This document shows, in pieces, positions 1-64,000 of a DNA stretch of 64,000 nucleotides. How positions within the stretch are numbered: position 1 is the stretch's first letter; every line of letters begins with the position of its first letter. Both the position numbers and the translations under genes were made by a program. Origin of the DNA: a virus; the IMG/VR virus record IMGVR_UViG_3300023179_000041, positions 32,001 through 96,000 of that record. One strand, 5' to 3'. The notes below the pieces were generated by a model. That model saw only the letters and a program-made list of their open reading frames with translations. It had not been told where the DNA came from and searched no databases.

Positions 1-1
1 C

Positions 2-148
2 ATTATGCATTCCTGCTATGGGTTTGTGGACAAAATTGACGTGAGAATCAATGCCGAAGAAATGGGCTTCATTTTGGACCTAGGTGATGATGATTATGGA
101 GTATTTGCCTACGACAAGATATTCTGGGTATGCGAGTCCGACAACTAG
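2..148 (+). CDS. 3' end of a hypothetical protein (truncated by window edge)
   Basis: Open frame IMHSCYGFVDK...WVCESDN ending TAG at 146-148. Confidence 0.45.
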   Translation: MMHSCYGFVDKIDVRINAEEMGFILDLGDDDYGVFAYDKIFWVCESDN

Positions 149-189
149 CCGAATGAAATAATTTTTGAGCCTGGTGTATTATCGGCCCT

Positions 190-750
190 ATGGCCATTCT
201 CACTTATGACGACCTTGAGATTTACATGGGCAAAACCTTTACCGATGCCCAGCAGGACGCGGCTATGTCAATCATTGCCGCCCTTGAAGCAGAACTTGAG
301 TACTACCTAAATAGGCCTCTTGGCGCGCGTTTATATTCAGAAGAAGAACACAAACTTGTTCCAGGACAGCGACAAATATTTTTGCGCCACGCACCGGTTC
401 AAAGCGTAACGTCTTTTTATGTTGGAATGCCGGGCGAAGAGGTTGAGCAGAATATCGAAGACTTTGACATCTTTCCTTGGGGCATAGATAATATTCGAAT
501 CGCTGGAACCGGCAACCAAGCACTTGTCACCTACACAGCAGGAATGACATCGAACGATACGATTGCGCTTGAGCGAGTTCTTTACACCGCATCAGCACGA
601 GAGATGAGCAAGTTCCTTATTGATGCTCAGGGGCTATCCAGACTCAAGGTAGAGGGAAGCGACTACGTCTTTCCGGATGGCGGCGAAGGCGGATTCACAG
701 AGCGCGAACTTAACTCAGTCAAGCGCTTTAAACGAAGAGTGATTGTGTGA
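190..750 (+). CDS. Head-tail adaptor/connector protein
   Basis: LTYDDLEIY...AELEYYLNRPL...APVQSV...VTYTAG pattern of gp6/gp15-type adaptors; first of four neck genes. Confidence 0.7.
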   Translation: MAILTYDDLEIYMGKTFTDAQQDAAMSIIAALEAELEYYLNRPLGARLYSEEEHKLVPGQRQIFLRHAPVQSVTSFYVGMPGEEVEQNIEDFDIFPWGIDNIRIAGTGNQALVTYTAGMTSNDTIALERVLYTASAREMSKFLIDAQGLSRLKVEGSDYVFPDGGEGGFTERELNSVKRFKRRVIV

Positions 751-751
751 T

Positions 752-1084
752 ATGCGTGGGGCAAGAACGCCGATAGTCATTCGCAACATGGTTGCTGGCT
801 ACGTCAATGAAGCAGAAGGCATTTGGAATAATACAGGGGCCGACACTACTGTTTATGGTTCAGTTCATCAAAGGGCTTCAGAGGAAGTGATGGAGAATAC
901 AGTTGGGCAATTAAGCGAAAAGAGAAACATAGTTTGTCGACTTCCTTTAAGCGCAAGTGTCACATATGGAGACCAAGTAGTGATTGATAATTTTCATCAA
1001 GTTGTAAATGGCACTTACGAAATAGATTCACTTCTTTATACGCGAACACACATCCGCGCAGAATGCAGAAGGACAATGCGATAA
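752..1084 (+). CDS. Head closure (stopper) protein
   Basis: ~110 aa beta-rich protein ending GDQVVID...GTYEID; position after adaptor. Confidence 0.6.
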   Translation: MRGARTPIVIRNMVAGYVNEAEGIWNNTGADTTVYGSVHQRASEEVMENTVGQLSEKRNIVCRLPLSASVTYGDQVVIDNFHQVVNGTYEIDSLLYTRTHIRAECRRTMR

Positions 1085-1596
1085 TGGCATCCAAATTGAC
1101 CCCGACGCAAAAACTCTACAAAATTCTTGATACTGTCGAACCAGCAATCAAGAGTATTATTCTTGCCGGCGTATATCAAATGCGCTCCGCGGCAGAAGAT
1201 TTGTCTGTAATCGGGTTTAATGAGACCAAAAGACTTATTCTTCACAGGGGTAGTTATAAAGAATATTTTAAGAATGGCAAGAAAAGAATGTCTTCTGCTC
1301 CGGGAGAACCACCAGCAGCAACGCTTGGCGGAACACTTGAGCCAAGCATTTACAGTAAGGTAATTAGTAAGCCGAATCAAAATCCAGCAATTGCAGAATT
1401 CGGCAGTACTGCCACGTTTGCAAAAGATTTGGAATTTGGGACGACAAGTATCCAGCCTCGCCCGTTTTTGAGGCCAGCAAAAGCAAAAGTGGCAAATGTT
1501 GCTGCATCAACTGTTGCGCGACATCTGAAAATTGCCTATTCGCGAAAAACCCGTTCCCTTAAGGGCACGGTATTTACTCTTGATTTGGATATGTGA
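1084..1596 (+). CDS. HK97 gp10-like tail completion protein
   Basis: SSAPGEPPA...LEFGT..IQPRPFLRPA signature. Confidence 0.8.
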   Translation: MASKLTPTQKLYKILDTVEPAIKSIILAGVYQMRSAAEDLSVIGFNETKRLILHRGSYKEYFKNGKKRMSSAPGEPPAATLGGTLEPSIYSKVISKPNQNPAIAEFGSTATFAKDLEFGTTSIQPRPFLRPAKAKVANVAASTVARHLKIAYSRKTRSLKGTVFTLDLDM

Positions 1597-1982
1597 TGGC
1601 TTCTATCGGCGGCGCTATCCGGACCGTTTTGGTCAATGATTCTATAACTGGTATATCAAATCGCATATTCAGAGATATTGCCCCTCCAGAAACAGAATAT
1701 CCCTACATCACAATTTTTGATGAACTTGCCAACACTCCAGCCCTTATCGGTGACCAGGTTGTTTTGGCTCGTAATCGAATTGTCCAGGTAAGTCTTTGGC
1801 AAGTGCGTCAATCAGAAAACACCGGCATAATCAACGAAGTCATATCTGCGTTAGACAATGCAACGCTGAATGCAGACAGGTTTGTTTATCGGGTCAGGGT
1901 CAGTGACATAACGAGGACCTTCAATTCTGAGGATGATACGATTTTGCACGCAGTAACCCTTAACGTCATACAAAAGGCATAA
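1596..1982 (+). CDS. Tail terminator protein
   Basis: RIFRDIAPPETEYPYITI...VQVSLW pattern; position after gp10-like gene. Confidence 0.7.
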   Translation: MASIGGAIRTVLVNDSITGISNRIFRDIAPPETEYPYITIFDELANTPALIGDQVVLARNRIVQVSLWQVRQSENTGIINEVISALDNATLNADRFVYRVRVSDITRTFNSEDDTILHAVTLNVIQKA

Positions 1983-1984
1983 GC

Positions 1985-2662
1985 ATGGCTTTCACACCAA
2001 TTACAGTTACCGGCACCTACCTTGAGAGCGGTAGTGGTGAGCCTGCGAGCGGTCGCATTTCTTTCCTGCTTACTTCCCCGATGAGACAGCCGAGTACCAA
2101 TACGACTATCTCCCCGTCTCAGGTAACTGCCACCCTCGATGAAAACGGGGAATTCTCAGTCATTCTTTATGCGACTAATGACAGCGGAACAGTTCCGCAG
2201 GGCGTGACCTATGAAGTAACAGAACGACTTCGCGGAGCGGCACTAAACAAGTACTTCATTTCTATTGATAAAGATGCCCCTGGCGGGGCCGTCGACCTTG
2301 CTGACCTGGTTCCAAATATCGACCCAGTTGTACAGATTAACTATGCGACAGTTGAATATGTCGATGACGCTGTTGCCGGATTTAACTCTGCAGCCGAGAT
2401 TGGCTTCACCCCAACGTCAGAAATTACATCGACGAATGTGCAAACCGCCATTGAGGAATTGCGAACCCGTTCTAGATATGTCCATAACCAACCGTCAGCA
2501 TCGGATACATGGAATATCACGCACAATATGCGCTTTTACCCGAATGTCAGCATCGTCGACACTGCTCTCAGTAAGGTCGTCGGAGAGGTCACATATCTGT
2601 CAGAAAATGCTTTGACGGTGACCTTCTCACACTCTTTCGCTGGAAAGGCGTATCTTTCATAG
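1985..2662 (+). CDS. Virion structural protein (fibre-associated)
   Basis: N-terminal VTGTYL...ATLDENGEFSVIL domain; C-terminal WNITHNM..YPNVSIVD domain typical of phage fibre modules. Confidence 0.55.
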   Translation: MAFTPITVTGTYLESGSGEPASGRISFLLTSPMRQPSTNTTISPSQVTATLDENGEFSVILYATNDSGTVPQGVTYEVTERLRGAALNKYFISIDKDAPGGAVDLADLVPNIDPVVQINYATVEYVDDAVAGFNSAAEIGFTPTSEITSTNVQTAIEELRTRSRYVHNQPSASDTWNITHNMRFYPNVSIVDTALSKVVGEVTYLSENALTVTFSHSFAGKAYLS

Positions 2663-2685
2663 GAGGAGTCTGGAGGTAGACCGGC

Positions 2686-4143
2686 ATGAAATTCGTAACG
2701 AACTTAAATCTTAATCAGAACGAACTCCAGAACGGTAAGTTTCAGGTCGTCGCGTCCGACCCGAGCACGAACAACTTTGAAGGTCGGCTCATCTATAACT
2801 CAACCGAGAAGACCATTAAATATTTTGATGGTACCTCTTGGAAAAAGGCTCTAATTTCGGTCACTGAAGCAGGTAGCGCTTCTGCAGCCCTTACGGTTAC
2901 TGAGTCCAATGGCGCAATTACACTTACGCCGAATCTTGCCACAACATCAGCCCATGGTGTTATGTCCTATCAGGACAAGGCAAAACTTGATGACGCTACC
3001 GCTGACGCGACTGCTGGGAAATTGGTTATTAGGGACGGAAGCGGAAACTTTAAGTCTGCTACTCCAACTGATTCTGCACATGTTGCAACAAAGGGTTATG
3101 TCGATGCTGCGCGTAGCGGTCTCGACGTCAAGCAATCTGTTCGTGTCGCAACCACTGGTCCGGTAACAATCGCTAACCAACTTGAGGCAGGCGACACCGT
3201 TGACGGAGAAACGCTTGTTGCTGGTGACCGTGTTCTCGTCAAAAACCAAAGCACTGCATCAGAAAACGGAATCTATGTCGTTCAAGCAAGCGGTGCTGCC
3301 GTTAGGGCAACAGACTTTGATTCAAGCGACGAAGTCTCTCCTGGTGCGTTTACGTTTGTTGAAGAGGGTGACGACAACGCCGATAGCGGCTGGGTTGTTA
3401 TCACTGACGGTTCAATCACAGTTGGCTCAACGGCAATCAACTGGGCGCAGTTTTCTGGCGCTGGCCAAATTGTTGCTGGTGATGCCCTGTCCAAAGACGG
3501 CGAAACACTTAACGTAAACGTCGACAACCTCAGCATTGAGGTAAGCGCTGATGCCCTGAGAATTGCAAGTGGCGCTGCCGGGGATGGTCTCTCTGCTTCT
3601 GCTGGCATCCTCTCCGTAAATACAGCAGCCGCTGGCGGTCTAGAGATTTCATCAGACGACCTGCAAATCAAAATTGACCCCAACTACACAGGTCTTGTTA
3701 CTACAACAGATGGTCTTGCCCTTAGCGCATCCGTAGCCGGAGATGGGCTCACATTTGCTGCCGGTGTTTTGAGTCGTGATGCAATTGACCTTGGTCAGGG
3801 TTCAAATGATACAACTGGGACCCTTCCCGTCGACCAAGGCGGTACTGGTGCAACTACTGAGGCGGCAGCAAGAGACAACCTTGCTTACACCCCTCCAAGC
3901 GGCGCGAATACAAGCACACCAACACTGGCGCGCGTGGCAAGTAAAGTTGTTGGCGACGGTGCAGCAACAACATATACTGTGACTCACAATTTTGGAACTC
4001 GCGCGGTTCTTGTACAAGTTTACGATTCTTCTGGTTATGACACGGTCATTGCAGACGTGGTAAGGGCGACAACGGATTCTGTCACGGTTTCCTTTTCTGT
4101 TGCTCCTGCTTCAAACGCATACACAGTCGTCGTTACCGGTTAG
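2686..4143 (+). CDS. Fibre/decoration protein
   Basis: ATKGYVD motif, VRVATT...GDRVLVKNQ...NGIY domain, AGDGL repeats, C-terminal YTVTHNFGT domain; AGGAG/GGAGG RBS. Confidence 0.7.
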   Translation: MKFVTNLNLNQNELQNGKFQVVASDPSTNNFEGRLIYNSTEKTIKYFDGTSWKKALISVTEAGSASAALTVTESNGAITLTPNLATTSAHGVMSYQDKAKLDDATADATAGKLVIRDGSGNFKSATPTDSAHVATKGYVDAARSGLDVKQSVRVATTGPVTIANQLEAGDTVDGETLVAGDRVLVKNQSTASENGIYVVQASGAAVRATDFDSSDEVSPGAFTFVEEGDDNADSGWVVITDGSITVGSTAINWAQFSGAGQIVAGDALSKDGETLNVNVDNLSIEVSADALRIASGAAGDGLSASAGILSVNTAAAGGLEISSDDLQIKIDPNYTGLVTTTDGLALSASVAGDGLTFAAGVLSRDAIDLGQGSNDTTGTLPVDQGGTGATTEAAARDNLAYTPPSGANTSTPTLARVASKVVGDGAATTYTVTHNFGTRAVLVQVYDSSGYDTVIADVVRATTDSVTVSFSVAPASNAYTVVVTG

Positions 4144-4154
4144 CAATATCCATA

Positions 4155-4170
4155 GTGCCTTGCGGGGCAC
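4155..4170 (+). terminator. Short GC hairpin (possible terminator or processing site)
   Basis: GTGCCT-TGCG-GGGCAC just after stop codon; no U-tract. Confidence 0.35.
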
Positions 4171-4203
4171 GCAGAAACAGAAGACAGTTGAGGCTGTATT
4201 CAC

Positions 4204-4656
4204 ATGACACGATTTGTTGGCACGCCATTACGCGGCATTGAGTTTTCCAGTCCAAGCGACGAATCATTCTCAACGCGCGTAAATCTTGATGCACATGCGA
4301 GAATTCGCATTGATGCTGGCGGGCGGATTACATGGTCTTCTGGTTCGGCCGCTGGCGATACCAATCTTTACCGAACAAGTGCAAACACTCTCTATACAGA
4401 TGACGTATTCCAGGCCGCTCTTGGGTTGGTCACAGTCACATCTCTTGGCGCTCCAGTTTCTTCACTGCCAGATGGGGCGCTTGCGGTTGACACAACCAAC
4501 GACAAATTTTATTTCAGGTCAAACTCTGCTTGGCAAGAAGTTGGCGGTGCAGGTTTGTTATCTGGAGACGTAGATGGTGGTATTCTTTCGCCTGAGATTC
4601 ACGAAGCAGAAGTAACAAATTACGTATTGGTCGGTTTTGATGGAGGAACACTGTAA
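4204..4656 (+). CDS. Small fibre-associated structural protein
   Basis: [28 protein letters not shown] motifs; ends DGG. Confidence 0.55.
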
Positions 4657-7600
4657 TGGCTGGAGCAAGAATCCAACTAAAGCGCGCTACTGCCTCCTCG
4701 TGGACTAGCAATAACCCGGTTCTTTATGCTGGCGAAATCGGTCTTGAGACCGACACTAATAAGTTCAAGATTGGTGATGGGACAACTGCTTATAACTCCC
4801 TGCCCTACTTCAATGGGAACCTCACTGGCTCAAGCCTAAATGACCTTGCCGACGTCACAATTACATCCGCAGCGAATGGTGACTTCCTTCGATGGAATGG
4901 CACCGCTTGGGTTAATGACGCGGTAAATCTCTCAACCGACACAATCGGCTCCTATGTTGAGTCTTTGGTCGCCGGGACCGGCGTAAGCCTTACAAACAAT
5001 TCCGGCGAAGCCGCAACTCCGACGATTGCAATTGGCCAAAACGTGTCCACTACTGCATCAGTCACGTTTGCCCATGTATCTGCTTCCGTAACAGGAAATG
5101 TTGTCGGTGATTTGACTGGCAATGCAGATACTGCAACCACGCTAGAAACAGCGCGAATCATCGAACTTAGCGGCGATGTTACTGGTTCTGCATCGTTTGA
5201 TGGTTCTTCAAACATCAACATCTCTGTCACATCAAACCCTGACTCAATCACACTTGGAACAGACACAACCGGAAACTATTTGGTCGACCTTGCTGGAGGC
5301 ACTGGGGTAACAATTAACCACACCCCAGGCGAAGGTTCTACTGCATCTGTCTCGATTGGACAGGATGTTTCGACAACTGCATCAGTAACGTTCGACCAAG
5401 TCACAGTCAATGGTCAGACGAATGTCGGTGGACACATTATTCCAGATACCAATGAGGCGTATGACCTTGGTTCTTCTGCATCGCGCTTCCGCGATATTTA
5501 TCTTTCTGGAACAACAATCGACCTTGGTGGAGCAACAATTACAAGTGACGGAACTGATGTTTCTTTCTCTGGCGGCATAAGCGTTGGTGGAAGTGCAAAT
5601 TTTGTTGGTGACCTCACTGGTAATGCCGACACGGCTTCAACGCTTGAAACAGCACGAACTATTTCCCTTGGCGGAGACCTATCCGGTTCTGCATCTTTTG
5701 ACGGTTCAAGCGACATCACAATCACTGCAACAGTTGAACCGAATAGCGTTGCTCTCGGCACGGATACAACTGGAAACTATGTCGTTGATGTTGTTGCCGG
5801 AACAGGTTTGTCGGTTAGCCACACGCAAGGCGAGGGTTCTACTGCATCTGTAGAACTCAACGCAGTTCTCGATGACCTAACTGACGTAAGTGCGTCAACA
5901 GCAAATGTGGACGAATATTTGAAATGGGATGGAAGTGCTTGGGTGCCCGATGTTGTCGAACTTGGCGCACATACGGTTGGCGATTATATGGCAAATGTCG
6001 TTGCCGGTACTGGTGTCACGGTAACCCACACTCAAGCAGAGGGCTCTACGGCAAGCATTGCAATCGGACAGGATGTTTCGACAACCGCAAGTGTCACGTT
6101 TGCGAACCTCACAGTTTCCGGCGACCTCACCGTTAACGGGACAACAACAACACTCAACACGGAAAACCTTCTTGTCGAAGACAACGTAATTGTTCTTAAT
6201 TCAAACGTCACTGGGGCCCCATCTGGAACCGCAGGCATCGAGATTGAGCGTGGGACATCAAGCAATGTTCAATTGCGATGGAATGAAACATCTGACTCGT
6301 GGGAAATCACCGAGGATGGTACGACATACAAGAACATCGCAGTTGGCCAGGATGTTGAAACATCCTCGTCAGTCACGTTTGCACACGTTTCTGCAGATGT
6401 CACTGGAGACTTGACCGGCAATGCCTCTACGGCAACAACACTTGAAACGGCCCGCGCAATATCGCTTGCTGGTGATTTGTCTGGTTCGGCTTCATTTGAT
6501 GGCTCACAAGACGTAACCATTACGGCAACCGTCCAGCCCAACAGCGTGGCGCTCGGTACAGATACGACAGGCAACTATGTTGCCGATGTTGTTGCTGGTA
6601 CTGCAATTACCGTCACCCACACACCTGGTGAGGGCTCTTCTGCTTCAATTGCGCTCAACGCATCACTGAACGACCTTAATGATGTAGTAGTTGGCGCACC
6701 AGCAGAATTCCAGGCCCTTGCCTACGACGGTTCTGGTTGGGTTCCGACTTATACACCGGTTGTTTCCTATGTGCGCAACGCCGAAGCCACAACCATTACA
6801 ACTGGTACGGCTGTCTACCTATTTGGTGGCAATGGTGACCATGCATCGGTCAAGCGTGCAGGGAACGCAAGCGAAGCAACATCATCGAAAACCATAGGTC
6901 TTGTTGGCGCCCCAATCGCGGCAAACCAAAATGGTCCAGTAATTACTCGTGGTTATGTGGACGGAATTGACCTGTCCGCCTATAGCACCGGCGATGTTTT
7001 GTGGCTTGGCGAAAACGGACAAATTACAACCACAAAGCCACAGGCACCTCTACACATCGTGTTCATCGGCGTTGTCGTTCGTGCGACGAACAACGGAATC
7101 GCCTACGTCGCAGTTCAAAACGGTTATGAAGTAAACGAACTGCACGACGTCAAGACAAACGGCAAGGTCGACAAGGACGTCTTGATGTGGAACAGCGCAT
7201 CGGCTGTTTGGGTTAACGACCAAATTAACCTCGGAACCGATACGGTTGGCAACTACGTTCAGAACCTAGTTGCCGGAACTGGCGTTACGCTCACAAATAA
7301 CTCTGGCGAAGGCGCGACTCCGACCGTTGCGATTGGGCAGGATGTTTCTACGAATGCGTCGGTCGTGTTTCACACATTGGAGACAACACACGACCTGACC
7401 ATCGGCGGAAACTTCTACGTCAGCGGCTCAATCGTCACAGAGAACCAGACTTCACTTGAAATCGATGACCCCTTTATCTACCTGAATGGTTCAAGCAGCG
7501 TCTCTAACGTTGACATCGGAATCGCAGGAAATTACAACGACGGCACATACCGACACGCTGGTATTTTCCGTGACGCAACGGATGGAAAGTTCAAGTTCTT

Positions 7601-10600
7601 TGACTCCTACACCCCAGAGCCGTCCAACCCGATTGACACTGGTCATGCTTCTTATTCGCCAGCCCCCGTCGTTGCTGAAACATTTGAGAGCACGGTTACA
7701 ACAGGTACTGCACCATTCACTGTTGCCTCGACAACGGAAGTAACAAATCTCCACGCTGACACTGCGTCGAGTCTGCACACTGCCCGAGCCATCAGCCTTG
7801 CTGGCGACCTGAGTGGTTCAGTATCGTTTGACGGAAGCGGCGATGTAACTCTTACAGCAACCGTCGAGCCAAACTCGGTTGCCCTCGGCACGGACACCAC
7901 TGGCAACTACATGGTTGACCTTGCCGAAGGTACTGGTGTCACGATTATTCATACCCCTGGAGAAGGCTCCACCGCTTCTGTATCGATTGGTCAAAGCGTC
8001 GCGACAACCGCTTCGGTGACATTTGCTCATGTTTCTGCTGATGTAACTGGAAACCTGACTGGCGATGTTGCGGGCAATGCCGATACGGCTTCAAGCCTTG
8101 AAACAGCGAGGGCAATTTCGCTTGCTGGAGACTTGTCTGGTTCGGTCTCATTTGACGGTTCCGGCGATGTAACCCTTACCGCAACGATTGGGGCAAACAG
8201 CGTAGCCCTCGGTACGGACACGACTGGAAACTACGTCAATGACATCACGGCCGGTACTGGCGTCACAGTTACACACACCCCAGCAGAAGGTTCCAGCCCG
8301 ACAATCGCAATCGGCCAAAGCGTCGCAACATCGGCTTCTCCGCAATTTGCGTCAGTTACAGCGACCGGAACCCCAGGTTTGATTCTAAGTAATTCGAGTG
8401 GTGACGAAGGTGGTGAATTGCTTTTGTCCAAACCAGCAACAAATACATCAATTGCTGGAACTGGTGTAACTATTGATGTTTATCAAAATAAACTGCGCTT
8501 CTTCGAACAGGGCGGCTCTGCTCGTGGAGCATATATCGATATCACCGGGATGGGTGGTGCAGCCTCTACGCCATTGGCGGTTGGTCAGAATGTTGAAACA
8601 AGCGCATCTGTCCAGTTCGCACAACTGACCACAACTGGGAACGTAACAATCGGTGGTGACCTAACCGTAAATGGCACAACAACTACGGTAAATACCGAGA
8701 CAATTAACCTTGCTGATAATCAGATTGTCCTGAACAGCAACGAGACAAGTGCGCCGTCTCAAAATGCCGGGATTGAAATTGAGCGTGGCACATCGGCAAA
8801 TGTTGCACTCCGCTGGAACGAAACAAGCGATAAGTGGGAAATCACAGAAAATGGAACCACTTACTATGACATTGCGACAACCTTTTACGTCGATGGTCAG
8901 TCAATCACAGCGCTTGATGAAATCGGCGATGTCAACATCACATCAGCAGCGTCTGGGGATTTCCTCAAGTGGAACGGCACCGCATGGGTTAACGATGCCA
9001 TAAATCTCGGCACCGACACAACAGGCAACTATATGGTCGATGTATCGGCGGGAACTGGGATAAGCGTCTCTCATACGCAAGGCGAGGGTTCGACGGCTTC
9101 GGTTTCGCTTAACGCAACACTTGATGATTTGTCCAACGTAAGTGCATCCGCCCCTTCTGATGGTCAATTCCTCAAGTACGTCACCGCATCAAGCGCGTGG
9201 GTACCAGCAGCAATCCCAACCATAAACAATCTTGACGATGTTGGCGATGTAACGATTACATCAGCGGCAAATGGCCAATTCCTTAAGTGGAATGGCACGG
9301 CATGGGTCAACGATGCAATTGACTTGGGCACCGATACCACTGGCAACTACATGTCTGATGTTACCGCTGGTACTGGTATCACAATTACGCATACGCCTGG
9401 AGAGGGCTCAAATGCGACGATAGCAGTAACCGCCAACACGTATCAGCCGCTCGATTCGGAACTCACTGCTCTTGCTGGCTTAACGAGTGCAGCAGATAAG
9501 TTGCCGTACTTCACTGGTTCTGGAACTGCCGCATTGACAGACATTACGTCTGCTGCGCGCAGCATTCTTGATGATACGTCAACAACGGCAATCCGAACAA
9601 CGCTCGGCGTTGGAACTGGCGATAGCCCAACGTTTGCTGGGGCAACAATTGATGCTGTTCGAGTTGGAGTTACGGCAGCAGGAGAAATAGACACAACGAC
9701 TGGAAATCTAACAATTGATTCTGCTGGCGGAACAGTTACTGTCGATGACAATCTTGTTGTTTCAGGAGACTTAACAGTCAATGGAACCACCACAACTGTA
9801 AATACAGCGACACTAACCGTCTCTGACAACATTGTTGTTCTCAACAATGATGTAACTGGAACTCCAACCGAAAATGCTGGCGTAGAAGTCGAGCGTGGAA
9901 CTTCCGCAAACGTTCTAATCCGATGGAACGAAGGAACCGATAAATGGGAAGCCACGAACGACGGAACCAATTTCGGAAATCTCGTAACCACTGGCGACAG
10001 CGGAACAGTCACGTCCACGATGATTGCCGACGGCACCATCGTTAACGCGGACATAAACGCTTCGGCGGCAATCGCCCTTTCCAAACTTGCGTCTGGAACA
10101 TCTGGTCAGATAATTGTTGCAAACTCTTCAGGTGTTCCGACATGGGTATCAGAAACTGGTGATGTCACCATCTCTGATACTGGTGTAACTGCAATCGCCT
10201 CTGGCGCAATAGTTAATGCTGACATAAATTCTTCTGCGGCAATTGACTACAGCAAACTTGCCAATATAACTGCTGGAAGCGTTCTTATTGGTAATGCATC
10301 CAACGTGCCCACCGCCACCGCGCTGAGCGGAGATATCACAGTTAGTTCGTCTGGCGTAACAGCAATTGCGTCCGGTGTAATTGTCGACGCGGATATTAAT
10401 TCTTCTGCGGCAATCAGCCAGTCAAAGATTGCGACATCTACTACACAGGTTTGGGGAACTGGGTCGATTGAACTTGGTCACGCGACGGACACGACAATTA
10501 CAAGAGTTTCGGCTGGAAAGATTGCAGTCGAAGGCGTTACCGTAGCCACTACAACGGATACGAGAGATGTTCTAGTAAGGTTCTACATGGAGGTTATCTG

Positions 10601-10601
10601 A
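4656..10601 (+). CDS. Long modular fibre protein (1981 aa) with Mtd-N/hyaluronidase-N-like anchor
   Basis: [11 protein letters not shown]...[21 protein letters not shown]-terminus; repeated [36 protein letters not shown] and [12 protein letters not shown] modules. Confidence 0.85.
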
Positions 10602-10602
10602 T

Positions 10603-10965
10603 ATGCCATTGACACAAAAGAGACTGGTCGGACCAACTCAGTTGACTACGACGACAAGCACTGTTCTCTATACGGTTCCCCAAAGCACGACCACTATCGT
10701 CAAGCAAATAGTGCTGTGCAATACCACGGCGAGCGCTGTGACGGTAACTATGGTCCTCAAGCCGCTGAACGTTGCCCAAGCATCATCGCAGAACTTTTTT
10801 AATACCTTGTCAATTGCAGCAAACGAAACGTTGACGTTCCAAACCAACATGGTTTTGACCAATAATGGAAGCACGGCGAACGCTACCAATAGCGACCAAA
10901 TCATTGGTTCAGCGAGCGCAAATACGGCAATCAATGCATTTATTTATGGCGTAGAAGAGAGTTAG
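10603..10965 (+). CDS. Small virion protein (fibre adaptor)
   Basis: LTTTTSTVLYTVP...TIVKQIVLCN beta-sandwich pattern frequent downstream of long fibres. Confidence 0.55.
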   Translation: MPLTQKRLVGPTQLTTTTSTVLYTVPQSTTTIVKQIVLCNTTASAVTVTMVLKPLNVAQASSQNFFNTLSIAANETLTFQTNMVLTNNGSTANATNSDQIIGSASANTAINAFIYGVEES

Positions 10966-10967
10966 TC

Positions 10968-11699
10968 GTGGCTGGGTTTGTTCGGATGAACAACTCCACC
11001 ATTTCAACGGCGGAGTCAACTTCAAGCGTGTCTGGTTCGTTATTGAACCTCGCAACGTACTTGAATTTGCCTGACCCCGTATACGGAACTGGCGCCGACG
11101 GCGACGTCACCATAAGCGCGGACACGACCCTGACATCCGACAAGAACTACAAAAACCTCACGTTGGGCGCATTTACGCTCAATCCTGGTGGATACAGAAT
11201 ATTCGTTCAAAATGTCCTCACCTTGGCGAACGGCTCAAGAATTGGGTACACGACAGGATTCACCACCGCTGGAACGCTCGCCCAGGGTGGAGCAACAAAT
11301 ACTGCCGTTACCCACAGTCTTGGCGGCTCAAGTGGTGCACAAACGGCGACGGCGCCAACAGCGGCACTTGGCGGGTCTGAGTACTACAGACAGCCCTTAC
11401 AGGCGATTCGTGGTTGGGCGGTAACGGCTTCCTCTACGACTCCGACATTCCTTCGCGGCGGCGCCGGCGGTTCAAGCGGCGCTGGCGGCGGGGTCGTTCT
11501 TATTTCTGCTCGCTACATCACGGTATCTTCTGGCTCTGCCACATTCAGCGCTCCAGGAACTTCTGGTTCTGGCGGTGGCGGCGGCGGAGTTATCTTAATT
11601 GTCTCATCTGCGTCGGTACTCAATAATGGAGTAACTACTGATGTAACTGGAGGCACTGGGGCGTCGGCGGGCAACGTCTACTACATGCAGGTCGCATAA
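10968..11699 (+). CDS. Glycine-rich adhesin-like virion protein
   Basis: YGTGADGDVTIS...YKNLTL and GGAGG...GGGGGGVILI motifs. Confidence 0.6.
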   Translation: MAGFVRMNNSTISTAESTSSVSGSLLNLATYLNLPDPVYGTGADGDVTISADTTLTSDKNYKNLTLGAFTLNPGGYRIFVQNVLTLANGSRIGYTTGFTTAGTLAQGGATNTAVTHSLGGSSGAQTATAPTAALGGSEYYRQPLQAIRGWAVTASSTTPTFLRGGAGGSSGAGGGVVLISARYITVSSGSATFSAPGTSGSGGGGGGVILIVSSASVLNNGVTTDVTGGTGASAGNVYYMQVA

Positions 11700-11701
11700 T
11701 C

Positions 11702-12736
11702 ATGCCAAACATACAAAGATTCGGGCAGGATAGAGCGCCAGTTCAAAAAACTGGCACGGACAAAATCTTTGGTACTGGAGTCGACGGCACCGTAACCATC
11801 TCGACAAACACGTCTCTTTCTAGGGATATGTATTACGCAAACTTGACGGTCAATTCGAGCGTCACCTTGTTTACCAACGGATTCAAAATATTCGTCAGTG
11901 AAACGCTAACGAACAACGGAACCATTGGAATGCCCAAGGGCACTGCTCAAACTACTGCCGTACTGGCTGGAACAGTCCTAACAAGAGTTAATTCAACCGC
12001 ATCGTGGACGGCAAACCAGTCAATAGATTCGGCAAACAGTTCTGGAAACTTGGCATTTAGTAACACAAAGGGATTTGAAAATATTCTTGAGGGCGCATAT
12101 ACCACTGGCTCTGCCGTCAACAGATTCTTTGCTGGAGCACAAGGTGCAGCAGGTACCGCAAATCCAGGGAATGCTGGGAGCGGAGGAAACTCAACTGCGG
12201 GGAATCCTGGAACTGCTGGCTCTGCTGGTCTTGGTGGCGGAACTGTGGCAGTGATTGCCAAGACGATTTCTGGTTCTGGAACTTTTATCAGCGAAGGAAC
12301 AGACGGTACTTCTGGGTCAAACGGTAACCCTGGAACAACTCAACCTGGAACATCGTTCCACAACCCTGGTGGTCATGCCCATGCCCCAGCACATGCTCCT
12401 GGCCACAATCCTGGTTCGCACAATCCAGAACAATCATTTCACCACCCCGCTGGATGTTGCGCGTGGAACGGCGCACACCACCATGACCATCATAGTCACC
12501 ATCACGTAAACCAAAATGCTTGGCACCACCCAGGAAACCAATTCCATTATCAATATCACTATTCGCACTCACATCCAGGGAATCCAGGGCATAATCCTAC
12601 ATACCCAGGTGGCACTGGTGGCAGTGGAAATTCTGGAAACCCAGGAAAAGGTGGGAGTCTTTATGTGTTGACACGTGGTATTTCTACACATATAGCCTCT
12701 GGGAACATGACATACGTAGAAGACCTAGACGATTAA
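11702..12736 (+). CDS. Glycine-rich adhesin-like protein with His-rich insert (paralog of preceding gene)
   Basis: FGTGVDGTVTIS...YYANLTV shared with preceding gene; 23 His in 78 residues (12359-12592) flanked by GNPG repeats. Confidence 0.65.
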   Translation: MPNIQRFGQDRAPVQKTGTDKIFGTGVDGTVTISTNTSLSRDMYYANLTVNSSVTLFTNGFKIFVSETLTNNGTIGMPKGTAQTTAVLAGTVLTRVNSTASWTANQSIDSANSSGNLAFSNTKGFENILEGAYTTGSAVNRFFAGAQGAAGTANPGNAGSGGNSTAGNPGTAGSAGLGGGTVAVIAKTISGSGTFISEGTDGTSGSNGNPGTTQPGTSFHNPGGHAHAPAHAPGHNPGSHNPEQSFHHPAGCCAWNGAHHHDHHSHHHVNQNAWHHPGNQFHYQYHYSHSHPGNPGHNPTYPGGTGGSGNSGNPGKGGSLYVLTRGISTHIASGNMTYVEDLDD

Positions 12737-12805
12737 AGAGCGATGTAGTGTATGATTGAAGACAGACACATAAGAGAACAACTCGGATTTACAGAGGTGA
12801 TTCAA

Positions 12806-13051
12806 ATGATTGATTTTTCTACTCTTCCAGCAGAAGAGGTTTCTTCGGTAGTTGCCAGAGTCAAAAACGACATTACTGCCGCTATTTATGAAGGAGTGTT
12901 AAGACTTGGTCTTGACCCTGCTTCGTTTGACGAGTCAACTTTTGCTAGTTCATTTGACGAAACGGATGTTGATTACGGTTTAAAGTCGGTTATTGTCAAT
13001 TCAATCAATCGCCTCAACTGGGTAAATAACTGGGCTGCTGAAAACCTTTAG
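12806..13051 (+). CDS. Small acidic hypothetical protein (possible fibre chaperone)
   Basis: GAGGTG RBS before ATG 12806; position after adhesin. Confidence 0.5.
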   Translation: MIDFSTLPAEEVSSVVARVKNDITAAIYEGVLRLGLDPASFDESTFASSFDETDVDYGLKSVIVNSINRLNWVNNWAAENL

Positions 13052-13087
13052 CCGCTAGGGCGCCTTGCGCCTTGATAGTATCCGTAT

Positions 13088-13702
13088 ATGAACTTCATAG
13101 AACATTTTTCGTGTCTTCGTGAATACACGTCGGTCTATTCGCCTGGTGATTTTGTAGAACTTGTTGAGCAAGAATGCAAACAAGATTGGGGATATTTGTC
13201 TTGGTATCAAACCCCAATTGGCGGAAACAAGAACAACTTGACAAATGTGGTTGACATTCACCGAACTTCACTCGGTTGCGAGATGTCCCCAATATCAATG
13301 CCGGTGGAGAATGTTTCCCAAGAAAGATTAATACCGCTTGCTAAAAAATGGATGCACATAAGGGAAAGAATCGATAAGTGCATTTGGCATTACCGCAATA
13401 CGTATTCCCTCAACCTGAGCGCTGACGAGGGTTTCAGGTTGTTGAAATACGGACGTGGAGCAGAATATAAGGGCCACGTAGACCACGCCCCAACGAACGC
13501 AAGAGTATTAAGTCTCGTGAGTTTTGTTAATGATGGATTTACTGGAGGCGAACTTGTTTTCCCTCTTCTGGACGTTAAAGTGACGCCGACCGCTGGCTCT
13601 GTGCTTTTGTTCCCGTCTAATTTCCCTTACTACCACTATGCCGCCCCAGTTGGCAAAAGTGACGAATCAATAAAGTATTCATTAGTTACATGGTTGCAGT
13701 GA
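13088..13702 (+). CDS. 2OG-Fe(II) oxygenase, prolyl-hydroxylase-like
   Basis: HVD...RVLS...FTGGEL.FP...LFPSNFPYYH...KYSLVTW. Confidence 0.85.
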   Translation: MNFIEHFSCLREYTSVYSPGDFVELVEQECKQDWGYLSWYQTPIGGNKNNLTNVVDIHRTSLGCEMSPISMPVENVSQERLIPLAKKWMHIRERIDKCIWHYRNTYSLNLSADEGFRLLKYGRGAEYKGHVDHAPTNARVLSLVSFVNDGFTGGELVFPLLDVKVTPTAGSVLLFPSNFPYYHYAAPVGKSDESIKYSLVTWLQ

Positions 13703-13708
13703 ACAACG

Positions 13709-15163
13709 ATGAAGATAGTAATTGTTGGCTCTGGAACATCGGGATTAGTATCGGCAATAATCCTTAGGGGGCTATTCCCCTTGTGGGATATCACTGTTGT
13801 CTCATCAAAAGACATTGGCATTATTGGGGTCGGCGAAGGCTCAACAGAGCATTGGAGACTTTATTTCCAAGACAAATATAACATCCCTGTTTCGGAGATG
13901 GTCACAGCCTGTCGCGCAACGCACAAATACGGAATCAAATTTGAAAACTGGACAAAACATACGCCAAATTATTTCCACAGCGTAAGTGCTGGAGAGTGGG
14001 GTCGCGCGTATTTCCCTGCAAATTATGCGTTCTGTTTGGAGAACAACAAACTATTGACCAATTCTATGGTGACTCATCTTCACGACAATACGATTGTGTT
14101 GAACGAAGGCAACCCACATCATGCCGTAAATCAATTTCATTTTGACACTTTCAAACTTAATGAGTATTTGACAAGCGTCTGCAAGTTGCGAAATGTATCT
14201 TTTATCGATGGAAAGGTATCGCGAGTCACAAGAAACTCAGATAATGGTTTCATAGAGTCGATTGACGTGGATTCTTTCGGCTTGATAAATGGTGATTTTT
14301 TTATTGATGCAAGTGGGTTTCGCAGAGTTTTAATAAGTGAACTCGTTGATTCTGATAAAGACTTTGTTTCATATAGAAAATACGTTCCTTGCGATTCTGC
14401 CGCCGTATTCCCAACGCCACGTGACGAGAGTGGCGAAATTCGCCCATACACAAGGGCAAGAGCGATGCCGAATGGTTGGATGTGGGAAATCCCGACCCAA
14501 GACAGACGAGGCAATGGATATGTATTCGCCTCAGATTTTTGTTCAGAAGAGCAAGCAGTTAGAGAGATTTCGGAAGCCCACGGAAAAGATATAGAACCAG
14601 CAAAAATCATAAAGTTTAAGTCTGGATACCATAAAACCGCTTTCGCATTTAATTGTGTTGCTGTGGGCTTGTCCTCGTCGTTTGTTGAACCGCTGGAAGC
14701 AACTGCGATATCAACATCAATTCAACAAGCGCGAATGCTTGCCTCAGTTCTGCCGACGTTTTCTATTGGCTCAACTGCAACTGTGTCTCAATATAATAAA
14801 CAGTACGAATCACTGTTGGAAAACATAATCACCATGGTGGCAATGCACTACATTTCCGACAGAGATGATACCGAAATGTGGAGAGCACAACAAGGTCTTG
14901 AGAAGCCGCCCATGCTTGAACACTTGATATCCCTGTGGAAAGAAAGACTTCCAGAAGCATATGATGTCCCAATATTTGGGTATGAATTATTTCAGAACGC
15001 ACACTTTTGGCATGTCGCTCAAGGACAAGGTCTATTGAACCCAGATTTGGCAACTATCCAACTTGACGCATTTGCCGTACGTAGAGAAGCAGCAAAAAAC
15101 ATTGCAAATCTAAAAAACGCCGCACTTGGGTCAAAAACCGTTAAGCATCATGCGATTTTTTAA
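13709..15163 (+). CDS. Flavin-dependent (tryptophan-halogenase family) halogenase
   Basis: GSGTSG FAD motif, GVGEGS, THKYGIKF (catalytic Lys position), FIDASG, WMWEIP, FVEPLEAT. Confidence 0.9.
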   Translation: MKIVIVGSGTSGLVSAIILRGLFPLWDITVVSSKDIGIIGVGEGSTEHWRLYFQDKYNIPVSEMVTACRATHKYGIKFENWTKHTPNYFHSVSAGEWGRAYFPANYAFCLENNKLLTNSMVTHLHDNTIVLNEGNPHHAVNQFHFDTFKLNEYLTSVCKLRNVSFIDGKVSRVTRNSDNGFIESIDVDSFGLINGDFFIDASGFRRVLISELVDSDKDFVSYRKYVPCDSAAVFPTPRDESGEIRPYTRARAMPNGWMWEIPTQDRRGNGYVFASDFCSEEQAVREISEAHGKDIEPAKIIKFKSGYHKTAFAFNCVAVGLSSSFVEPLEATAISTSIQQARMLASVLPTFSIGSTATVSQYNKQYESLLENIITMVAMHYISDRDDTEMWRAQQGLEKPPMLEHLISLWKERLPEAYDVPIFGYELFQNAHFWHVAQGQGLLNPDLATIQLDAFAVRREAAKNIANLKNAALGSKTVKHHAIF

Positions 15164-16013
15164 TCGCAACAAAAAGAGCAGGGTAGTTCAAGGTTCTGCA
15201 TGGGAAGATGTACCAATCCCCAAACCCAATGAACTTTTTGTTGTTCCAGCAACGAATGTATTGCTACACCCAAAATTGTCCGTTTATGAGAATAGGTCAA
15301 AAACACCAGACTGGTACAAAAAGGCAATAAGCGGTGAGTCAAGTATCAAACGATGCTATGGGCTGGCTGATTATCTTCGAACTGGCTACACAATCCCATT
15401 GTGGGCAAAATTGGACATACGACCGCCGTTGAATAAATTACAACCCAAATGGGAAGCAAAATACGATTTTTCACACGGCAACGTTTCCCATGATTTGCAG
15501 TTTGTTGATGAACTGGTCGACGATGAATTTTTTTCTATGAATTCATTGTTTCATAATCAGTTTGGTCAAGACCAAGTTGGTGAGTGTCCAGTGTCTCGCA
15601 TAAAAACACGACCAAATTCTGCATATCTCAAATTGACAAATCCGTGGTTATTCAAAACCGCACCAGGGTATTCAACGCTATTTATAGCACCGCAGTGGAG
15701 TCCTGACCCAAGATATCAGGTCATGTCTGGAGTTGTAAATACCGATTATTACCATCATGCAAATGTTGTTTTAAACATTATTGCAAACGAAGAGTTTTCT
15801 ATTGAAGAGGGAACTCCGATGCTTCACGCAATCCCATTCAAGCGAGAGGACGGAATAAAAAGCAGTTCATTAATTAGGGGAGATGAAAGACTACACAAAA
15901 CCCTAGATGGGCTTGGATTTTTGAATGTTAGGCGTCCGACTGACTGGAAGGGAATGTACAAGCGCGAACAATCTCAAATAGATAAGATGATTAAGGAACA
16001 AAACAGTGGATAG
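15150..16013 (+). CDS. Conserved phage protein (possible dUTPase-like/beta-clip fold) of oxygenase clusters
   Basis: IKRC...GYTIPLW...KLTNPWLFKTAPGYSTLF...GVVNTD...GTPMLHAIPFKRE. Confidence 0.55.
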   Translation: MRFFNRNKKSRVVQGSAWEDVPIPKPNELFVVPATNVLLHPKLSVYENRSKTPDWYKKAISGESSIKRCYGLADYLRTGYTIPLWAKLDIRPPLNKLQPKWEAKYDFSHGNVSHDLQFVDELVDDEFFSMNSLFHNQFGQDQVGECPVSRIKTRPNSAYLKLTNPWLFKTAPGYSTLFIAPQWSPDPRYQVMSGVVNTDYYHHANVVLNIIANEEFSIEEGTPMLHAIPFKREDGIKSSSLIRGDERLHKTLDGLGFLNVRRPTDWKGMYKREQSQIDKMIKEQNSG

Positions 16014-16473
16014 ATACGTTTTTTGCCCCAATGAATCCATGATGGATGAGGCTGTTTTGCTCGCCAAAGAGTGGTCATTGCCAATATTAAACGGTGATTC
16101 GGAGCGGTCAAAAAATGTTCATTTTGATAGAAATATTGTTTCCGTTGTTCTGATACCGATATTTAACGGGTTCGAGAATTGTCCAGAAGTTCTGGAGCCA
16201 AACATGGCATACATATTTAGATACAGAAATGATTTCATAGATTGCGGAGAGTTGGCAGCGGTTCTGTCAACAAAAAATCTAGGACTAAATAAAAGTTCTT
16301 TTTTACCGATACGAATGGTGTCGCCGCATGAAATAGAAATACTCGTTACAATCTCAAGTCTTGGAGAGTACTCAGTTATGATTGCTAAAGATAAAGAGGT
16401 TTTTGCTACTCACGATTTTGCGGTTTTGCCAGATGGAAGTTCCTCTATTGAGGACTTAAGCGCGTATGATTAA
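16006..16473 (+). CDS. Hypothetical protein
   Basis: 155-aa ORF overlapping both neighbours by a few bases. Confidence 0.55.
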   Translation: MDRYVFCPNESMMDEAVLLAKEWSLPILNGDSERSKNVHFDRNIVSVVLIPIFNGFENCPEVLEPNMAYIFRYRNDFIDCGELAAVLSTKNLGLNKSSFLPIRMVSPHEIEILVTISSLGEYSVMIAKDKEVFATHDFAVLPDGSSSIEDLSAYD

Positions 16474-17170
16474 TTTCCCCAGTGGCAGGTCTACCTGCAT
16501 AGCATATATAGATAACGCAATATCTGTTGACGATTGCAACTTTCTGATAGCAGAATGCACTAAAAATTATGACAAACTATTTTCCCCTGGCCCGACCATA
16601 GGTGGCGTAAACACAAGAATCAAAAACTCGATGGATTTTGGTTTGTCCGAAGAATCTGACAAGATTTATCAAACTGGCAACAATAATTTTTTGAAAGCAA
16701 CGCAATTTGTCCTAGATGGTCTTGGAACCGCAATGGCTCTATATTTGGAAGAGTTCAAAGAATTGCAGCACTCAACAGCATTAACGAGTACTGGTTTTAG
16801 ACTTCAGCACTATCCAAGAAAACAGGGTTATTACAGGCGGCATCATGATGGCGCGCCATGGGACCCGGACCCGATAAACAGCAGAGTGCTTGGGGTGGTC
16901 ATATACTTAAACACCATTAAGCATGGTGGTGGGACAGAATTCCCAGAACAAAATTGCGAGATAGAGGCAAAGGCTGGAAGAATCGCTCTTTTCCCAGCAA
17001 ATTGGACACATCCACACGCGGGGAAAGTTCCAATATCATGCGACAAGTGGATTATCAGCACATTTATTGTCTGCGATAGAATACATTCAGAACAATCAGT
17101 CGTTGTTCAGCCAGAGCAAATTAAATCGTATGATGACATTGAAAAACTTTTAGCGAATGAGGAAAAGTGA
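16466..17170 (+). CDS. 2OG-Fe(II) oxygenase
   Basis: HHD...RVLGVVIYLN...GGGTEF...LFPANWTHPHAG...KWIIST. Confidence 0.85.
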   Translation: MINFPSGRSTCIAYIDNAISVDDCNFLIAECTKNYDKLFSPGPTIGGVNTRIKNSMDFGLSEESDKIYQTGNNNFLKATQFVLDGLGTAMALYLEEFKELQHSTALTSTGFRLQHYPRKQGYYRRHHDGAPWDPDPINSRVLGVVIYLNTIKHGGGTEFPEQNCEIEAKAGRIALFPANWTHPHAGKVPISCDKWIISTFIVCDRIHSEQSVVVQPEQIKSYDDIEKLLANEEK

Positions 17171-17898
17171 AACAAACTCCACTTACCATTTATTGGGCAC
17201 CATACTGGCCGCTGTCTTTAAAATATGACCTAAATCATATATTTCCTTCACCAAAATCTCTGTATGACGAGTGGTTTGAAAAATATACGCCGCAGCGACG
17301 ACCAGATGTTTACTTCAACTGCCCTGCGTCTACAAGAAAAATGAAACGAACATTTTCGTTTGTCAACATTGTAGACACACACACCAGATTTAATTCAGAT
17401 GGGTCAATCGAATATTCACGACCAGAGAAATATCAACTACTGAATGAACTAATTCACCAACCGACTATAGAAAATCACCGACTGATAAATGTTCAGTATT
17501 CGTTGCTTGTTTTTTGTGAGGAGTCTGTAGTTGCCTCAATGGAGTCCCCGTTTTTTCATAAAACAGAAGCATTCAAATATGGAGCCATAGTGCCTGGGGA
17601 GTTTGATGTTGGTCAATGGTACCGCCCATTAAATGCGGAGTTTCAATTATGGGAAAACGTAGACGAACTATATCTTGCTGCTAATGAGCCGCTCTTCTAT
17701 CTTGAATTTTTGACCGATAGACCAGTAGTTATGCAAAGGTATCAAGTCACGAAAAGACTAAGCACAATTGCAAGTTCCCTAATTCATGTAAATCCTCTTG
17801 GGAAATTTGCGGGTCTTTCTGAAAAATATCGCATCTTTCAACAATCGCGACTTAGAAGTCAGGTATTGAAAGAAATCAAGAACAATTTGGTTGATTGA
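17167..17898 (+). CDS. Conserved phage protein, probably a distant relative of 15150-16013
   Basis: FNCPA...IVPGEFDVGQWYRPLN...NEPLFYLEF. Confidence 0.55.
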   Translation: MKQTPLTIYWAPYWPLSLKYDLNHIFPSPKSLYDEWFEKYTPQRRPDVYFNCPASTRKMKRTFSFVNIVDTHTRFNSDGSIEYSRPEKYQLLNELIHQPTIENHRLINVQYSLLVFCEESVVASMESPFFHKTEAFKYGAIVPGEFDVGQWYRPLNAEFQLWENVDELYLAANEPLFYLEFLTDRPVVMQRYQVTKRLSTIASSLIHVNPLGKFAGLSEKYRIFQQSRLRSQVLKEIKNNLVD

Positions 17899-17899
17899 A

Positions 17900-18511
17900 A
17901 TGACTATTAAAATAGTTGATTTTTTGTCTGCCGACGAAAGAGCGCGCGTCATTGAGTATGCAATGTGCAGACCGTGGTCAAAAGACAGTTGGGGACGTTT
18001 CACTTGTGACTTTCCTGTTTGGGACGTTCAAAACCTTGACTGGCTGTACGAGAAATCCGCCAATGCGGCATCTGCTGCGTTTGGCGCAGACGGCATTATT
18101 CCGACCTACTACAAATTTTGCAAGTATTCACCGCGTTACGGTATTCCAAGAGTCCCACCACACATAGATGAAAATGCATGCACATATACAGTTGACATAC
18201 AACTTGATTCAAATATTGACTGGTCTATATATATTGATTTTGATGAATATCTCCTTAAGGATGGAGATGCGGTTTTATACATGGGCGAAGACCAACTTCA
18301 TTGGCGCCCAAAATTTCCAACAGATGATGAGTCGGATTCAATCTCAATGCTTTTCATGCATTATGCGCACCAGAATCATTGGTTTTTTGAATATGGACAA
18401 GATTTTATGAGAAATCCAGAACTTCACAATATTTGGGTTCAAAGAATGCAAACTTTGCTTGCCTCGAACAAACACAAAACGATGACAGAAATTGACGACG
18501 GAATATTATGA
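17900..18511 (+). CDS. 2OG-Fe(II) oxygenase-like protein
   Basis: PPHID..CTYT...W.IY...L..GDAVLY.G..QLHWR...MLFMHY. Confidence 0.7.
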   Translation: MTIKIVDFLSADERARVIEYAMCRPWSKDSWGRFTCDFPVWDVQNLDWLYEKSANAASAAFGADGIIPTYYKFCKYSPRYGIPRVPPHIDENACTYTVDIQLDSNIDWSIYIDFDEYLLKDGDAVLYMGEDQLHWRPKFPTDDESDSISMLFMHYAHQNHWFFEYGQDFMRNPELHNIWVQRMQTLLASNKHKTMTEIDDGIL

Positions 18512-18529
18512 ATGTGCTATCATGTTTTC

Positions 18530-18970
18530 ATGAACAAATTTCAACAATTCTTCAGACCAACCACGCAAGATGAATTGGCAGAACTAGCCAAAAAACTAAC
18601 CCCTCCAGACGACATAAGAGACCTAGTTCCGATTCCAGGTAGACCAGAAGACTGGCTATTTTACGGAGTACAAAAGAAAGCACAGTCATTTTTCTCGACG
18701 ATGGCGGCTCAAACCAAAAGGTTTGGGTCTCGTGAATACTGGACAAAGGTCAACGCAATTGAGGCGATATCCTTCACCACGAAGATATCTATCATTTTCC
18801 CTGGTCTTTTATTTGGCAAACAATGGTGGTGGCTGTATCTCTTCGCCCTGGTGTCAAGTGCGGCGCTTGTGGCAACATCAACCATAAAGACTTTACCGAC
18901 GATAATTTGGTTCAATATTATTTGGATTGTTCTAGCCTCACTATCAATCGCAAAGCACTTTATTCAATGA
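18530..18970 (+). CDS. Membrane protein
   Basis: Three hydrophobic C-terminal segments; leaderless start after TGTGCTATCAT. Confidence 0.65.
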   Translation: MNKFQQFFRPTTQDELAELAKKLTPPDDIRDLVPIPGRPEDWLFYGVQKKAQSFFSTMAAQTKRFGSREYWTKVNAIEAISFTTKISIIFPGLLFGKQWWWLYLFALVSSAALVATSTIKTLPTIIWFNIIWIVLASLSIAKHFIQ

Positions 18971-19087
18971 CGCAAGCGGCGGGATACTGATAGAAATTCA
19001 AGACAACTTGGTTGATTAACTACTTGTTTTCGTTGGCGTAATCAAAAGTCTTAAAAATTTGATGCCCTATACGTTACAATTTAGTCA

Positions 19088-20164
19088 ATGAAAATTGGGT
19101 ACATTTCTCAAGATTGGTCAAAGCATAATGGCAATTCTGTTCCAAACGGATGCACTTGGTACAGGTGCATAGTACCCGGCAAGGAAATGAAAAAATTTGG
19201 GGTGCTGACCGAAGTCGGTCTACTCGCAATGACAAGGAGCAATCAAATTGGCGTACAGCGTGTTGACGGAATGAAAGTCTCCGGGTTCGACATAATTGTT
19301 TTCAAATTGGCAATGCACGTGAGCACACTCGCAGCAGTTGATAGGGCAAAGGGAAACGGTCAAAAAATAGTCGTAGATATAGATGATTGGTTTGATGACC
19401 TACCTGATACAAATAGAGCAAAAATTATCACCGACCCAGAGCGAAACCCCTTCAACAACAGAAATATTTATTTTCAAATAATTGAACTTGCGGATGCGCT
19501 TATTTGCTCAACCGATTTTCTTTATCGCTGGTATAAAAACAAATATCCAAATAAATTGGTATTTTTAGTTCGCAACGCCATTGATTTGGATAGGTGGGCC
19601 AAGTACAAGCCACCAAAAGGAAAACCAGTCATCGGATGGATGGGCGCAACGCCCTGGCGTGCACTTGACTTAGAGCAGTTGCGTCCGTTTTTTGGGAATT
19701 TTATAAAACAACACAAACTAACTTTTCATCATGCCGGCCACATAGAGAATGCCGAGCACGCCGCAGACCTTCTTGGCATAGATAGGTCTTTTACTTCAAC
19801 AGAACCGATGCAGCCAATTACAAATCTCCCTTCACTAATGAAAAAATTCAACATTGGGATTGTTCCGCTAAACAATATTGATTTCAATAAGGCCAAGTCA
19901 TATCTGAAGGGGCTTGAGTATGCGGTTGCCGGAATCCCGTTTGTTGCCTCTGACATGTTTGAGTACAGACTCTTATCTGATGCTGGGATTGGTCGAATTG
20001 CAGATTCCCCAGAGCAATGGCAAGCACACATGGAGGCGCTATTGGATTTCAAGACGCGCAATGAAGATGCTAGAATTAATTACGAAATAGCAATATCTGA
20101 ATTCTCAATAGGTTCGCGTGTCAATGAATGGTTGTCAGTATTCAAAAAAATCTTGGAGCAATAG
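19088..20164 (+). CDS. GT-B (GT4-like) glycosyltransferase
   Basis: VVDIDD, IGWMG, IGIVPL..IDFNKAKSYLKGLEYAVAGIPFVAS. Confidence 0.85.
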   Translation: MKIGYISQDWSKHNGNSVPNGCTWYRCIVPGKEMKKFGVLTEVGLLAMTRSNQIGVQRVDGMKVSGFDIIVFKLAMHVSTLAAVDRAKGNGQKIVVDIDDWFDDLPDTNRAKIITDPERNPFNNRNIYFQIIELADALICSTDFLYRWYKNKYPNKLVFLVRNAIDLDRWAKYKPPKGKPVIGWMGATPWRALDLEQLRPFFGNFIKQHKLTFHHAGHIENAEHAADLLGIDRSFTSTEPMQPITNLPSLMKKFNIGIVPLNNIDFNKAKSYLKGLEYAVAGIPFVASDMFEYRLLSDAGIGRIADSPEQWQAHMEALLDFKTRNEDARINYEIAISEFSIGSRVNEWLSVFKKILEQ

Positions 20165-20167
20165 TTC

Positions 20168-21262
20168 ATGGCAAAAATTGAATTCAGCGTTGGTTTTGTT
20201 TCTACCGACTGGTCTCAGGTTGATGGTCAAATAGTGCCAAATGGCTGCACGTGGTACAGATGTATTTTGCCTTCACATGAGTTGCTGAAGTCTGGAATAA
20301 AATCGGCGGTTGGGCTCATTCAAATTCACGAAAATAGAGGTTTTGGCGTTGGCGGCATCGGGGTGCAAAAAGTAGGTACACATAAAATCATTGTGATGAA
20401 AGTAATAATGCATAAGTTGGTTCGCGACCATATTAAAAAAGCACAAAAGTACGGCCAAAAAATAGTTGTAGATATCGACGATTTGTTTGATGAGATTCAT
20501 GAAAGCAATATGGCTCACGGCTCGACAGACCCAACAAAAAACAAAGACAACAATCGAGTCATTTATAGTGAAATTATTGAGGCCTCTGACGCGCTTATTT
20601 GCTCGACCCCATTCATAGCGGAACATTACAAAGCAATGTTCCCAAGAAAACCTATATTTGTAATCAGGAATTCAATTGATGCCGGTAGATGGATACCATT
20701 TAACTCCGTTGAGAGGCAGCCAATTATCGGCTGGCTAGGCGCAACTCCATGGCGCTCATTAGACCTTGAGCAATTATCTGGTTTTTTCAACGAGTATCTT
20801 GAGTCTAGAAATGCAAAATTTCATCATTCGGGATACTTAAAGTGGGCCCCGCTCGCCCATAACAAATTGGGGATTAAGGATGCAAAGCGCGTAACGGTGT
20901 CTCCAATGGTGCCACTTATGGAGTTGCCACAAACATACGCAAACTTTGATATTGGAATTGTGCCGTTAAACGACATACCTTTCAATCGAGCAAAATCCTT
21001 CATTAAGGGCCTTGAATACGCGGCGGCTGGGATTCCATTTGTTGCTTCTGCACTGCCCGAATATGAATATCTTTCTGCTTGCGGCATAGGAACGATTGCG
21101 TCAAATAAAAGAGAATGGTTTGATGCCCTTGATTCATTGCTGGACGCAGGCAAAAGAGAGAAAGAAAGTTATAGGTGTAGGAAGATAGTTGAGGCCGATT
21201 TTTCTATTCAGGCGCACCGTAAAGAGTGGATTTCCGTGTTTAGGGAGATTGACAAGTTGTAG
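20168..21262 (+). CDS. GT-B (GT4-like) glycosyltransferase, tandem paralog
   Basis: Same motifs as upstream gene (PNGCTWYRC, GATPWR.LDLEQL, KGLEYAAAGIPFVAS). Confidence 0.85.
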   Translation: MAKIEFSVGFVSTDWSQVDGQIVPNGCTWYRCILPSHELLKSGIKSAVGLIQIHENRGFGVGGIGVQKVGTHKIIVMKVIMHKLVRDHIKKAQKYGQKIVVDIDDLFDEIHESNMAHGSTDPTKNKDNNRVIYSEIIEASDALICSTPFIAEHYKAMFPRKPIFVIRNSIDAGRWIPFNSVERQPIIGWLGATPWRSLDLEQLSGFFNEYLESRNAKFHHSGYLKWAPLAHNKLGIKDAKRVTVSPMVPLMELPQTYANFDIGIVPLNDIPFNRAKSFIKGLEYAAAGIPFVASALPEYEYLSACGIGTIASNKREWFDALDSLLDAGKREKESYRCRKIVEADFSIQAHRKEWISVFREIDKL

Positions 21263-21311
21263 GACTGCGATATTTTCTCTATCTGACCAAGAGAAATAGT
21301 ATGCGGTCAAA

Positions 21312-23450
21312 ATGTCTACTCGCACCCGCATTCGTCGAATCCAGGCCATTGTTTGGCTGATTGCATTTACTGCGTCTCTTTTTACCTTTGTTAGTTTCCA
21401 GTCGCAGCGTGTCGTATTTGCCGACGATGAGCCAACAACAACGACGACGGTTTCCCCTACCACTACAGAGCCCACAACAACAACAGTTGAATCTACGACA
21501 ACAACTGTTGCCATAACTACGACTATTCCGGCGACTACAACTACGGTCGAATCAACTACGACCACTACGGTTTCGCCAACTACCACTATAGAACAAGTAA
21601 CTACGACTACTACGACTGTTCCGCCGACTACAACAACGACAACAGTCCCTCCAACAACAACTACTACCGTTCCCCAGCAAGTTACGTATACGGCTACGCA
21701 ATCAACGCGGGACTTTTACTTAGAAATTACAGAAGCGAGAACATTGACAATCAGGACATATGCGCAGTCGTTCGGCATTGACTCAATGTTGTGGCTCTAC
21801 AACTCAAGTAACACAATTCTTGCCGCAAACGACGACTGGTTCGGGCTGGATTCACATATTTCTATTCAACTTCAACCTGGCACATATCGACTTAGGGCTG
21901 GCGTTTGCTGCGGCAACCCGGATGCATGGTACGGAACTTCATACACAATCCAAGCGAATTCTGCATTGGCGCCTACGGCCGTTACGACTACTACGACTGT
22001 TCCGCCGACTACAACTACGACTACAACTACGACTACAACGACAACTACAACGACAACTACAAGTACTACGAGTACTACGAGTACAACTACTACGACTGTT
22101 CCAACAACTACGACTACGACTACGACTACGACTACGACAAGTACTACGAGTACGACTACTACGACTGTTTATGTAACTCCGCAGACTACGACGACGACCG
22201 CTCCTGTCGTGGAGACAACGCTTCCCCCGACAACAACTGTTCCTGAGCCAGAAGAGACTGCGCCTGAGACGACTGTTCCTGATGAGACTGAGACGACTGT
22301 TCCTGATGAAGCCGAAGAGCCTTCAACAACGACAACCACGATTTTAGAGCCTCAAGAAGAAGACGAAACAACAACAACAACAACGACTACTCCTGTTGAG
22401 ACTGACCCTGGTTTTGAGGCTGAGCCAGATGATGAACAGACCACTCCTCCTGACGAAGAAACAAAGACGCAAGAAGAGACACAGTCGACAGAACCAGAAA
22501 ACCCAGAAAGCCAAACAGAATCAGAATCTCCACAGGACGAAACTGTAACAGAAATAGTTGAAGGGCTTACTGAAGTTCTAGACGAAGATGCCTCGGCAGA
22601 AGATGTGACTGCTGCCGTTGAGGACGTCCTTGAATCAATCACGGATAAGGAAGAGGTAGCCGCCTTAGTCGAGGCAATTCTTGATGCAATCACGGAAGAT
22701 AAGCCTGTCGAGCAGTTGACCGAAGAAGATAAAGAAAAGATTGTAGCGGTGGTAGAAGCAGTCATAAGCGCCGGTATTGATTCTTCAGTCGCCTCAGAAC
22801 TGGCTTCTAGCGCTGCGGTTCTTGAGTCTGTTTCTGTTGACCAAGCCAAAACCATTTTTGCTTCAGTAGACGAAAGCGCCCTGACTGAAGAGGTTGCCGA
22901 ACAAATAGTTGACGCGGTGCAGGAAGCCCCCTCAGAGATTCGTGAAGTCTTTGAAGACGTCGTCAGCCTGTTCTCCGGCGCATTCGACTCCTATAAGATG
23001 CTCGGTTCAAATATCGATGTTGGGCAACGCCGAACAGTTGTTGCGGCAACTCTTCTAACTTCTGCCGGAGCGGCTTCGGCCATGCTCGGGACGTCTAGGC
23101 CCACCCCTAGCGGGTCTGCCCCGTCTAGTCCGAGCACACGGCAAGACACTGCGACTAGACGGGATGATGAGGAAGAATCTGAGCCTGCCGGCGAGATTGC
23201 TGGCGACGGTCTGGATTGGATTAGGAGTATAAGTATTTACAAATACGTAAATGGAGTAAAGGTTATGGACTGGAAAGCATTCATCAAAAAGTTTGTCTAC
23301 GGGTTGCTCAATATGGGCTTCACCATCGCTGGCTCCCTTGTTGTGTATTTAACTCTGTCTGGAGCCATTCAGAAGATTGCTGGCATCTCAACAGTTCTGG
23401 CAATCGCTGCCGCTCTATATTTGCACATGAAGGAGCCTGGAGAAGGCTGA
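21312..23450 (+). CDS. Exported/membrane-anchored Thr-rich mucin-like protein with PPC-like domain
   Basis: N-terminal signal/TM, poly-Thr tracts, IDSMLWLY...AANDD...PGTYRL domain, acidic helical region, two C-terminal TM helices. Confidence 0.75.
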   Translation: MSTRTRIRRIQAIVWLIAFTASLFTFVSFQSQRVVFADDEPTTTTTVSPTTTEPTTTTVESTTTTVAITTTIPATTTTVESTTTTTVSPTTTIEQVTTTTTTVPPTTTTTTVPPTTTTTVPQQVTYTATQSTRDFYLEITEARTLTIRTYAQSFGIDSMLWLYNSSNTILAANDDWFGLDSHISIQLQPGTYRLRAGVCCGNPDAWYGTSYTIQANSALAPTAVTTTTTVPPTTTTTTTTTTTTTTTTTTSTTSTTSTTTTTVPTTTTTTTTTTTTSTTSTTTTTVYVTPQTTTTTAPVVETTLPPTTTVPEPEETAPETTVPDETETTVPDEAEEPSTTTTTILEPQEEDETTTTTTTTPVETDPGFEAEPDDEQTTPPDEETKTQEETQSTEPENPESQTESESPQDETVTEIVEGLTEVLDEDASAEDVTAAVEDVLESITDKEEVAALVEAILDAITEDKPVEQLTEEDKEKIVAVVEAVISAGIDSSVASELASSAAVLESVSVDQAKTIFASVDESALTEEVAEQIVDAVQEAPSEIREVFEDVVSLFSGAFDSYKMLGSNIDVGQRRTVVAATLLTSAGAASAMLGTSRPTPSGSAPSSPSTRQDTATRRDDEEESEPAGEIAGDGLDWIRSISIYKYVNGVKVMDWKAFIKKFVYGLLNMGFTIAGSLVVYLTLSGAIQKIAGISTVLAIAAALYLHMKEPGEG
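21985..22200 (+). repeat. Trinucleotide/hexanucleotide simple repeats (ACT/ACG/ACA) encoding poly-Thr
   Basis: e.g. acgactacgactacgactacgactacg near 22110-22137. Confidence 0.85.
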
Positions 23451-23499
23451 TTCGCGCTAGACTAATCGCACCAAATAACCACAACCCAAAGAGGTGCAA

Positions 23500-23964
23500 A
23501 TGCAAGCAGAACAAGACGTCCTAGACATGGCCAAGCGCGAGTGCAAAGGCTTGGCAACAGACGAAGAAATTGCATGGCTTCACGATGACGAGAACAGATT
23601 GGCTTGGTGCCACGCGCTAATCACTGCCCTGTCCGACAGCGAATCTCAAGTTGTATTTCACAAAAGCCGAATTGATATGATGGCTAAGGATGTCGAACTT
23701 GGGATTAAAGATGCAAACGATTACTACGAGGAAAAGCAAAAATTTGACGAGTGGGTTCGCAAGTCTCAGCGATACCGCAACGGCATCAGCAAAAGGCTTT
23801 CTGAAGTCAAGACCATCCTTGCAGATACGGATGGGTTGGACCTTGTCGAGGAAAACGCCAAACTTGTCAAGGCAATCCTTGAGCACAAGCGTGCTTCTTT
23901 TGATGGCGAATATACAGCCGAGCCGCACGACATAAAACTATGGTCGGTGATTCCAAGCCGGTAA
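23500..23964 (+). CDS. Hypothetical helical protein
   Basis: GAGGTG RBS; coiled-coil-like ORF. Confidence 0.6.
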   Translation: MQAEQDVLDMAKRECKGLATDEEIAWLHDDENRLAWCHALITALSDSESQVVFHKSRIDMMAKDVELGIKDANDYYEEKQKFDEWVRKSQRYRNGISKRLSEVKTILADTDGLDLVEENAKLVKAILEHKRASFDGEYTAEPHDIKLWSVIPSR

Positions 23965-26132
23965 TTGCTTACGACGTAGAGCCGTTAGCAAGAGCGTTTA
24001 GAAAAATCGCAGCCCTTTGCGATGGCGCAACTGAACAAGATGGAGTTGGCTTTAGTAAGGCTGATTCGCGGTTTGGCGCTCTTGTTGCACTTCTCCCAAG
24101 CAACAAGTGGTCTCCGGCAGTCACATACGTTGCATGGACCATTCTTGCAAACTATGGCTCGCAATTAAAACGTAACGGAATTGATTACGACTCGATTATT
24201 CCACCACCACGACCTGATACATACGCTGGCGCAGACACGGTTTCTCTGATATCTCAATTGCGGCAGAAGGGCGTAAATAGGGTTTCGACAAACGGAGAAT
24301 TGTTTGCAATCGAATGCGAGTATGACGAGCAACTAATTGGAGAATTACAGAAAATAAAAGGTATTGCCTGGAATCCCGAGGCAAGTATGTGGTTGGCCCC
24401 GCTTTCGAGTAGCGAGCAAGTAGCATCTCTTATAAGCCAATACAAATTCAATACAACAAAGGAACTTGACGAAATGGCTATCGTTCCAACAATCCCAACA
24501 CAATCGGTTGACCGCTCGATAACCGTATCAAAAGGTGGGCGATTAATTTTCCAATTTCCATACGACCAAGACATAGTTGCAGAAATCAAGCAATTAAATG
24601 GGCGACTTTGGGACGTTAAAAAAAAGGTGTGGACCGCACCACCATCACTTACCGCTGTGGAGATTGCAGACAAATACGGCTTTGCGATTTCTCAGTCTCT
24701 TCGCGACTCATTGCTGAAAGCAGCAAAGCGCGAGACGGAACTTCTTGAAGCCTCAACCTCCACTGATGCGGAAGTTGAAATCCCGACTCTCTCTGGCACG
24801 CTGATGCCGTATCAAAGGGCTGGCGTTGCGTATGCATCTTCTGTCGGCAGATGCCTTATCGCAGACCAGATGGGTCTTGGCAAGACGGTTGAGGCGATAG
24901 CAACGCTTGAGGCAAAAGATGCGTTTCCTGCGGTCGTCGTTTGCCCCGCATCCCTTAAGGAGAACTGGCGCCGCGAGTTTGCAAAATGGCTTCCCCACAG
25001 AACGGTAAATGTCGTATCTGGAAAGACTGATATTGTTGCCTGCGATGTGAACGTAGTGAACTATGACATTCTGTATAAGTTTGTCGAGCCAATCCAGCAC
25101 TTGGGACCGAATGGGCTAATCCTTGATGAATCACATTATGTAAAAAATGCTACGTCTAAACGAACTAAGGCGGCAAAAGAAATAGCGTCATCGATTGGCA
25201 ACTCTGGTGCGGTTCTGCTGTTGTCTGGAACCCCAGTTATGAACCGTCCATCCGAACTGGTTTCTCAGTTGGAAATAATGGGGATGCTGAGCAGATTCGG
25301 CGGCAAATGGGCATTCTTGAAACGCTATGCGGCAGCGCACCATAACGGTTTCGGTTGGGATACTGGCGGCGCAAGCAATCTCATTGAACTCAATACAAAA
25401 CTCAGGCAGAACTGTTATATCCGCAGAACAAAAGATGAGGTGCTTCAGGAACTCCCGGACAAAGTTAGAAACGTGGTGCATCTTGACGCTTCTGGTCCGG
25501 GTTTTAGGGAGTATAGGAATGCAGAAAATGACCTAGTTTCTTTTCTTATGGCAAACGGATACAAAGCAAAAGATTCATCAGAACATCTGGCAAGAACACA
25601 AGTTCTGAAGCGTTTGGCTGCATTGGCAAAAATGGATGCTGTCGAGGAGTGGATTGACTCATTTCTTGAATCGTGCGACCGCAAACTTGTCGTGTTTGCA
25701 CACAACGTAGACATTGTGGACCACTTGTCTGATAAGTACGGCGGCTTGCGAGTTTCTGGACGAGACAGCCTTGAAGAACGTCAGCACGCAGTTGACGCAT
25801 TTCAAAATAACCCAAAAGCGCGTGTGATTATATTGAACCTGCAGGCTGGTGGAGTTGGTATTACATTGACCGCCGGTTCTGATGTTGTTTTTGTGCAGAT
25901 GGGCTGGACTCCGGGCGAACACGACCAAGCGGAAGACCGTTGCCACCGAATCGGCCAGAAAAACAACGTTCAAGCATGGTACTTGCTTGCAGCAGACACG
26001 ATTGATGAAGATATCTACGACCTTGTTGACACAAAGAGAAAAGTTGTTGATGCCGTTACCGAAGGCGACGAAGTGGAACAACAATCAGTTGTAAAAGATT
26101 TAATGAAGCGGCTTCTAGCAAAAGCAGAATAA
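23940..26132 (+). CDS. SNF2-family helicase, SMARCAL1/HARP-like
   Basis: ADQMGLGKT, DESH, LSGTP, QAEDRCHRIGQ; two N-terminal HARP-like repeats (YD..LI.EL....G..W.....W). Confidence 0.9.
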   Translation: MVGDSKPVIAYDVEPLARAFRKIAALCDGATEQDGVGFSKADSRFGALVALLPSNKWSPAVTYVAWTILANYGSQLKRNGIDYDSIIPPPRPDTYAGADTVSLISQLRQKGVNRVSTNGELFAIECEYDEQLIGELQKIKGIAWNPEASMWLAPLSSSEQVASLISQYKFNTTKELDEMAIVPTIPTQSVDRSITVSKGGRLIFQFPYDQDIVAEIKQLNGRLWDVKKKVWTAPPSLTAVEIADKYGFAISQSLRDSLLKAAKRETELLEASTSTDAEVEIPTLSGTLMPYQRAGVAYASSVGRCLIADQMGLGKTVEAIATLEAKDAFPAVVVCPASLKENWRREFAKWLPHRTVNVVSGKTDIVACDVNVVNYDILYKFVEPIQHLGPNGLILDESHYVKNATSKRTKAAKEIASSIGNSGAVLLLSGTPVMNRPSELVSQLEIMGMLSRFGGKWAFLKRYAAAHHNGFGWDTGGASNLIELNTKLRQNCYIRRTKDEVLQELPDKVRNVVHLDASGPGFREYRNAENDLVSFLMANGYKAKDSSEHLARTQVLKRLAALAKMDAVEEWIDSFLESCDRKLVVFAHNVDIVDHLSDKYGGLRVSGRDSLEERQHAVDAFQNNPKARVIILNLQAGGVGITLTAGSDVVFVQMGWTPGEHDQAEDRCHRIGQKNNVQAWYLLAADTIDEDIYDLVDTKRKVVDAVTEGDEVEQQSVVKDLMKRLLAKAE

Positions 26133-26207
26133 TAAAGACCTTAGTCAGACTATACGACTCCTTGGTTGAGACTGTTGGTGGCAAAAGCCATCAACAAAGG
26201 AGTCATC

Positions 26208-26417
26208 ATGGACAAAAAGACCCAGACACTCGACCAAGTTGTTAAGGGCGGCGCTCTTGGCGTCGTTGTTTATCTTTGCGATAAGTACAGCGTCGACGCG
26301 ACATTGACTGCTCTTTTGATGCCGCTTGCTGCTGCCGTTTTTGCTTGGGCAAGCACCAAGGTCGGTGACCCATCGGTTGCTTCATTCCTTGCAAAGAAGG
26401 AGCAGGCCAAGAAATAG
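26208..26417 (+). CDS. Small two-TM membrane protein (holin-like)
   Basis: AAGGAG RBS; two hydrophobic segments and basic C-terminus; upstream of lysin. Confidence 0.5.
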   Translation: MDKKTQTLDQVVKGGALGVVVYLCDKYSVDATLTALLMPLAAAVFAWASTKVGDPSVASFLAKKEQAKK

Positions 26418-26434
26418 GTATCGCTACCTCGGAC

Positions 26435-26473
26435 GTGTGCGCCCAGTGCGTAAACACTCCGCTGGGCGCACAC
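26435..26473 (+). terminator. Strong intergenic hairpin
   Basis: GTGTGCGCCCAG-N15-CTGGGCGCACAC perfect 12-bp stem. Confidence 0.5.
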
Positions 26474-26488
26474 TCTGGCTGAAAGAAT

Positions 26489-26737
26489 ATGGACCTCATC
26501 AAAAACGTACTTTTGCGAATCATCGCGACATTCGTCGTGACTGGCCTTGGAGTTATTGGCGCAGGCACCATTGCTGGCGTGTCGATAGAAAAGGCAATAT
26601 TTATGGCCGGAATCGGCGGCGTGGCAAATGTGCTTGAAGGTCTTGCTCGCGCATTTTTGACTGATGGCAAGTTGTCTGAAGACGAGGTCAATGCTGTCTT
26701 TTCAAAAATCGAACAAGAAAATCCAGCAGAGCAATAG
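26489..26737 (+). CDS. Holin
   Basis: Two TM segments, DGKLSEDEVN C-terminus, directly before endolysin. Confidence 0.65.
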   Translation: MDLIKNVLLRIIATFVVTGLGVIGAGTIAGVSIEKAIFMAGIGGVANVLEGLARAFLTDGKLSEDEVNAVFSKIEQENPAEQ

Positions 26738-26746
26738 GAGATACAG

Positions 26747-27601
26747 ATGTCAGAACTGTACATTGATAAATTGACCCCGCCAAAAGATGTTGCTGGTCAT
26801 AAACCTGGAAAACTCCCGGATGGTCTGCTTTCAAAAGTTGACGGTGGACGTTTGCACTGGCTTGCTGCGAACGCCTGGAAAGCGCTCAAGGCCGCTGCCG
26901 CTGCAGAAGGAATTGAACTGAAGCCAACATCTGCTGGCGACTTGTATCGTTCTTATGATGCACAACTCAAAGTCTTTCTTGAGCGTTACACAAAAGAGCC
27001 GAATGGGAACAGCACTCGCACATTTGAAGGTGTGAAGTGGTACAAGAAGTCTGAAAAACTGGCCAGCCTTGCCGCGCCAGGTACCTCTCAGCACAACAGC
27101 GGATTGGCAGTAGACGTTCATACCGCAAGCGGCGAACGTCTTAAGTGGATGATTGCAAACTGCCGCAAGTTTGGGTGGAGTTGGGAAGTTGTTCCAGAAG
27201 AGCCATGGCACATCCGTTATACGCAAGGCGATAATGTCCCAGAAGCAGTGAAGGCATGGATGGACGCAAATCCAGCAGAGGTCTGCAAGGCCGGCGAGGT
27301 CACTGCTCCGGCAGAACAGCCCAAACCAGCACCTGCTGCTGCAGCACCTGCTGGAGATGTAGATGCTGCCGTGAAGCGCGGAAAGACAAATGCTGCCACG
27401 AATCCAGTTCTGCAACTTGGCGCAAAAGGTGGTACGGTTCGCACCCTCCAGCAACTGCTCAATAAAGCAGGAGTCAAGTGCGCGACCGATGGAGACTTCG
27501 GTCCGAAGACAGAAGCCGCAGTAAAAGAATTCCAGAAGAAAGTTGGTCTGGAAGAAACCGGCATCGTCAATCACAAGACGTGGGCAAAAGTAAATCCGTA
27601 G
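26747..27601 (+). CDS. Endolysin: M15 (VanY-like) peptidase + peptidoglycan-binding domain
   Basis: YRSYDAQ, PGTSQH..GLAVD, EPWH; C-terminal LQQLLN...DGDFGPKTEAAVKEFQ...TGIV..KTW. Confidence 0.9.
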   Translation: MSELYIDKLTPPKDVAGHKPGKLPDGLLSKVDGGRLHWLAANAWKALKAAAAAEGIELKPTSAGDLYRSYDAQLKVFLERYTKEPNGNSTRTFEGVKWYKKSEKLASLAAPGTSQHNSGLAVDVHTASGERLKWMIANCRKFGWSWEVVPEEPWHIRYTQGDNVPEAVKAWMDANPAEVCKAGEVTAPAEQPKPAPAAAAPAGDVDAAVKRGKTNAATNPVLQLGAKGGTVRTLQQLLNKAGVKCATDGDFGPKTEAAVKEFQKKVGLEETGIVNHKTWAKVNP

Positions 27602-27686
27602 AGAATACTTCGTCTATACATACAAACCTGTGAGACTTTACCCGTTCGCGAAAGCGAACAACTAGCAGAACAAAGGAGTCATAACA

Positions 27687-28244
27687 ATGGCTGCATCAAC
27701 ATCCACAATCTCATTTGACGTTCACGACTGCAAGGTCTACCCCGTCACAGCAGATGCCACTGGTGGCATCACCTACGGCGCAGCCGTTGACGTTCCTGGT
27801 ATCCAGGAAGTCTCGGTCGAGCCGAACTTCATCTCGGTTGAGTTGAAGGGTGACGGAAAGGTCCTTGCCAAGAAGGGCAAGGTCGACCGTCTCAACTTCT
27901 CCGCAACATACAGCGAACTGAGCCTCGATGTTCTCGCAGCCATCTTCGGTGGTTCGACAACAACAGCAGGCAGTGGCTCGGCTGAGTCTGCATCGTACGA
28001 GTTCGATGGCGACAGCCTTCCGTACTTCAAGATTGAAGTCTTGGTCAATGACCTTGAGTCTGAACTTGCCGAGATGGTCTTCACGCTGAACAAGTGCCAG
28101 ATTACTGGTGGCACGATTATGTCTGGCTCGACAGACAACTTCTCGACACCATCGTTTGACGCCGAGGCAATCCTCCCGATTGCAACTGGTGTCGGCTTTG
28201 GCAAGGTCACGCTCCGCGAGGCCGCTTCGGGTCTTACCGCCTAA
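27687..28244 (+). CDS. Major tail protein
   Basis: YGAAVDVPG..EVSVEP...LKGD; strong RBS, biased codon usage, followed by terminator, chaperones and tape measure. Confidence 0.85.
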   Translation: MAASTSTISFDVHDCKVYPVTADATGGITYGAAVDVPGIQEVSVEPNFISVELKGDGKVLAKKGKVDRLNFSATYSELSLDVLAAIFGGSTTTAGSGSAESASYEFDGDSLPYFKIEVLVNDLESELAEMVFTLNKCQITGGTIMSGSTDNFSTPSFDAEAILPIATGVGFGKVTLREAASGLTA

Positions 28245-28269
28245 TAACTGAATAGTTCTGCTGGCGCCT

Positions 28270-28320
28270 ACGCCAGTCTTGGGGATGTGTGTGACCCCAA
28301 GGCTGGCGTTTGCGCGTTTG
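28270..28320 (+). terminator. Intrinsic terminator after major tail gene
   Basis: ACGCCAGTCTTGGGG-N10-CCCCAAGGCTGGCGT then TTGCGCGTTT. Confidence 0.65.
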
Positions 28321-28344
28321 TGACCGTGTATGTATGCTGTGTGC

Positions 28345-28875
28345 ATGGACTATACACCGCTAGTACTCAAGAACAAAGGCGTTCCCTGCCTCTTTGCAAA
28401 GACAACCAAAACTGGACCAGCAGAAGAGGATTGGACAAGACAAACAACAGAAGAAGGTGAGCCAATCACAGAAACAATTCATGTCAGATTTACAAATAAC
28501 TCAATTTCTGACATTGAAGAATTTTTTGGCAACCTTGAAAAATGGCAAGAAAGCCTTGAGCAGAAGCCATACAACACACTTAGGCAGACACTTGCTTTTG
28601 CCTTGAAGCGCTCAATTTATGATATTGGCGAAGCGATGCTCGACGGTGAAATAGTTGGCTACTCAAATGTGATAGGAACGGCTTGGTCAATCGCCAATGG
28701 CGTGGACCCTATCGTGGCGAGTCGAATGCTCAGCCAGACAATCGCACTCGCCGAAGAAAACAAAAAGCGTCTAGCCGAAAGTCTGGCTCAAGCACTACCG
28801 GATTTGCAGACTGGAAACAGTGGCTCGGACTCTGGGCCCAAACGGGCCAACCGCTCAAAGAATTCTGGGAACTAA
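28345..28875 (+). CDS. Tail assembly chaperone (G)
   Basis: Between major tail and tape measure genes; VRFTNNSISDIEE motif. Confidence 0.75.
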   Translation: MDYTPLVLKNKGVPCLFAKTTKTGPAEEDWTRQTTEEGEPITETIHVRFTNNSISDIEEFFGNLEKWQESLEQKPYNTLRQTLAFALKRSIYDIGEAMLDGEIVGYSNVIGTAWSIANGVDPIVASRMLSQTIALAEENKKRLAESLAQALPDLQTGNSGSDSGPKRANRSKNSGN

Positions 28876-28988
28876 GTCCAGCGCAACTAGCCGTTGTTTT
28901 TGAATCGCGCGGCTGGATGAAACAGCGCGCTGGCCAAGAGCAACTTATGTCTTTTGCTGCCCAGATGGGGCTGAAGATAGAAAAGTAA
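28800..28988 (+). CDS. Tail assembly chaperone GT extension (-1 frame; start is approximate shift point)
   Basis: -1 frame reads DWKQWLGLWAQTGQPLKEFWELSPAQL, typical of T segments; no own RBS/start. Confidence 0.65.
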   Translation, partial: GFADWKQWLGLWAQTGQPLKEFWELSPAQLAVVFESRGWMKQRAGQEQLMSFAAQMGLKIEK

Positions 28989-29036
28989 GGCTTTTCGCAA
29001 ATTTGACATTTCTGCGGGTTGTGGAAAAATATTTAT

Positions 29037-32000
29037 ATGCCTGCAGCATCGAGTGGTGGTGTAACGCCCCTTAGCGTACAAATAAAAATCACCACAACTG
29101 GTGTAAGCGCCGCAGCAAGAGGGATGGGTGCTGTTGGCAAGGCTGGCGGTTCAATGAGCAGGTCGCTTGCCGCAAGTTCAATATCTACAAGAACTCTTGG
29201 CGATGCAATGCGAATGACAGCAACCCTTATGAAATACACGGTTGTTGGCGCATTTATGAATGCTGGGAAACAAGCAATCCAAATGCAGAGACAGTTTGAG
29301 GTGGCGTTTTCTCGGATTAAGGGCTTGGTCGTTGTTGGCGGAGACAGCGTCGACAAAATGCGAGAAAAGGTTCTCTCTCTTGCTGGAGAAACCACAAGAG
29401 CGCCATTGGAACTTGCTGATGCCCTTTATTACATCACCTCTGCCGGCATCAAAGACGCAAGTACGGCGATGGAAGTTCTTGAGTCTTCAGCGAAAGCGGC
29501 AGCAGCAGGTCTTGGAACAACCAATACCGTTGCCGACGCAATCACCTCTACATTGAATGCGTACGGACAGGAAAATTACTCTGCGGCCAAAGCCACCGAC
29601 ATCCTTGTTGCCACCGTGCGTGAAGGTAAAGCAGAAGCCGATACATTTGCTCCTGCACTTGGTAAGGTTCTGCCAGTTGCTGCGGCATACGGTGCATCGT
29701 TTGAAGACGTATCTGCCGCAATCGCTGCCCTATCAAGAGGCGGTTTGTCTGCAGGAACGGCAGCCATCTATGTTCGTCAAACCCTGTCTCAGTTGCTTAA
29801 GCCATCAAAGCAAGCGCAAGAAGTTCTTGCAGGTGTTGGGACCAACGCAGACGAAATTCGCAAGAACATCCAAGAAAAAGGTTTGTTCCCAGCCCTTATG
29901 GAGTTGAGAGACCAACTTGGCGGTATTGAAAATGCTGCAGACTTTACAAAAGTCTTTGGAAACGTTCGCGCCCTAACCGCAGTTTTATCATTGGTCGGTC
30001 CTGCTGCCGAAGACAATGCAAAAATCTTTGAGCGCATGCAATCTGCCACTGGAGACTTGGACTACGCATTTGCTGCTTACGCAGACACAACAGATGCACA
30101 GTTCAACAAAGCAATGGCAGAACAGCAGGCAGCCTTAATTAAACTCGGCGAAGCCCTTAAGCCAGTCATAACAACGTTGCTAAAACTCGGAACTGCAATA
30201 TCAAAAACCCTCGGCGCATTTGTTGGGACTGGATTTGGTAAGGGATTTGCGCGCGTCGCTGCCGGTGCCGTTCTAGCGATTGCTGCTCTTTCAACGGTAA
30301 TGAAAACAATGTCTGCCCTTATTCGATTGGGTTCAAACTTAAACATCACATTGTTTGGAACTCAATTTAGATATAACGCAACAACTGGCGCCATTACAAA
30401 ATATACAACTGGCACAATTACAGCGGCAACAGCAACTGGAACAATGACCAGGTCGGTTGGCGCATGGACTGTGGCAAATGGATTCTTGGCAGGTTCAATC
30501 AGGCTCGTTGCTCTTTCCATGAATTTCTTGACCAAATCAATGACCTATATTATTCCTGTTTTGACTATTGGTTTGATGTTATTCGAAGGTTTCAAGTTTA
30601 TTGCCGGAATGTTCAATAGGGGCAAAGATGGTGCTGATTCACTTGGTCAAAGTGTTGGAAAACTTAACACATTGCTCGATGAAACCGTTAAATACGGAAG
30701 GTCAAACCTTGTATTTGACGTAACAATTAACACAGATAACGCCAATTCAATGGAGGCAATTAAGCGATTGCGTGACGAAATTGAAGAACAATCGCCGAAC
30801 CTATTGCCGGACTTCAAGAACCTTGTCACAAAACAGGGCGCAGAAGCAGGAGCCCTTTATATCCAGTCAATGCTTGACACCGCATTTGCAGGAAATACAA
30901 AAGAGTTCAAAGACACGTTTGTGCAAATGATGCTCTCGGTCCGGCCAGATGTGGCCGCTGCTTTTAAAGAACTTGGCAGCAGCGTTGACTACGACGAAGC
31001 ATTTGGTGACCCGGTTACTAACGCCGAAACATTCCAGGCCCTTGCATCTGCCGTGGCAAGTGGAGGGGATGTTATATCCAGAGCATCGATTAAGGCAGGC
31101 GATGGGCTTGAATCGTTCATTAAAAAAGTTACAGATACTGAAATGGACCAACATGCCGAAAGAAGCAAGGAGGCATTGGGCGCATATGGTCAGGCATTTA
31201 CTGACACAATTCAAAACACCGGACAACTTAATCCACTTGTTGCAAATATTAAAAAGTGGCAAGCATATTTTGAATCTGCTGGCACCAATTCTACCGAACA
31301 AGCCGAAATCATTTCTCAAATTGTTGGACCGGCACTTACAGGTCTAACTGGAGATTTAGACCTTGTTGCAGATTCGACTGGAAACTTTAGGAATGTGTTC
31401 CTAAAGACTGCCAATGAGACTGCTGCCATAAAGTTTATCGAAAATACATTTGGCGTTGAAGGAGCACGCGCTCTAGAAATTCTTGAGGTTTTGCGCGACA
31501 GAATGAGAGCAATCCCAGAAGGTGCAGAAGGTGCAGCACAATCTGCACAAGTTCTTGTTGATGCCCTTGGTGAAATGAAAGTTAAAGCAGAAGATGTTGT
31601 TTATAGCGTTTATGACCTTGATACTGCGGTAACTGCTCTTGGCGACCGTTTTTCTGAAGGTCTGCATCCAGAAGTGCAGGGCCTCGTTGATGATTTTGAT
31701 GCCGCTCAAGCGGCGCTCAAGAATTTCCAAAGAGGCCAAGAAGCCCTTATGGGCGTCACAAGGGGAATGACAGAAGCACAAATTGACTTCCGTGACTCAA
31801 TGCGAGGTTTTAGGGAAGACGCAGCGGCTGCCGGTGGAGACCTTTTCTCCGGAAGCGCCAATGCCGATAAAGCCCAAGAGGGCCTCCTTGACGCAATGGA
31901 CAGCGTCCTCGAAGTGGTGAATCAGTTTGCCCTTAAGGGAGATGAGGCTGGAGCCACACGTGCGCTGGGTGAGGGAATCGCTCGAATTGTCGGAGACGGG

Positions 32001-33938
32001 ATGGCGGCAGGCTTAAATGAAGAGGATATTAATAAGTTCTTGGAAATGCACAGTTTCGGTCCCGAAATGATAAATACGCTTTTGGGCGCAAAAGATGCAC
32101 AAAGCGCAAACGCCCAAAAAATTGGCAATGACCTTATGTCTGGATTTGCTACTGGTATCGAAAATGGCCGACCGTATGTTTCGCAAGCGATTGACGCTGT
32201 CGGAGATGATGTTATCGCTCGTCTTAAGCGCCGCCTTGGCATCAAGAGCCCGTCAACGGTTATGGCAAAAGAGGTTGGTAAACCGTCTGCGGAAGGTGTT
32301 GCTGTTGGGTTCAAGGCAGAAATGGCTGGTAGCGCTGGTCGAGTAATTGAAAAGTCAATGGAAAACGCCATTATGAATGCATACAAAAAAGGTGGCTATA
32401 GGGGTGCTGGCTCTTTCTTCAAAAAGTTTCTTGAGCAAAAAGAGGATGTTGAAACTCCGGCCACTGATTATGTAAAAGCCGTAATGGGGCGAATGAAAGA
32501 CATCATTGGCTCTCTTTCTGGTTATATCAAGTCTCAGTTGAATTTCCGTAAGGCTCAAGCGGACTTAGCAAAACTAATCAATATGCAAAAGGGGCTTGAT
32601 GACCGCAGAAAACGTGCTGCTCGCGAGCAGCAATATGCCCAAACAAGATTCGGCATGGGTGGCGGTGCGGAAGTAACCGGATATGAACAGGCCCAACTTG
32701 ACGAATTGCAACTTGAATTTGAGCGCGTATCGCGCGATTATGCAATGGGACGTGCAACATACGTTCAACTTGTGGATGCAGAAATTGCATTGTTCGAAGC
32801 ACGTGCTGCTGCATCCGAGATAAATGACACAGTCATTGATTCACAAAATAAGTTCATCGATGCATCTGTTGATGTAGAAAATAAACAACTGAATCTTGCT
32901 GATGCAACAGTAAACGTTCTTTCGGCTTATCAGGGTGTTCAGGAAGCGGCAGCGGAACTTTATAAAAATCATAAAGAACTTGAGACTGTTTATAACAATT
33001 TGGCAACAGCAACAGGAATCGCCAGTGGGAAGTTGCAAATTGGCACAACCGACCTGACTACTTTGGGTGGAGAGGTTGGCAAATATGGTGGATACGTGTC
33101 CACCGTTGGAGGATATGTTTCGACTCTTGGAAACAATGTCACGGTAACTGGGCAAGCCTTTAACACAACTCTTTACGGCGAAAATGGAGTATTTGCAAAC
33201 ATCATAAAGGCTGGCGGAAACGTAAAAACTCTTACGGCTGGCATTGGAGCAGATTTTACAAATCTTGCAAGAGGCCTTCTTGACACAGATAGCCAAATGT
33301 ACAAAGACCTGAAATCATTGGGGCCAGCAATTTTTAAAGCCATTCAAAGTTCAGCAAACGAATCATTCGCTAAGTCGCCACTTGTTCTGAAAATCCCAGT
33401 AAGTGCAATTATTGACACTGGCGGCGGCGGCGGCTACAAAGAGCCCGATGACAAGTCGGGCGCTGGACTTGGAACAAAGCCAATGACATATTCACAATGG
33501 CTGGCTAGTTCAAAGACATCAATTGAAAATGCCGCTTGGGCAAGTTTTGGCAGCCAATACGGAGGAGGAGGTCAAGCAGTTAGGAGCCAATTGATTGATT
33601 CCGGTGCATTTGATAGGCGATATCAGAGTCTTTTGACTAGCGAATGGGATAAGTATCTTCAAGGATTTAAGGCTGTTGGCGGACCAGTTACAGGAAATAT
33701 GCCATATGTCGTTGGTGAGCGCGGACCAGAAATGTTTGTTCCAAAAGTTTCCGGAACAATCGTTACCAACTCAGCACTTGACCGATATGCGCGAAATACA
33801 CAACGTCAGACAGCGACATCACAGGCATCATCTGGTCATCCTATTATTGTCACGGTCAATAACCCAGTCCCGGCAGCAGCAGAGGATTCAATTACTCGCC
33901 GCATGAAGGTTCTGGCAAATAGCGGATTGTTTGGGTGA
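29037..33938 (+). CDS. Tape measure protein
   Basis: TP901-type core (ELADALYYITSAG...ATDIL), LGIKSPS motif, C-terminal GGPV....YVVGERGPE. Confidence 0.95.
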   Translation: MPAASSGGVTPLSVQIKITTTGVSAAARGMGAVGKAGGSMSRSLAASSISTRTLGDAMRMTATLMKYTVVGAFMNAGKQAIQMQRQFEVAFSRIKGLVVVGGDSVDKMREKVLSLAGETTRAPLELADALYYITSAGIKDASTAMEVLESSAKAAAAGLGTTNTVADAITSTLNAYGQENYSAAKATDILVATVREGKAEADTFAPALGKVLPVAAAYGASFEDVSAAIAALSRGGLSAGTAAIYVRQTLSQLLKPSKQAQEVLAGVGTNADEIRKNIQEKGLFPALMELRDQLGGIENAADFTKVFGNVRALTAVLSLVGPAAEDNAKIFERMQSATGDLDYAFAAYADTTDAQFNKAMAEQQAALIKLGEALKPVITTLLKLGTAISKTLGAFVGTGFGKGFARVAAGAVLAIAALSTVMKTMSALIRLGSNLNITLFGTQFRYNATTGAITKYTTGTITAATATGTMTRSVGAWTVANGFLAGSIRLVALSMNFLTKSMTYIIPVLTIGLMLFEGFKFIAGMFNRGKDGADSLGQSVGKLNTLLDETVKYGRSNLVFDVTINTDNANSMEAIKRLRDEIEEQSPNLLPDFKNLVTKQGAEAGALYIQSMLDTAFAGNTKEFKDTFVQMMLSVRPDVAAAFKELGSSVDYDEAFGDPVTNAETFQALASAVASGGDVISRASIKAGDGLESFIKKVTDTEMDQHAERSKEALGAYGQAFTDTIQNTGQLNPLVANIKKWQAYFESAGTNSTEQAEIISQIVGPALTGLTGDLDLVADSTGNFRNVFLKTANETAAIKFIENTFGVEGARALEILEVLRDRMRAIPEGAEGAAQSAQVLVDALGEMKVKAEDVVYSVYDLDTAVTALGDRFSEGLHPEVQGLVDDFDAAQAALKNFQRGQEALMGVTRGMTEAQIDFRDSMRGFREDAAAAGGDLFSGSANADKAQEGLLDAMDSVLEVVNQFALKGDEAGATRALGEGIARIVGDGMAAGLNEEDINKFLEMHSFGPEMINTLLGAKDAQSANAQKIGNDLMSGFATGIENGRPYVSQAIDAVGDDVIARLKRRLGIKSPSTVMAKEVGKPSAEGVAVGFKAEMAGSAGRVIEKSMENAIMNAYKKGGYRGAGSFFKKFLEQKEDVETPATDYVKAVMGRMKDIIGSLSGYIKSQLNFRKAQADLAKLINMQKGLDDRRKRAAREQQYAQTRFGMGGGAEVTGYEQAQLDELQLEFERVSRDYAMGRATYVQLVDAEIALFEARAAASEINDTVIDSQNKFIDASVDVENKQLNLADATVNVLSAYQGVQEAAAELYKNHKELETVYNNLATATGIASGKLQIGTTDLTTLGGEVGKYGGYVSTVGGYVSTLGNNVTVTGQAFNTTLYGENGVFANIIKAGGNVKTLTAGIGADFTNLARGLLDTDSQMYKDLKSLGPAIFKAIQSSANESFAKSPLVLKIPVSAIIDTGGGGGYKEPDDKSGAGLGTKPMTYSQWLASSKTSIENAAWASFGSQYGGGGQAVRSQLIDSGAFDRRYQSLLTSEWDKYLQGFKAVGGPVTGNMPYVVGERGPEMFVPKVSGTIVTNSALDRYARNTQRQTATSQASSGHPIIVTVNNPVPAAAEDSITRRMKVLANSGLFG

Positions 33939-33943
33939 CATAG

Positions 33944-34816
33944 ATGGCCACAGCGCTTCCAACTGTTCTTGAGTGGTATGACGTCAATGGCGTAGAACTA
34001 GCCACACACGGCTACATGCTCTCCAGCGTTGAACGAGGCATTCCGGCCAAAAAAGGCGACAACGTTGGGTCAGCAATCATTCATGGCACTCAGTGGCGCG
34101 AGAAGCGCCTTGAGGCACGTACAGAAACATGGACGATTTGGATTACGGACAATGACCCGGTATCTGGCTCTGTTGCCGCTACGGAAGCGGGACGCCGTTC
34201 TCAGTTTAACGAAAACTACGACACAGTATTTAATCTACTCAACGAAATGCCAGAACTTCTTACTATCACTCATGTTCGCATTAATCCAGACAACCCCTCA
34301 AATTATTCATCGCGAGTTGCATATGGCGAGATTGTTAACGCAGTTACGGTATCTGACCATCGTGACTTGAATGTCACGGAGTTTTCAGTCGACGTGCAGT
34401 TCCCGGACCCACGCTGGTTTGCACCAACGTCCTCGTCTGCTTCTGCGGCTTTTGCTGGTTCAAATGTCGCTGTTCCAATGCCCGCATCTGCTATCGGTAC
34501 GGCTCCTGTTACATACATGACTATCACGTTCACATCGACATCAAATCTGACTAATCCGCGATTGACAAATGAAACCTATGCGAACAGCCTCAGTTCTATT
34601 GGCTATACAGGGACGATTCCTACGGGACAATCAGTAATAATTGATACCGATGCTTTAACGCTTGAGAAAAGTAGCGTTAATGAAATCAGCAAACTGTATA
34701 GGGCTGGCTCCAGGCAGTCTTGGTTCGAATTGTTTCCGATAGCAAACGATTTGACCTTTTCCGCACAGTCTGGAACTGGTACAGTAACTATTTCTTATAG
34801 GAAGGCTTATTACTAA
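33944..34816 (+). CDS. Distal tail protein (Dit)
   Basis: Follows TMP; FSVDVQFPDPRW, WFELFP..N.L.F, ends YRKAYY. Confidence 0.8.
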   Translation: MATALPTVLEWYDVNGVELATHGYMLSSVERGIPAKKGDNVGSAIIHGTQWREKRLEARTETWTIWITDNDPVSGSVAATEAGRRSQFNENYDTVFNLLNEMPELLTITHVRINPDNPSNYSSRVAYGEIVNAVTVSDHRDLNVTEFSVDVQFPDPRWFAPTSSSASAAFAGSNVAVPMPASAIGTAPVTYMTITFTSTSNLTNPRLTNETYANSLSSIGYTGTIPTGQSVIIDTDALTLEKSSVNEISKLYRAGSRQSWFELFPIANDLTFSAQSGTGTVTISYRKAYY

Positions 34817-37800
34817 TGGCAAAGACAACCTGGGATGTTTGGGTTGTTCTGGCCAATAATCCAAACCAAACCATCGCCTACGTTCCGCGCTGGAAAACAA
34901 TTCAGTTCTCTGACCAACTAAACGATGTTGGCTCGGCGACTCTTGAACATGATTTCTCTGACCCATTTTTTGCTGCCTTCCAAGCGGACCGTGGCGATTC
35001 GCTTCTTGACGGACCATACGCACTTCAGGTGCGTCGAGATGGAACTCCAGTATTTACGTTTTTTATTGAAGATGTTCAAGTCGACCGCGCAGGAGTAAGC
35101 CAGGCCCTGACCATGGGCGGAAGAGGAATTGCCTCTGCAATGGAGTGGGCAATTGTATTGCCAGAAGATTTTTCAAATCAAATCCGTGTAACTGCCGGGA
35201 CAACACAAAGGCCTCGATTCTTTGACCGCCTATTTCCTGGTTATGCATACAACGTTCGCGTAGCGACGACTGGCAATCTTTCTGCAACCTATTCGAATGG
35301 CCCACAAACTGACGTTCCTGGTGCTGGCGCTCGACTAACCGCAACATCGAATGGGTCAATTAATAATGCCGGTATTGACGGTTTGACAGATTTGGTTGTT
35401 GGAGACACCGTCCTGGTAAAGAATCAAACGAATGCAGCACACAATGGTGTTTACTGGATTGCAACGATTGGTGGGGCTTCTGAGCCGTGGATTTTGCAGC
35501 GAACAGCACGAGCAGATGGCTCACCAATAGGTGACCTTGCTGTCGACAATACGGCTTTTGTAACTGATGGAACGACCAACGGATACACGTCGTGGCGAAT
35601 TTCAGACAATGGTTCTTTGTCCAATTCAAATCAGGTTGGAACAAACAATATTGTTTGGTCTTCTGTCAGTCTTGGCTCATTTACTGGCATTTCAGCCTTT
35701 TACATTCTCTTTAAAGAGGCAGATACTGGCTACGAATACTCTACAAAGAAAGCAGATTTTGGAACGGTCAAAACGCTTTACGGACGTGGTGGAACTGGCT
35801 ATGCGGTGGACTGGCCACTATCACTTGATGCAACGCTCAATGCCTCGATGGGCAAGACTGATTCAAAAGGACATGTCGTTCAAGACGGTGGCAATTTCAA
35901 CATTGCGGTAGGCCGTACAATTCTTGACGTATTAAATGAAGTAGCCAGCAATACAGGTGTTGATTGGCACGTTGCGCCCACTGGCGCAATAAGTATTGCG
36001 GTTCGCCCGTTTTCAACGGCGACGGTTGTCTTTGATGACCCATTTGGGAACGACCTTACAAGTGGTTCTGCTGCGCTGTTGTTCAGCCTTCCAATGCTTG
36101 AGCAAGTAGAGACACGCACGTCTGTTGCAGAACTTCGAACTGTTGTATATGGTTCTGACGGATTCAATCTCGACAGGCAAATATCTGACCGTACTGGTAT
36201 TTATGGTTTCCGCGAAACATTTATTGAAAACACAAGTGACGATGCTCCCGCGGTGGCAAACATAACTGCAGCGGCAGTCCGACAGGTTCGTGATGGAAAA
36301 CTTCAAATCACGACATCATTTGCCGAAAGAGATGGGATGATTGCGTGGGAAGATTTTGGAATTGGCGACAAGGTTTTGGTTGAAATCGATACAGGAGTTT
36401 TTAGCGAACGGATTATTAGCGCCATCGGTGCGTCGGTGGATGAAAATGGTAATGAAACAGTCGAGGTTACGTTTGGCGATGTGTTTCAGGACTTGGCCAG
36501 CAATCTTAAATACGCAGCGAATTACGGACGCTTATCTGCCGCTGAGATACCGACATTCACACTGCGAGGCACGTCGTCTCAGCCAACAAAAGCCACCGGA
36601 ACATCAATCGGGGCAGAAGTTCAGGGTTTAAGCAACCGTGTTGTTGCCTCATGGGTCCCTGCAGACAATACAAGTGCCGCGCAATATGAGGCAATTGTTT
36701 ATAGGGAAGAACAAAACTCTGTTGGGATTGCAATAACTTATCCAATAGTAAATATTTACCGTGATGGGAATATCGCATACTGTCAAGTTGATTCTGCTCA
36801 CGGTTTTGATGTTGGTGACCGCATAAACATATACGACACGACAAATGACTATTTTGACCGCACAAGCGTGTTTCTAACTAGCGCGAGCGGTGCTTACTTT
36901 ACATTTAACGATGCCGGCCCAGACATTGATAGCGGGACATATACAAGCGGAGATGTTGTTCGAGTTGTCGAGCGCCACTCCACATTTGTGCCAGCAAATC
37001 AAACATCTGCGACTTTTGAAAACCTTGCCGCGCCAGGACGTGAATATCAATTTACCGTTTTACCTTATACGTCAAATGGCCAAGCCGGTCTTCCAGCCGA
37101 CCCAATCTCGTTTACTGCTTCCGCTAGCGCGCAAATACTTTTAGGCGGTGCAATTCGTTCAAATAACTATGTTCAGAATACAAGCGGATGGACAATTGAG
37201 CACGATGGTTTTGCTGAATTAAACAATTTGATTGTTCGCAACGGTACATGGGTTCAAGGAACTCTGACTGCGCCAACGCTGCAAACCGCAACATCAAACC
37301 CAAAACTGGTAATTACATCAGCCGGATTGTATGCATATAACAGTGCTGGAGATATAGTTACGTCGATTGCTTCGACAACTGGAGCATTTTCTACTGTTTC
37401 TGGTGCGTTTTCTGGCACTATTAACGTTGGCGGTAATGATGCAACATCTTTTCACGTTGACACAAACGGGAATATGTGGATTGGTGCAACAACGTTTGCT
37501 TCTGCGCCGTTTAGGGTTTCCAGTGCAGGAGAACTGACGGCCACAAGCGGAACTTTTAGCGGCGCATTTGCTGGCACGTTGGATATTGGAGGTAGCGACA
37601 CAACCTCATTTCACGTTGACACTGCTGGGAACATGTGGCTTGGTGCTGCTACTTATGCCGCGGCTCCGTTCAAAGTAAGTAATGCTGGCGCACTGTCTGC
37701 AACTGGTGCAACCGTTACAGGCACCATAAATGCTTCGAGTGGAACGATTGGAAATCTTTCTATCAGCGATGGTGCAATCACATATGCCGACTCAAGTAGC

Positions 37801-38625
37801 CGATTTCTGCGATTGGGTCCGCAGTCATGGCCGGATAATAACAGCGCTGCATCTCTTGTTATTTCTACAACAGTTGGAGGGGGTTCTTACACCAGAATTT
37901 TATCAACAGGTATCAATACACCATCAATAACTTCTGATGTCTTCTATGGGAGTTTTGCGCGAATTGACGATTATCGAAACAGTGCTGGAGGAAATGCAAA
38001 CTTTTTTGGAACTTTATACGGAAATATAACTGGGAATGCTGCCACCGCAGATAGTGCAAATAATGCAAATAATGCAAATTACGCAAGCAATGCTGGTGCT
38101 GTTAGCGGATACGCAGTAAGTACTGGATTTGGAAGTACCAACAGCCTCCCAGTGCGCGAAGGTGATGCATCGATTGGTGCTCAATACTTTAGATTTGATG
38201 GCGGAGCATCAATCAATCCAGGACAAGGCCAAGAAATTCGCGTTCGTAATGATGGTTATATTTTGCGTTATAATTCCAGACGTGACCTTAAGGAGCAAAT
38301 TCAAAACATAGAACCAGATTTTGCTATAAATTTGATTCAATCACTTCAGCCGGTATCTTTTAGGTGGAAAACAAATGATTATGACGACCCTGTTTTTGCA
38401 GAACATACAAGCACGTATAAAGAATTTGGTTTTATCGCAGAAGATGTTGCTGCGGTAACTCCGCATTTGGCTAGTTTCCGAACTAATGAAGGCGGAACTG
38501 GCATTGCCCCATCATCGTGGCAGTCAAACGGGCTTATATCAATATCCGTTTCTGCCATTAAGGGGCTTATTGTCGAAATTAATGCGTTGAAAGACCGTAT
38601 TTCGGCGCTAGAATCTCAGCCATGA
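34816..38625 (+). CDS. Tail hub/central fibre protein with Fn3-like domain and C-terminal S74 chaperone
   Basis: FSDQLNDVGSATL hub start, FGIGDKVLV, IRSNNYVQNTSGWTI, C-terminal SRRDLKEQI...LQPVSFRWK...FGFIAEDV. Confidence 0.85.
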   Translation: MAKTTWDVWVVLANNPNQTIAYVPRWKTIQFSDQLNDVGSATLEHDFSDPFFAAFQADRGDSLLDGPYALQVRRDGTPVFTFFIEDVQVDRAGVSQALTMGGRGIASAMEWAIVLPEDFSNQIRVTAGTTQRPRFFDRLFPGYAYNVRVATTGNLSATYSNGPQTDVPGAGARLTATSNGSINNAGIDGLTDLVVGDTVLVKNQTNAAHNGVYWIATIGGASEPWILQRTARADGSPIGDLAVDNTAFVTDGTTNGYTSWRISDNGSLSNSNQVGTNNIVWSSVSLGSFTGISAFYILFKEADTGYEYSTKKADFGTVKTLYGRGGTGYAVDWPLSLDATLNASMGKTDSKGHVVQDGGNFNIAVGRTILDVLNEVASNTGVDWHVAPTGAISIAVRPFSTATVVFDDPFGNDLTSGSAALLFSLPMLEQVETRTSVAELRTVVYGSDGFNLDRQISDRTGIYGFRETFIENTSDDAPAVANITAAAVRQVRDGKLQITTSFAERDGMIAWEDFGIGDKVLVEIDTGVFSERIISAIGASVDENGNETVEVTFGDVFQDLASNLKYAANYGRLSAAEIPTFTLRGTSSQPTKATGTSIGAEVQGLSNRVVASWVPADNTSAAQYEAIVYREEQNSVGIAITYPIVNIYRDGNIAYCQVDSAHGFDVGDRINIYDTTNDYFDRTSVFLTSASGAYFTFNDAGPDIDSGTYTSGDVVRVVERHSTFVPANQTSATFENLAAPGREYQFTVLPYTSNGQAGLPADPISFTASASAQILLGGAIRSNNYVQNTSGWTIEHDGFAELNNLIVRNGTWVQGTLTAPTLQTATSNPKLVITSAGLYAYNSAGDIVTSIASTTGAFSTVSGAFSGTINVGGNDATSFHVDTNGNMWIGATTFASAPFRVSSAGELTATSGTFSGAFAGTLDIGGSDTTSFHVDTAGNMWLGAATYAAAPFKVSNAGALSATGATVTGTINASSGTIGNLSISDGAITYADSSSRFLRLGPQSWPDNNSAASLVISTTVGGGSYTRILSTGINTPSITSDVFYGSFARIDDYRNSAGGNANFFGTLYGNITGNAATADSANNANNANYASNAGAVSGYAVSTGFGSTNSLPVREGDASIGAQYFRFDGGASINPGQGQEIRVRNDGYILRYNSRRDLKEQIQNIEPDFAINLIQSLQPVSFRWKTNDYDDPVFAEHTSTYKEFGFIAEDVAAVTPHLASFRTNEGGTGIAPSSWQSNGLISISVSAIKGLIVEINALKDRISALESQP

Positions 38626-38780
38626 CCAACAGTAGACCACAGCCAGACATAAACGTAGTTATCGCCGAATTGTCCATCCAGGTGGCCAATTTAACCCGTG
38701 AAAACGCCATTCTTAAGGCCACAATTCAGGCTATGCAGGGCACAAAAACAACAGATGGCGGCGAGTTGGAAACCGAATAA
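38622..38780 (+). CDS. Small coiled-coil protein (52 aa, not in ORF track)
   Basis: MTNSRPQPDINVVIAELSIQVANLTRENAILKATIQ...; ATGA overlap with upstream stop. Confidence 0.6.
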   Translation: MTNSRPQPDINVVIAELSIQVANLTRENAILKATIQAMQGTKTTDGGELETE

Positions 38781-38833
38781 CACCCCGGCTATACTGTTAG
38801 TACAACATAACCACAAACAAGTTAGGAGGGCGT

Positions 38834-39682
38834 ATGCCCGTAAACTTTGACGATTACATCTCCACCTCACTGAGGTGGGCAATGTTTAAGGCAGATTGGC
38901 CTGATGCCACTGTCGAATTCTCAGAAGGGACTGCTGGCGATGCTGGTATTCCTTCGTCTTTCCACAAGAAAGATGAGAAGGTGTGCATTGCGACAATCAC
39001 CCGATTCGTTGGCGATAAGCGCCCAATGATTGGCTACAAGACGCTTTCTGATGCTCGCTCGCGCGATACCGATTCGTGGAACGTCCTTTGCTCAAAGGCA
39101 ATGGGCCGTGCGCTGAAGAAGGCTGGCTATCCAGACAACATGAACGACCTCAAGGTCTGGATGCGTTTTCGAGAGGCAACTGGCAGTGCAACTCCTGCCC
39201 AACCAAAGCAGGTTTCGCAGATGGAGACAAAGTCGGTTGTCGCTGGAGTTTCATTGACTCAGCCACAACTCCCGATTGAGTCCAAAGAGCAGCCGGTCAA
39301 GAAGCCACTTATGGACTGGCCAAATGAGACGGAGCGCGAAGAGGCGCACCGCCTATTCAAGCAGTCTTGCTCTGACCTCTCGCCTGACGACCTTGAGACT
39401 TTGCGTGACGCTCACGACAAACTCAATAACCGTGCTTGGCCAATGCCCAAAGCGGAATTGAACACTCTTATCATCACGCTTGAAGGCATCCGTTCAAACA
39501 AAAAAGAGAGCGGAACAATCGGCATTGACGCAGTGAAGTCAATGTACGATTTCTCTTCTCCGAGCATTCAGGCAATCGTTCGTGAAAAACTTGGCAACCC
39601 AGAATCTTGGCCAGCCGAGTTGAGCGAGGCTGAGTACGACCAGATGGTTCAGGTGTTTGAGGCTGCTTCGGAAGCCGAATGA
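38834..39682 (+). CDS. Putative ssDNA-annealing/recombination protein
   Basis: N-terminal domain ending SKAMGRALKKAGY resembles the AIGRAL motif of phage annealases; AGGAGG RBS. Confidence 0.45.
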   Translation: MPVNFDDYISTSLRWAMFKADWPDATVEFSEGTAGDAGIPSSFHKKDEKVCIATITRFVGDKRPMIGYKTLSDARSRDTDSWNVLCSKAMGRALKKAGYPDNMNDLKVWMRFREATGSATPAQPKQVSQMETKSVVAGVSLTQPQLPIESKEQPVKKPLMDWPNETEREEAHRLFKQSCSDLSPDDLETLRDAHDKLNNRAWPMPKAELNTLIITLEGIRSNKKESGTIGIDAVKSMYDFSSPSIQAIVREKLGNPESWPAELSEAEYDQMVQVFEAASEAE

Positions 39683-40041
39683 CGTCGTATATCGACGGAA
39701 CAATGCCAGAACAATTCGTCACAAAAGTTGTTGGTGTCTCTTTCGTGGAGGCATATCCAGAGAACATTTATGCGCTTGCCAAAGATACGGCAATCATGAA
39801 TGCCCCCCTGTCTCTAGTCAGAGACCCCAACAACGAGCATGATAAATATGCGATTCGCGTTGAGGCATTCAATGGCGCACTTGGTCATCTGCCAAGGCTG
39901 ATATCGCTGATTCTGGCCCCGAAACTAGATGCTGGAGAAGTGTGGAATGCTTCCGTCCATTCCATCGTTGTCTCTAGCGAAAATGTAAATCAACCAGGTA
40001 TAAAAATTCACGTTTGGAGAACCAGCAATGAGAATGGATGA
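39679..40041 (+). CDS. HIRAN domain protein
   Basis: KVVGVSF...LVRDPNNEHDKYAIRV...LGHLPR. Confidence 0.85.
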   Translation: MTSYIDGTMPEQFVTKVVGVSFVEAYPENIYALAKDTAIMNAPLSLVRDPNNEHDKYAIRVEAFNGALGHLPRLISLILAPKLDAGEVWNASVHSIVVSSENVNQPGIKIHVWRTSNENG

Positions 40042-40570
40042 ACTTATTGCCGATGTCGGCGAAACACTCAAGAAGGGAATTGAATCTGTTGCCGGACGAC
40101 TTGAACGCCAAGAAGAAAAAATTGATGAACAAGAACTATTTTACGCATTGGTTGAATTTGGCGAACTGAAATACCTAGTTAGGACATTGGAGACTCGCCT
40201 AAACATCATTCTCACCGAAAACATGAGACTGAGCGGAGAAAAATATTTAGAATTTAACGGCATGCTTGCAGAGCGCAAAGTAAGTTCGAGTCGCAAAAAC
40301 TGGGAACACAACACCCTCATTGAGGCAGTCGTAAACAAGGCTATTTCCGGCGCTTCCGAAAGCGTCGTGGACCCCAATACGGGCGAGGTAGTGGACCTTG
40401 CTTCTATTTCAAAGCCCCTTATTGATGCCGTTGTCGAGAATTTGACTCGCGCAGCAGCCATTCGTGACTGGCGCGTTACAGCGCTTCGTGCAATGATTCC
40501 TGGCCTAAATCCAGATGACTTTTGCGAAGTAGAAAAAGCAGAGCGCGTATCAATCAGGAGGAAGCAATGA
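40028..40570 (+). CDS. Hypothetical protein
   Basis: 180-aa ORF in operon; VVDPNTGEV motif. Confidence 0.6.
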   Translation: MRMDELIADVGETLKKGIESVAGRLERQEEKIDEQELFYALVEFGELKYLVRTLETRLNIILTENMRLSGEKYLEFNGMLAERKVSSSRKNWEHNTLIEAVVNKAISGASESVVDPNTGEVVDLASISKPLIDAVVENLTRAAAIRDWRVTALRAMIPGLNPDDFCEVEKAERVSIRRKQ

Positions 40571-40665
40571 GGCCACTCGGATTGACCGTCGCCGTAGTGG
40601 TGACAACTCTTGTGATGATTGTTTTGCTGATTAATCTTGACGGCGTAATTGGAAGTAACCTGTGA
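40567..40665 (+). CDS. Small single-TM protein (32 aa, not in ORF track)
   Basis: MRPLGLTVAVVVTTLVMIVLLINL; ATGA coupling, AGGAGG upstream. Confidence 0.45.
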   Translation: MRPLGLTVAVVVTTLVMIVLLINLDGVIGSNL

Positions 40666-40841
40666 TTCCAACAAGAGATGCTCCAGAAATCGTGGACGTA
40701 GCGGTAAAGCAGCATTTGCGCAAACTGACAAAGCCAACCTCAATCCATGGTATTTCTTCTGCACTCCGATACAGTCGTGAGGTCATTTCGCAGTCATTGG
40801 TCAGAATAGCAACAGAATTAGTGAGGAAAGATGTCAATTAA
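40662..40841 (+). CDS. Small HTH-like protein (59 aa, not in ORF track)
   Basis: GTGA coupling; SIHGISSALRYSREVISQSLVRI helix-turn-helix-like; fills gap exactly. Confidence 0.4.
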   Translation: MIPTRDAPEIVDVAVKQHLRKLTKPTSIHGISSALRYSREVISQSLVRIATELVRKDVN

Positions 40842-41496
40842 AATCATGGACTGGGTATTCGAGAACTCCAAGGCTCAAGGCATCGAGCGATTGATTCTGC
40901 TCGTCATTGCTGACCATTGCAACAGCGAAGGCGAGCATGCATTCCCAAGAATCAGCGTGATTGCTAAGCGCGCCAATGTTTCCGAGAGAACCGTAAAACG
41001 CAAACTACAAGATTTGGTTGAACTTGGAGAACTAAAAGTTGTTAAGCGGCACGGAACGTCGAACCTATATAAAATTGTCACCAGAAAAAATAAAACTTCT
41101 TCAAACGAAATAGTTCCCATCGAGCCAAAGGTGCAAAAAAGCAAAAAGCGAGAACGCAATCCGATTTGGGACACGCTCCTTGAAGTATGTGGAGTCAACC
41201 CGAACAAAGTCAATTCAAACGAGGCATCTCGATATGGTCGAATGGTCAGGATTCTAAATGAATCTGATGCGACCCCAGAAGATATTCGCGTTCGTGCAGA
41301 AATATATAAACAAAAATTTTCCTACGCCACAATGACCCCAACGGCATTAGTGAATCGCTGGTCTGAATGTGACCCAGCAAGTCAACCGATGAACGGCTTG
41401 AACGGCGTTGTGCCGAAAGGCTGGAACGCTATTAAGGCAGCACGCGAACAGCGGCTATCTCAAGCCGTAACAGTGAAAGGTGAATTGAATGTCTGA
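40831..41496 (+). CDS. Replication initiator-like winged HTH protein
   Basis: MSIKIMDWV...RLILLVIADHCN..G..AFP.I..IAKRANVSERTV.R.L..L...G pattern of lambda-O/RepA-like initiators. Confidence 0.75.
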   Translation: MSIKIMDWVFENSKAQGIERLILLVIADHCNSEGEHAFPRISVIAKRANVSERTVKRKLQDLVELGELKVVKRHGTSNLYKIVTRKNKTSSNEIVPIEPKVQKSKKRERNPIWDTLLEVCGVNPNKVNSNEASRYGRMVRILNESDATPEDIRVRAEIYKQKFSYATMTPTALVNRWSECDPASQPMNGLNGVVPKGWNAIKAAREQRLSQAVTVKGELNV

Positions 41497-41779
41497 AACT
41501 TTTTACGACCCAGAAAAAAATTACCTTGGTGTTGGGCGCAATGCGATTCCTGGTGATACATCATTCGATGACTGGATGTCATTTGGCATCGCGCGCGGTT
41601 GGTGTGGACCACCAGTCTGCTACACCCATGATGGATTTCCAATGTCAGAAGAAGAAGGTCAAGAATTTGAATCTGGCGACCCGTGCGTACACATGATTCG
41701 ACTTTACAATGATGACGAACACAAAAAAGCAATTGAGGATTCCCATTCGCCAAGCCAATGGAGAAACAGTTACACATAA
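41489..41779 (+). CDS. Hypothetical protein
   Basis: GWCGPPVCYTHDG..DPCVH Cys/His-rich ORF. Confidence 0.6.
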   Translation: MSETFYDPEKNYLGVGRNAIPGDTSFDDWMSFGIARGWCGPPVCYTHDGFPMSEEEGQEFESGDPCVHMIRLYNDDEHKKAIEDSHSPSQWRNSYT

Positions 41780-42126
41780 TGACCCCTGACCAAGCAGACG
41801 CAATAATCGCCGAACTAAATGTTTGTTTCCCCTCCAAGAACCTTGTGGTTGAAGAAGTTCGTAGGTGGGAGCAAAACCTAGAGCGATTCCATTTTGAGGA
41901 TGCCAGAGCGGCGGTAAAGCGGATTGAGGATACAAGCCGCTTTTTCCCGTCTTGGGCTGAGTTTCGCGAGACCATCTGGCCACTTCATGAGCACAGGCTC
42001 TGGGTCGAAAAGGAACGTCGCGACGCCGAACGCAAGCAACTTGAGAAGCCACAAACAGAAGAAGAAAAGCAACGCATCTCCGCGATTATCTCTGAAATTA
42101 TGTCTGGGCTGCGCACTCCCAAGTAA
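41779..42126 (+). CDS. Helicase loader/inhibitor-like (G39P-like) protein
   Basis: MT..QA..II..L...FP...W...L......A..AV...RFFPSWAEFR; near initiator. Confidence 0.6.
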   Translation: MTPDQADAIIAELNVCFPSKNLVVEEVRRWEQNLERFHFEDARAAVKRIEDTSRFFPSWAEFRETIWPLHEHRLWVEKERRDAERKQLEKPQTEEEKQRISAIISEIMSGLRTPK

Positions 42127-42149
42127 ATACTTGTTCTATACTTGTCCGC

Positions 42150-43469
42150 ATGTCGGACAACATTCAAGTAAATACAGAGATAGTTGAAATCACCAGTCTT
42201 AAGCCATACCCAAAGAACCCGCGTCGCGGTGATGTTGAGGCAATCGCACAATCACTCAAAGTGAATGGACAGTACAAACCAATCGTCGTGAATAAGCGCG
42301 ACAACACCATTCTTGCCGGTAACCACACATGGAGAGCGGCACGAAGCCTGGGCTGGACACACATTGCAGTTTCGTTTGTCGATGTAGACGATTACGGTGC
42401 GCAAAAAATTGTTCTGGCTGACAATCGCACGTCCGATATGTCTTCCTATGACGATTCAAAACTCCTTGACCTTCTGCAATCGTTGTCGACGCTTGATGGA
42501 ACAGGATTCCAGCAGGTTGACATCGACCAACTTGAAGCACTAATTAGCGGAGACGGAGAATTTGAAGCGCCTAACCGAGATAGAACCGGCGCGGTTGGCA
42601 AGGAAATTCGTGTATGTGTTGGAAGTTACAGAATTCTTGTTGATGACGATGTTTACTCTGATTGGGCAAATGATATTGCTACAAAAGTTGGAGATGATGA
42701 CAAGGTTCTAGTCGAACTCAAGAAGCGTTTACGTCTTTCAGATGTAACTCATTTACCACCAGAAAAAACAAAGCCAAAGCGACAAAAACGAAATATCGAC
42801 AGGCAGCAAATGCACTCTGTGATGCTTTCTACGGAAAATGTCGACATCAATAGCGTCTTCCCATACCCGCTCAATGCACGACAGGGCGATATCGGCCTGA
42901 TTGCTGAATCTTTAAGCAAGAACGGTCAGTTCCGGCCAATTGTTGTCAACAAACGGGACAATTCAATCTTGGTTGGTAATCACACGTGGAAGGCAGCCAA
43001 GATGTTGGGGTGGAAACAAATTGCGGCAACCTTTGTTGATTGCGATGAGGAGGAGGCAGCAAAGATTGTTCTTGTGGACAACAAGACTGCAGACCTTGGG
43101 TCTTATGACCATGTTGAACTAGCAGAAATTCTTCAAACACTTCCAGTGTTTGACGGAACCGGATATACAGGAGATGACTTAGACGACCTGATGCATGAGG
43201 TCGCCGGTTGGGGTATCAAAGAAAAACCAGTCAAAGAAAAGAACGATAAGCCCAGAAACGTTACGGCGATTATCGGAAAGTGGGAGTTCAAGATGGCGCC
43301 TAACTTTTATGAAGATTGGGAAGAGGCAATGTTTGTTGAGTTCGGATACTCATATGAAGAGGTTTGCGCTGGAATTGTTGGTCTTTTGGACATTCAAAAC
43401 GATGCATGGGTTTCTACCCGTCAGCGACGTTCAAAGAAGGTCAGCCCGCGTAGGGCAAACGGAGAATAA
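42150..43469 (+). CDS. Tandem-duplicated ParB/sulfiredoxin-N domain protein
   Basis: Two copies of YP.N.R.GD...IA.SL..NGQ..PIVVNKRDN.IL.GNHTW.AA..LGW...IVL.DN. Confidence 0.85.
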   Translation: MSDNIQVNTEIVEITSLKPYPKNPRRGDVEAIAQSLKVNGQYKPIVVNKRDNTILAGNHTWRAARSLGWTHIAVSFVDVDDYGAQKIVLADNRTSDMSSYDDSKLLDLLQSLSTLDGTGFQQVDIDQLEALISGDGEFEAPNRDRTGAVGKEIRVCVGSYRILVDDDVYSDWANDIATKVGDDDKVLVELKKRLRLSDVTHLPPEKTKPKRQKRNIDRQQMHSVMLSTENVDINSVFPYPLNARQGDIGLIAESLSKNGQFRPIVVNKRDNSILVGNHTWKAAKMLGWKQIAATFVDCDEEEAAKIVLVDNKTADLGSYDHVELAEILQTLPVFDGTGYTGDDLDDLMHEVAGWGIKEKPVKEKNDKPRNVTAIIGKWEFKMAPNFYEDWEEAMFVEFGYSYEEVCAGIVGLLDIQNDAWVSTRQRRSKKVSPRRANGE

Positions 43470-45016
43470 TGAAGCCCGTTCTTGCATCAGTAACAGACTT
43501 AAGGCCATCTGCATACAATCCGCGCAAAGCGGATGCAGAGAGGCTTGAGTTGGTTGAATTATCGCTGCGCAAGTTCGGTTGGCTATTACCTATCTACGCA
43601 GACAAGGATGGCGAGATTCTCAGTGGTCACCAGCGCCACATGGTCGCCACAAATATGGGAGCCACGATGGTCCCCGTCGTGCGTGTTCCTTCGTTCAAGA
43701 TTGAGCGACGCATGGGCATCAACGTCCTTTATAACCGTGCTACGAACGACATGTACAAAACTCGTTCAACCACAGAACTCAAAGATGACCTAATGGCAAA
43801 ACTTGGAGACCTTGAGAAAATCAAGATGCTCCCAGACATCCCTGTTGATTCTCTAGAATGGTATCCAGTACTTAAGACCAAGCCGGTTTCCACTCTTAGG
43901 CTCATACAACTGAACGGAAAATGGCCGGAACAGCACGCAGTTGCTATGGCAGCGCAGTTAAAAACTAACGGGCTTCCCCAGATGCCGGTCATCTGCACCA
44001 CTGACTACAAGGTTCTCAATGGCCTTGCCAGGCTGACATACGCAGTGTCAGTAAATGAAGACTTTGTTCAGACCGTACAGGTAGCGCCAGACATTGCCGA
44101 AGAGGTAACAGCAATGCTGAACCTTCTGACGATGGATTACAACATTCAAGAACGATATGAAGACCTGCTTCGATACAACTCGTTTCGTCGAAAAAACCAA
44201 CGGGTTCAGATTCTCACACCAACATTCTTGGAAGATTTTCTCCGCCACTTCATTAACTCTGGCAATCGTAACGGCGCCTTTGAACTCGATAACCCGCGCC
44301 ATGTAGAACTATGGAAAGAGTATTACGGCACTCACGTCATTGACTTTGGTGCTGGTCTATGCGACAAGACTCAGATTCTCCGAAACATGGGAGTGGATGC
44401 AGTTGAATTTGAGCCTTTCTTCCTTGCCAAAGACAACGAAACAATCGATACGGACGCCGCTCGCGAACTTACGTCAAAATTCCTTGCCCGCGTTGCGGAC
44501 GGTACGGAGTGGGACAGTATCTTTATCGCTTCGGTATTCAACAGCATCCCATTCCTGCAAGACCGCAAACACGTGATTGCCATTGTCGCTTCCTTGTCGT
44601 CCCCACATACAAAACTCCACACAGCCGCTATATGCACGGAATCAGACCGTTGGTTCAATCACACTCGCGGAGATTTAAAGAAGGGACACGACACGTCAAG
44701 CAACGGATTTGCCCTTGATTACGAGCCACGCATCATCATCTCCGATATCGCTCTAAAGCCAAAGGTCCAGAAGTACCATACCGAAACCGAGTTCAGCGAA
44801 CTCATTAGGCACGGCTACCGGCATGTAGATACGTTCTTGACCGCCAAAAACGGGCTTGTTCAAGCCGTTGGTTCCAATGCCCGACAAATTGGGGTCGACG
44901 AACTACGTGTTGCAATTGAGTTTGAGTTCAATGTCCCACATCCAGAAGGCCGTCGTCTTGGAATGGTGGAGGAAGCAAAAGCGGCGTTTTCCAAGAGGCT
45001 TGGGATTCAATTATGA
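43469..45016 (+). CDS. ParB-N domain(s) fused to SAM-dependent transferase domain
   Basis: YNPRK...ILSGHQRH ParB domain; degenerate second ParB (VLNGLARL); C-terminal VIDFGAG...EFEPFF...WDSIFIASVFNS. Confidence 0.75.
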   Translation: MKPVLASVTDLRPSAYNPRKADAERLELVELSLRKFGWLLPIYADKDGEILSGHQRHMVATNMGATMVPVVRVPSFKIERRMGINVLYNRATNDMYKTRSTTELKDDLMAKLGDLEKIKMLPDIPVDSLEWYPVLKTKPVSTLRLIQLNGKWPEQHAVAMAAQLKTNGLPQMPVICTTDYKVLNGLARLTYAVSVNEDFVQTVQVAPDIAEEVTAMLNLLTMDYNIQERYEDLLRYNSFRRKNQRVQILTPTFLEDFLRHFINSGNRNGAFELDNPRHVELWKEYYGTHVIDFGAGLCDKTQILRNMGVDAVEFEPFFLAKDNETIDTDAARELTSKFLARVADGTEWDSIFIASVFNSIPFLQDRKHVIAIVASLSSPHTKLHTAAICTESDRWFNHTRGDLKKGHDTSSNGFALDYEPRIIISDIALKPKVQKYHTETEFSELIRHGYRHVDTFLTAKNGLVQAVGSNARQIGVDELRVAIEFEFNVPHPEGRRLGMVEEAKAAFSKRLGIQL

Positions 45017-45732
45017 GGGACAAAGACAACTACAAACCAAGTGGCAAATGGACATTTGATGAGGGTGTCACGAAGGTATTTGAAGACATGATTTCCAGGT
45101 CAATTCCTGGATATCAAACAATGCGCGATTCTGTCGTCCGAGTGGCTACGCCAATTTTGTGCGCCGCAAACGTATCAAACTTTTTGGATGTTGGCTGCAG
45201 CCGTGGTGAAACTATCTATCAAATCCTTAACGCTCTTCCTACTGACATCCCCGCGACTGCTGTTGGTGTCGACTCCAGCCAGCCCATGATTGATGCTGCT
45301 GCTGAACTTTTTGGGAACTTTGACAATGTTCGATTTGTTTGTGCGGATGTCAGCGATATCGAGATAAGGCCCTTCGAATATTCGCTTATTACGTCGGTAC
45401 TCACCGCGCAATTCATTCCTCTTGATGTCCGCCAAAATTTCTATCAACAGGTGCATAATGGTTTGTCCTTAAATGGGGCGTTTATTATCGTCGAAAAGAT
45501 ACTTGGCGAGACTCCACTTTGTCAGGATTTGCTGGTTGACATTTATCACACTTTTAAAGCCGACAACGGTTATACGCACGAACAGATAGAAGAGAAGCGG
45601 AAGTCACTTCAGGGAGTTTTGGTTCCGCTTCGTGGTTCGGAAAATGAAAAAATGCTCAAAGATGCCGGCTTTATAAATGTTCAGCGTTTCTGGCAATGCC
45701 TGAACTTTGCTGGTTGGGTGGCATTCAAATGA
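45013..45732 (+). CDS. cmoA: CmoA-like carboxy-S-adenosylmethionine synthase
   Basis: WTFDEGV..VF.DMI.RSIPGY, LDVGCS.G, GY....I..KR..L, AGF.....WQCLNF match E. coli CmoA, including the Arg199-equivalent. Confidence 0.8.
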   Translation: MRDKDNYKPSGKWTFDEGVTKVFEDMISRSIPGYQTMRDSVVRVATPILCAANVSNFLDVGCSRGETIYQILNALPTDIPATAVGVDSSQPMIDAAAELFGNFDNVRFVCADVSDIEIRPFEYSLITSVLTAQFIPLDVRQNFYQQVHNGLSLNGAFIIVEKILGETPLCQDLLVDIYHTFKADNGYTHEQIEEKRKSLQGVLVPLRGSENEKMLKDAGFINVQRFWQCLNFAGWVAFK

Positions 45733-46109
45733 AAAAGCAGGACAAGAAAGTCCATGTTCTTGAAGTTTGGGGCGAAATGTGGACCTCCAATAAAGAACGA
45801 ACACTCCATCATTTCACGCGCGCCAAGAAGGTCAAGGAGTGGCGTGAAGCAGCATGTGTGTCTGCCATTGCCCGCAAGATTCCCAAGATGAAAGCAATCG
45901 AGGTCCGCTTCATCCCCCATCGGGTGAACAAACGGGGCCTAGCAGATACTGGTGGGCACTTCCCGGTAGCAAAGGCCATGATTGACGGTTTGGTTGACGC
46001 CGGCATCCTTACTGGCGATGGACCGGATACTGTGCGTAGACTTATATTCGAAGCACCGATTATTTCTGGCGAAAGCAAAGCAGTAATCGAAATCACCGAG
46101 TTGGAGTAG
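45729..46109 (+). CDS. RusA-like Holliday junction resolvase
   Basis: D......KAMIDGLVDAGILTGD....V motif. Confidence 0.7.
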   Translation: MKKQDKKVHVLEVWGEMWTSNKERTLHHFTRAKKVKEWREAACVSAIARKIPKMKAIEVRFIPHRVNKRGLADTGGHFPVAKAMIDGLVDAGILTGDGPDTVRRLIFEAPIISGESKAVIEITELE

Positions 46110-46112
46110 GAC

Positions 46113-46397
46113 ATGATTGAAGGAAAACTAAAAGAGGTTACAAAGATTTCTGACCCAGTCGAACGCGCGCGTATTCTTCATTTTGAATTACTCCCAGCAG
46201 TTGCAGAAATTCGCCGCAGCATCATTGAGCAGCGCGCTCTTGCAATCAAAGAGTCGTGTGAGTTTGGTGGACCTGACGCAGAAGGACTTTCCTATTCGGC
46301 AATGGCTGGCGAACTGACAGTTTCCAAGCCGCTAATCCAGCAAATGGTGGCGTTGGCTCGCAAAATTGTTGCTGGTGGTCGGGCTCCCCTCGAATGA
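46113..46397 (+). CDS. Hypothetical HTH-like protein
   Basis: LSYSAMAGELTVSKPLIQQM. Confidence 0.55.
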   Translation: MIEGKLKEVTKISDPVERARILHFELLPAVAEIRRSIIEQRALAIKESCEFGGPDAEGLSYSAMAGELTVSKPLIQQMVALARKIVAGGRAPLE

Positions 46398-46600
46398 CAT
46401 TGTTTTGGCTGATTGTTGCTGTCTTTGGGTGGCTCGGCGCTATTTTATTGTGCGTCTTACTTGGTTTTATTTTAGTTGTTCTTGGTGGCCTTCAATCTGA
46501 ATATCAAGAACTAGAAAAAAAATACACTTTGCTCTTGGAACAAAAAAAGTCTGGCAGTAGCATGTGGGCCTTGCGAAAGGAAGTCCCATTCGGTGATTGA
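46394..46600 (+). CDS. Small membrane protein
   Basis: Long hydrophobic N-terminus then coiled coil. Confidence 0.55.
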   Translation: MTLFWLIVAVFGWLGAILLCVLLGFILVVLGGLQSEYQELEKKYTLLLEQKKSGSSMWALRKEVPFGD

Positions 46601-46871
46601 ACCCAATCCATATCGGCGTCAAAACCGATTTTACAAAGCAGTAAAAATTGTTGACCGAATAGAACAACTCGGTCTTGCATTATTCAATGTAAAAAATATG
46701 TCAATAAAGTATCGAGCGAAGATTTCCAACGAAGCAGGATTCCCGGCCCCGTCTGAAGAAACTTGGGATAACGTCATCGATTTGTATTCAAAGAGGGTGG
46801 TATCCCCTTTAGTTCTGAAGGCGGCAGCGCGAAATACTGGCAGCGCATGTACGCCTCTGCGGTCGTACTAA
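46593..46871 (+). CDS. Hypothetical protein
   Basis: Coupled ORF with PSEETW motif. Confidence 0.5.
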   Translation: MIEPNPYRRQNRFYKAVKIVDRIEQLGLALFNVKNMSIKYRAKISNEAGFPAPSEETWDNVIDLYSKRVVSPLVLKAAARNTGSACTPLRSY

Positions 46872-47076
46872 CGCAAACACTCCAGCGTCACGCACTCGAC
46901 CCCAGCGAGTGCCAGATGTTGAGAAGTCAAGAAATCCATCATCTCTGCACGTCAAGCGGAATCTTCACCGAAGAAGAAGATGTCGTATTCAAAATTTCTG
47001 TTTTGATGTTGGAAGAACGACATGGCTGGTCGTATGGTGGTGGCGAACAACTCCACAAAAAGAAAGAAGAAGAACA

Positions 47077-47631
47077 ATGGTCACACAAAACCGATTGAGA
47101 GAAAATGGCGCCTTTAGCCCGGACCCAAAAGTTCGTGTCCATGTCCCACAGGACGTGTTTCTTCAGAACAACAAATATTTGTTGGATGAAAAGATTGATA
47201 CGCCGCGTGGCGGCGCTTGTCAAGGCCAAGACACTTCGATTTTCTTCCCACTACATGCAGACGGTCGCTACACAAAAAAGCAGTTGACAGATAGACAAAC
47301 CGCTATATCGCTTTGCCGGTCCTGCGATATCAGACAAAAGTGTTTGATGTATTCACTGGAGTACGAGCCACAAGGAATTTGGGGTGGATTCCCGGAACAA
47401 GCCAGAGCCCTACTCGGGAAGTTCTGGGGTATTGAAAACAAGAGAACTTGGAAGGTCAGAGCCTCCTTCTTGAGGTATAGAAAGATTGTCGACTATATTG
47501 TCAATTCGGAAGACATTGCGTTTCTCAAGAAAGTAGCCCATGACCACAATCTTGCACAACCACCTTTTGATGAACGGTCAGGCCTATCAGCCGCCGCGCG
47601 ACGTCGAATCAGTCAAGGAGTGGCTAACTAA
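47077..47631 (+). CDS. whiB: WhiB-family transcription factor with C-terminal extension
   Basis: ACQG.D..IFFP...A..LCRSC.IR.KCL.YSL....GIWGG (4 Cys + GIWGG). Confidence 0.85.
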   Translation: MVTQNRLRENGAFSPDPKVRVHVPQDVFLQNNKYLLDEKIDTPRGGACQGQDTSIFFPLHADGRYTKKQLTDRQTAISLCRSCDIRQKCLMYSLEYEPQGIWGGFPEQARALLGKFWGIENKRTWKVRASFLRYRKIVDYIVNSEDIAFLKKVAHDHNLAQPPFDERSGLSAAARRRISQGVAN

Positions 47632-47929
47632 GTTAGTTGCCGACATCGGCATGAAGATTGTTACTGGTCCTCATGCTTACTATGTCGAGAGTGAAGGAAA
47701 TCGCGGAATCACTGCGTGTGTATGTATTGAGACTTCGCACATCGCCTTCCACGTCTGGGATGAGGCAGTTCCCGCGCGCGTGCAGTTTGACCTTTACACA
47801 TGCTCAACCCTCCCCACACAAGCAGTTCTAGAAGCGTGCGAAAAGTATTTCGACTTGGTGGATTATCAGTATGTTGTCCTTAACCGCGAAGATGGTTTTG
47901 TCATTGAGAAAACAGGTCAGCGCATTTAG
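47540..47929 (+). CDS. speD: Pyruvoyl-dependent AdoMet decarboxylase family protein
   Basis: H.HLL...IGM...G.T....IETSHIAFHVW...QFDLYTC. Confidence 0.75.
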   Translation: MTTILHNHLLMNGQAYQPPRDVESVKEWLTKLVADIGMKIVTGPHAYYVESEGNRGITACVCIETSHIAFHVWDEAVPARVQFDLYTCSTLPTQAVLEACEKYFDLVDYQYVVLNREDGFVIEKTGQRI

Positions 47930-47931
47930 TC

Positions 47932-48147
47932 ATGGGCGCAAAGAATAAGAAGGTCGCCCGTGGCTCGCAACAGCGAATCCGCCACAACTATCTGACCGGC
48001 AAGGATGAAACCATTCCTGGAACCAAAGCAGGTAGGAAGAGACAGCGACTTTCTTTGGGTGACCCACTACGCACACATGACCTTCACGGCCCGGTCGGCA
48101 AGAAGAAGAAGCCCAAAAAGTCGGAGCGACAAAACCAAGAAGATTAA
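47932..48147 (+). CDS. Small basic protein
   Basis: Lys/Arg-rich 71-aa ORF. Confidence 0.5.
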   Translation: MGAKNKKVARGSQQRIRHNYLTGKDETIPGTKAGRKRQRLSLGDPLRTHDLHGPVGKKKKPKKSERQNQED

Positions 48148-48165
48148 GTTGGGAATTGATACCAA

Positions 48166-48738
48166 CTAGCGGTACGGCTCTCCATGTGCCCACGTAGTCA
48201 AGGAATACCTAACCCCCGACTCTACGGGTAGGACCTGATGAAGGGTCCACGAAGGCCACACGGTGGCGTACCCCTGAACAGCGGAGATTGATTCCTCTTC
48301 CGGCCCCGCATATAAAACAACCCTCCCGCCTTTGTAGTTGTAGTGGGAGGACAGTTGGACGGTCATGGACAACTTCCGCTCCCGCGCCGCCCCGTATGAC
48401 CAATCGGTATGACGCCCGTATCCATCCCCGACCTGATACTCCAGAACTCGGATGGACGGGATATCGGTATAGGACAGTTGCCACGGATTACCCCTGGCGA
48501 ACCCCTCGTAGACGCGCTGAGAGAGGCTAGAAGCGTCGTTAAAGGTTAAACCATGTGGGTCTATCAAATATTCTTTACAACGCCTTAAATCGCTTCCTGA
48601 CGCTTGTGGGGAGTGGTGGACGAGGCCAGGTTGGGAATATCCCGATGAGATGGCGTAGTCAACGACCATTTGGGCTTCCTGCGGCGTGAACATCTGAAAT
48701 TCATAATGAGTCCCCTTATTCAGCCCCTTGTTTTTCAT
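48166..48738 (-). CDS. PKHD-type 2OG-Fe(II) oxygenase
   Basis: HTD...RKLSMTVQLS...Y.GG...WPSWTLHQV.PV.SG.RYSL; GGGAG RBS. Confidence 0.85.
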   Translation of the reverse strand: MKNKGLNKGTHYEFQMFTPQEAQMVVDYAISSGYSQPGLVHHSPQASGSDLRRCKEYLIDPHGLTFNDASSLSQRVYEGFARGNPWQLSYTDIPSIRVLEYQVGDGYGRHTDWSYGAARERKLSMTVQLSSHYNYKGGRVVLYAGPEEESISAVQGYATVWPSWTLHQVLPVESGVRYSLTTWAHGEPYR

Positions 48739-48804
48739 ACATTCTCCCTATACTCGCGGTACTATCACAACGATACACAACCGATAACACTAAGGTCTTG
48801 GACT

Positions 48805-49359
48805 ATGCCCCTTCAAAAAACCCACTACCCAGATTGGCTGAAGGATTACGTAAAAAAACTGCAGAGCGAGATGAAACTTGCTCATTGGCAGATTGAGTTT
48901 GAAAAGCACTACTGCGGAGAAGCAGCCTTCGCTGAAATCTCCGTCCTGCCAGCACAACACTCCGCAACGCTATCTCTGTGTCGAGGTTGGCGCAAGTGGT
49001 CACCAAGTTTGATGCGAAGCACCATCACTCACGAACTCATGCACTGCCATCTAAACGCAATAAACGAAATTGCGGAAGAACACTTGGAAGAGTTGTCCCC
49101 CAAGACGTATGAAGCACGCAAGAAGGGAATTGATTATGTCAATGAGAGGGTAACGGATGCCCTGGCAGAGATGATTTCCCCACACTTGACTTTGCCAAAA
49201 GTGCCAGTGGTCCGCAAGTCGCACACACTATCGCATACACTATCATACTCTCGCACACGAAGTAGTGCAAAATCGGGTAAGTCAAACGGGAAGAAAGTAC
49301 AGAAGTCCGGTAAAAAGAATGTAAGGAAGAGGCCCGCTAAGCCGAAGAAACGAAATTAA
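48805..49359 (+). CDS. HExxH zincin-like protein with basic tail
   Basis: TITHELMHCH...E motif. Confidence 0.6.
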   Translation: MPLQKTHYPDWLKDYVKKLQSEMKLAHWQIEFEKHYCGEAAFAEISVLPAQHSATLSLCRGWRKWSPSLMRSTITHELMHCHLNAINEIAEEHLEELSPKTYEARKKGIDYVNERVTDALAEMISPHLTLPKVPVVRKSHTLSHTLSYSRTRSSAKSGKSNGKKVQKSGKKNVRKRPAKPKKRN

Positions 49360-49417
49360 GTAAAACAAGTTGGCCGAAAACCTAAAAAATCGACACGTGT
49401 GTGCGCGATAATTTTTT

Positions 49418-49468
49418 CAAGAAACGGCACCGGATTAAACCCATCACGGCTGGAACACCATTTTTTGC
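49418..49468 (+). repeat. Early-region ~70-bp element, copy 1 (partial)
   Basis: GAAACGGC...TAAACCCA-N7-TGGAACACCATTTTTTG. Confidence 0.8.
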
Positions 49469-49470
49469 GA

Positions 49471-49797
49471 CTAATCTCGCGCTAAATCCCGTCTTCGCAG
49501 CGTCTCATTTGAAACTTGTGCGTCCTTTATGAATTTAGTTTTCTCGTAAGCCATCAATGCAGCAATTCCACGTTCAGTAATCACAACATTCTTCCCCACT
49601 CGCATACACCAGCCGTTTTCCAAGTATCGACGAATGATTAACAGGGCCTGTGAGCGTGTTGGGACGTTCTTGGACTTCGCATTCGCTCCTTCGTGTGGAG
49701 AGACGAAGTCAATGTAGACGTCAGCGTTGAATTCCTTGCCGATGCGCGTGTAAAAGCGCATGATGTTGAGCATGTTCCATTTGTGATTTGTTGCCAT
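49471..49797 (-). CDS. Hypothetical winged-helix-like protein
   Basis: IIRRYLENGW...VVITERGIAAL wHTH ending. Confidence 0.5.
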   Translation of the reverse strand: MATNHKWNMLNIMRFYTRIGKEFNADVYIDFVSPHEGANAKSKNVPTRSQALLIIRRYLENGWCMRVGKNVVITERGIAALMAYEKTKFIKDAQVSNETLRRRDLARD

Positions 49798-50323
49798 AGT
49801 TGTTCTTCTTCAATCTAGCGACCATCACGTCCTTTTCCAACTGCGTGAGTGGTCTTTTGTATGGTGTGTGTCTCTTGGAGTACTTGCAATTATGTTTCTT
49901 CATCGCGGCCTTTAGTTGTTTTAATTTCTCCCGACCAAAAAACAGAAGTACCAAATGCTGATATACGCGGCAAAACTCTCTTCCGTGTTCCTGTACATCT
50001 GCCGGAGTGAATAGATGCGCGAGTTCGTGGAGGATGGTGTGTTTATTTCGGAACTTGCGCGGGAATGAAACCCACATCTTGTCCGGAAGTATGCGGGCCC
50101 ATGCCTTACGAGAGCCATCACCCTTGGATATCTTGAGCGGGATACGTCCAGATACGATATCGCGGGCCACTGGGTATCTTTTTTGGACCCGCCAGTTCGA
50201 TAAAACTTTCCAAATGTATGCCTCGGCATCCCCCATGGTCTTGAATTCCATTGTCGGCCAGCCAAAGCACTCCCACTCCGCTGCGTAGAGGCGGCTTCTC
50301 TGGTTGTCTCGCGGGCGCGGCAT
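49721..50323 (-). CDS. HExxH metalloprotein, Rv0185/SprT-like
   Basis: RDNQRSRLYAAE...ILHELAH...HGREF. Confidence 0.75.
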   Translation of the reverse strand: MPRPRDNQRSRLYAAEWECFGWPTMEFKTMGDAEAYIWKVLSNWRVQKRYPVARDIVSGRIPLKISKGDGSRKAWARILPDKMWVSFPRKFRNKHTILHELAHLFTPADVQEHGREFCRVYQHLVLLFFGREKLKQLKAAMKKHNCKYSKRHTPYKRPLTQLEKDVMVARLKKNNYGNKSQMEHAQHHALLHAHRQGIQR

Positions 50324-50337
50324 GAAAACAGTTTAGA

Positions 50338-50404
50338 GAAACGGCAAAAGCAGAATAAACCCATTCCGGCTGGAACACCATTTTTTTGGGACAGAGGCAG
50401 AAAA
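50338..50404 (+). repeat. Early-region element, copy 2
   Basis: GAAACGGC...AATAAACCCA-N7-TGGAACACCATTTTTTTGGGACAGAGGCAGAAAA. Confidence 0.85.
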
Positions 50405-50481
50405 GTTTGTGATTGTGCGCACTTTCACAAACGAGGGCTCAAAATGATTTTACCGAGAGCAAAAATATTTTTTGAAAGAGG

Positions 50482-50510
50482 TTGTCGCATGCTCTATCAC
50501 GCTGTATCAT
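50482..50510 (+). promoter_or_regulatory. Sigma-70-type early promoter
   Basis: TTGTCG-N17-TATCAT. Confidence 0.5.
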
Positions 50511-50548
50511 GGATAGTGTCCCTAGACAACTCAAGAAATGAGAACCCA

Positions 50549-50758
50549 ATGAAAGAGTACAGAATCACCACCATGGTCACCGTGGATGTTTTGGCCGCAA
50601 GTGAGACCCTTGCCGTCAAGTACGCCCTGGATGAGATTGACGACCACATCAGAAACAGAGAAGACACCAAGTCTGTTAAGAACCCAGTCGTTACCGGCAT
50701 TGCTCAGACCTTGGATGGCGAGTTCATGGTTTTTGAACAGAAGCGTGCTAGAGCCTGA
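50549..50758 (+). CDS. Hypothetical protein
   Basis: MKEYRIT..VTVDV.A.SE..A pattern of small early proteins. Confidence 0.6.
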   Translation: MKEYRITTMVTVDVLAASETLAVKYALDEIDDHIRNREDTKSVKNPVVTGIAQTLDGEFMVFEQKRARA

Positions 50759-50797
50759 TATAATATGATAACAACACAATACGAGGAGGTGAAACAA

Positions 50798-50998
50798 ATG
50801 AGCATTGACTTAGACGCCCGCGTGGAAGAAGCGGTAGACGTGGGTCTTGAAGCCTTCTGGGCTGCCATCGTGGAGAAGTTCCCCGAGTCGCAATCCGGAG
50901 ACTTTGACCCGATGCTAGAAGGTGCAATGTATGCAGATATGTCCGCATACCTTCGCCACTGGCTTACACTCAATACCAACCTAATTCCAAAGGAGTAA
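50798..50998 (+). CDS. Hypothetical protein
   Basis: GGAGGTG RBS; AFWAAIVEKFPE..SGD. Confidence 0.65.
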   Translation: MSIDLDARVEEAVDVGLEAFWAAIVEKFPESQSGDFDPMLEGAMYADMSAYLRHWLTLNTNLIPKE

Positions 50999-51002
50999 AC
51001 GA

Positions 51003-51293
51003 ATGTCCTTAATCAGGAACAAATGGTTTTGGTGGTTTGTCGTTCTGGTGTTGTCCTTCGGTGTGCTGCCGGTGACGAATGCGTCGCCGATGTTGGTCGC
51101 CATGGCAATGCTGTGGGCAATCTTTTTCCCAACCATGCAATTCACTGGAGGAGTATTTAAGTTCCTCAAGTTTCATCAATTCCCAACCCCATTTCAACTA
51201 CTGAAAGGATTCAAGCGCATATGGCCCGCCGTAAGAAAAGGTCCCGTCGTCACGCGAGTGCACCGACCACGCCCATCGTCACGTACACCGTGA
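51003..51293 (+). CDS. Small membrane protein
   Basis: AAGGAG RBS; two TM segments. Confidence 0.55.
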   Translation: MSLIRNKWFWWFVVLVLSFGVLPVTNASPMLVAMAMLWAIFFPTMQFTGGVFKFLKFHQFPTPFQLLKGFKRIWPAVRKGPVVTRVHRPRPSSRTP

Positions 51294-51475
51294 CAGTGGC
51301 GCACGAGCCGAATGCTGAGTGTGATGCGTGCTGCATGCCGCGGCCAACGCTCATCGAGCAGGAAAGCGGCGCATGGATTTGCGAGATGTGCGCCGGGCTC
51401 TCAAGAGGCGGCGGTGCGTTTTGGAGCATGGCATTCTTCAATGGAATCTACGATGCAGCAGGAGACGGCTGGTGA
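51221..51475 (+). CDS. Small zinc-ribbon protein
   Basis: CDAC...CEMC. Confidence 0.5.
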   Translation: MARRKKRSRRHASAPTTPIVTYTVTVAHEPNAECDACCMPRPTLIEQESGAWICEMCAGLSRGGGAFWSMAFFNGIYDAAGDGW

Positions 51476-51972
51476 AAATAACCGACGACATCATCGAAAA
51501 CAAGAACGCAGAACTGTGGAAGGATGCAGCGCTTAAGTACGGGACGAAATTCAAAGTTCCGAATAGCGAGCAGCAGCGCATCGGCGAACTTATCCGCGGG
51601 CTGTGCGTGATGCAGGTTTGGCAAAAAACGCCATCGGCCGGCAACATAGTGCGGTTTATGCGCGATTACTCGATTGCCCAGCCGGTAATCGAGTATCTCG
51701 TCACAGAGTACCTGGGGAAAGAACGGTTGAAAGAAGCGGTCCAAGAAAAGAAACCTGAGAAGCGCGCCGACAAGTGGAAAGCCCTTGAGGAGTGGTGCAA
51801 AAACAACACTTACAAGGAAGTAACCACCGAAGAGATTGTCGGCCTTTCGGGATTTTCTTATCCAACAGTTCTAAACTATCTTAAAACTTCCCCATACTTC
51901 CGCAAAATACAGCGGGGCTCGTGGGAAGTGAGGGACCCCAAAGCGGATAGAGAACGAGAGAAGAATGGCTAA
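51472..51972 (+). CDS. Hypothetical protein with C-terminal winged helix
   Basis: GTGA coupling, AGGAG RBS; TTEEIVGLSGFSYPTVLNYL..RGSWEV. Confidence 0.6.
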   Translation: MKITDDIIENKNAELWKDAALKYGTKFKVPNSEQQRIGELIRGLCVMQVWQKTPSAGNIVRFMRDYSIAQPVIEYLVTEYLGKERLKEAVQEKKPEKRADKWKALEEWCKNNTYKEVTTEEIVGLSGFSYPTVLNYLKTSPYFRKIQRGSWEVRDPKADREREKNG

Positions 51973-52426
51973 GAAGTCAACTGAGCGCATCGTACTGATG
52001 GACTTGAACGTGGCTTTGTCGTCCAACTTCAGCGAGATGCGTAATCATGCCTTTGAAGACTTCGTAAACAATCACGAGGACTATCGGAAGTGGATGACGG
52101 AACTACTTGACCCGGAATTTACGATTCTGATTACGGCGCGCAACATCAAGTGGGCCATTCCCACGTTGAAGCGCATATATGACCGTACCGGATGGCAGCC
52201 AGACCTCGCCCTCTTTAACGACACAGACATCGATGGCCAAGATGCTCCGGCAATCAAGGAGTATCAGATGGTCAATCGAGTATTCAAGAAATTCGGGAAT
52301 GACACAGGTAAATACCACGCCATTGACTCAAACGCGAATACGCGGGCGATGTACAAGCGGCTTGGGCTGAGCAGCGTGCATGACTGTGCGCGCGGCAAGG
52401 ACATGTGGTTCAGGCTCCCCTTTTAA
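51965..52426 (+). CDS. HAD-superfamily (PNKP-phosphatase-like) protein
   Basis: VLMDLN, LITAR, PAIK, AIDSN: HAD motifs I-IV. Confidence 0.7.
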   Translation: MAKKSTERIVLMDLNVALSSNFSEMRNHAFEDFVNNHEDYRKWMTELLDPEFTILITARNIKWAIPTLKRIYDRTGWQPDLALFNDTDIDGQDAPAIKEYQMVNRVFKKFGNDTGKYHAIDSNANTRAMYKRLGLSSVHDCARGKDMWFRLPF

Positions 52427-52449
52427 CAAAACAAAGAAAGACATAAAAC

Positions 52450-52692
52450 ATGACAAGGAAGACGGAGTTCCGGCAGCCGCCGGGACCACGAAACGGCAGC
52501 CCATTTCAGGTTGCGCGTTTCGTAGACAAACTCAAAGAGACTCCTGGCGAGTGGGCGGTGTACTGCACCGGCAACATCGCGCGCACGGGTCACTCCAAAG
52601 CACAGCAATACAAGAAGCGATATCCGGGTACGGAATGGATTGTGCGACGCGAAGAAGGCGGCTACACCGTCTTTGGAAGATGGGTGGGGTAG
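52450..52692 (+). CDS. Hypothetical protein
   Basis: LKETPGEWA...VFGRWVG. Confidence 0.6.
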   Translation: MTRKTEFRQPPGPRNGSPFQVARFVDKLKETPGEWAVYCTGNIARTGHSKAQQYKKRYPGTEWIVRREEGGYTVFGRWVG

Positions 52693-52702
52693 ATTGCCGC
52701 AC

Positions 52703-52966
52703 ATGAAACCAATCACCGTGAGTGCTGCGGCAAATACCCGTAGTGATGGATTGCGCATCGTTGCAGTTTTGCGCGAACTCGATGAAACAGGAGAACTCCT
52801 GTTACATGAAGCAAAGAAGGGAATGGGGTGGACGGTCACGGGCTATGTGTGCTTGTCCCTCGACAATCTTCGCAAACTACGAAATCGTTTCAACGACATG
52901 GGTGTACTTGCCTCGGTGAAGGATGCTGACCGGCCACATGGCCCAAGGGAACGGCCTGCGCAGTAA
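52703..52966 (+). CDS. Hypothetical protein
   Basis: Leaderless-type start after TAGATT; runs into repeat copy 3. Confidence 0.45.
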   Translation: MKPITVSAAANTRSDGLRIVAVLRELDETGELLLHEAKKGMGWTVTGYVCLSLDNLRKLRNRFNDMGVLASVKDADRPHGPRERPAQ

Positions 52967-53014
52967 AATAAAACCATTTCTACTGGAACACCATTTTTTG
53001 GGCTAGGGGCAAAA
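52942..53014 (+). repeat. Early-region element, copy 3
   Basis: CCCAAGGGAACGGC...AAATAAAACCA-N7-TGGAACACCATTTTTTGGGCTAGGGGCAAAA. Confidence 0.9.
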
Positions 53015-53037
53015 TGAGACACTATTGCCGAAGTGTC

Positions 53038-53193
53038 TCACGGTAAACAGTTGAGACTGAACCAATCCTTTATTTTCTGCCAACGCGACCTATTTTCCCA
53101 ATCGCGCATAGCCAGTTTCAGGCGCACATACAGGAGTTTTATTTCATCGTCGGTCATATTTTCCAGTTTGGTGTTGAATGTTTGTTTGTCCAT
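53038..53193 (-). CDS. Small hypothetical protein
   Basis: AGAAAGGG RBS before MDKQTFNTK. Confidence 0.5.
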   Translation of the reverse strand: MDKQTFNTKLENMTDDEIKLLYVRLKLAMRDWENRSRWQKIKDWFSLNCLP

Positions 53194-53228
53194 ACCCTTT
53201 CTACGCACGAACTTTTTGGGGTGTGACG

Positions 53229-53257
53229 TTGGCAAATAAGATTCTTTGTGCTACAAT
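53229..53257 (+). promoter_or_regulatory. Early promoter, leaderless transcript
   Basis: TTGGCA-N17-TACAAT with TG extension; ATG 6 nt downstream. Confidence 0.75.
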
Positions 53258-53263
53258 GGGTGT

Positions 53264-53512
53264 ATGAATCAAACTTATGTGCTCCAAAAAACCAATGATA
53301 AGGGATACCGGCGATTCGCAGCAAAGGTCTTAGGCGACCGAGGCGGAACCACCAACACCCTTCGCAATGCCTTGACTTGGGATAGTTTTGCCAATGCTGA
53401 GACTTTCCGTATTATCCATAACCTGACTCAGTTTGATGTTGTCCTTTCAGACAATACGGACGACGAGCAGACAGAAGTGCGCGCGTATTGGGCTGCCAAG
53501 AATGGAAAATAA
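53264..53512 (+). CDS. Hypothetical protein
   Basis: Leaderless ATG. Confidence 0.6.
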   Translation: MNQTYVLQKTNDKGYRRFAAKVLGDRGGTTNTLRNALTWDSFANAETFRIIHNLTQFDVVLSDNTDDEQTEVRAYWAAKNGK

Positions 53513-53819
53513 ACCAGACTGGACGGATATGCTCCTTGCGCCACCCGAAAGTATCCCCGACTACATAATCGAAGACCACGAAGACTGGTGGATTTGTAAG
53601 TGTAAGAACCAGCCAGACTCAGATGGGTTTAGTCCTTGTAGTCCTATCGGCGCGCGTTGCGAGCCAGATGACGACAGTTGGGACGGAACCCACTACCTAT
53701 GTGAACGGTGTTTTCGTATCATCGACCAACATACACTTCAGATAATGGGTATCCCCTCAGACGAAGTAATCCAACAGAACGAGTCGTATCGTTGGCACGA
53801 TGTGTCCTTATTTGACTGA
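53502..53819 (+). CDS. Cys-rich hypothetical protein
   Basis: WICKC.N.P..DGF.PC...YLCERC. Confidence 0.65.
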   Translation: MENKPDWTDMLLAPPESIPDYIIEDHEDWWICKCKNQPDSDGFSPCSPIGARCEPDDDSWDGTHYLCERCFRIIDQHTLQIMGIPSDEVIQQNESYRWHDVSLFD

Positions 53820-53824
53820 TAAGG

Positions 53825-53853
53825 TTGCTAAGTGTGCTACAATATGATACAAT
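53825..53853 (+). promoter_or_regulatory. Early promoter
   Basis: TTGCTA-N17-TACAAT (TG extended). Confidence 0.75.
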
Positions 53854-53896
53854 CTAAGTGTAAGCAATAATCAACTCAACAAGAAAAGAGAAACTA

Positions 53897-54214
53897 ATGG
53901 CTACTACAACTATGGAAGATTACTGGCTTGATGTCGCAGAGGCGTGTCATGCGGCGCACCTCATCGCGTGGGATACGTGCCACAAGATTTATCTCGCTAT
54001 GGACAAAACTCAGGCTGACTGGTTTGAGGAAAACTATCTCACTGAGCGCGGCACTCCAGAAGAAATGCTGGAAACTCTCAAGCGTTGGTACGAGCGTTCG
54101 TGCTGGCTTAGGTTCATTTCGGCGGTAGAAACCAACGAGGCTGACCCCAACGAAGGCTTCACCGACCTCATTCCTCAAGGCGCGGAAGAAGAAGAAGAGG
54201 AGGAGTATGCGTGA
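53897..54214 (+). CDS. Hypothetical protein
   Basis: IAWDTCHKIYL...SC.LRFI; acidic tail. Confidence 0.7.
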   Translation: MATTTMEDYWLDVAEACHAAHLIAWDTCHKIYLAMDKTQADWFEENYLTERGTPEEMLETLKRWYERSCWLRFISAVETNEADPNEGFTDLIPQGAEEEEEEEYA

Positions 54215-54420
54215 TGGAGAAAATTAACGTCATCCGCACCTTCACCTACGATGTCGCGGCAGTCAAAGAGTCAATTCGGGAACTTAACCACGACCCTGAG
54301 TTAGAAGTGTCTGACGACGAAGTGATGGACTTGGTCTATGGGTGGGCATATGAAGATATGCGCTCAGTCCCGTCCCGTCACGAACTCATCTTCCAAGATG
54401 AGGATGGCAACGATATCTAG
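54211..54420 (+). CDS. Small acidic protein
   Basis: GGAGGAG RBS, GTGA coupling. Confidence 0.6.
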   Translation: MMEKINVIRTFTYDVAAVKESIRELNHDPELEVSDDEVMDLVYGWAYEDMRSVPSRHELIFQDEDGNDI

Positions 54421-54421
54421 G

Positions 54422-54450
54422 TTGTAAAACCACCTACAATGTGCTACAAT
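54422..54450 (+). promoter_or_regulatory. Early promoter
   Basis: TTGTAA-N17-TACAAT. Confidence 0.75.
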
Positions 54451-54479
54451 GTAATCAACCCAATAGAAAGGCAAACACA

Positions 54480-54719
54480 ATGAACAAATATGTAGTTCGC
54501 GTCACCGCGTCCCTTGATATCTCCTATGTAATTGAGGGAGAGGATATGGACGACGCGATGGAAAACTCTCTTGACCGCTTTGACCCCAAGAATATTGTCG
54601 GAATAGACCACATTCATTGGGACAAGCCGTGGGACATTGAGGAGTACGCCGTAGGCGCGCCCCACCGTGTCCTTACAGAGAAAGAACTGAAGCCCTATCA
54701 GGAAGCAGGAATCATCTGA
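54480..54719 (+). CDS. Hypothetical protein
   Basis: GAAAGG RBS. Confidence 0.6.
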   Translation: MNKYVVRVTASLDISYVIEGEDMDDAMENSLDRFDPKNIVGIDHIHWDKPWDIEEYAVGAPHRVLTEKELKPYQEAGII

Positions 54720-55075
54720 TGGGCGCAGACTTCTTTCTATGTGTCCTCGAAATAAAACACACAAAGAGTGTCGCTCTGGCAAAGGCGAAAGACCTGAACC
54801 TGACCAAAGACGACTTTCATACCTTTGAGGACGCAGGCATTTGGTTTGACTGGACTGGCGATGACGCAGAACTGGTTAAAGAGATGCGTGCGAGGCTCCT
54901 AGAGGCTGTGGAGGCCGTTTATAGCGCAACCCAGCGTCGCGACTGTTCATACTTCTATGTGGACGGCGACAGGGTGTTCTACGCCACCGGTGGGACTTCG
55001 TGGGGCGGCGAACCAAGCGATGTCTGGGACGACTTCCTCCTTGTCCAGCAATACTCCAAAGAAATCTTGGAGTAG
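54719..55075 (+). CDS. Hypothetical protein
   Basis: MGADF...TGGTSWG..PS; TGATG coupling. Confidence 0.65.
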   Translation: MGADFFLCVLEIKHTKSVALAKAKDLNLTKDDFHTFEDAGIWFDWTGDDAELVKEMRARLLEAVEAVYSATQRRDCSYFYVDGDRVFYATGGTSWGGEPSDVWDDFLLVQQYSKEILE

Positions 55076-55078
55076 AGG

Positions 55079-55107
55079 TTGGCAAGTGTGCTACAATGTG
55101 CTACAAT
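55079..55107 (+). promoter_or_regulatory. Early promoter
   Basis: TTGGCA-N17-TACAAT. Confidence 0.75.
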
Positions 55108-55144
55108 GTAAGTAATAACCAAACTCAATGAAAGGGAATACACA

Positions 55145-55624
55145 ATGGGATTAGACCAATACCTCTACGCAAAGAAATACTCTTGCCCGAACGACATAAC
55201 TGGCAACGAGCGTTGGAAGCAGATGAACGCTGACTTCTCAAAGTTTAAGAAGTTGCTTGGCGACGACGCTAAATACATTCATAAAGAGTTGCCAAGTATT
55301 TCTGTCGAGATGAAAATCGGCTATTGGCGCAAGGCAAATGCCATTCACCAATGGTTCGTGGACAACTGCCAGAAGGGTGAGGACGACTGCCGTGAAGCCT
55401 ATGTGTCTCGTGAACAACTTGAGGAACTCTTGGGAGTAGTCAATAAAGTCCTTGCTGACCACAGCAAGGCTGATGAACTACTGCCAACACAGTCAGGTTT
55501 CTTCTTCGGCTCAACCGAGTACGACGAGTATTACTTTGGCGACCTTGAACTGACCAAGAAGATACTGAAGAACGCCCTCTCTATGCCGAAAGAGTGGGAC
55601 TTCGGATACTCAAGTTCTTGGTAA
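55145..55624 (+). CDS. Conserved phage protein (MGLD...YWRKANAIH family)
   Basis: MGLDQYL, IGYWRKANAIHQWF, LPT.SGFFFG, YSSSW. Confidence 0.75.
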   Translation: MGLDQYLYAKKYSCPNDITGNERWKQMNADFSKFKKLLGDDAKYIHKELPSISVEMKIGYWRKANAIHQWFVDNCQKGEDDCREAYVSREQLEELLGVVNKVLADHSKADELLPTQSGFFFGSTEYDEYYFGDLELTKKILKNALSMPKEWDFGYSSSW

Positions 55625-55631
55625 TAACTAA

Positions 55632-55740
55632 ACACATAAGGGCAGATGACTTGGCTGGGGCGGGACGCCGCTACTTCCAGTAATGGATGTCGTTGCCGAT
55701 GCTGAAAAGATGGCTGAAATAAACCATCGTTCCCTTGTGT
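55632..55740 (+). ncRNA. Candidate structured intergenic RNA
   Basis: ACATAAGGG/CCCTTGTGT closing stem enclosing three hairpins. Confidence 0.35.
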
Positions 55741-55744
55741 GAAG

Positions 55745-55773
55745 TTGTAAAACGACAAGAAAGGTGATACAAT
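55745..55773 (+). promoter_or_regulatory. Early promoter, leaderless transcript
   Basis: TTGTAA-N17-TACAAT; ATG 6 nt downstream. Confidence 0.75.
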
Positions 55774-55779
55774 ATCATT

Positions 55780-56004
55780 ATGGACAAGACAACCAAATAC
55801 GAAAACATAATCAACAGTATTATCAACGCCATTACCCATCACGGCGACCTCGCCACTGATGGAGAGTGCCTAGATGAGGTTTGGGGAGTTCTTGAGCAGG
55901 CTGGCTACGGCGAGCAACTCAGGAAAGTCCAAGCCGAACAAGAAGCCGACCACTTGGCGTTCATAGAAGCAAACCGCGTTCGGAGTGGTGGCGATGACGA
56001 CTGA
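55780..56004 (+). CDS. Hypothetical protein
   Basis: Leaderless ATG; TDGECLDEV. Confidence 0.6.
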   Translation: MDKTTKYENIINSIINAITHHGDLATDGECLDEVWGVLEQAGYGEQLRKVQAEQEADHLAFIEANRVRSGGDDD

Positions 56005-56260
56005 CCTTTGTGTTTACTGTCATCGCTCAACGGCGTTCGGTAGCGGCAACGGCCTGTTCGTGAACCGTATTCCAGTCGATGACGGCTGGGGTTGCGCGGA
56101 ATGCTCAGGCTTTGAGTGCGACGAGTGCGGAGAACAGATTTATCTGGACTCAGAAGTTCGCGTCGAGGGCTACGACGAAGGCAAATATCTGTACGGCAAC
56201 TATCACCAAGAGTGCTACAACAGAACAAAACACGGCGACGCAAGTTATGGTGTCGTATGA
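55994..56260 (+). CDS. Zinc-binding hypothetical protein
   Basis: CVYC, CAEC, CDEC, HQEC. Confidence 0.65.
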   Translation: MTTDLCVYCHRSTAFGSGNGLFVNRIPVDDGWGCAECSGFECDECGEQIYLDSEVRVEGYDEGKYLYGNYHQECYNRTKHGDASYGVV

Positions 56261-56349
56261 AAGACATACTCGTGGTCATTGCCCTGTTCGCTGTTCTTGC
56301 GGCTGTATTGGCCATTTACATCAAAACAAACGAAAGAGATACACAATGA
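56257..56349 (+). CDS. Tiny single-TM protein (30 aa)
   Basis: MKDILVVIALFAVLAAVLAIYIK; ATGA coupling both ends. Confidence 0.5.
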   Translation: MKDILVVIALFAVLAAVLAIYIKTNERDTQ

Positions 56350-56576
56350 GCATTGTCTATTGTGATGCTTGTAGCGGGACGTGGTTTCTTGACGCCCCGG
56401 TACGCATCGATACGCAAGGCTGGGATGACGCCGACTGGAATGCGTGGGACAATGTGATGTCCGACGCCGAACGCGGCGACTACGCAGATAAATACGCGCA
56501 CGCACAAATGTACGGCACTGTCGACAAAATGCCTTCTCCTCAAGAATATTCTCGTGGACAGGTTGGAGATGGCTGA
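56346..56576 (+). CDS. Hypothetical protein
   Basis: MSIVYCDAC; ATGA coupling. Confidence 0.55.
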   Translation: MSIVYCDACSGTWFLDAPVRIDTQGWDDADWNAWDNVMSDAERGDYADKYAHAQMYGTVDKMPSPQEYSRGQVGDG

Positions 56577-56591
56577 TTATTGTGCTACAAT
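56563..56591 (+). promoter_or_regulatory. Early promoter
   Basis: TTGGAG-N17-TACAAT (TGTG extended). Confidence 0.65.
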
Positions 56592-56640
56592 GTAAGTGTA
56601 AGCAATAACCAATAACCAACTCAATGAAAGGGAATACAAA

Positions 56641-57315
56641 ATGCCAAACTGGTGCTACAACGAATTAGAAGTCCACGGCGAAACAAGCGAACTCCAAAGG
56701 TTCGTTGACGCCACCAAGACCACCTACAAGGATGAGGAGACTGGCGAGACCAAAAAAGAAGTTGGTCTCAACCACCTCTTTCCTTGCCCCAAAGAACTGT
56801 CCGACACCGTGTCTGGCTTTCTGGGTGACGGAGAAGAACAGAAGAAACTGGAAGAACAGCAAAAGCGCAACATCGAGAAGTACGGTCACCAAGACTGGTA
56901 TTCGTGGTGTAATGCCAATTGGGGAACCAAGTGGGGTGCTTGCGACTTTGACTGGACTTCATTCTTTGACGACAAGATGGAAGAAAAAGCACAATACATT
57001 GGCGCCTACTTCCAGAGTGCGTGGTCGCCTGCTGAAGGTCTCATCAAAGAGATTTCCAAGCAGTTCCCAACTCTGGTGTTCTCGCTTGTTTACACAGAAG
57101 AAAGCCACGCCTTCGCAGGGTGCTCAGTCTTCCGTGACGGCAAACTTCTGGCAGAAGAAGGTGAAGAGCCACAGATGCCAGAAGGCTTAGAAGAACTTGC
57201 CGAGAAAGAAGATATGGACGACTACTACGAGGCAATGAGCGACTGGCAAAACGAATACTCGGACAAGTATCGAGAGATGCGTGACTCCCTAGTTGCCAAT
57301 GCCCTTGGCATTTAG
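56641..57315 (+). CDS. DUF1281/YubB ferredoxin-like family protein
   Basis: MPNWCYN.L.V...WY.W...NWGTKW...F.SAWSP. Confidence 0.75.
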   Translation: MPNWCYNELEVHGETSELQRFVDATKTTYKDEETGETKKEVGLNHLFPCPKELSDTVSGFLGDGEEQKKLEEQQKRNIEKYGHQDWYSWCNANWGTKWGACDFDWTSFFDDKMEEKAQYIGAYFQSAWSPAEGLIKEISKQFPTLVFSLVYTEESHAFAGCSVFRDGKLLAEEGEEPQMPEGLEELAEKEDMDDYYEAMSDWQNEYSDKYREMRDSLVANALGI

Positions 57316-57321
57316 GGGTCA

Positions 57322-57572
57322 ATATGTGGGGGGTGACAGGTTGTCACCTCCACTACATATAGTATGTGACATCCGACACAAGTAGTGACAGGTTGTCACC
57401 CTGGGGTGTCAGGCTGTCACCCCCTAGGTGACAGGTTGTCACCCCCTAGGTGTCAGGCTGTCACCCGCAAATATGGTACAAATCTCGGGAAACCCTTACC
57501 CAGTAAGGGTTTGAGCCTGTACCATAGATATCTAACCGTCACTTAACCGTCACTATAACCGTCACTTAACCA
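57322..57572. repeat. Iteron array: putative replication origin
   Basis: Five GTG(A/T)CAGG(T/C)TGTCACC units (four in tandem at 21-22 bp period), palindrome AAACCCTTAC-CCA-GTAAGGGTTT, three TAACCGTCAC repeats. Confidence 0.7.
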
Positions 57573-57601
57573 CAAAGCGCGAGTGACCTCGCGCACAGAG
57601 G

Positions 57602-57630
57602 TTGTGGTGATGTCAAACAGTATGTATAAT
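57602..57630 (+). promoter_or_regulatory. Promoter
   Basis: TTGTGG-N17-TATAAT. Confidence 0.6.
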
Positions 57631-57669
57631 GAAGATGTAATACCAACACACATAGAAAGCAGAAAAGCA

Positions 57670-57834
57670 ATGAGCAAGACCAAGACGGCGTCAAAGCCTA
57701 AGTACCCACTCATCGCCTTCCGTCTCTCGGAGGATATGGCGCGTCAAATCGCGACCGCATCCAAAGAGGACAAGGTAAGCAAGTCGGCAGTCATCAAGTC
57801 CGCTATTGAGGCTTACCTCAAGAAGCGCGGATAA
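57670..57834 (+). CDS. Ribbon-helix-helix (CopG-like) DNA-binding protein
   Basis: LIAFRLSEDM..QI...S....VSKSAVIKSAIEAYL. Confidence 0.75.
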   Translation: MSKTKTASKPKYPLIAFRLSEDMARQIATASKEDKVSKSAVIKSAIEAYLKKRG

Positions 57835-57864
57835 CGTAGCGTCCCTTGCGGCTGGGCAATCAGC

Positions 57865-57937
57865 CCCAAGGGAACGGCCGCACTGTAAATTAAATCCAAT
57901 TTATCTGGAACACCATTTTTTGGGCCAGAGGCAAAAA
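57865..57937 (+). repeat. Early-region element, copy 4
   Basis: CCCAAGGGAACGGC...TAAATCCA-N7-TGGAACACCATTTTTTGGGCCAGAGGCAAAAA. Confidence 0.9.
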
Positions 57938-57993
57938 CCAAAGTAGCCGGGTCAGGCAAGAACCACATCCGCGAACATATTCTTTCGGGAAGG

Positions 57994-58022
57994 TTGCAAA
58001 CCTGACTCGGCTATGGTACAAT
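57994..58022 (+). promoter_or_regulatory. Early promoter
   Basis: TTGCAA-N17-TACAAT. Confidence 0.75.
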
Positions 58023-58058
58023 GTAGTTGTGGCACAACACCCACAGAAAGAAAAAATA

Positions 58059-58292
58059 ATGAACAACGCAATGAACAAAAAGGCACTGCTTGAAGTTGCA
58101 AGCCGAGTAAAGAGCCTGCGTGAGACCAACGGTCTCTCACAGGGTCAGTTGGCTGAGAGCGCAGGCATTGACCGCAAAACCATCAACAGAATCGAGAACG
58201 GTCACTTCTCGCCGTCACTAGATACATTTTTCCGTATCTGCTACGCGCTTGATACCCGACCAGAAAAACTCGTGACGGGAATCAAGGTATGA
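58059..58292 (+). CDS. XRE-family HTH regulator
   Basis: VKSLRE..GLSQ.QLAE.AGI.RKTINRIENG..SPSL. Confidence 0.9.
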   Translation: MNNAMNKKALLEVASRVKSLRETNGLSQGQLAESAGIDRKTINRIENGHFSPSLDTFFRICYALDTRPEKLVTGIKV

Positions 58293-58513
58293 GCAATACC
58301 AAAGTCAAAGGCAAGGCTCACTACGCTCAGTCACTTGTTGGCAAAACAATCGTCAGCGTTCGCTATCTTTCAGAAGCAGAGATGGAAAACCTAGGTTGGT
58401 TCCCAACGGGCGACCCGACGTGCGTAATCTCGTTTAACGACGACACATACGCGCTCGTGCAATCCGACCCAGAAGGCAATGGCACAGGCTTCCTAGACAT
58501 TGGTCGCTACTAA
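58289..58513 (+). CDS. Hypothetical protein
   Basis: LVGKTI..VRYL...E...GW...SDPEGNG.G.L. Confidence 0.7.
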   Translation: MSNTKVKGKAHYAQSLVGKTIVSVRYLSEAEMENLGWFPTGDPTCVISFNDDTYALVQSDPEGNGTGFLDIGRY

Positions 58514-58686
58514 TGTCTGAACCCGTGACGGGCGATAAATACGAAGCAGCAAGAAAACTCGTGGATGAGGCTCTGTCGGAAATCTCCGGCAGAGACCTTG
58601 TCTCATCCGCAGAGATGACTGACCTACTCCTAGACATTCGTCTACATTTAGCAGCAGAAGAAGTTGCAACACAACCAACTTCGTGA
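58513..58686 (+). CDS. Small hypothetical protein (57 aa, not in ORF track)
   Basis: TAATG coupling; MSEPVTGDKYEAARKLVDEAL...DLLLDIR. Confidence 0.55.
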   Translation: MSEPVTGDKYEAARKLVDEALSEISGRDLVSSAEMTDLLLDIRLHLAAEEVATQPTS

Positions 58687-58692
58687 TACAAT
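58664..58692 (+). promoter_or_regulatory. Early promoter
   Basis: TTGCAA-N17-TACAAT. Confidence 0.75.
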
Positions 58693-58734
58693 CTAAGTGT
58701 AAGCAATAACCAACTCAACAGAAAGAAAAACAAA

Positions 58735-59205
58735 ATGGGATACTTTGTACAGACAACCAATAACGACATAACCATCAAGAAAGAAAACTTTGTCAAGTGC
58801 TACGAGGCGATGTGCGCCCTCAACCAGCATGATGACTTGAAGCGTGGCGGCTCATACGGCGGCGATGGTGTGGACGCTCGTAGTCCACGACCAGAAGGTT
58901 TGGACTATCACCCCGCCAAATGGTTTTCGTGGATGCCAGCGGATTACCCTCACCAATACAAGACCTTTGAGGAAATCATCAAGGCTCTTGGCTTTGACGC
59001 TGACTACAACCAAGATGGTGACCTCAGCGCTATCTACTACGACAACAAGATGGGTTCAGAAGACCTGTTCTTCCAGGCAATCGCCAAGTATGTCGAGAAA
59101 GATAGTTTCATTGATTGGCGTGGCGAAGACGGTGCCGAGTGGCGTTGGTTATTCAACGGCGACAGCATTGTGACGCAAAGCCTCATCAGAAAGGTTTGGG
59201 CATGA
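58735..59205 (+). CDS. Conserved phage hypothetical protein
   Basis: MGY...F.AIAKYV...S.IDWRGEDG..WRW.F. Confidence 0.7.
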   Translation: MGYFVQTTNNDITIKKENFVKCYEAMCALNQHDDLKRGGSYGGDGVDARSPRPEGLDYHPAKWFSWMPADYPHQYKTFEEIIKALGFDADYNQDGDLSAIYYDNKMGSEDLFFQAIAKYVEKDSFIDWRGEDGAEWRWLFNGDSIVTQSLIRKVWA

Positions 59206-59609
59206 ACGGATATACCGAAACAAACGGATATACCGAAAAACGCGGAACCAAGTACGAAGACGTCGCCTATCTGTCTGACGCAAACGACAGTGGCGTCACA
59301 TTTACAGAAGGCAAAAGCCTCATCACTTTGTGGAACCACCACCAAACGTGGCACTTCGTAGAGGTAAAGCCCTATCTTTCTCAAAATCTGTTCCGTGTTT
59401 ACATAGCCCGCAACGCATACGATGAGCAGTCATACGCGCGGCTAGAAAAGTTCATGGGTTCTGGCTGGGTCAAACTCCACGAAATAGGAATCAACGGGAC
59501 TCCTGCTGCACAGGTTTCATACATTCAGAAGTTGGGTCGTGTTGATATAGAACTATTCCGCCGCACCGCAGATATTTTGTGGGACATAAAGGCGTTCATG
59601 AATGAGTAA
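59202..59609 (+). CDS. Hypothetical protein
   Basis: ATGA coupling; RNAYDEQSYAR. Confidence 0.6.
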   Translation: MNGYTETNGYTEKRGTKYEDVAYLSDANDSGVTFTEGKSLITLWNHHQTWHFVEVKPYLSQNLFRVYIARNAYDEQSYARLEKFMGSGWVKLHEIGINGTPAAQVSYIQKLGRVDIELFRRTADILWDIKAFMNE

Positions 59610-59742
59610 AGAAACGCGATATTGCGAAGCGGGATGCGGTTATAAGTTGCCAGAAGAATACGGCGACGACGAGACCATCTGTGGAGCCTGTTTGGACAAT
59701 CCTGAATCTTGGGAAGAGTCAGACTTGACATCCGTAAAATAA
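59602..59742 (+). CDS. Tiny zinc-ribbon protein (46 aa, not in ORF track)
   Basis: MSKETRYCEAGC...ICGACL. Confidence 0.5.
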   Translation: MSKETRYCEAGCGYKLPEEYGDDETICGACLDNPESWEESDLTSVK

Positions 59743-59754
59743 CTGTCATACTTG

Positions 59755-59840
59755 ACGACGCGGCTGAGGCTTTCCTTCCTTGTGCCTCAGTCGTCGGGTG
59801 CGCGGCCCGTCCAGGTTCTTAATCCCTTTCTGTCCTGGGC
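59755..59840 (+). ncRNA. Candidate small RNA with pyrimidine-rich (anti-SD-like) loops
   Basis: TTGACA-N16-CATACT promoter at 59725-59752; hairpins with loops TTTCCTTCCTTGT and TTCTTAATCCCTTTCTGT. Confidence 0.4.
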
Positions 59841-59852
59841 GGGCCCCCTGAC

Positions 59853-59926
59853 CCCAAGGGAACGGCCTGCCGGTATAAATAAATCCATTATTCGAGGAAC
59901 ACCATTTTTTGGGGCAGGGACAAAAA
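59853..59926 (+). repeat. Early-region element, copy 5
   Basis: CCCAAGGGAACGGC...AAATAAATCC-N9-GGAACACCATTTTTTGGGGCAGGGACAAAAA. Confidence 0.9.
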
Positions 59927-59973
59927 CTCGGCAGCAAGATTCACAAACACACAACGGGGGCCCGGGCCGAAAG

Positions 59974-59994
59974 TTATCCACAGGCTGTGGAAAA
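59974..59994. promoter_or_regulatory. Inverted pair of DnaA boxes
   Basis: TTATCCACA-GGC-TGTGGAAAA. Confidence 0.55.
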
Positions 59995-60011
59995 ATAATT
60001 CTTGAAATAGG

Positions 60012-60110
60012 TTGGCATTTGGGTATTCTCCCCCTATATTGGTATTACCAACGTGAACGAAATAAATATTCGCGATGGTGGTTGCGAAAGCAACGGCAAT
60101 GTGATACACT
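60012..60110 (+). promoter_or_regulatory. Two tandem promoters
   Basis: TTGGCA-N17-TATATT (60012-60040) and TTGCGA-N17-TACACT (60082-60110). Confidence 0.65.
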
Positions 60111-60160
60111 TAGTAATAGCAATACCAACCCAAATAACCAAACACAGAAAGGCAATAGCA

Positions 60161-61204
60161 ATGTCCAAAGAAACTATGGAGTGGCTCAACTCCAACATTC
60201 TCGTCGGGTTCACCGCCGAGCGTGGGAACGCGTGGCACTACCGCGCCGACCTACAAGGTTCAGAGCCAAACCACTACGAAGGCGCGATTCCGACCGACGA
60301 TATTCTTCGTCGGCTCTTCGCGTGGTCGGCAGTATCGGCTCCCGTTTTTGTTCGTGTCCCCGCGACACTTGAAGACGCGACCTCAACCGATGACGAAGGC
60401 AATCCAATCAAGTTCATTCGCGTAGAGCGTCAAGCAATCTTGCGCTCAGATACCAACGAACTGATGGAAATCTTCGGCAACGACTATCGCTCGCACCAAT
60501 ACGGCGAGTGGCTCGTTCAGAACCTTGCGAACATCGTTGATGGAAATATCAACTTTGGCTCGGCAGGGCTCTTGAAGAACGGCGCAGTTGCGTTCGTCTC
60601 GTTGGAAATGCCAGAGTCAGTAGAAGTGTTGGAAGGATTCTCAGTCCGACCGCACCTACTCGCGACTACTTCGCACAACGGAATGTTGGCAACGACCTAC
60701 AAGAGCGTTTCTACATTCGTCGTGTGCGATAACACTCACGCGATGGCGATGAGCGAAAACACGAGTCAGTTCAAGACCCGACACAGCAAGTATTCGGGAA
60801 TGAAGATTCAGTCTGCTCGTGACGCTCTTGGTATCGTTCACAAGATGACGGAAGATATCGTCGCGGAAGTGACGAAACTGTCCGAAGTCAAAGTGACCGA
60901 CGCAGAATGGCAAAAAGTGCTTGAAGCACTCGCGCCTATTCCGTCGCTTGCGAAAGACGAAAGCAACAAGGCAGCAGTGACGCGCGCAGAGAATAAGCGC
61001 GCCGAACTTGTCGGTCTTTACAACTACGATGTTCGCGTGGCACCGTGGAAGGGTTCAGCACTTGGAGTTCTTCAAGCGTTCAACACTTACAACCACCACA
61101 TCGTCGGCAACGACAAGAACCGCGCCGAGCGCAATCAAATGAACGCGCTAATGGGCAAGACCGAGCAGAGTGACCGAAAGGTTCTCCAACTTCTCGGAGT
61201 CTGA
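60161..61204 (+). CDS. DUF932 family phage/plasmid protein
   Basis: AWH, SAG.L..GA..F, LLATTSHNG, VVCDNT, FKTRH, ..SALG..QA motifs. Confidence 0.85.
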   Translation: MSKETMEWLNSNILVGFTAERGNAWHYRADLQGSEPNHYEGAIPTDDILRRLFAWSAVSAPVFVRVPATLEDATSTDDEGNPIKFIRVERQAILRSDTNELMEIFGNDYRSHQYGEWLVQNLANIVDGNINFGSAGLLKNGAVAFVSLEMPESVEVLEGFSVRPHLLATTSHNGMLATTYKSVSTFVVCDNTHAMAMSENTSQFKTRHSKYSGMKIQSARDALGIVHKMTEDIVAEVTKLSEVKVTDAEWQKVLEALAPIPSLAKDESNKAAVTRAENKRAELVGLYNYDVRVAPWKGSALGVLQAFNTYNHHIVGNDKNRAERNQMNALMGKTEQSDRKVLQLLGV

Positions 61205-61213
61205 CCGCGTACA

Positions 61214-61237
61214 GGTGGGGTGCGAAAGCACCCCACC
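61214..61237 (+). terminator. GNRA-capped hairpin after DUF932 gene
   Basis: GGTGGGGTGC-GAAA-GCACCCCACC. Confidence 0.6.
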
Positions 61238-61308
61238 GAACACGCGTTCGGGCCGCGAGCGCGCGGCGAGGCCGGGAACAGGGACCGACGAACCGGACAT
61301 GCCAGGGT

Positions 61309-61377
61309 CCAAGGGAACGGCGCAGCATAAGAATAAAACCATTGGTAATGGAACACCATTTCTTGGGTCGGGAGCAG
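61309..61377 (+). repeat. Early-region element, copy 6
   Basis: CCAAGGGAACGGC...AATAAAACCA-N7-TGGAACACCATTTCTTGGG. Confidence 0.9.
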
Positions 61378-61460
61378 GAGCAGGTTTACAGCGCACCGGC
61401 GCATAGCAAAACTGTTAGGCAAGCCTTACAAAAGAAACTTTGCACAATCTCAGTTTCGGG

Positions 61461-61562
61461 TTGCGCACCACACCCCAAGTGTGGTACAGTATAGGTATGG
61501 GGTTAGCACCCCAGAAAATAATTCAGAATAAGGTTGCGAAAGCGACTAGAATGTGATACAGT
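61461..61562 (+). promoter_or_regulatory. Two tandem promoters upstream of ncRNA
   Basis: TTGCGC-N18-TACAGT (61461-61490); TTGCGA-N17-TACAGT (61534-61562). Confidence 0.7.
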
Positions 61563-61568
61563 ATAAGT

Positions 61569-61797
61569 AGTGGGAAACCACTACGGAATCACTAACAACA
61601 TACGGATAGCATTACCAGTCACGCGTTGTATCACCAGCGATGTGCGAGAGAAGTGCCGCGGCACCCACTCAGTTCCTCTCCTGCGATGAGCCGCCTCTGC
61701 TAGTCCCTGCTATCGGCGGCAACCAGACTTGCTATCTGGTGGGTCGCAACGAAATGGGCAACGACGGTTGCTGTTGGTGGTTTCGTAGTGGTTTCTG
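61569..61797 (+). ncRNA. Unidentified ~225-nt structured RNA
   Basis: Own promoter, no credible ORF, 24-bp closing stem (61574-61597 with 61772-61795) whose three non-WC pairs are all G-U; nested internal hairpins. Confidence 0.7.
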
Positions 61798-61808
61798 ACT
61801 GCGATAGG

Positions 61809-61865
61809 TTGCGAAAGTGCCTAGCGTGTGATACAATCTAAGTAGTGGGCAATCCCGCCCACTAC
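61809..61865 (+). promoter_or_regulatory. Early promoter with 5' leader hairpin
   Basis: TTGCGA-N17-TACAAT then GTAGTGGGC-AATCCC-GCCCACTAC. Confidence 0.75.
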
Positions 61866-61887
61866 AAACACAAGGAAAGGCAACACA

Positions 61888-62340
61888 ATGAGTACCATCA
61901 GCAATACGACGGAACTGAGCGTGGGAGAAATCGTCTCACTGCTCGGCGCAAACTGTCTCAACACCAACCCGACTATCGGCACTGCCCCCACAAAGGCTCG
62001 TGTCGCACCCGTAGCGTTCCACGACGGACACCCAATCTGGGTCAAAGACTTGGAACAGCGTGGCGGAGATGTGTACGACCTGCTGGATACAATCACCCCC
62101 GACGAGTCTGCGAACTATTACGGGGTCATTACGGCTGGTTGGGCTTCGCCCGTTGGAGACAACGACCACCTGCCACCGTCTCAGCACCCTGAGCGTCGGC
62201 GTGTGGAGTTGCTGGTCGTCGTCAATCGTGACGGCTCAATAGCAAGCGCACTCTCAATGTCGGGCAACGACGAACTGATTATTGACGAAGGCAAAGCGCA
62301 CGGCGCACTTGCCGACGCAGTTCTCGGTATCTTCGCCTGA
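61888..62340 (+). CDS. Hypothetical protein
   Basis: AAGGAAAGG RBS; GWASP...PSQHPERRRV. Confidence 0.7.
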   Translation: MSTISNTTELSVGEIVSLLGANCLNTNPTIGTAPTKARVAPVAFHDGHPIWVKDLEQRGGDVYDLLDTITPDESANYYGVITAGWASPVGDNDHLPPSQHPERRRVELLVVVNRDGSIASALSMSGNDELIIDEGKAHGALADAVLGIFA

Positions 62341-62347
62341 GTCAGTC

Positions 62348-62374
62348 GGGCTGGTGGGCAACCCCCACCAGCCC
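62348..62374 (+). terminator. GC-rich hairpin
   Basis: GGGCTGGTGGG-CAACC-CCCACCAGCCC after stop codon. Confidence 0.55.
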
Positions 62375-62412
62375 ACAACTCGGCCGGCAGGGGCAGAATC
62401 TTCCAAACAAAG

Positions 62413-62441
62413 TTGCAAAGCAACAGAAAGTGTGATACACT
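62413..62441 (+). promoter_or_regulatory. Early promoter, leaderless transcript
   Basis: TTGCAA-N17-TACACT; ATG 6 nt downstream. Confidence 0.75.
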
Positions 62442-62447
62442 AGAACT

Positions 62448-62660
62448 ATGAGCACAAACACCGAAATCAAATATCCAGAGATAACAATCCCGCTTGAGGG
62501 CGAGGACGGAAATGCGTTTGCAATACTTGGGCGTGTTAGCCGTATCGCCAAGCAGGAGGGTGTCTCAAAAGAAGAGATTAAAGCGTTTATGGATGAGGCG
62601 ATGAGTAGCGATTATGACCACCTTCTCCGCACCGTGATGCGCTGGTTCTCGATTACCTGA
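62448..62660 (+). CDS. Conserved small phage protein
   Basis: L.GEDGNAFAILG.V...F..EA.S.DYDHLL. Confidence 0.75.
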   Translation: MSTNTEIKYPEITIPLEGEDGNAFAILGRVSRIAKQEGVSKEEIKAFMDEAMSSDYDHLLRTVMRWFSIT

Positions 62661-62881
62661 GTTCGCTTCTACGGGATTGCACACACACCTAGGTGGTCTC
62701 CGTAGAACGAGGGCAGGGGCAGAGTATTCACTTTCTCTGTCCCTGCCCGACTCTCAGGTTGCAAATTCAGAAAAACCGCTACGCTTTAGTTCTTCCCGAG
62801 TTGAGTTCCCGGCGGGCCTTTTCCTCGGGAAGGCGCAGGGGCAGGGCACGGGCCTCCGTAGTCCCTGCCCCTCGCAGCAGG

Positions 62882-62910
62882 TTGCAAATCAACAGAAACT
62901 GTGATACAAT
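62882..62910 (+). promoter_or_regulatory. Early promoter, leaderless transcript
   Basis: TTGCAA-N17-TACAAT; ATG 6 nt downstream. Confidence 0.75.
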
Positions 62911-62916
62911 ATAACT

Positions 62917-63084
62917 ATGAAACCAAACCACTACTACGCACCATTCAAAAACTTTGAAGGCTGGGAAGTCTGGCTTTACAGCGGGACAACTCGCCTAGAC
63001 CGCATCTCTGGCCCTCATCAAGACCGCATCGCTGCCGAAAGAGCAGCAGCGCGTTTGATGAACGAAGAGTTGCTAAGTCAGTAA
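62917..63084 (+). CDS. Small leaderless protein (55 aa, not in ORF track)
   Basis: MKPNHYYAPFKNFEGWEVW...AAERAAARLMNEELLSQ. Confidence 0.6.
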   Translation: MKPNHYYAPFKNFEGWEVWLYSGTTRLDRISGPHQDRIAAERAAARLMNEELLSQ

Positions 63085-63098
63085 ATAAGTGATACAAT
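63070..63098 (+). promoter_or_regulatory. Early promoter
   Basis: TTGCTA-N17-TACAAT. Confidence 0.75.
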
Positions 63099-63130
63099 AG
63101 AGATAACACAACAAGAAAGGCACAAACACA

Positions 63131-63622
63131 ATGGGATACACGCACTACTGGGTACGAGACAAGCGCAATGTCGGCTCGGCTTGGATGTTCGGCAAACTTG
63201 CCCTAGACACCAAGAAGATTATTGAGCAGGCAAAGTCAGAAGGCATAGAAATATGCGGACCTCTTGGCAAAGGCGAGCCCGAGTTCACCGAGGCACACTT
63301 CTGCTTTAACGGAACCGAAGTCGGCGGACTTGACCACGAGACCTTTTGGTGGGAAGCACTGCCAACTCAGCCCGACTACCAATACGAATACAAGAAAGGC
63401 ACCGACCGTGAGAATGAGATTTTTGAGTTCTGTAAGACTGCTTACAAGCCGTATGACTTGGTGGTCGTGGCAGTTCTTCTCAGGGCTAAATACTGGTACG
63501 GAAATGTCGTAGATGTTTTTTCTGATGGTGGCTGGGATAGCGACTGGAAAGAAGGGCGAGCCTTCTACGAGCGCATCTTTGACGAAGTCGCACAGTGTCC
63601 ACGAGACGAGGTGTCGGCGTGA
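63131..63622 (+). CDS. Conserved phage protein (MGYTHYW family)
   Basis: MGYTHYW...FNG...HETF...FCKT..KPYD..V...SDG. Confidence 0.75.
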   Translation: MGYTHYWVRDKRNVGSAWMFGKLALDTKKIIEQAKSEGIEICGPLGKGEPEFTEAHFCFNGTEVGGLDHETFWWEALPTQPDYQYEYKKGTDRENEIFEFCKTAYKPYDLVVVAVLLRAKYWYGNVVDVFSDGGWDSDWKEGRAFYERIFDEVAQCPRDEVSA

Positions 63623-63783
63623 CGCGCCTCTATCGAGATATGGTCCACTTCGGCACCGAGGACTCATTCGACGCCTTTAAGCGGAAAGTAAACGATTACT
63701 ACGACTGGTGTCTACGACTTGGTCGAGACCCCCAAAACGACGAGAACTGGATTACGTACCACGAGATGATGGCCAACGCTTAG
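63619..63783 (+). CDS. Small hypothetical protein
   Basis: GAGGTG RBS, GTGA coupling. Confidence 0.5.
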   Translation: MTRLYRDMVHFGTEDSFDAFKRKVNDYYDWCLRLGRDPQNDENWITYHEMMANA

Positions 63784-63826
63784 TCCTTGGCTGGCCCGGC
63801 CTCATCCTTTCCGGGCCGGGCCGGCA

Positions 63827-63897
63827 CCCAAGGGAATGGCGCAGCCTTAAATAAATCCGAATATCGAGGAACACCATATTTTGTGGCAGGGGCAGAA
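63827..63897 (+). repeat. Early-region element, copy 7
   Basis: CCCAAGGGAATGGC...AAATAAATCC-N9-GGAACACCATATTTTGTGGCAGGGGCAGAA. Confidence 0.9.
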
Positions 63898-64000
63898 TTC
63901 ATCAATTGCTTATTAGCAAGTCGTGCAGATAAGCCGCAGGGGCCAAGGTCACTCTCCGTGGTCGAGCGGCCACCCTGGGCGGTCAGAACTTTTTTCCGTA

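What the first reader, a model, noticed from the sequence alone, without database searches (positions are those of the whole stretch)
11702..18511. His-rich adhesin followed by a tailoring-enzyme cluster: possible post-translational modification system for a virion fibre tip
Seen: the last fibre gene carries a Pro/Asn/His/Trp-rich insert (NPG, HNP, HHP, CCAWNG, NAWHH). Directly downstream are a small acidic ORF, three different 2OG-Fe(II) oxygenases, a flavin-dependent halogenase with intact catalytic Lys and WxWxIP motifs, and two related proteins of unknown function. Established: 2OG oxygenases hydroxylate Pro/Asn/His in proteins; some flavin halogenases act on peptidyl Trp; such genes are common beside tail-fibre genes of aquatic phages with unknown substrates. 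Inference: the layout resembles a RiPP cluster in which the precursor is a structural protein, so the receptor-binding tip may be hydroxylated/halogenated to tune host range, metal binding or protease resistance.
Basis: partly seen in the sequence, partly recalled or inferred. Interest (0 to 1): 0.8.

Follow-up and report, generated by a model that had tools for sequence, protein, structure and literature searches.

The report
Halogenase-oxygenase cassette beside His-rich phage fibre protein
An uncultured lake phage, probably of Actinobacteria, carries a portable gene block: a histidine-packed surface-type protein that in every related virus I could check comes with a halogenase, a prolyl-hydroxylase-type oxygenase and a dUTPase-shaped protein, so that protein is a concrete but unproven candidate target of viral halogenases.

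Summary
The 344-aa protein (11702-12736) models as a beta-solenoid carrying a disordered loop with 23 His in 86 residues. Downstream lie two paralogous P4H-type 2OG oxygenases, a third oxygenase-like protein of the Syn9 gp54 family, and a flavin halogenase with all catalytic motifs. The "two related unknowns" are unrelated; one has a dUTPase fold.

The main result is comparative. Among 24 distinct viral loci picked only by the upstream Gly-rich paralog, all 24 carry the halogenase, the oxygenase and the dUTPase-fold gene. Among 32 picked only by the halogenase, 30 carry the Gly/His-rich pair. The linkage survives inversion, reordering and duplication. It also recurs in a 203-kb myovirus that shares almost nothing else with this siphovirus.

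Every homolog has a His-rich loop, but half of the loops lack Trp, so Trp halogenation is not the conserved chemistry.

The enzyme array itself is already published for cyanophage Syn9 (Iyer et al. 2010) and was read there as secondary-metabolite synthesis. This scan has noted the same module in at least 13 other genomes.

Verdict: a real, mobile, functionally coupled cassette. Modification of the fibre is the best-supported reading but has not been demonstrated.

The parts
4656..10601 (+). Giant 1981-aa repeat fibre protein with an Mtd_N domain. It is context, directly upstream of the cassette.
   Evidence: ORF; Pfam Mtd_N E 1.1e-11.
10603..10965 (+). 120-aa small protein (p120). In most loci it is the first gene of the conserved trio.
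   Evidence: phrog_20100 E 3e-9. Present in 24 of 24 loci picked by the Gly-rich partner.
10968..11699 (+). 243-aa Gly-rich protein (gly243), a paralog of the His-rich protein without the His loop.
   Evidence: The N-terminal motif is shared with 11702-12736 (BLASTP E 7e-11). Alignment A1 shows conserved GGG-VVI-AARYI strands. No Pfam or PDB match.
11702..12736 (+). 344-aa Gly/His-rich protein: a beta-solenoid core (about residues 20-220 and 296-344) carrying a disordered His-rich loop.
   Evidence: AF2 mean pLDDT 77, core above 85, loop below 50. VIA matches are generic beta-helices, Z at most 6.4. 188 metagenomic homologs.
12344..12601 (+). The His-rich hypervariable loop, residues 215-300 (23 His, 11 Pro, 10 Gly, 9 Asn, 2 Trp, 2 Cys).
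   Evidence: The same position is His-rich in all homologs (24% His pooled over 51 loops), while its length and sequence vary.
12752..13051 (+). 99-aa acidic ORF (pI 4.2). Accessory: found only in close relatives.
   Evidence: Matches in only a minority of loci.
13088..13702 (+). oxyA, a P4H-type 2OG-Fe(II) oxygenase. Core member of the cassette.
   Evidence: PF13640 E 1.8e-11; phrog_61. Present in 24 of 24 and 30 of 32 loci.
13709..15163 (+). Flavin-dependent halogenase. Core member of the cassette.
   Evidence: PF04820 E 5e-97. PDB 5hy5 1e-57 and VirX1 6qgm 2.4e-39. Motifs conserved.
15126..16013 (+). unk295, a dUTPase-fold protein (DUF6065-like) with an invariant Cys77. Core member, directly beside the halogenase in most loci.
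   Evidence: AF2 pLDDT 87. Foldseek dUTPases E 3e-4. VIA Z 9.2, with the top 22 rows all from the dUTPase/dCTP-deaminase superfamily. 15 of 38 relatives hit PF00692 and 14 of 38 hit DUF6065. It matches Syn9 gp43 (1e-18).
16006..16473 (+). unk155, a 155-aa protein of unknown fold. Frequent accessory.
   Evidence: No family match. Present in about half of the loci.
16466..17170 (+). oxyB, a second P4H-type 2OG-Fe(II) oxygenase and paralog of oxyA. Frequent accessory.
   Evidence: PF13640 E 2.5e-10. hhalign probability 100% against oxyA. It matches Syn9 gp50 (2.6e-25).
17167..17898 (+). unk243, a 243-aa protein of unknown function (phrog_17480). Rare accessory, unrelated to unk295.
17891..18511 (+). 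oxyC, an oxygenase-like protein of the Syn9 gp54 family with an invariant HxD...H. Accessory.
   Evidence: phrog_2954. Invariant columns in A3. hmmsearch against Syn9 gp54 gives 1e-10. No Pfam or PDB match.
18512..18970 (+). Small membrane protein. The conserved part is residues about 62-151. Homologs are 93-100 aa, so the real start may be an internal Met near 18701.
   Evidence: 55-77% identity across loci, the highest of any cassette gene. No family match.
19088..21262 (+). Two paralogous GT-B glycosyltransferases. Variable accessory genes at the edge of the island.
   Evidence: phrog_7162 E about 1e-33; weak Pfam Glyco_trans_1_4 matches below the family cutoff. Present in only a few relatives.

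Best explanation
This is a self-contained, horizontally mobile virion-appendage cassette. Its core has six genes: a small protein (10603-10965), two paralogous Gly-rich beta-solenoid proteins (10968-11699 and the His-rich 11702-12736), a P4H-type 2OG-Fe(II) oxygenase, a flavin-dependent halogenase and a dUTPase-fold Cys protein.

Shown:
- The genes are co-directional and tightly packed, with 4-8 nt overlaps.
- They are inherited, rearranged, duplicated and transferred together.

Inferred mechanism:
- During late infection the enzymes modify the exposed, disordered His/Asn/Pro/Gly-rich loop of the solenoid protein, and possibly the Gly-rich strands of its paralog.
- The oxygenases would hydroxylate Pro, Asn or His in motifs such as HNPG.
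- The halogenase, with the dUTPase-fold protein as its usual neighbour and likely partner, would halogenate electron-rich side chains. The only universally available one is His, with Tyr in most loops; Trp is not conserved.
- The modified loop would then serve on the particle as a metal-binding or adhesive surface.
- Accessory oxygenases, the small membrane protein and the glycosyltransferases would vary the chemistry between phages.
For: 1. Reciprocal co-occurrence. 24 of 24 distinct loci chosen only by the Gly-rich paralog, each with at least 7 kb on both sides, carry the halogenase, oxyA, unk295 and a His-rich homolog. 30 of 32 chosen only by the halogenase carry the Gly/His-rich pair.

2. 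Linkage survives rearrangement.
- Enzymes upstream of the trio: L044, L066, L075, L167.
- Enzyme block inverted: L058, L107.
- Enzymes internally reordered: L122, L125, L150.

3. Two diverged complete copies (36-52% identity), each with its own trio and enzymes, sit on one 55-kb contig.

4. Transfer between backbones.
- G001 (203 kb, 96% complete) has a tail sheath and different portal and capsid families.
- It shares with this phage essentially only the cassette (35-65% identity), a ribonucleotide reductase and a few short fragments.
- There the cassette again lies between the capsid and tail genes, behind fibre-like genes.

5. Cultured cyanophage Syn9 shows the same layout. Fibre genes and Gly-rich proteins (gp36 is 35% Gly; also gp38 and gp39) are followed by gp41 and gp42 (halogenases), gp43 (unk295 homolog), gp50 (oxyA/B homolog) and gp54 (oxyC homolog).

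6. The His-rich loop is a family-wide feature (11-108 His per protein). It is predicted to be disordered and exposed from a confident solenoid core.

7. The enzymes look active. The halogenase motifs are conserved across the 80 aligned homologs. The oxygenases are of the protein prolyl-hydroxylase type.

8. VirX1, the one characterised viral halogenase, has an unusually open active site that accepts bulky substrates. No natural product is listed for it (PMC8407142).

9. Halogenated His exists in nature, for example 5-bromohistidine in sponge skeletons (PMC8659048).
Against: - No chemical evidence of any modification exists for this or any related phage.
- Conserved adjacency can also come from co-regulation, or from a shared small-molecule product.
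- Flavin halogenases are not known to act on His.
- Trp is absent from about half of the loops.
- The dUTPase-fold core member has no obvious role in protein tailoring. Its hafunavirus homologs lie next to thymidylate synthase and DNA polymerase.
- In Syn9 the neighbouring Gly-rich proteins are not His-rich and are not detectably homologous to gly243 or his344.
- Some related halogenases occur without the trio: L022, L081, S-PM2 and S-H38.
- The enzyme island has lower G+C (0.40-0.42) than the fibre genes (about 0.50).
- Only the best 80 of 340 Gly-rich-paralog relatives were examined.
Confidence: 0.5

Rival explanations
1. The enzymes make a halogenated, hydroxylated small molecule derived from an amino acid or peptide, as Iyer et al. 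proposed for the Syn9 array. The Gly/His-rich proteins are linked only because the product is loaded onto or used with them (for example a metal chelator), or because all are late genes.
For: - The same enzyme set (halogenases, several 2OGFeDOs, a dUTPase-fold Cys protein) was read as secondary-metabolite synthesis in PMC2938197 and PMC7824862.
- Most characterised flavin halogenases and many 2OG oxygenases act on free or carrier-bound small molecules.
- The closest full-length PDB matches include enzymes deposited only as 'tryptophan halogenase superfamily' or 'putative tryptophan halogenase' (6frl, 6y1w).
- A His-rich, metal-binding loop could hold a chelator.
Against: - The cassette holds no peptide synthetase, carrier protein, ligase or exporter of a known family.
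- The core is only three enzymes, yet it always travels with the two solenoid proteins, even when duplicated or moved to another phage backbone.
- A virulent phage gains little from an antibiotic-like product made late in infection (inference).
Confidence: 0.25
2. The enzymes act on nucleotides, nucleic acid or host envelope polymers. The dUTPase-fold protein binds a nucleotide or nucleotide-sugar, the oxygenases and halogenase modify it, and the neighbouring glycosyltransferases use it.
For: - unk295 has a dUTPase/dCTP-deaminase fold, and 15 of 38 relatives match PF00692.
- Its hafunavirus homologs sit beside thymidylate synthase, DNA polymerase and a nucleotide kinase.
- The 106-kb record has no canonical dUTPase.
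- Glycosyltransferases and a poly-Thr membrane protein follow the island.
Against: - By eye, the consensus has N or H where dUTPase motif 3 has its catalytic Asp, and no PRSS-type phosphate-binding motif. This is my reading, not a formal alignment.
- The window's own copy does not reach PF00692 at E 1.
- The oxygenases are of the P4H type, not the AlkB or TET/JBP type.
- The glycosyltransferases are present in only a few relatives.
- The cassette sits in virion modules, not replication modules, in three backbones.
Confidence: 0.1
3. There is no functional link. The end of the fibre module is a recombination hotspot where auxiliary genes accumulate, and the association reflects common descent.
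For: - The enzyme island has a distinct G+C content.
- Accessory content varies widely between relatives.
- Some halogenases occur elsewhere without the trio.
Against: - A hotspot predicts variable content, yet the same three enzymes are present in 24 of 24 loci.
- The whole unit recurs in a myovirus that shares almost no other gene with this phage.
- The unit is duplicated as a whole.
- It stays adjacent after inversion and reordering.
Confidence: 0.1

Closest known systems
Syn9/Syn10-type cyanophage array of tandem dioxygenases, tryptophan halogenases and a dUTPase-fold Cys protein (Syn9 gp41-gp54; Iyer, Abhiman, de Souza, Aravind 2010, PMC2938197)
   Same: - Same enzyme families: halogenase, oxyA/B = gp50, oxyC = gp54, unk295 = gp43.
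- Same adjacency of halogenase and dUTPase-fold gene.
- Also placed directly behind fibre genes and Gly-rich proteins.
   Different: - Here the array is reduced to 3 core plus 3-4 accessory enzymes.
- It sits in a siphovirus with WhiB (a probable actinophage), not a T4-like cyanophage.
- It is tied to a His-rich solenoid protein that has no detectable homolog in Syn9 or in any cultured phage record.
- The published reading is secondary-metabolite synthesis, not protein tailoring.
VirX1, the flavin-dependent halogenase of cyanophage Syn10 (PDB 6qgm)
   Same: Homologous viral halogenase (phmmer E 2.4e-39) with the same motif set. It has an open active site and no natural product listed (PMC8407142).
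   Different: The relationship is distant: the window enzyme scores better against bacterial Trp 5/6/7-halogenases (1e-57). Halide preference and substrate are untested here.
Peptide-modifying flavin halogenases of RiPP pathways (MibH, SrpI, ChlH; recalled from memory, not tested here)
   Same: A halogenase encoded beside a ribosomally made substrate together with other tailoring enzymes.
   Different: Those act on Trp in short precursor peptides with leader or recognition sequences. Here the candidate substrate is a 344-aa folded structural-type protein, and Trp is not conserved.
His-based metal sites of phage fibres and spikes (T4 gp37 HxH iron sites; T-even/S16 gp38 polyglycine adhesins, PDB 6f45)
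   Same: Gly-rich scaffold, HxH motifs (up to 20 per protein), and hypervariable segments between Gly-rich motifs. A weak structural match to S16 gp38 (Z 4.7).
   Different: The His region is predicted disordered rather than a trimeric needle. The match to gp38 is no better than to generic beta-helices. There is no sequence homology.
Gly/His-rich metal-hardened structural proteins such as Nereis jaw protein Nvjp-1 (PMC9465683), and halogenated His/Tyr in invertebrate skeletons (PMC8659048)
   Same: Similar composition (Gly plus His). Halogenated aromatic residues, including bromo-His, co-occur with structural material.
   Different: This is an analogy only: unrelated organisms, no homology, and the enzymology there is unknown.

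Membership tests
Flavin-dependent (tryptophan-type) halogenase, Pfam PF04820 | Full-length match to the family profile | tested here: met
   E 5.1e-97, 326 bits, profile positions 1-445 of 458. 30 PDB halogenases match at E of 1e-39 or better.
Flavin-dependent (tryptophan-type) halogenase, Pfam PF04820 | GxGxxG flavin site, WxWxIP, catalytic Lys (A-T-H-K) and Glu (EPLE) | tested here: met
   GSGTSG at residue 7, ATHKYGIKF at 70, GWMWEIP at 256, FVEPLEAT at 325. The K and the E are present in all listed variants among the 80 aligned homologs. A minority have WxFxIP.
Flavin-dependent (tryptophan-type) halogenase, Pfam PF04820 | Halogenating activity and free L-Trp as substrate | not testable with these tools
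   No assay was possible. Trp-binding residues were not mapped.
2OG-Fe(II) oxygenase, P4H-like (Pfam PF13640) | Profile match above the curated cutoff, with HxD...H and a distal basic residue | tested here: met
   oxyA scores 45.3 bits and oxyB 41.6 bits against a cutoff of 27. HVD...H...K and HHD...H...K are visible in the translations.
2OG-Fe(II) oxygenase (third gene, 17891-18511) | Profile match to a curated 2OG oxygenase family | tested here: inconclusive
   No Pfam or PDB sequence match and no profile relation to oxyA/B. But H91, D93 and H137 are invariant, and it matches Syn9 gp54 at 1e-10, which PMC2938197 classes as a 2OGFeDO. Its fold was not predicted.
dUTPase / dCTP deaminase superfamily (for 15126-16013) | The superfamily fold | tested here: met
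   The top 22 VIA rows are all from the superfamily, Z up to 9.2 over 129 residues. Foldseek probability 1.0. 15 of 38 relatives hit PF00692, best E 7.6e-10.
dUTPase / dCTP deaminase superfamily (for 15126-16013) | Canonical catalytic motifs (motif 2 PRSS, motif 3 catalytic Asp, motif 5 P-loop-like) | tested here: inconclusive
   Judged by eye from the A2 consensus only: VV(H/N)TDxYH in place of IDxDY, APGWS in place of PRSS, and a GFG remnant near the C-terminus. No formal alignment to a dUTPase was made. The window copy itself does not reach PF00692.
Syn9-type dioxygenase/halogenase/dUTPase-fold array (Iyer et al. 2010) | Co-encoded halogenase, several unrelated 2OGFeDOs and the dUTPase-fold protein with a conserved Cys | tested here: met
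   hmmsearch of the cassette profiles against Syn9 gives gp43 1e-18, gp50 2.6e-25 and gp54 1e-10. C77 is invariant in A2. The paper was read.
RiPP biosynthetic gene cluster | Short precursor peptide with leader and core, next to its tailoring enzymes | tested here: not met
   The candidate substrate is a 344-aa protein with a confident folded core. No short precursor or recognition-element protein was found. Only the adjacency of tailoring enzymes is shared.
Phage tail-fibre tip / adhesin | Homology or fold match to a known receptor-binding protein, or position at the distal tail genes | tested here: inconclusive
   No Pfam, PHROG or phage-record match. Fold matches are generic beta-helices, Z at most 6.4, including Mtd (5.9) and S16 gp38 (4.7). 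The gene lies between the tail-terminator and major-tail-protein genes, far from the tape-measure and minor tail genes.

The most novel reading that the evidence does not exclude
Phage particles carry an enzymatically halogenated and hydroxylated histidine-rich appendage. The conserved target of this clade of viral flavin halogenases would be protein-bound His (and Tyr) in a disordered loop displayed from a beta-solenoid, with a dUTPase-fold protein as an obligatory partner. This would be the first halogenation of a virion structural protein, the first flavin halogenase acting on His, and the natural role of VirX1-type enzymes.
Probability: 0.3. Interest if true: 0.85.

Novelty: new variant of a known kind. 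Interest (0 to 1): 0.6.

Why it matters
- Viral halogenase and 2OG-oxygenase genes are widespread in aquatic phages, and their natural substrates have been unknown since 2005-2010. VirX1 is used as a biocatalyst without a known biological role.
- This cassette names a specific, testable candidate substrate.
- The enzyme-protein set moves as a unit between unrelated phages of lakes, and in a looser form occurs in marine cyanophages.
- If the loop is modified, that would add a new chemistry to virion surfaces, with consequences for host recognition, metal binding and particle stability. It would also supply new protein-directed halogenases.

Tried and rejected
- Near-identity DNA search of the region in cultured-phage records found nothing. 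Protein searches with the His-rich protein and its Gly-rich paralog in the same records found nothing.
- Profile search of the Gly-rich paralog against PDB sequences gave only noise. Foldseek of the His-rich model gave nothing at E of 0.001 or better.
- Pfam and PDB sequence searches gave nothing usable for oxyC, unk243, unk155 and the small membrane protein.
- The promoter and terminator scan gave no more sites than shuffled sequence, so it is no evidence for or against one operon.
- No RNA holder was listed for the stretch.
- The tape-measure protein as a backbone marker matched nothing in five related records. This is uninformative by itself. Capsid and portal proteins were used instead, and a whole-record tblastn.
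- Literature searches found no paper linking phage halogenases to fibre proteins, and none mentioning DUF6065.
- Co-variation of accessory enzymes with loop motifs: HNP-rich loops cluster in the close relatives that also carry oxyC, unk243 and acid99. This is confounded by shared ancestry, so I draw no conclusion.

Full report
**What is in the sequence**

The window is bases 32001-96000 of a 106-kb IMG/VR virus record, estimated 79% complete. Upstream lie the portal, prohead protease and major capsid genes. Within the window the order is as follows:

- head-tail adaptor, Neck1 and tail terminator (190-1982)
- fibre-like proteins (1985-4143)
- a 1981-aa repeat fibre with an Mtd_N domain (4656-10601)
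- the genes of the finding
- two glycosyltransferases
- a poly-Thr membrane protein
- an SNF2 helicase
- a lysin
- only then the major tail protein (27687-28244), the tape measure (29019-33938) and the minor tail proteins

A WhiB gene at 46909-47631 points to an actinobacterial host. The related loci come from metagenome viral contigs; that most are freshwater lakes is my inference, backed only by earlier notes of this scan. The phage therefore looks like a siphovirus. The 'fibre' block sits between the neck and tail-tube genes, not at the tail tip.

**The genes of the finding**

Residues 215-300 of the 344-aa protein hold 23 His, 11 Pro, 10 Gly and 9 Asn.
- Two of the oxygenases are Pfam 2OG-FeII_Oxy_3, the prolyl-4-hydroxylase type. 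They are paralogs of each other.
- The third (17891-18511) matches no curated family and is not profile-related to the other two. It has an invariant HxD...H. It belongs to the family of Syn9 gp54, which Iyer et al. class as a classical 2OG dioxygenase (PMC2938197).
- The halogenase is a full-length member of PF04820 (E 5e-97). GxGxxG, the catalytic Lys, WxWxIP and the Glu are conserved, with minor variants, across the 80 aligned homologs.
- The 295-aa protein next to the halogenase folds confidently (pLDDT 87). It has the dUTPase/dCTP-deaminase fold: VIA Z 9.2, with the 22 best rows all from that superfamily, and Foldseek probability 1.0. In addition, 15 of 38 relatives hit PF00692, 14 of 38 hit DUF6065, and Cys77 is invariant.
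- By eye, its consensus lacks the canonical catalytic Asp and the phosphate-binding motif. I did not align it formally to a dUTPase.

**The His-rich protein**

- It shares an N-terminal motif and a Gly-rich strand pattern with the preceding 243-aa gene.
- AlphaFold, with 48 sequences, gives a confident core (residues about 20-220 and 296-344, pLDDT mostly above 85) and a disordered loop at 222-295 (pLDDT below 50).
- The core matches only generic single-chain beta-helices: bactofilin Z 6.4, autotransporter passengers, Mtd 5.9 and S16 gp38 4.7. All are below the level at which a specific relationship can be claimed.
- The picture is therefore a beta-solenoid scaffold displaying a long flexible His-rich loop. 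'Adhesin' remains an inference.

**The comparative result**

I collected 80 viral loci by the halogenase alone. Independently, I collected 77 new loci by an alignment of the 243-aa Gly-rich paralog alone. I then mapped all cassette proteins onto them.

| Loci counted (distinct anchors, at least 7 kb on both sides) | Result |
|---|---|
| 24 picked by the Gly-rich paralog | 24 of 24 carry the halogenase, oxyA, the dUTPase-fold gene, the small 120-aa gene and a His-rich homolog |
| 32 picked by the halogenase | 30 of 32 carry the Gly/His-rich pair; the exceptions are L022 and L081 |

- Gene order is not fixed. The enzymes lie upstream of the trio in L044, L066, L075 and L167. They are inverted in L058 and L107. 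They are internally reordered in L122, L125 and L150.
- One 55-kb contig carries two complete copies, 36-52% identical, each with its own trio and enzymes.
- In most arrangements, and in Syn9, the halogenase and the dUTPase-fold gene are direct neighbours.

**Is this only common descent?**

- Two carriers (G003, G005) share this phage's capsid (55-59% identity) and portal (43-46%).
- Two others (G001, 203 kb and 96% complete; G002, 180 kb) do not share them.
- A tblastn of every ORF of 80 aa or more of this genome against those two records found the cassette genes at 35-65% identity, a ribonucleotide reductase at about 35%, and only a few short fragments besides.
- G001 has a tail sheath and different portal and capsid PHROG families, so it is a myovirus.
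- In G001 the cassette again lies between the capsid and tail genes, directly behind fibre or head-decoration-like genes.
- The cassette, structural proteins and enzymes together, has therefore moved between unrelated phages as one piece.

**Syn9 and the literature**

The order in the cultured cyanophage Syn9 is:

| Syn9 genes | What they are |
|---|---|
| gp32-34 | fibres |
| gp36, gp38, gp39 | Gly-rich proteins (gp36 is 35% Gly) |
| gp41, gp42 | halogenases |
| gp43 | unk295 homolog (1e-18) |
| gp50 | oxyA/B homolog |
| gp54 | oxyC homolog |

- Iyer et al. [quoted passage not shown] They proposed organohalogen secondary metabolites. Iyer et al. 2021 repeated a metabolite or capsule reading for P-SSM2-type clusters.
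- Other reviews call the phage halogenase function unknown or speculative.
- I found no paper that links these enzymes to fibre proteins.
- The Syn9 Gly-rich proteins are not His-rich and are not detectably homologous to the proteins here. Syn9 therefore supports the general layout, not the His-specific idea.
- This scan has recorded the same module in at least 13 other genomes with similar verdicts. Those notes gave me the lead to the 2010 paper, which I then checked myself.

**What the loop says about chemistry**

- All 77 distinct homologs are His-rich: 11-108 His per protein, with 5-19 His in the densest 40-residue window. The loop varies in length (about 30-200 residues) and in sequence.
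- Pooled loop composition is 24% His, 12% Gly, 9% Pro, 9% Ala, 8% Asn, 4% Tyr and 0.8% Trp.
- 26 of 51 loops have no Trp, and 4 have neither Trp nor Tyr.
- If the halogenase acts on this loop, the conserved nucleophile is therefore His, with Tyr in most loops. It is not Trp.
- His halogenation is unprecedented for flavin halogenases, although bromo-His occurs in nature (PMC8659048).
- VirX1 has an open site that takes bulky substrates (PMC8407142).
- P4H-type oxygenases fit the abundant X-Pro-Gly and Asn-Pro motifs, but that is inference.

**Against the tailoring reading**

- Nothing has been measured.
- The dUTPase fold suggests a nucleotide ligand, and its hafunavirus homologs lie beside thymidylate synthase and DNA polymerase.
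- Some halogenases occur without the trio.
- The island's G+C is 0.40-0.42, against about 0.50 for the fibre genes.
- I examined only the best 80 of 340 relatives of the Gly-rich paralog.

**How I weigh the readings**

| Reading | Weight |
|---|---|
| Functional coupling of the cassette | about 0.8 |
| Protein tailoring of the Gly/His-rich proteins | about 0.5 |
| A small-molecule product | 0.25 |
| A nucleotide or envelope target | 0.1 |
| Mere linkage | 0.1 |

**Verdict**

The enzyme array is known from cyanophages. Its tight, mobile association with a His-rich solenoid protein in probable actinophages is a new variant, and it gives a directly testable hypothesis for the natural substrate of viral halogenases.

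Noticed in passing
window 18512-18970: A small membrane protein is the most conserved gene of the whole cassette (55-77% identity where the enzymes are 30-55%). Homologs are 93-100 aa with about three hydrophobic segments, so the window's 152-aa call probably starts too early (internal Met near 18701). It matches no family in Pfam or PHROGs.
   Followed up: partly
window 1985-27601: About 25 kb (fibres, cassette, two glycosyltransferases, a poly-Thr membrane protein, an SNF2 helicase and a lysin) is inserted between the tail-terminator gene (1593-1982) and the major tail protein gene (27687-28244). That is an unusual place for non-structural genes in a siphovirus.
   Followed up: partly
window 12001-20000: The enzyme island has the lowest G+C of the window (0.40-0.46), against 0.49-0.52 for the fibre genes just upstream. 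Gly codons explain part of this. The rest may reflect a separate origin.
   Followed up: no
L019 and L058 (one contig, IMGVR_UViG_3300021376_000077): Two diverged complete cassettes (36-52% identity between copies) sit on one 55-kb viral contig. One has the enzyme block in inverted orientation.
   Followed up: partly
L161 6001-6513; L162 6001-6708 (hafunaviruses HSTV-2, HCTV-6): Homologs of the dUTPase-fold protein occur in haloarchaeal tailed viruses without any halogenase. They lie next to thymidylate synthase, DNA polymerase and a nucleotide kinase, at the border with the tail-fibre genes.
   Followed up: partly
L125 (His-rich ORF downstream of 10771): One homolog has 108 His in 689 residues with 20 HxH motifs. 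Another (L137) is 1042 aa. The loop can expand greatly.
   Followed up: no
window 4656-10601: The 1981-aa fibre begins with an Mtd_N (major tropism determinant) domain and is built of long internal repeats. I did not look for a diversity-generating retroelement.
   Followed up: no
L022 9242-11359 and L024: Here a related halogenase (51-54% identity) is preceded by the 243-aa unknown (unk243) and has no oxyA, no dUTPase-fold gene and no Gly/His-rich trio within the sequence held for each locus (about 10 kb each side in L022). This may be a second, different halogenase context in related phages.
   Followed up: no

Follow-up and report, generated by a model that had tools for sequence, protein, structure and literature searches.

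The window, the whole 64-kb stretch of freshwater phage DNA analysed here, carries a module of three overlapping genes which encode a tandem ParB-N protein (gene 1), a ParB-N protein fused to a class I methyltransferase-fold domain (gene 2) and a homologue of the carboxy-SAM (Cx-SAM) synthase CmoA (gene 3). Gene structures, folds and homology to CmoA are established, as is the almost universal linkage of the genes. We propose that the module is a phage nucleic-acid modification system which runs on carboxy-SAM and has DNA as its target, a reading to which we give slightly less than an even chance. The natural consumers of carboxy-SAM known until now are CmoB, which acts on tRNA, and (since 2025) CmoX, which acts on cytosine C5 of phage DNA (PMC4482062, PMC12783734).

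Architecture of the operon

The genes and neighbouring features are the following.

42150..43469, + strand: gene 1, 439 aa, tandem ParB-N protein with two repeats of ParB-N plus an extension of ~80 aa
43469..45016, + strand: gene 2, 515 aa, ParB-N, degenerate ParB-like domain and class I methyltransferase domain
45013..45732, + strand: gene 3, 239 aa, putative CmoA-like carboxy-SAM synthase with R196 at the position of E. coli Arg199
42137..42142, + strand: TATACT, -10-like hexamer read from the sequence, candidate promoter of a leaderless transcript
45729..46109, + strand: RusA-like resolvase gene (PHROG 34 RusA-like, 5.6e-10)

The reading frames bear out the preliminary description of three coupled genes at 42150-45732, with the junctions TAATG (43467-43471) between genes 1 and 2 and ATGA (45013-45016) between genes 2 and 3. 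Its replication-module setting is likewise confirmed by a replication-initiator O-like gene upstream and RusA-like and WhiB-like genes downstream. The leaderless promoter stands in part: TATACT lies 7 nt 5' of the gene 1 ATG (42150) without a Shine-Dalgarno sequence in between, but a sigma-70 consensus scan makes no call at this site. When the window was compared with 12 relatives, 9 of these 13 sequences had retained the arrangement cTATACT-N7-ATG despite diverging flanks; terminator and promoter scans across the operon gave nothing above shuffled expectation.

The RusA-like frame starts at 45696 in the ORF listing. If the in-frame ATG read at 45729 is used instead, the frame overlaps the stop of gene 3 in a third such junction (ATGA), and the “three-gene operon” may extend to this gene as a fourth translationally coupled one, whatever its function.

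Gene 3 and its relation to CmoA

CmoA is by far the best family for gene 3 (TIGR00740, 1.6e-47, 162.2 bits) and the homology is full-length. The solved CmoA structures 1im8 (YecO; residues 11-239) and 4gek are matched with 7.9e-35 and 1.1e-27, respectively, and the E. coli protein (EcCmoA) aligns end to end with 30% identity over 232 alignment columns. K195-R196 of gene 3 fall on K198-R199 of EcCmoA, as the preliminary description had it. The score lies below the curated NCBIfam equivalog cut-off (193.3 bits), a threshold adjusted to bacterial proteins; on the same model the CmoA of Synechococcus phage S-B43 (SpCmoA), which has been proven biochemically and shares 29.5% identity with gene 3 over 224 aligned positions, scores 115.6 bits, less than gene 3. 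Arg-199 is the sole CmoA residue that contacts the carboxylate of Cx-SAM (PMC4482062). It is nevertheless not a strict discriminator of true CmoA, because proven SpCmoA has glutamate at this position, where 28 of 60 partner genes likewise encode glutamate or else alanine.

ParB domains and the methyltransferase-fold domain of gene 2

Gene 2 is divided into three domains.

43469..43753, + strand: residues 1-95, ParB-N domain with box variants YNPRK, SGHQRH and NRATND
43865..44128, + strand: residues ~133-220, second, degenerate ParB-N-like domain with NGLAR replacing GxxR
44141..45016, + strand: residues 225-515, class I (Rossmann) methyltransferase-fold domain, candidate carboxymethyltransferase

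Fold and boxes I/II/III of the ParB/Srx N-terminal domain (PF02195) are found in both gene 1 and gene 2. Gene 1 is the ParB-ParB protein it was taken for: it contains two Pfam ParB_N domains (2.4e-17, 63.2 bits), matches PHROG 8071/723 (ParB-like, 1e-95) and is an internal duplication with halves 44% identical (E 2e-55). The first domain of gene 2 alone scores 17.3 bits, under the Pfam cut-off for PF02195; its box residues are invariant in 41 sequences, the family profile matches Noc and Spo0J (6.6e-06) and the domain model superposes on ParB bound to CDP or CTPgS (VIA Z 11.5, rmsd 1.7, 93 residues). In the AF2 model the second domain has the ParB-N order of secondary-structure elements, and its internal similarity to the first is weak (27% over 49 aa, E 0.004). 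Together the two genes thus hold three ParB-N domains and one degenerate ParB-like domain. Their ParB parts match PHROG 498 with 2.2e-56 (gene 1) and 6e-19 (gene 2), and most of the related loci for which upstream sequence is available have a ParB gene ahead of the fusion gene.

The AF2 model of gene 2 (mean pLDDT 89.5) and its motifs DFGAG, EFEPFF and IFIASVFNSIPF identify a class I SAM-dependent methyltransferase fold, motif I DFGAG and the FEP after strand 2 being invariant. The invariant columns are D292-F-G-A-G296, F314-E-P316, N358-S-x-P-F362, D365-R366, Y418-E419 and P431-K-x-Q434, with K435 nearly invariant. In two VIA searches the domain matched more than 50 class I enzymes with Z 10-13.7; METTL6, Rv0560c, ToxA-type enzymes and GNMT reached 12-13.7. 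METTL6 scored 12.7-13.7 (7ezg: Z 13.7, rmsd 3.6, 193 residues aligned), Rv0560c (7bgg) 12.6 and Trm9 11.1. The best 50 structural neighbours in both searches are all of Methyltransf_11/12/23 type and act on small molecules, peptides or tRNA; DNA methylases, CmoA and CmoB are absent from these best 50 of either search. Gene 2 shares the fold class of this METTL6 / Methyltransf_11-12-23 group with a sequence identity of 9-15%, and since many enzymes are tied within one Z unit no family or substrate can be inferred from these matches. The Atlas neighbours are generic Methyltransf_23 clusters, and gene 2 matches PHROG 5475 (function unknown) with 7.7e-88. The methyltransferase-domain family is small and closed: 1.84 billion proteins yielded 289 representatives, mostly ~500 aa long with the domain C-terminal, as in the ParB fusion; two members (P0196 and P0240) are stand-alone methyltransferase-domain proteins.

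Several more specific identities found no support. The preliminary description was right that gene 2, a Rossmann transferase fused to ParB, lacks the Pro-Cys of C5-type enzymes; none of its three cysteines is conserved, PF00145 does not match and a phmmer search with SpCmoX was blank on the window ORFs, all of which speaks against a CmoX-type C5 identity. Homology to CmoB, an enzyme marked by Lys91, Tyr200 and Arg315, is not seen either, with a blank PF08003 search and a hhalign probability of 6.9% against EcCmoB, only the Rossmann core (motif I to strand 4) being aligned. The former label “amino-methyltransferase-like” (N6-A/N4-C) is likewise not supported in view of the fold neighbours and of the sequence after strand 4, SVFNSIPF, which has no PP dipeptide and no motif IV of the form (D/N/S)PP(Y/F/W); NSxPF instead occupies the position of the “LHHxPD” loop of small-molecule methyltransferases, and PF01555 (amino DNA methylase) has no match anywhere in the 106-kb record. 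A structural check suggested earlier gave the class I fold; a residue for carboxylate recognition was sought by covariation with the type of partner gene, which allowed no assignment. Position 300 has lysine with Arg-type and glutamate with Glu- or Ala-type partners, but this pattern is phylogenetic, because one lineage (L032/L033/L037) combines Glu300 with an Arg-type partner.

Linkage and distribution of the module

A CmoA-like gene follows the gene 2 homologue on the same strand, at a distance of 0-2.8 kb, in every one of the 72 IMG/VR loci that extend 1.6 kb or more downstream. It also accompanies 62 of the 65 loci from bacteria or MAGs in which 2.5 kb or more of downstream sequence is available, and these loci span Actinomycetota to Verrucomicrobiota, Cyanobacteria and Clostridia; in one locus (L156) it lies upstream. 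The expected co-occurrence in other genomes is therefore real. Stop and start codons of the pair often overlap and the partner is always CmoA-like, never another methyltransferase family; a profile built from the partner genes alone finds EcCmoA (8e-61) and SpCmoA (6e-45). The exceptions without a nearby CmoA-like gene are MAGs of a Pseudomonadota (L146), a Puniceicoccales (L101) and an unclassified bacterium (L091). Relatives are encoded in 410 viral and 153 bacterial or MAG stretches from many phyla, and in other lineages the module is located directly before terminase and portal genes, which speaks for the proposal. No near-identical record turned up when the operon was compared with 50,697 phage records by megablast.

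This linkage bears directly on the possibility that gene 2 is an ordinary SAM methyltransferase and that the CmoA-like protein works separately, for instance as an anti-defence factor which drains host SAM, or as a plain methyltransferase. The SAM-binding motifs do not tell SAM from Cx-SAM, no carboxylate-binding residue was found in gene 2, CmoB can use SAM too (PMC4482062) and SAM depletion by CmoA was raised as a possibility by the S-B43 authors (PMC12783734); the three loci without a linked CmoA-like gene point in the same direction. For unrelated functions, however, the linkage in 72/72 and 62/65 loci from many phyla, often with overlapping codons, and the constant CmoA-like identity of the partner would be hard to explain. 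Moreover, some bacteria in the phyla of L146 and L101 possess cmoA/cmoB themselves (PMC4482062), so that in these two exceptions the cofactor could come from the cell. We regard two such independent functions as unlikely.

Other cofactor users and the tRNA gene

The 106-kb record (79% complete) has no match to PF00145, PF08003, PF00733 or PF01555 and contains no CmoX-type C5 methylase, CmoB, CmoY ligase or N6/N4 methylase; the earlier statement on missing CmoB is thus upheld for this record, whose incompleteness keeps these absences from being proof. SpCmoX with its CmoX signature, SpCmoY and EcCmoB have no match in 160 loci, and six C5 methylases near these loci are ordinary Dcm-type enzymes (GYPCQ, motif X GN). 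As no other such enzyme is found in the record, gene 2 is the likely user of carboxy-SAM in this phage, as far as gene content tells.

The statement that no tRNA is visible is correct for the 64-kb window, but the genome has one tRNA-Thr(UGU) gene outside it, as does the close relative G001. In some bacteria tRNA-Thr(UGU) bears a cmo5U-type wobble base. Gene 2 might be a functional analogue of CmoB which carboxymethylates RNA (tRNA wobble uridine including that of the phage tRNA) or free nucleotides bound in the ParB pocket instead of DNA. The tRNA enzymes METTL6 and Trm9 are among its top fold neighbours, bacterial CmoA serves tRNA modification (PMC4482062) and ParB-N folds bind nucleotides, gene 2 matching ParB with CDP or CTPgS. 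On the other hand, the Z scores of the tRNA enzymes are tied with those of many small-molecule enzymes, the hhalign probability against E. coli CmoB is only 7%, and the module is present without a tRNA gene in the complete 49-kb relative G004 (with terminal repeats) and in two other relatives. ParB-N fusion and replication or packaging neighbours are, in addition, typical of DNA-directed phage enzymes, and an RNA or nucleotide target appears rather improbable to us. Modification of a protein or small molecule (ParB partner, packaging protein or metabolite) instead of nucleic acid is more improbable still, since the small-molecule, peptide or tRNA enzymes that make up the best 50 fold matches and the generic Methyltransf_23 neighbours in the Atlas are opposed by the ParB domains of the adjacent genes, which point to DNA or nucleotides, and by the known natural Cx-SAM acceptors, which are nucleic acids only (PMC4482062, PMC12783734).

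Comparison with known systems

The preliminary description mentioned, correctly, that phage CmoA had been published with a C5-type partner. This is the CmoA-CmoX-CmoY system of phage S-B43 (Yang et al., Nat Commun 2025, PMC12783734), whose products are 5-carboxymethylcytosine and the glycine amide of this base. CmoX belongs to the C5-cytosine methylases; SPPC is its catalytic motif, and its motif X contains Arg350 (PMC12783734). Both phages have a CmoA homologue adjoining a methyltransferase-fold gene, no CmoB and, often nearby, ParB-domain proteins. In contrast with S-B43, gene 2 is unrelated to CmoX (no PF00145, SPPC, conserved cysteine or motif X), there is no AsnB-type ligase and the ParB domains are fused to the enzyme. 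With E. coli cmoA-cmoB (b1870/b1871; PMC4482062) the module shares an Arg199-bearing CmoA homologue in an operon with a class I transferase and overlapping frames; the gene order is, however, reversed and gene 2, which is no CmoB homologue, has ParB domains instead of the N-terminal tRNA-binding domain. ParB-N located N-terminally to a methyltransferase is also known from phage DNA methyltransferases (PHROG 498; CDD cd16402 ParB_N_like_MT, annotated on Pseudomonas phage SM1 gp051). Those enzymes have a canonical N6/N4 or C5 catalytic domain, whereas that of gene 2 is Methyltransf_23-like and belongs to a closed family.

Among phage carboxy-SAM DNA systems the literature search found CmoA-CmoX-CmoY only; N6-carboxymethyl-dA and N4-carboxymethyl-dC were met in reports of chemical damage but not as natural enzymatic products, and nothing relevant was found on DNA modification in Samunavirus/PaMx31-type phages. 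The S-B43 authors found no N6-A or N4-C and no non-C5 candidates linked to CmoA (PMC12783734). Judged by its sequence, the module described here is a candidate for this kind of enzyme, a non-C5, CmoA-linked DNA carboxymethyltransferase.

Proposed mechanism and its implications

In the proposed DNA modification system gene 3 would convert SAM and host prephenate to carboxy-SAM, which gene 2 would consume, its C-terminal domain transferring the carboxymethyl group by direct SN2 attack of the substrate nucleophile. The cysteine-dependent C5 route would not be used, because no cysteine of gene 2 is conserved. The two ParB-type domains of gene 2 and the tandem-ParB protein of gene 1 may act as loaders which bring the enzyme onto phage DNA, and the result would be a carboxymethylated base distinct from 5-carboxymethylcytosine, which would shield the phage DNA from host nucleases. 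Intact SAM-binding motifs and the confidently modelled fold are consistent with this scheme, and CmoA with CmoX, yielding 5cxmC in S-B43 (PMC12783734), offers a precedent by analogy. As the nearest folds (METTL6, Trm9 and others) are not DNA methylases, it is the ParB fusion, together with analogy, that suggests DNA as the target: fusions of this kind are characteristic of DNA methylases from phages (PHROG 498; PMC12783734). The marginal CmoB alignment, the failure of the K300/E300 pattern, the three CmoA-less loci and the tRNA-Thr(UGU) gene count against the scheme.

A more far-reaching and somewhat more tentative idea is that gene 2 founds a second class of natural DNA carboxymethyltransferases, independent in its evolution from the first. 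This class would have come from the clade of small-molecule and tRNA methyltransferases instead of from DNA methylases, would write a carboxymethylated non-C5 base (ring or exocyclic N or O) that is not yet known as an enzymatic product in DNA and would be spread along the phage DNA by ParB-type nucleotide-gated clamps. Confirmation of the module as a DNA carboxymethylation system would enlarge the anti-restriction chemistry of phages by a DNA base modification and an enzyme class that are both new, suggest a role open to testing for ParB-N domains in fused modification enzymes and provide a natural enzyme for carboxyl handles on DNA at non-C5 positions. Since three cultured phages (Gordonia phage Evaa, Pseudomonas phage SM1 and Aeromonas phage HJ05) carry the module, the hypothesis can be tested now. 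The stretch or part of it is also contained in assembled contigs of 13 sequencing runs, with no RNA run listed among them, from five freshwater or lake studies.

Gene layout and setting

The ORF listing bears out the three genes of the preliminary description, and both stop/start overlaps reported there (TAATG and ATGA) are present in the sequence. An in-frame ATG of the following RusA-like resolvase gene overlaps the gene 3 stop and forms a third ATGA, so translational coupling may continue past the three genes into a fourth.

42137-42142, + strand: TATACT hexamer, 7 bases 5' of the first ATG
42150-43469, + strand: gene 1, ORF of 439 aa
43469-45016, + strand: gene 2 (ParB fusion gene), ORF of 515 aa
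45013-45732, + strand: gene 3 (CmoA-like), ORF of 239 aa
45729-46109, + strand: RusA-like resolvase ORF, in-frame ATG at 45729

The 5' side of the module is occupied by a minor tail protein gene and then a replication-initiator O-like gene, the 3' side by RusA-like and WhiB-like genes, which agrees with the replication setting originally described. The window covers bases 32001-96000 of a 106,278-base virus record with an estimated completeness of 79%, and its sequence recurs in freshwater and lake metagenomes.

The leaderless promoter proposed for gene 1 stands as regards motif and spacing, with no Shine-Dalgarno sequence between TATACT and the ATG, and fails as regards scan support: a consensus promoter scan gave no match at this site, and promoter-like and terminator-like sites around the operon are not more frequent than in shuffled sequence. 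Comparison of the window with 12 relatives (n=13) revealed that cTATACT-N7-ATG is kept in nine sequences with diverged flanks; in the remaining four the hexamer lies at a greater distance from the gene, and a Shine-Dalgarno-type leader separates the two. A leaderless promoter is thus plausible but unproven, and the hexamer is a candidate only.

The CmoA-like protein

Gene 3 finds CmoA as its best NCBIfam family (TIGR00740, 1.6e-47, 162.2 bits), and its best solved relatives are Haemophilus influenzae YecO (7.9e-35) and E. coli CmoA (1.1e-27). The end-to-end match with an Arg199 equivalent that had been claimed from the sequence is confirmed, since both proteins align over their whole length with 30% identity and K195-R196 falls on K198-R199. 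The score lies below the curated cut-off of 193.3 bits; however, CmoA of Synechococcus phage S-B43 (SpCmoA; L168:3462-4157) reaches just 115.6 bits although it was shown biochemically to produce carboxy-SAM (Cx-SAM) (PMC12783734), and the cut-off is therefore uninformative for phage proteins.

Arg-199 is the sole CmoA residue that touches the Cx-SAM carboxylate (PMC4482062). Among distinct sequences of the CmoA-like genes that accompany gene 2 relatives (partner genes), this column contains Arg in 32 (including gene 3 of the window), Glu in 21 and Ala in seven, with Lys198 being invariant. SpCmoA reads Lys-Glu-Lys at this place, i.e. has Glu instead of Arg, and because this enzyme is proven, activity does not strictly require Arg199. 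Active phage CmoA enzymes thus do not conserve the residue accepted as the carboxylate contact.

The ParB proteins and the methyltransferase domain

Gene 1 encodes two ParB_N domains (Pfam 2.4e-17; PHROG ParB-like 1e-95), and is a tandem duplication whose halves share 44% identity across 178 residues (E 2e-55). Gene 2 has only a ParB_N match below threshold in Pfam and falls into PHROG family 5475 of unknown function (7.7e-88). Its AlphaFold2 model, built from 41 homologues, is of high confidence (mean pLDDT 89.5, pTM 0.85) and shows three parts.

Residues 1-95: ParB-N domain (model superposition and family profile)
Residues ~133-220: second, degenerate ParB-like domain (model and internal similarity)
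Residues ~225-476: class I Rossmann methyltransferase domain, then a conserved C-terminal helix (model)

The first part superimposes on CDP- or CTPgS-bound ParB (Z 11.5, rmsd 1.7 Å, 93 residues), and at the sequence level the family profile picks up Noc and Spo0J (6.6e-06). Its box residues (YNPRK, SGHQRH, NRATND) are invariant yet of variant type. In the model the second part has the same order of secondary structure elements as the first, to which it shows weak internal similarity (E 0.004). One family member of 891 aa (P0265) carries a LAGLIDADG_3 homing-endonuclease-type insert between its ParB and methyltransferase parts; the insert resembles an intein or nested endonuclease.

Invariant stretches of the methyltransferase domain are DFGAG, which forms motif I, FEP, whose acidic residue follows strand 2, NSxPF..DR, located behind strand 4, and YE. 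Within PKVQK, P431-K432 and Q434 are likewise invariant and K435 is nearly so. Gene 2 has no Pro-Cys, as the preliminary description had stated, and the homologue alignment has no conserved Cys; the Cys-dependent C5 route is therefore not possible for its chemistry. Two structural searches, one re-ranking the matches of Foldseek and one independent of it, agree in their results, and all matches listed here fall within about 2 Z units of one another.

Nearest solved folds to the gene 2 methyltransferase domain
METTL6: Z 12.7-13.7
Rv0560c, heterocyclic-toxin methyltransferase of Mycobacterium tuberculosis: Z 12.6
ToxA-type N-methyltransferase of B. thailandensis (5ufm): Z 11.8-12.2
Glycine N-methyltransferase: Z up to 12.0
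CcbJ: Z 11.4-11.6
Trm9: Z 11.1-11.3

The domain is predicted to belong to the Methyltransf_11/12/23 group, whose substrates are small molecules, peptides or tRNA, and its protein-atlas neighbours place it there as well. NSxPF occupies the post-strand-4 loop position of such enzymes and does not match the (D/N/S)PP(Y/F/W) motif of amino-methyltransferases. Because of this fold group and this motif the earlier assignment as amino-MTase-like is not supported. Searched alone among 1.84 billion proteins, the domain retrieves 289 representatives (E ≤ 0.001), most of them about 500 aa long with the domain C-terminal as in the ParB fusion; it forms a closed family.

Linkage with CmoA-like genes

A survey of gene neighbourhoods demonstrates that fusion gene and CmoA-like gene occur together. 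In 80 IMG/VR loci with a gene 2 relative (40-94% identity), a CmoA-like gene lies 0-2.8 kb downstream on the same strand in every one of the 72 that extend 1.6 kb or more in that direction, the other eight having less than 720 bases each and no such gene. An independent collection of bacterial/MAG contigs from Actinomycetota, Alphaproteobacteria, Verrucomicrobiota, Cyanobacteria, Chloroflexota, Bacteroidota, Clostridia and Bilophila includes 65 loci that reach 2.5 kb or more downstream, and 62 of these have a CmoA-like gene; in one locus (L156) it is upstream. Three loci (L091, L101, L146) have the fusion gene and no CmoA-like gene within 6 kb, and the cofactor might come there from the cmoA of the host or from a phage copy located further away. 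L146 has nothing in the slot ahead of its terminase genes.

Even for the most divergent partner genes (~225 aa, missed by tblastn) CmoA is still the best NCBIfam family, and a profile from partner genes alone finds E. coli CmoA (8e-61) and SpCmoA (6e-45). Terminase-adjacent lineages have a conserved ORF of 140-160 aa without Pfam match between the two genes (L038:2520-2942; equivalents in L025, L029, L046 and others), which is absent from the window, where genes 2 and 3 overlap.

Other possible consumers of carboxy-SAM

The 106-kb record contains no match to PF00145 (C5 methylases), PF00733 (asparagine-synthase-type ligases such as CmoY), PF01555 (N6/N4 methylases) or PF08003 (CmoB), whereas control genomes did give matches. 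The reported lack of a CmoB-like gene thus extends from the window to the whole record, which is 79% complete. A profile comparison of the gene 2 family with CmoB fails as well (probability 7%). With SpCmoX and SpCmoY of phage S-B43 and E. coli CmoB as queries, phmmer found only six C5 methylases in 160 related loci, all from one lineage (L025:4721-5716, L027:4721-5716, L042:62-1006, L087:2717-3688, L088:2710-3705, L090:2638-3582). They show GYPCQ and a motif X Gly-Asn in contrast with SPPC and Arg350 of CmoX, and were rejected as CmoX candidates, being of the ordinary Dcm type. Since the gene of this methylase precedes the module by about 3 kb, some carriers pair the module with conventional cytosine methylation. 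A charge-swap position of gene 2 was considered as carboxylate-recognition residue and rejected; it tracked the partner type, and this breaks in one lineage. Candidates for carboxylate contact in gene 2 are R235, R240, N358, R366 and K432, all of them invariant, and K435.

Proposed function and relation to known systems

Homologies, folds and linkage are observed, and a three-step Cx-SAM reading of the module, with every step of its chemistry inferred, is the best supported. Gene 3 would convert SAM and host prephenate to Cx-SAM, gene 2 would use direct nucleophilic attack to pass on the carboxymethyl group, and the ParB-type domains found in both gene 1 and gene 2 would carry the enzyme to phage DNA. 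DNA would presumably be the target and anti-restriction the role.

The target of gene 2 could also be RNA or a nucleotide. Its nearest folds include tRNA enzymes, and the 106-kb record has a single tRNA gene, for tRNA-Thr(UGU) (G000:C1:4003-4076, about 28 kb before the window start; also L082:1500-1572), which a close relative of 105 kb (G001) shares. In some bacteria the wobble base of this tRNA is of the cmo5U type, which leaves some room for a link between the phage CmoA and tRNA; however, a complete 49-kb relative has the module and no tRNA gene. A protein or metabolite target is compatible with the gene 2 fold taken alone. If gene 2 were an ordinary methylase and the CmoA-like protein served another purpose, the near-universal and often overlapping linkage of both genes would be hard to explain.

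The only natural phage Cx-SAM system found in the literature is CmoA-CmoX-CmoY of S-B43. Its authors describe ParBc proteins nearby and found no candidates for CmoA-linked N6-adenine or N4-cytosine carboxymethyltransferases (PMC12783734); published accounts of N6-carboxymethyl-dA and N4-carboxymethyl-dC concern chemical lesions only. The module of the window shares its cofactor logic with that of S-B43 and has a transferase unrelated to CmoX. The module is also present in three cultured phages, whose CmoA-like genes are recognised by the CmoA profile.

Gordonia phage Evaa: gp1 (ParB-like), gp2 ("ParB-N-terminal-like domain methyltransferase") and gp5 (CmoA-like), directly before the terminase
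Pseudomonas phage SM1 and Samunavirus relatives: gp051-053
Aeromonas phage HJ05: gp2 and gp3

Follow-up and report, generated by a model that had tools for sequence, protein, structure and literature searches.

A predicted structured non-coding RNA, about 230 nt long and behind an early promoter of its own, in a clade of freshwater actinophages

What does a phage make from an early promoter that fires into a stretch of DNA without a gene? The window analysed here, a stretch of 64,000 nt, comprises bases 32001-96000 of a linear IMG/VR phage record of 106,278 bp that is estimated to be 79% complete. Within it, an interval of about 680 nt without a credible gene separates a DUF932/phrog_1221 gene (60161-61204) from a gene at 61888-62340, which encodes a 150-aa protein without a family in Pfam or PHROGs. 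We hold with high confidence that this interval contains a genuine, selected RNA structure, and we propose that it is the product of a non-coding RNA gene of about 230 nt that has its own early promoter. By sequence similarity, a WhiB-domain gene (46909-47631) and the relatives of the DUF932 protein place the record among the actinobacterial phages; the closest cultured relatives of the latter protein, at 40-44% identity, belong to phages of Rhodococcus, Gordonia, Microbacterium, Mycobacterium and Streptomyces. The sequencing runs that contain words common to the RNA locus are freshwater or lake metagenomes. Behind the WhiB-domain gene comes one for an S-adenosylmethionine decarboxylase-like protein (46909-47929 for the two), an unusual auxiliary gene pair for a phage, and a tryptophan-halogenase-like gene and two glycosyltransferase genes (13709-15163 and 19088-21262) lie within the structural/late region. 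The ends of the record, outside the window (record positions 1-11 and 106268-106278), bear an identical TGTGATACACT promoter core; the record may thus be circularly closed or permuted, or it may reflect an assembly break at a repeated promoter.

The layout of the region defines the setting of the RNA. From about 49 kb on, the genome is a chain of short rightward cassettes, each headed by a member of one promoter family (GTTGCRAA...GTGATACAnT with a TG extension), of which the genome has about 29. The preliminary description of this DNA had noted a consensus early promoter before the element, and we find it at 61534-61562 on the + strand (promoter P2, an extended -10 promoter of the host type), where TTGCGA (61534-61539) and TACAGT (61557-61562) are separated by a 17-nt spacer with a TG extension; pattern searches and alignments show it to be near-invariant in all relatives. 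A second promoter, placed about 70 bp further upstream in the same description, is likewise present at 61461-61490 on the + strand (TTGCGC 61461-61466, an 18-nt spacer with a TG extension, TACAGT 61485-61490), and the relatives also have this upstream promoter together with a covarying hairpin (alignment A1). Both promoters are members of the family described above. The hairpin, at 61498-61513 in the window, covaries between lineages with its equivalents in contigs L009 and L008 (UGGGG/CCCCA, GGGC/GCCC, AGGGC/GCCCU), and may be a 5' stabiliser of early transcripts. Judged from promoter spacing, transcripts from promoter P2 are predicted to start at about 61569-61570, where the terminal helix described below begins. 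The next cassette has a promoter of its own (promoter P3, 61809-61837 on the + strand, TTGCGA-17-TACAAT), which serves the gene at 61888-62340. No intrinsic terminator-like site was found on the + strand between the RNA and promoter P3, so that transcription is expected to continue into the next cassette. The remainder of the interval contains a GC hairpin behind the DUF932 stop (61214-61237) and, between the DUF932 gene and the upstream promoter, one copy (61309-61377) of a dispersed, roughly 70-bp element (CCAAGGGAAYGGCGCAGC ... GGAACACCAT). A further copy of this element lies at 63828-63895; both copies occupy cassette boundaries, and words from the element rank among the most repeated 9-mers of the genome. 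Leftward members of the promoter family occur on the - strand beyond the window end, at window positions 68961, 69982 and 71572 (genome 100961, 101982 and 103572); all three have GGTTG(C/T)TTTTT as their -35 region, and the G-rich sequence behind them contains GGAGACG or GGCGAC.

The structural analysis depends on homologues. Five viral contigs were reached through the DUF932 protein, and metagenome contigs through DNA patterns derived from the invariant blocks of the RNA; removal of duplicates and false positives with a covariance model left eight distinct sequences, from related phage contigs that form three lineages. The first lineage comprises the window, L005, L040, L027 and L035 (87-91% identical), the second L009 and L008 (about 69-72% identity), and the third L007 alone. 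Each genome carries one copy of the RNA. A blastn search of 61400-61900 against 50,697 cultured phage records gave no match, and the distant relative L010 gave no RNA match. Loose DNA patterns run against viral, metagenome and genome collections returned, outside a single phage clade, only false positives that the covariance model rejected, and one scan of bacterial genomes for prophage copies also returned false positives only. The RNA family is so far restricted to one clade of freshwater actinophages, and the covariance model R2 is available to track it in new data.

The sequence from the window folds at -98.2 kcal/mol on the + strand (z -4.3; none of 200 shuffles was as good), and less well on the - strand, at -86.0 kcal/mol (z -2.8). 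Comparison of homologues, which the preliminary description had suggested as a check, revealed compensatory changes. In alignment A2, made with MAFFT blind to structure, 95.4% of the cells are paired over a pruned set of 53 counted pairs. Double-sided changes occur in 22 of these 53 pairs, compared with 1-4 in controls that shift the partners by 1-3 columns, and the observed covariation score was reached by none of 500 shuffles; since the family is narrow, with three related lineages, these pair counts rest on few independent events. RNAalifold applied to A2 independently gave these helices, the terminal helix P1 and four inner ones. Among the paired cells, 49 are G-U and 5 are A-C, and this excess of G-U indicates that the structure is selected on the + strand as a single strand, i.e. 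as RNA; the earlier suggestion of selection on RNA and not on a DNA palindrome is thus borne out. For the same reason it is very improbable that the element acts as DNA, be it as an origin, a recombination site or a leftward promoter; the distance of 176 nt between the two arms of the terminal helix also speaks against this. On the - strand, 61626-61634 does read GTGATACAAC, the genome has true leftward promoters of the family at other places, and in three relatives a -35 falls within the 3' arm of P1; but the - strand sequence ends in TACAAC, without the last T of the -10, and has no GTTGC -35, both of which are present in all promoters of the family.

A small protein is also hardly credible as the product of this locus. 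An ATG-started frame of 52 codons (61640-61798) is present in the window and in its closest relatives, but it is absent from L009, L008 and L007 and shifts within L005; no Shine-Dalgarno (SD) sequence precedes its ATG, the indels of 1, 3 and 8 nt are not multiples of three, and Pfam and PHROGs gave no match. Nowhere within the alignment of the element was an ORF common to the three lineages found. The stretch had been described as free of open reading frames, and in the sense of a conserved frame it is, the 52-codon frame being confined to the window's own lineage.

The predicted fold is a four-way junction of helices P1, P6, P4 and P5, in which the P6 arm carries hairpins P2, P3 and P8. P5 abuts P1, and 0-1 nt separates P6 from P4; in total there are eight or more helices. 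Invariant blocks occupy loops and junctions (UAUCAC, CUUGCUA, GACG and GUYCCUG), in addition to a CU-rich loop. The terminal helix P1 joins 61570-61596 to 61773-61799 on the + strand. The inverted repeat first described as a 24-bp stem is therefore real, but it is longer, with 27 pairs that in the window include four G-U pairs and one G-G mismatch. In P1, 10 of the 27 pairs show double-sided change and 95% of the cells are paired, and a length of 24-27 bp is held while the sequence varies. Its first pair coincides with the predicted start of the transcripts from promoter P2. At its other end, the -35 (TTGCTT) of the next promoter sits within the 3' arm of P1 in L007, L008 and L009, and in the window lineage a 24-nt insertion supplies a separate -35; part of the conservation of this arm could accordingly be at the level of DNA in those three sequences.

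Helix P6 pairs GAUAGCA (61605-61611) with UGCUAUC (61708-61714, preceded by a conserved GUCCC) and encloses P2, P3 and P8. It was missed by the alignment-based tools because MAFFT offset the region by one column, and model R2 failed to re-register it in the distant lineages (73% paired in alignment A4); the evidence for P6 is instead a sequence-by-sequence comparison of its strands. In the close relatives the two strands covary (GAUAGCA/UGCUAUC, AAUAGCA/UGCUAUU, GGUAGCA/UGCUACC), the distant lineages have GGAAUACA/UGUAAUCC and AGAAGUCA/UGACUACU (five sequences in all), and every single-sequence minimum free energy structure of the inner domain contains the helix. Within the P6 arm, hairpin P2 (61624-61639; CGUUG, loop UAUCAC, CAGCG) is invariant, which leaves no variation for a covariation test; its block UUGUAUCAC, read as the reverse complement, is identical to the promoter core GTGATACAA. 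Hairpin P3 (61653-61664, GUGC-CGCG-GCAC) has equivalents at the same place in L009 (GACUG/CAGUC), L008 (GACCG/CGGUC) and L007 (UAAGUU/AACUUA), with a swap from U-A to C-G between L009 and L008. In hairpin P8 (61668-61690), CUCA/UGAG closes a CU-rich loop of 15 nt (GUUCCUCUCCUGCGA); the stem is CUCG/CGAG in L009 and L008, and the loop is 12-15 nt long and CU-rich in all lineages. Elsewhere in the window, at 59725-59850, GC hairpins whose loops are CU-rich (UUUCCUUCCUUGU, AAUCCCUUUCUGU) come after a TTGACA...TCATACT promoter, with no obvious gene, and these loops echo the anti-SD-like loop theme of P8.

On the other side of the junction, the bipartite arm P4 (61716-61747) consists of an outer helix GCGGC/GUCGC and an inner helix ACCAGA/UCUGGU around the invariant 7-nt loop CUUGCUA (61728-61734). 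Double-sided change affects 7 of its 11 pairs, and 98.7% of its cells are paired. P5 (61757-61772; GGCAAC, loop GACG, GUUGCU) shows double-sided change in 4 of 6 pairs. The hairpins that the preliminary description had drawn as ACCAGA/CTTGCTA/TCTGGT and GTGC/GCAC are thus kept by covariation. The same cannot be said of its GAGAG/CTCTC, TGCGA/TCGCA and GCCGCC/GGCGGC helices, which are paired solely in the window's lineage; in place of the latter two, the relatives pair GCGGC (61716-61720) with GTCGC (61743-61747), with compensatory changes. A folding switch had also been put forward, in which an AGTGG-GAAA-CCACT hairpin would compete with the long stem, and conservation does not support it: the hairpin is absent in L009, L008 and L007, and is a generic leader hairpin that follows several promoters of this phage's cassettes. 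Two further candidates are not claimed as helices, namely P7 (UUACCAG/CUGCUAG), whose pairing is disrupted in L027, and a possible CAU/AUG pairing of two junction strands, which shows little variation.

The neighbourhood of the RNA suggests that it is a module in its own right. Homologous genes follow the RNA only in the window lineage and L009 (66% identity); the genes at this place in L007 and L008 are unrelated. The different downstream genes, together with the separate promoter that precedes them, favour an own cassette or module over a gene-specific leader. Consistent with this, examination of the locus as a riboswitch or gene-specific leader found no constant downstream gene, and no terminator or SD-sequestering hairpin at the locus. 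Upstream, all members have the DUF932 gene, but cultured phages of Rhodococcus and Gordonia have small genes about 90 nt after DUF932, leaving no room for such an RNA, and this indicates that DUF932 and the RNA are not general partners. Two public sequencing libraries contain contigs of this region. A lake library labelled metatranscriptomic, possibly of DNA, contains one contig of 184 nt that covers 61601-61781 at 94% identity and, as a contig, cannot show strand, ends or level; a freshwater RNA library contains two contigs of 151 nt in the downstream gene, at a depth of 2, to which the same limits of strand, ends and level apply.

The best explanation overall, which we hold at not quite an even chance, is a stand-alone non-coding RNA gene of about 230 nt, whose released product would act in trans, probably by binding protein. 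We propose that host RNA polymerase would make the RNA early, from the two tandem promoters, and that the long terminal helix P1 would set and protect the ends of the mature RNA. The mature RNA would be cut from read-through early transcripts at P1, most likely by an enzyme of the RNase III type acting on the 27-bp duplex. Cleavage by RNase III requires a duplex of at least about 20 bp; the 27-bp P1, with its conserved length and its 10 covarying pairs, exceeds this length, and a length that is kept while the sequence changes is expected where the length of the duplex itself matters. Once freed, the RNA would serve as a specific protein-binding scaffold or decoy acting in trans, and not as the leader of a neighbouring gene. 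A discrete, stable, trans-acting RNA appears the most likely product because the length of P1 is kept, many helices covary and several loops are invariant. The trans-acting, protein-binding mechanism taken by itself is a proposal that we make tentatively, somewhat short of an even chance: without a terminator, the RNA could simply be part of a longer early transcript, and the CU-rich unpaired blocks fit base-pairing at least as well as they fit the binding of a protein.

Base-pairing is accordingly one alternative that we regard as possible, though doubtful. The CU-rich loop of P8 and C-rich blocks (GCCGYCC, GUCCC) would pair with G-rich Shine-Dalgarno regions and so prevent the translation of mRNAs of the host or the phage, after the model of the C-rich loops of 6C/B11 or RsaE, and the large fold would be a stabilising scaffold. 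The 12-15 nt loop is indeed kept CU-rich in the three lineages (UCCUCUCCU, UCCCUUCU, CUCCCUCCU), is closed by a covarying stem and is predicted to be mostly unpaired (0.63-0.79 in four sequences), and further promoter-driven hairpins with CU-rich loops lie nearby, for example at 59760-59850. However, the phage genome has no extended complementary site, the best being generic SD-like 9-mers at background level, with no match of at least 11 nt; the loop sequence drifts between lineages, and the search of the phage genome identified no target that drifts with it; and the blocks that are most invariant (P2, the P4 loop, the P5 loop) are not CU-rich, so that base-pairing leaves them unexplained. 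A cis-acting element of the early transcript is another reading to which we give a minor share of belief, either as an RNase III processing or insulating site between cassettes, or as a put/EAR-like RNA that remains bound to polymerase during transcription and lets it read through the terminator hairpins of downstream cassettes. The position directly behind two tandem strong promoters, the lack of a terminator before the next cassette, a 27-bp duplex that is a plausible RNase III substrate, the GC hairpins in which downstream cassettes end (e.g. 62345-62375) and an indifference to the identity of the downstream gene that is compatible with a polymerase-directed mechanism all point this way. 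Yet the interior of about 175 nt, with five or more covarying helices and invariant loops, far exceeds what a processing site needs, known put RNAs comprise only two hairpins and about 70 nt, a separate promoter for the next gene follows the RNA, and the locus lies in the middle of an early region of about 29 promoters and not at its head.

A decoy for RNA polymerase like 6S or Ms1, the role proposed in the preliminary description, or an RNA aimed at the phage's own promoters through the hairpin P2 block UUGUAUCAC, antisense to the -10 core GTGATACAA, is improbable. On the + strand of the genome, the motif of which this 9-mer is the reverse complement occurs 13 times, and GTGATACA 29 times. 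The block does not vary in any lineage, and the same promoter core is in use in the phages of the relatives. Against this stand a branched junction in place of a rod with a central bubble, which also disfavours the decoy as first proposed, and a search of Rfam that gave no match to 6S or Ms1 even at E up to 10. The 9-mer coincidence, moreover, was spotted post hoc: 11% of shuffled elements contain a 9-mer that is antisense to some 9-mer with at least 6 copies, and we estimate the chance at roughly 1% if only a handful of promoter-core words are counted. A more far-reaching proposal, which we think unlikely, is that this is a new class of phage RNA with a complex fold and a biochemical role of its own, beyond that of a simple antisense regulator. 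It might be the core of a ribonucleoprotein or a decoy that would reprogramme a host machine early in infection, or it might use UUGUAUCAC to recognise the -10 core that the early promoters, roughly 29 in number, have in common, or their read-through transcripts. The predicted boundaries and the invariant loops of the RNA are direct targets for mutagenesis and pull-downs. The RNA comes from phages of uncultured freshwater Actinobacteria, in which the early take-over of the host is essentially unexplored.

On the present sequence comparisons, the phage RNA is a new family, in agreement with the earlier impression that it belongs to no known one. Rfam 15 gave no match at gathering thresholds in the whole 64-kb window, and in E-value mode (window, L009 and L007) only chance-level matches, different in each homologue. 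One of these, a weak resemblance to the Lacto-phage-1 RNA (RF03004; GCCGCCUCUGCUAGUC...CGGCAACC, 16.1 bits and E 2.3, against a gathering score of 50 bits), was judged to be chance, since the GCCG/CGGC pairing is not conserved in the relatives and the match was not reproduced in L009 and L007. The earlier idea of a tRNA-like sponge found no backing either: ARAGORN reports no tRNA or tmRNA gene in the window, the P5 loop has 4 nt, and the 7-nt P4 loop CUUGCUA has U where purine-37 would stand. Searches of the 106-kb record, about 79% complete, for Ro60/TROVE (PF05731) and for reverse transcriptase (PF00078) gave no match, with matches in the control genomes, and this leaves the Y-RNA and retron readings without a partner gene in the record; the host may have a Ro60 of its own.

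The known systems that the RNA most resembles each share part of its design. As in 6S RNA and the mycobacterial Ms1, which measure about 200-300 nt, a long closing helix joins its 5' end to its 3' end; 6S, however, is a rod with a central bubble, whereas the phage RNA has a four-way junction and a further branched arm. With YrlA, the partner of Ro60, it has in common a long terminal stem and a branched, cloverleaf-like module, but it differs in lacking a T-loop, an Rfam match and a TROVE/Ro60 gene in the record, and in the negative result of ARAGORN. The put RNAs of HK022 and the c4 and CI leader RNAs of P1 and P4 are also structured RNAs made straight from phage early promoters, upstream of early genes. 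They are simple, at about 70-80 nt (put consists of two hairpins, about 70 nt in total), whereas the phage RNA has about 230 nt, eight or more helices and a promoter between itself and the next gene. The 6C/B11 RNAs of actinobacteria and RsaE of staphylococci also have a conserved C/U-rich loop, unpaired, with which SD sequences could be bound. They consist of two hairpins and measure about 60-100 nt, and for the phage RNA neither an Rfam match to them nor a target was found. To our knowledge, no covariation-supported fold has been described for the early RNAs of the cluster A mycobacteriophages L5, D29 and StarStuff. These phages make abundant, stable early non-coding RNAs from Pleft, the function of which is unknown (PMC5712189). 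Those RNAs share with ours an actinophage origin, the lack of a conserved ORF and an early lytic promoter, but they come from a region of about 500 bp at the end of the genome, the blastn search of 50,697 phage records gave no sequence match to them, and their expression has been shown, whereas the present RNA is known from sequence. Newly reported phage RNA motifs are mostly short hairpins. A large survey of candidate structured RNAs in IMG/VR gave motifs of 29-151 nt (PMC10690425). By comparison, the RNA described here has about 230 nt, strong covariation and its own promoter, and a multi-helix RNA of this kind has the profile of RNAs with specific partners or chemistry.
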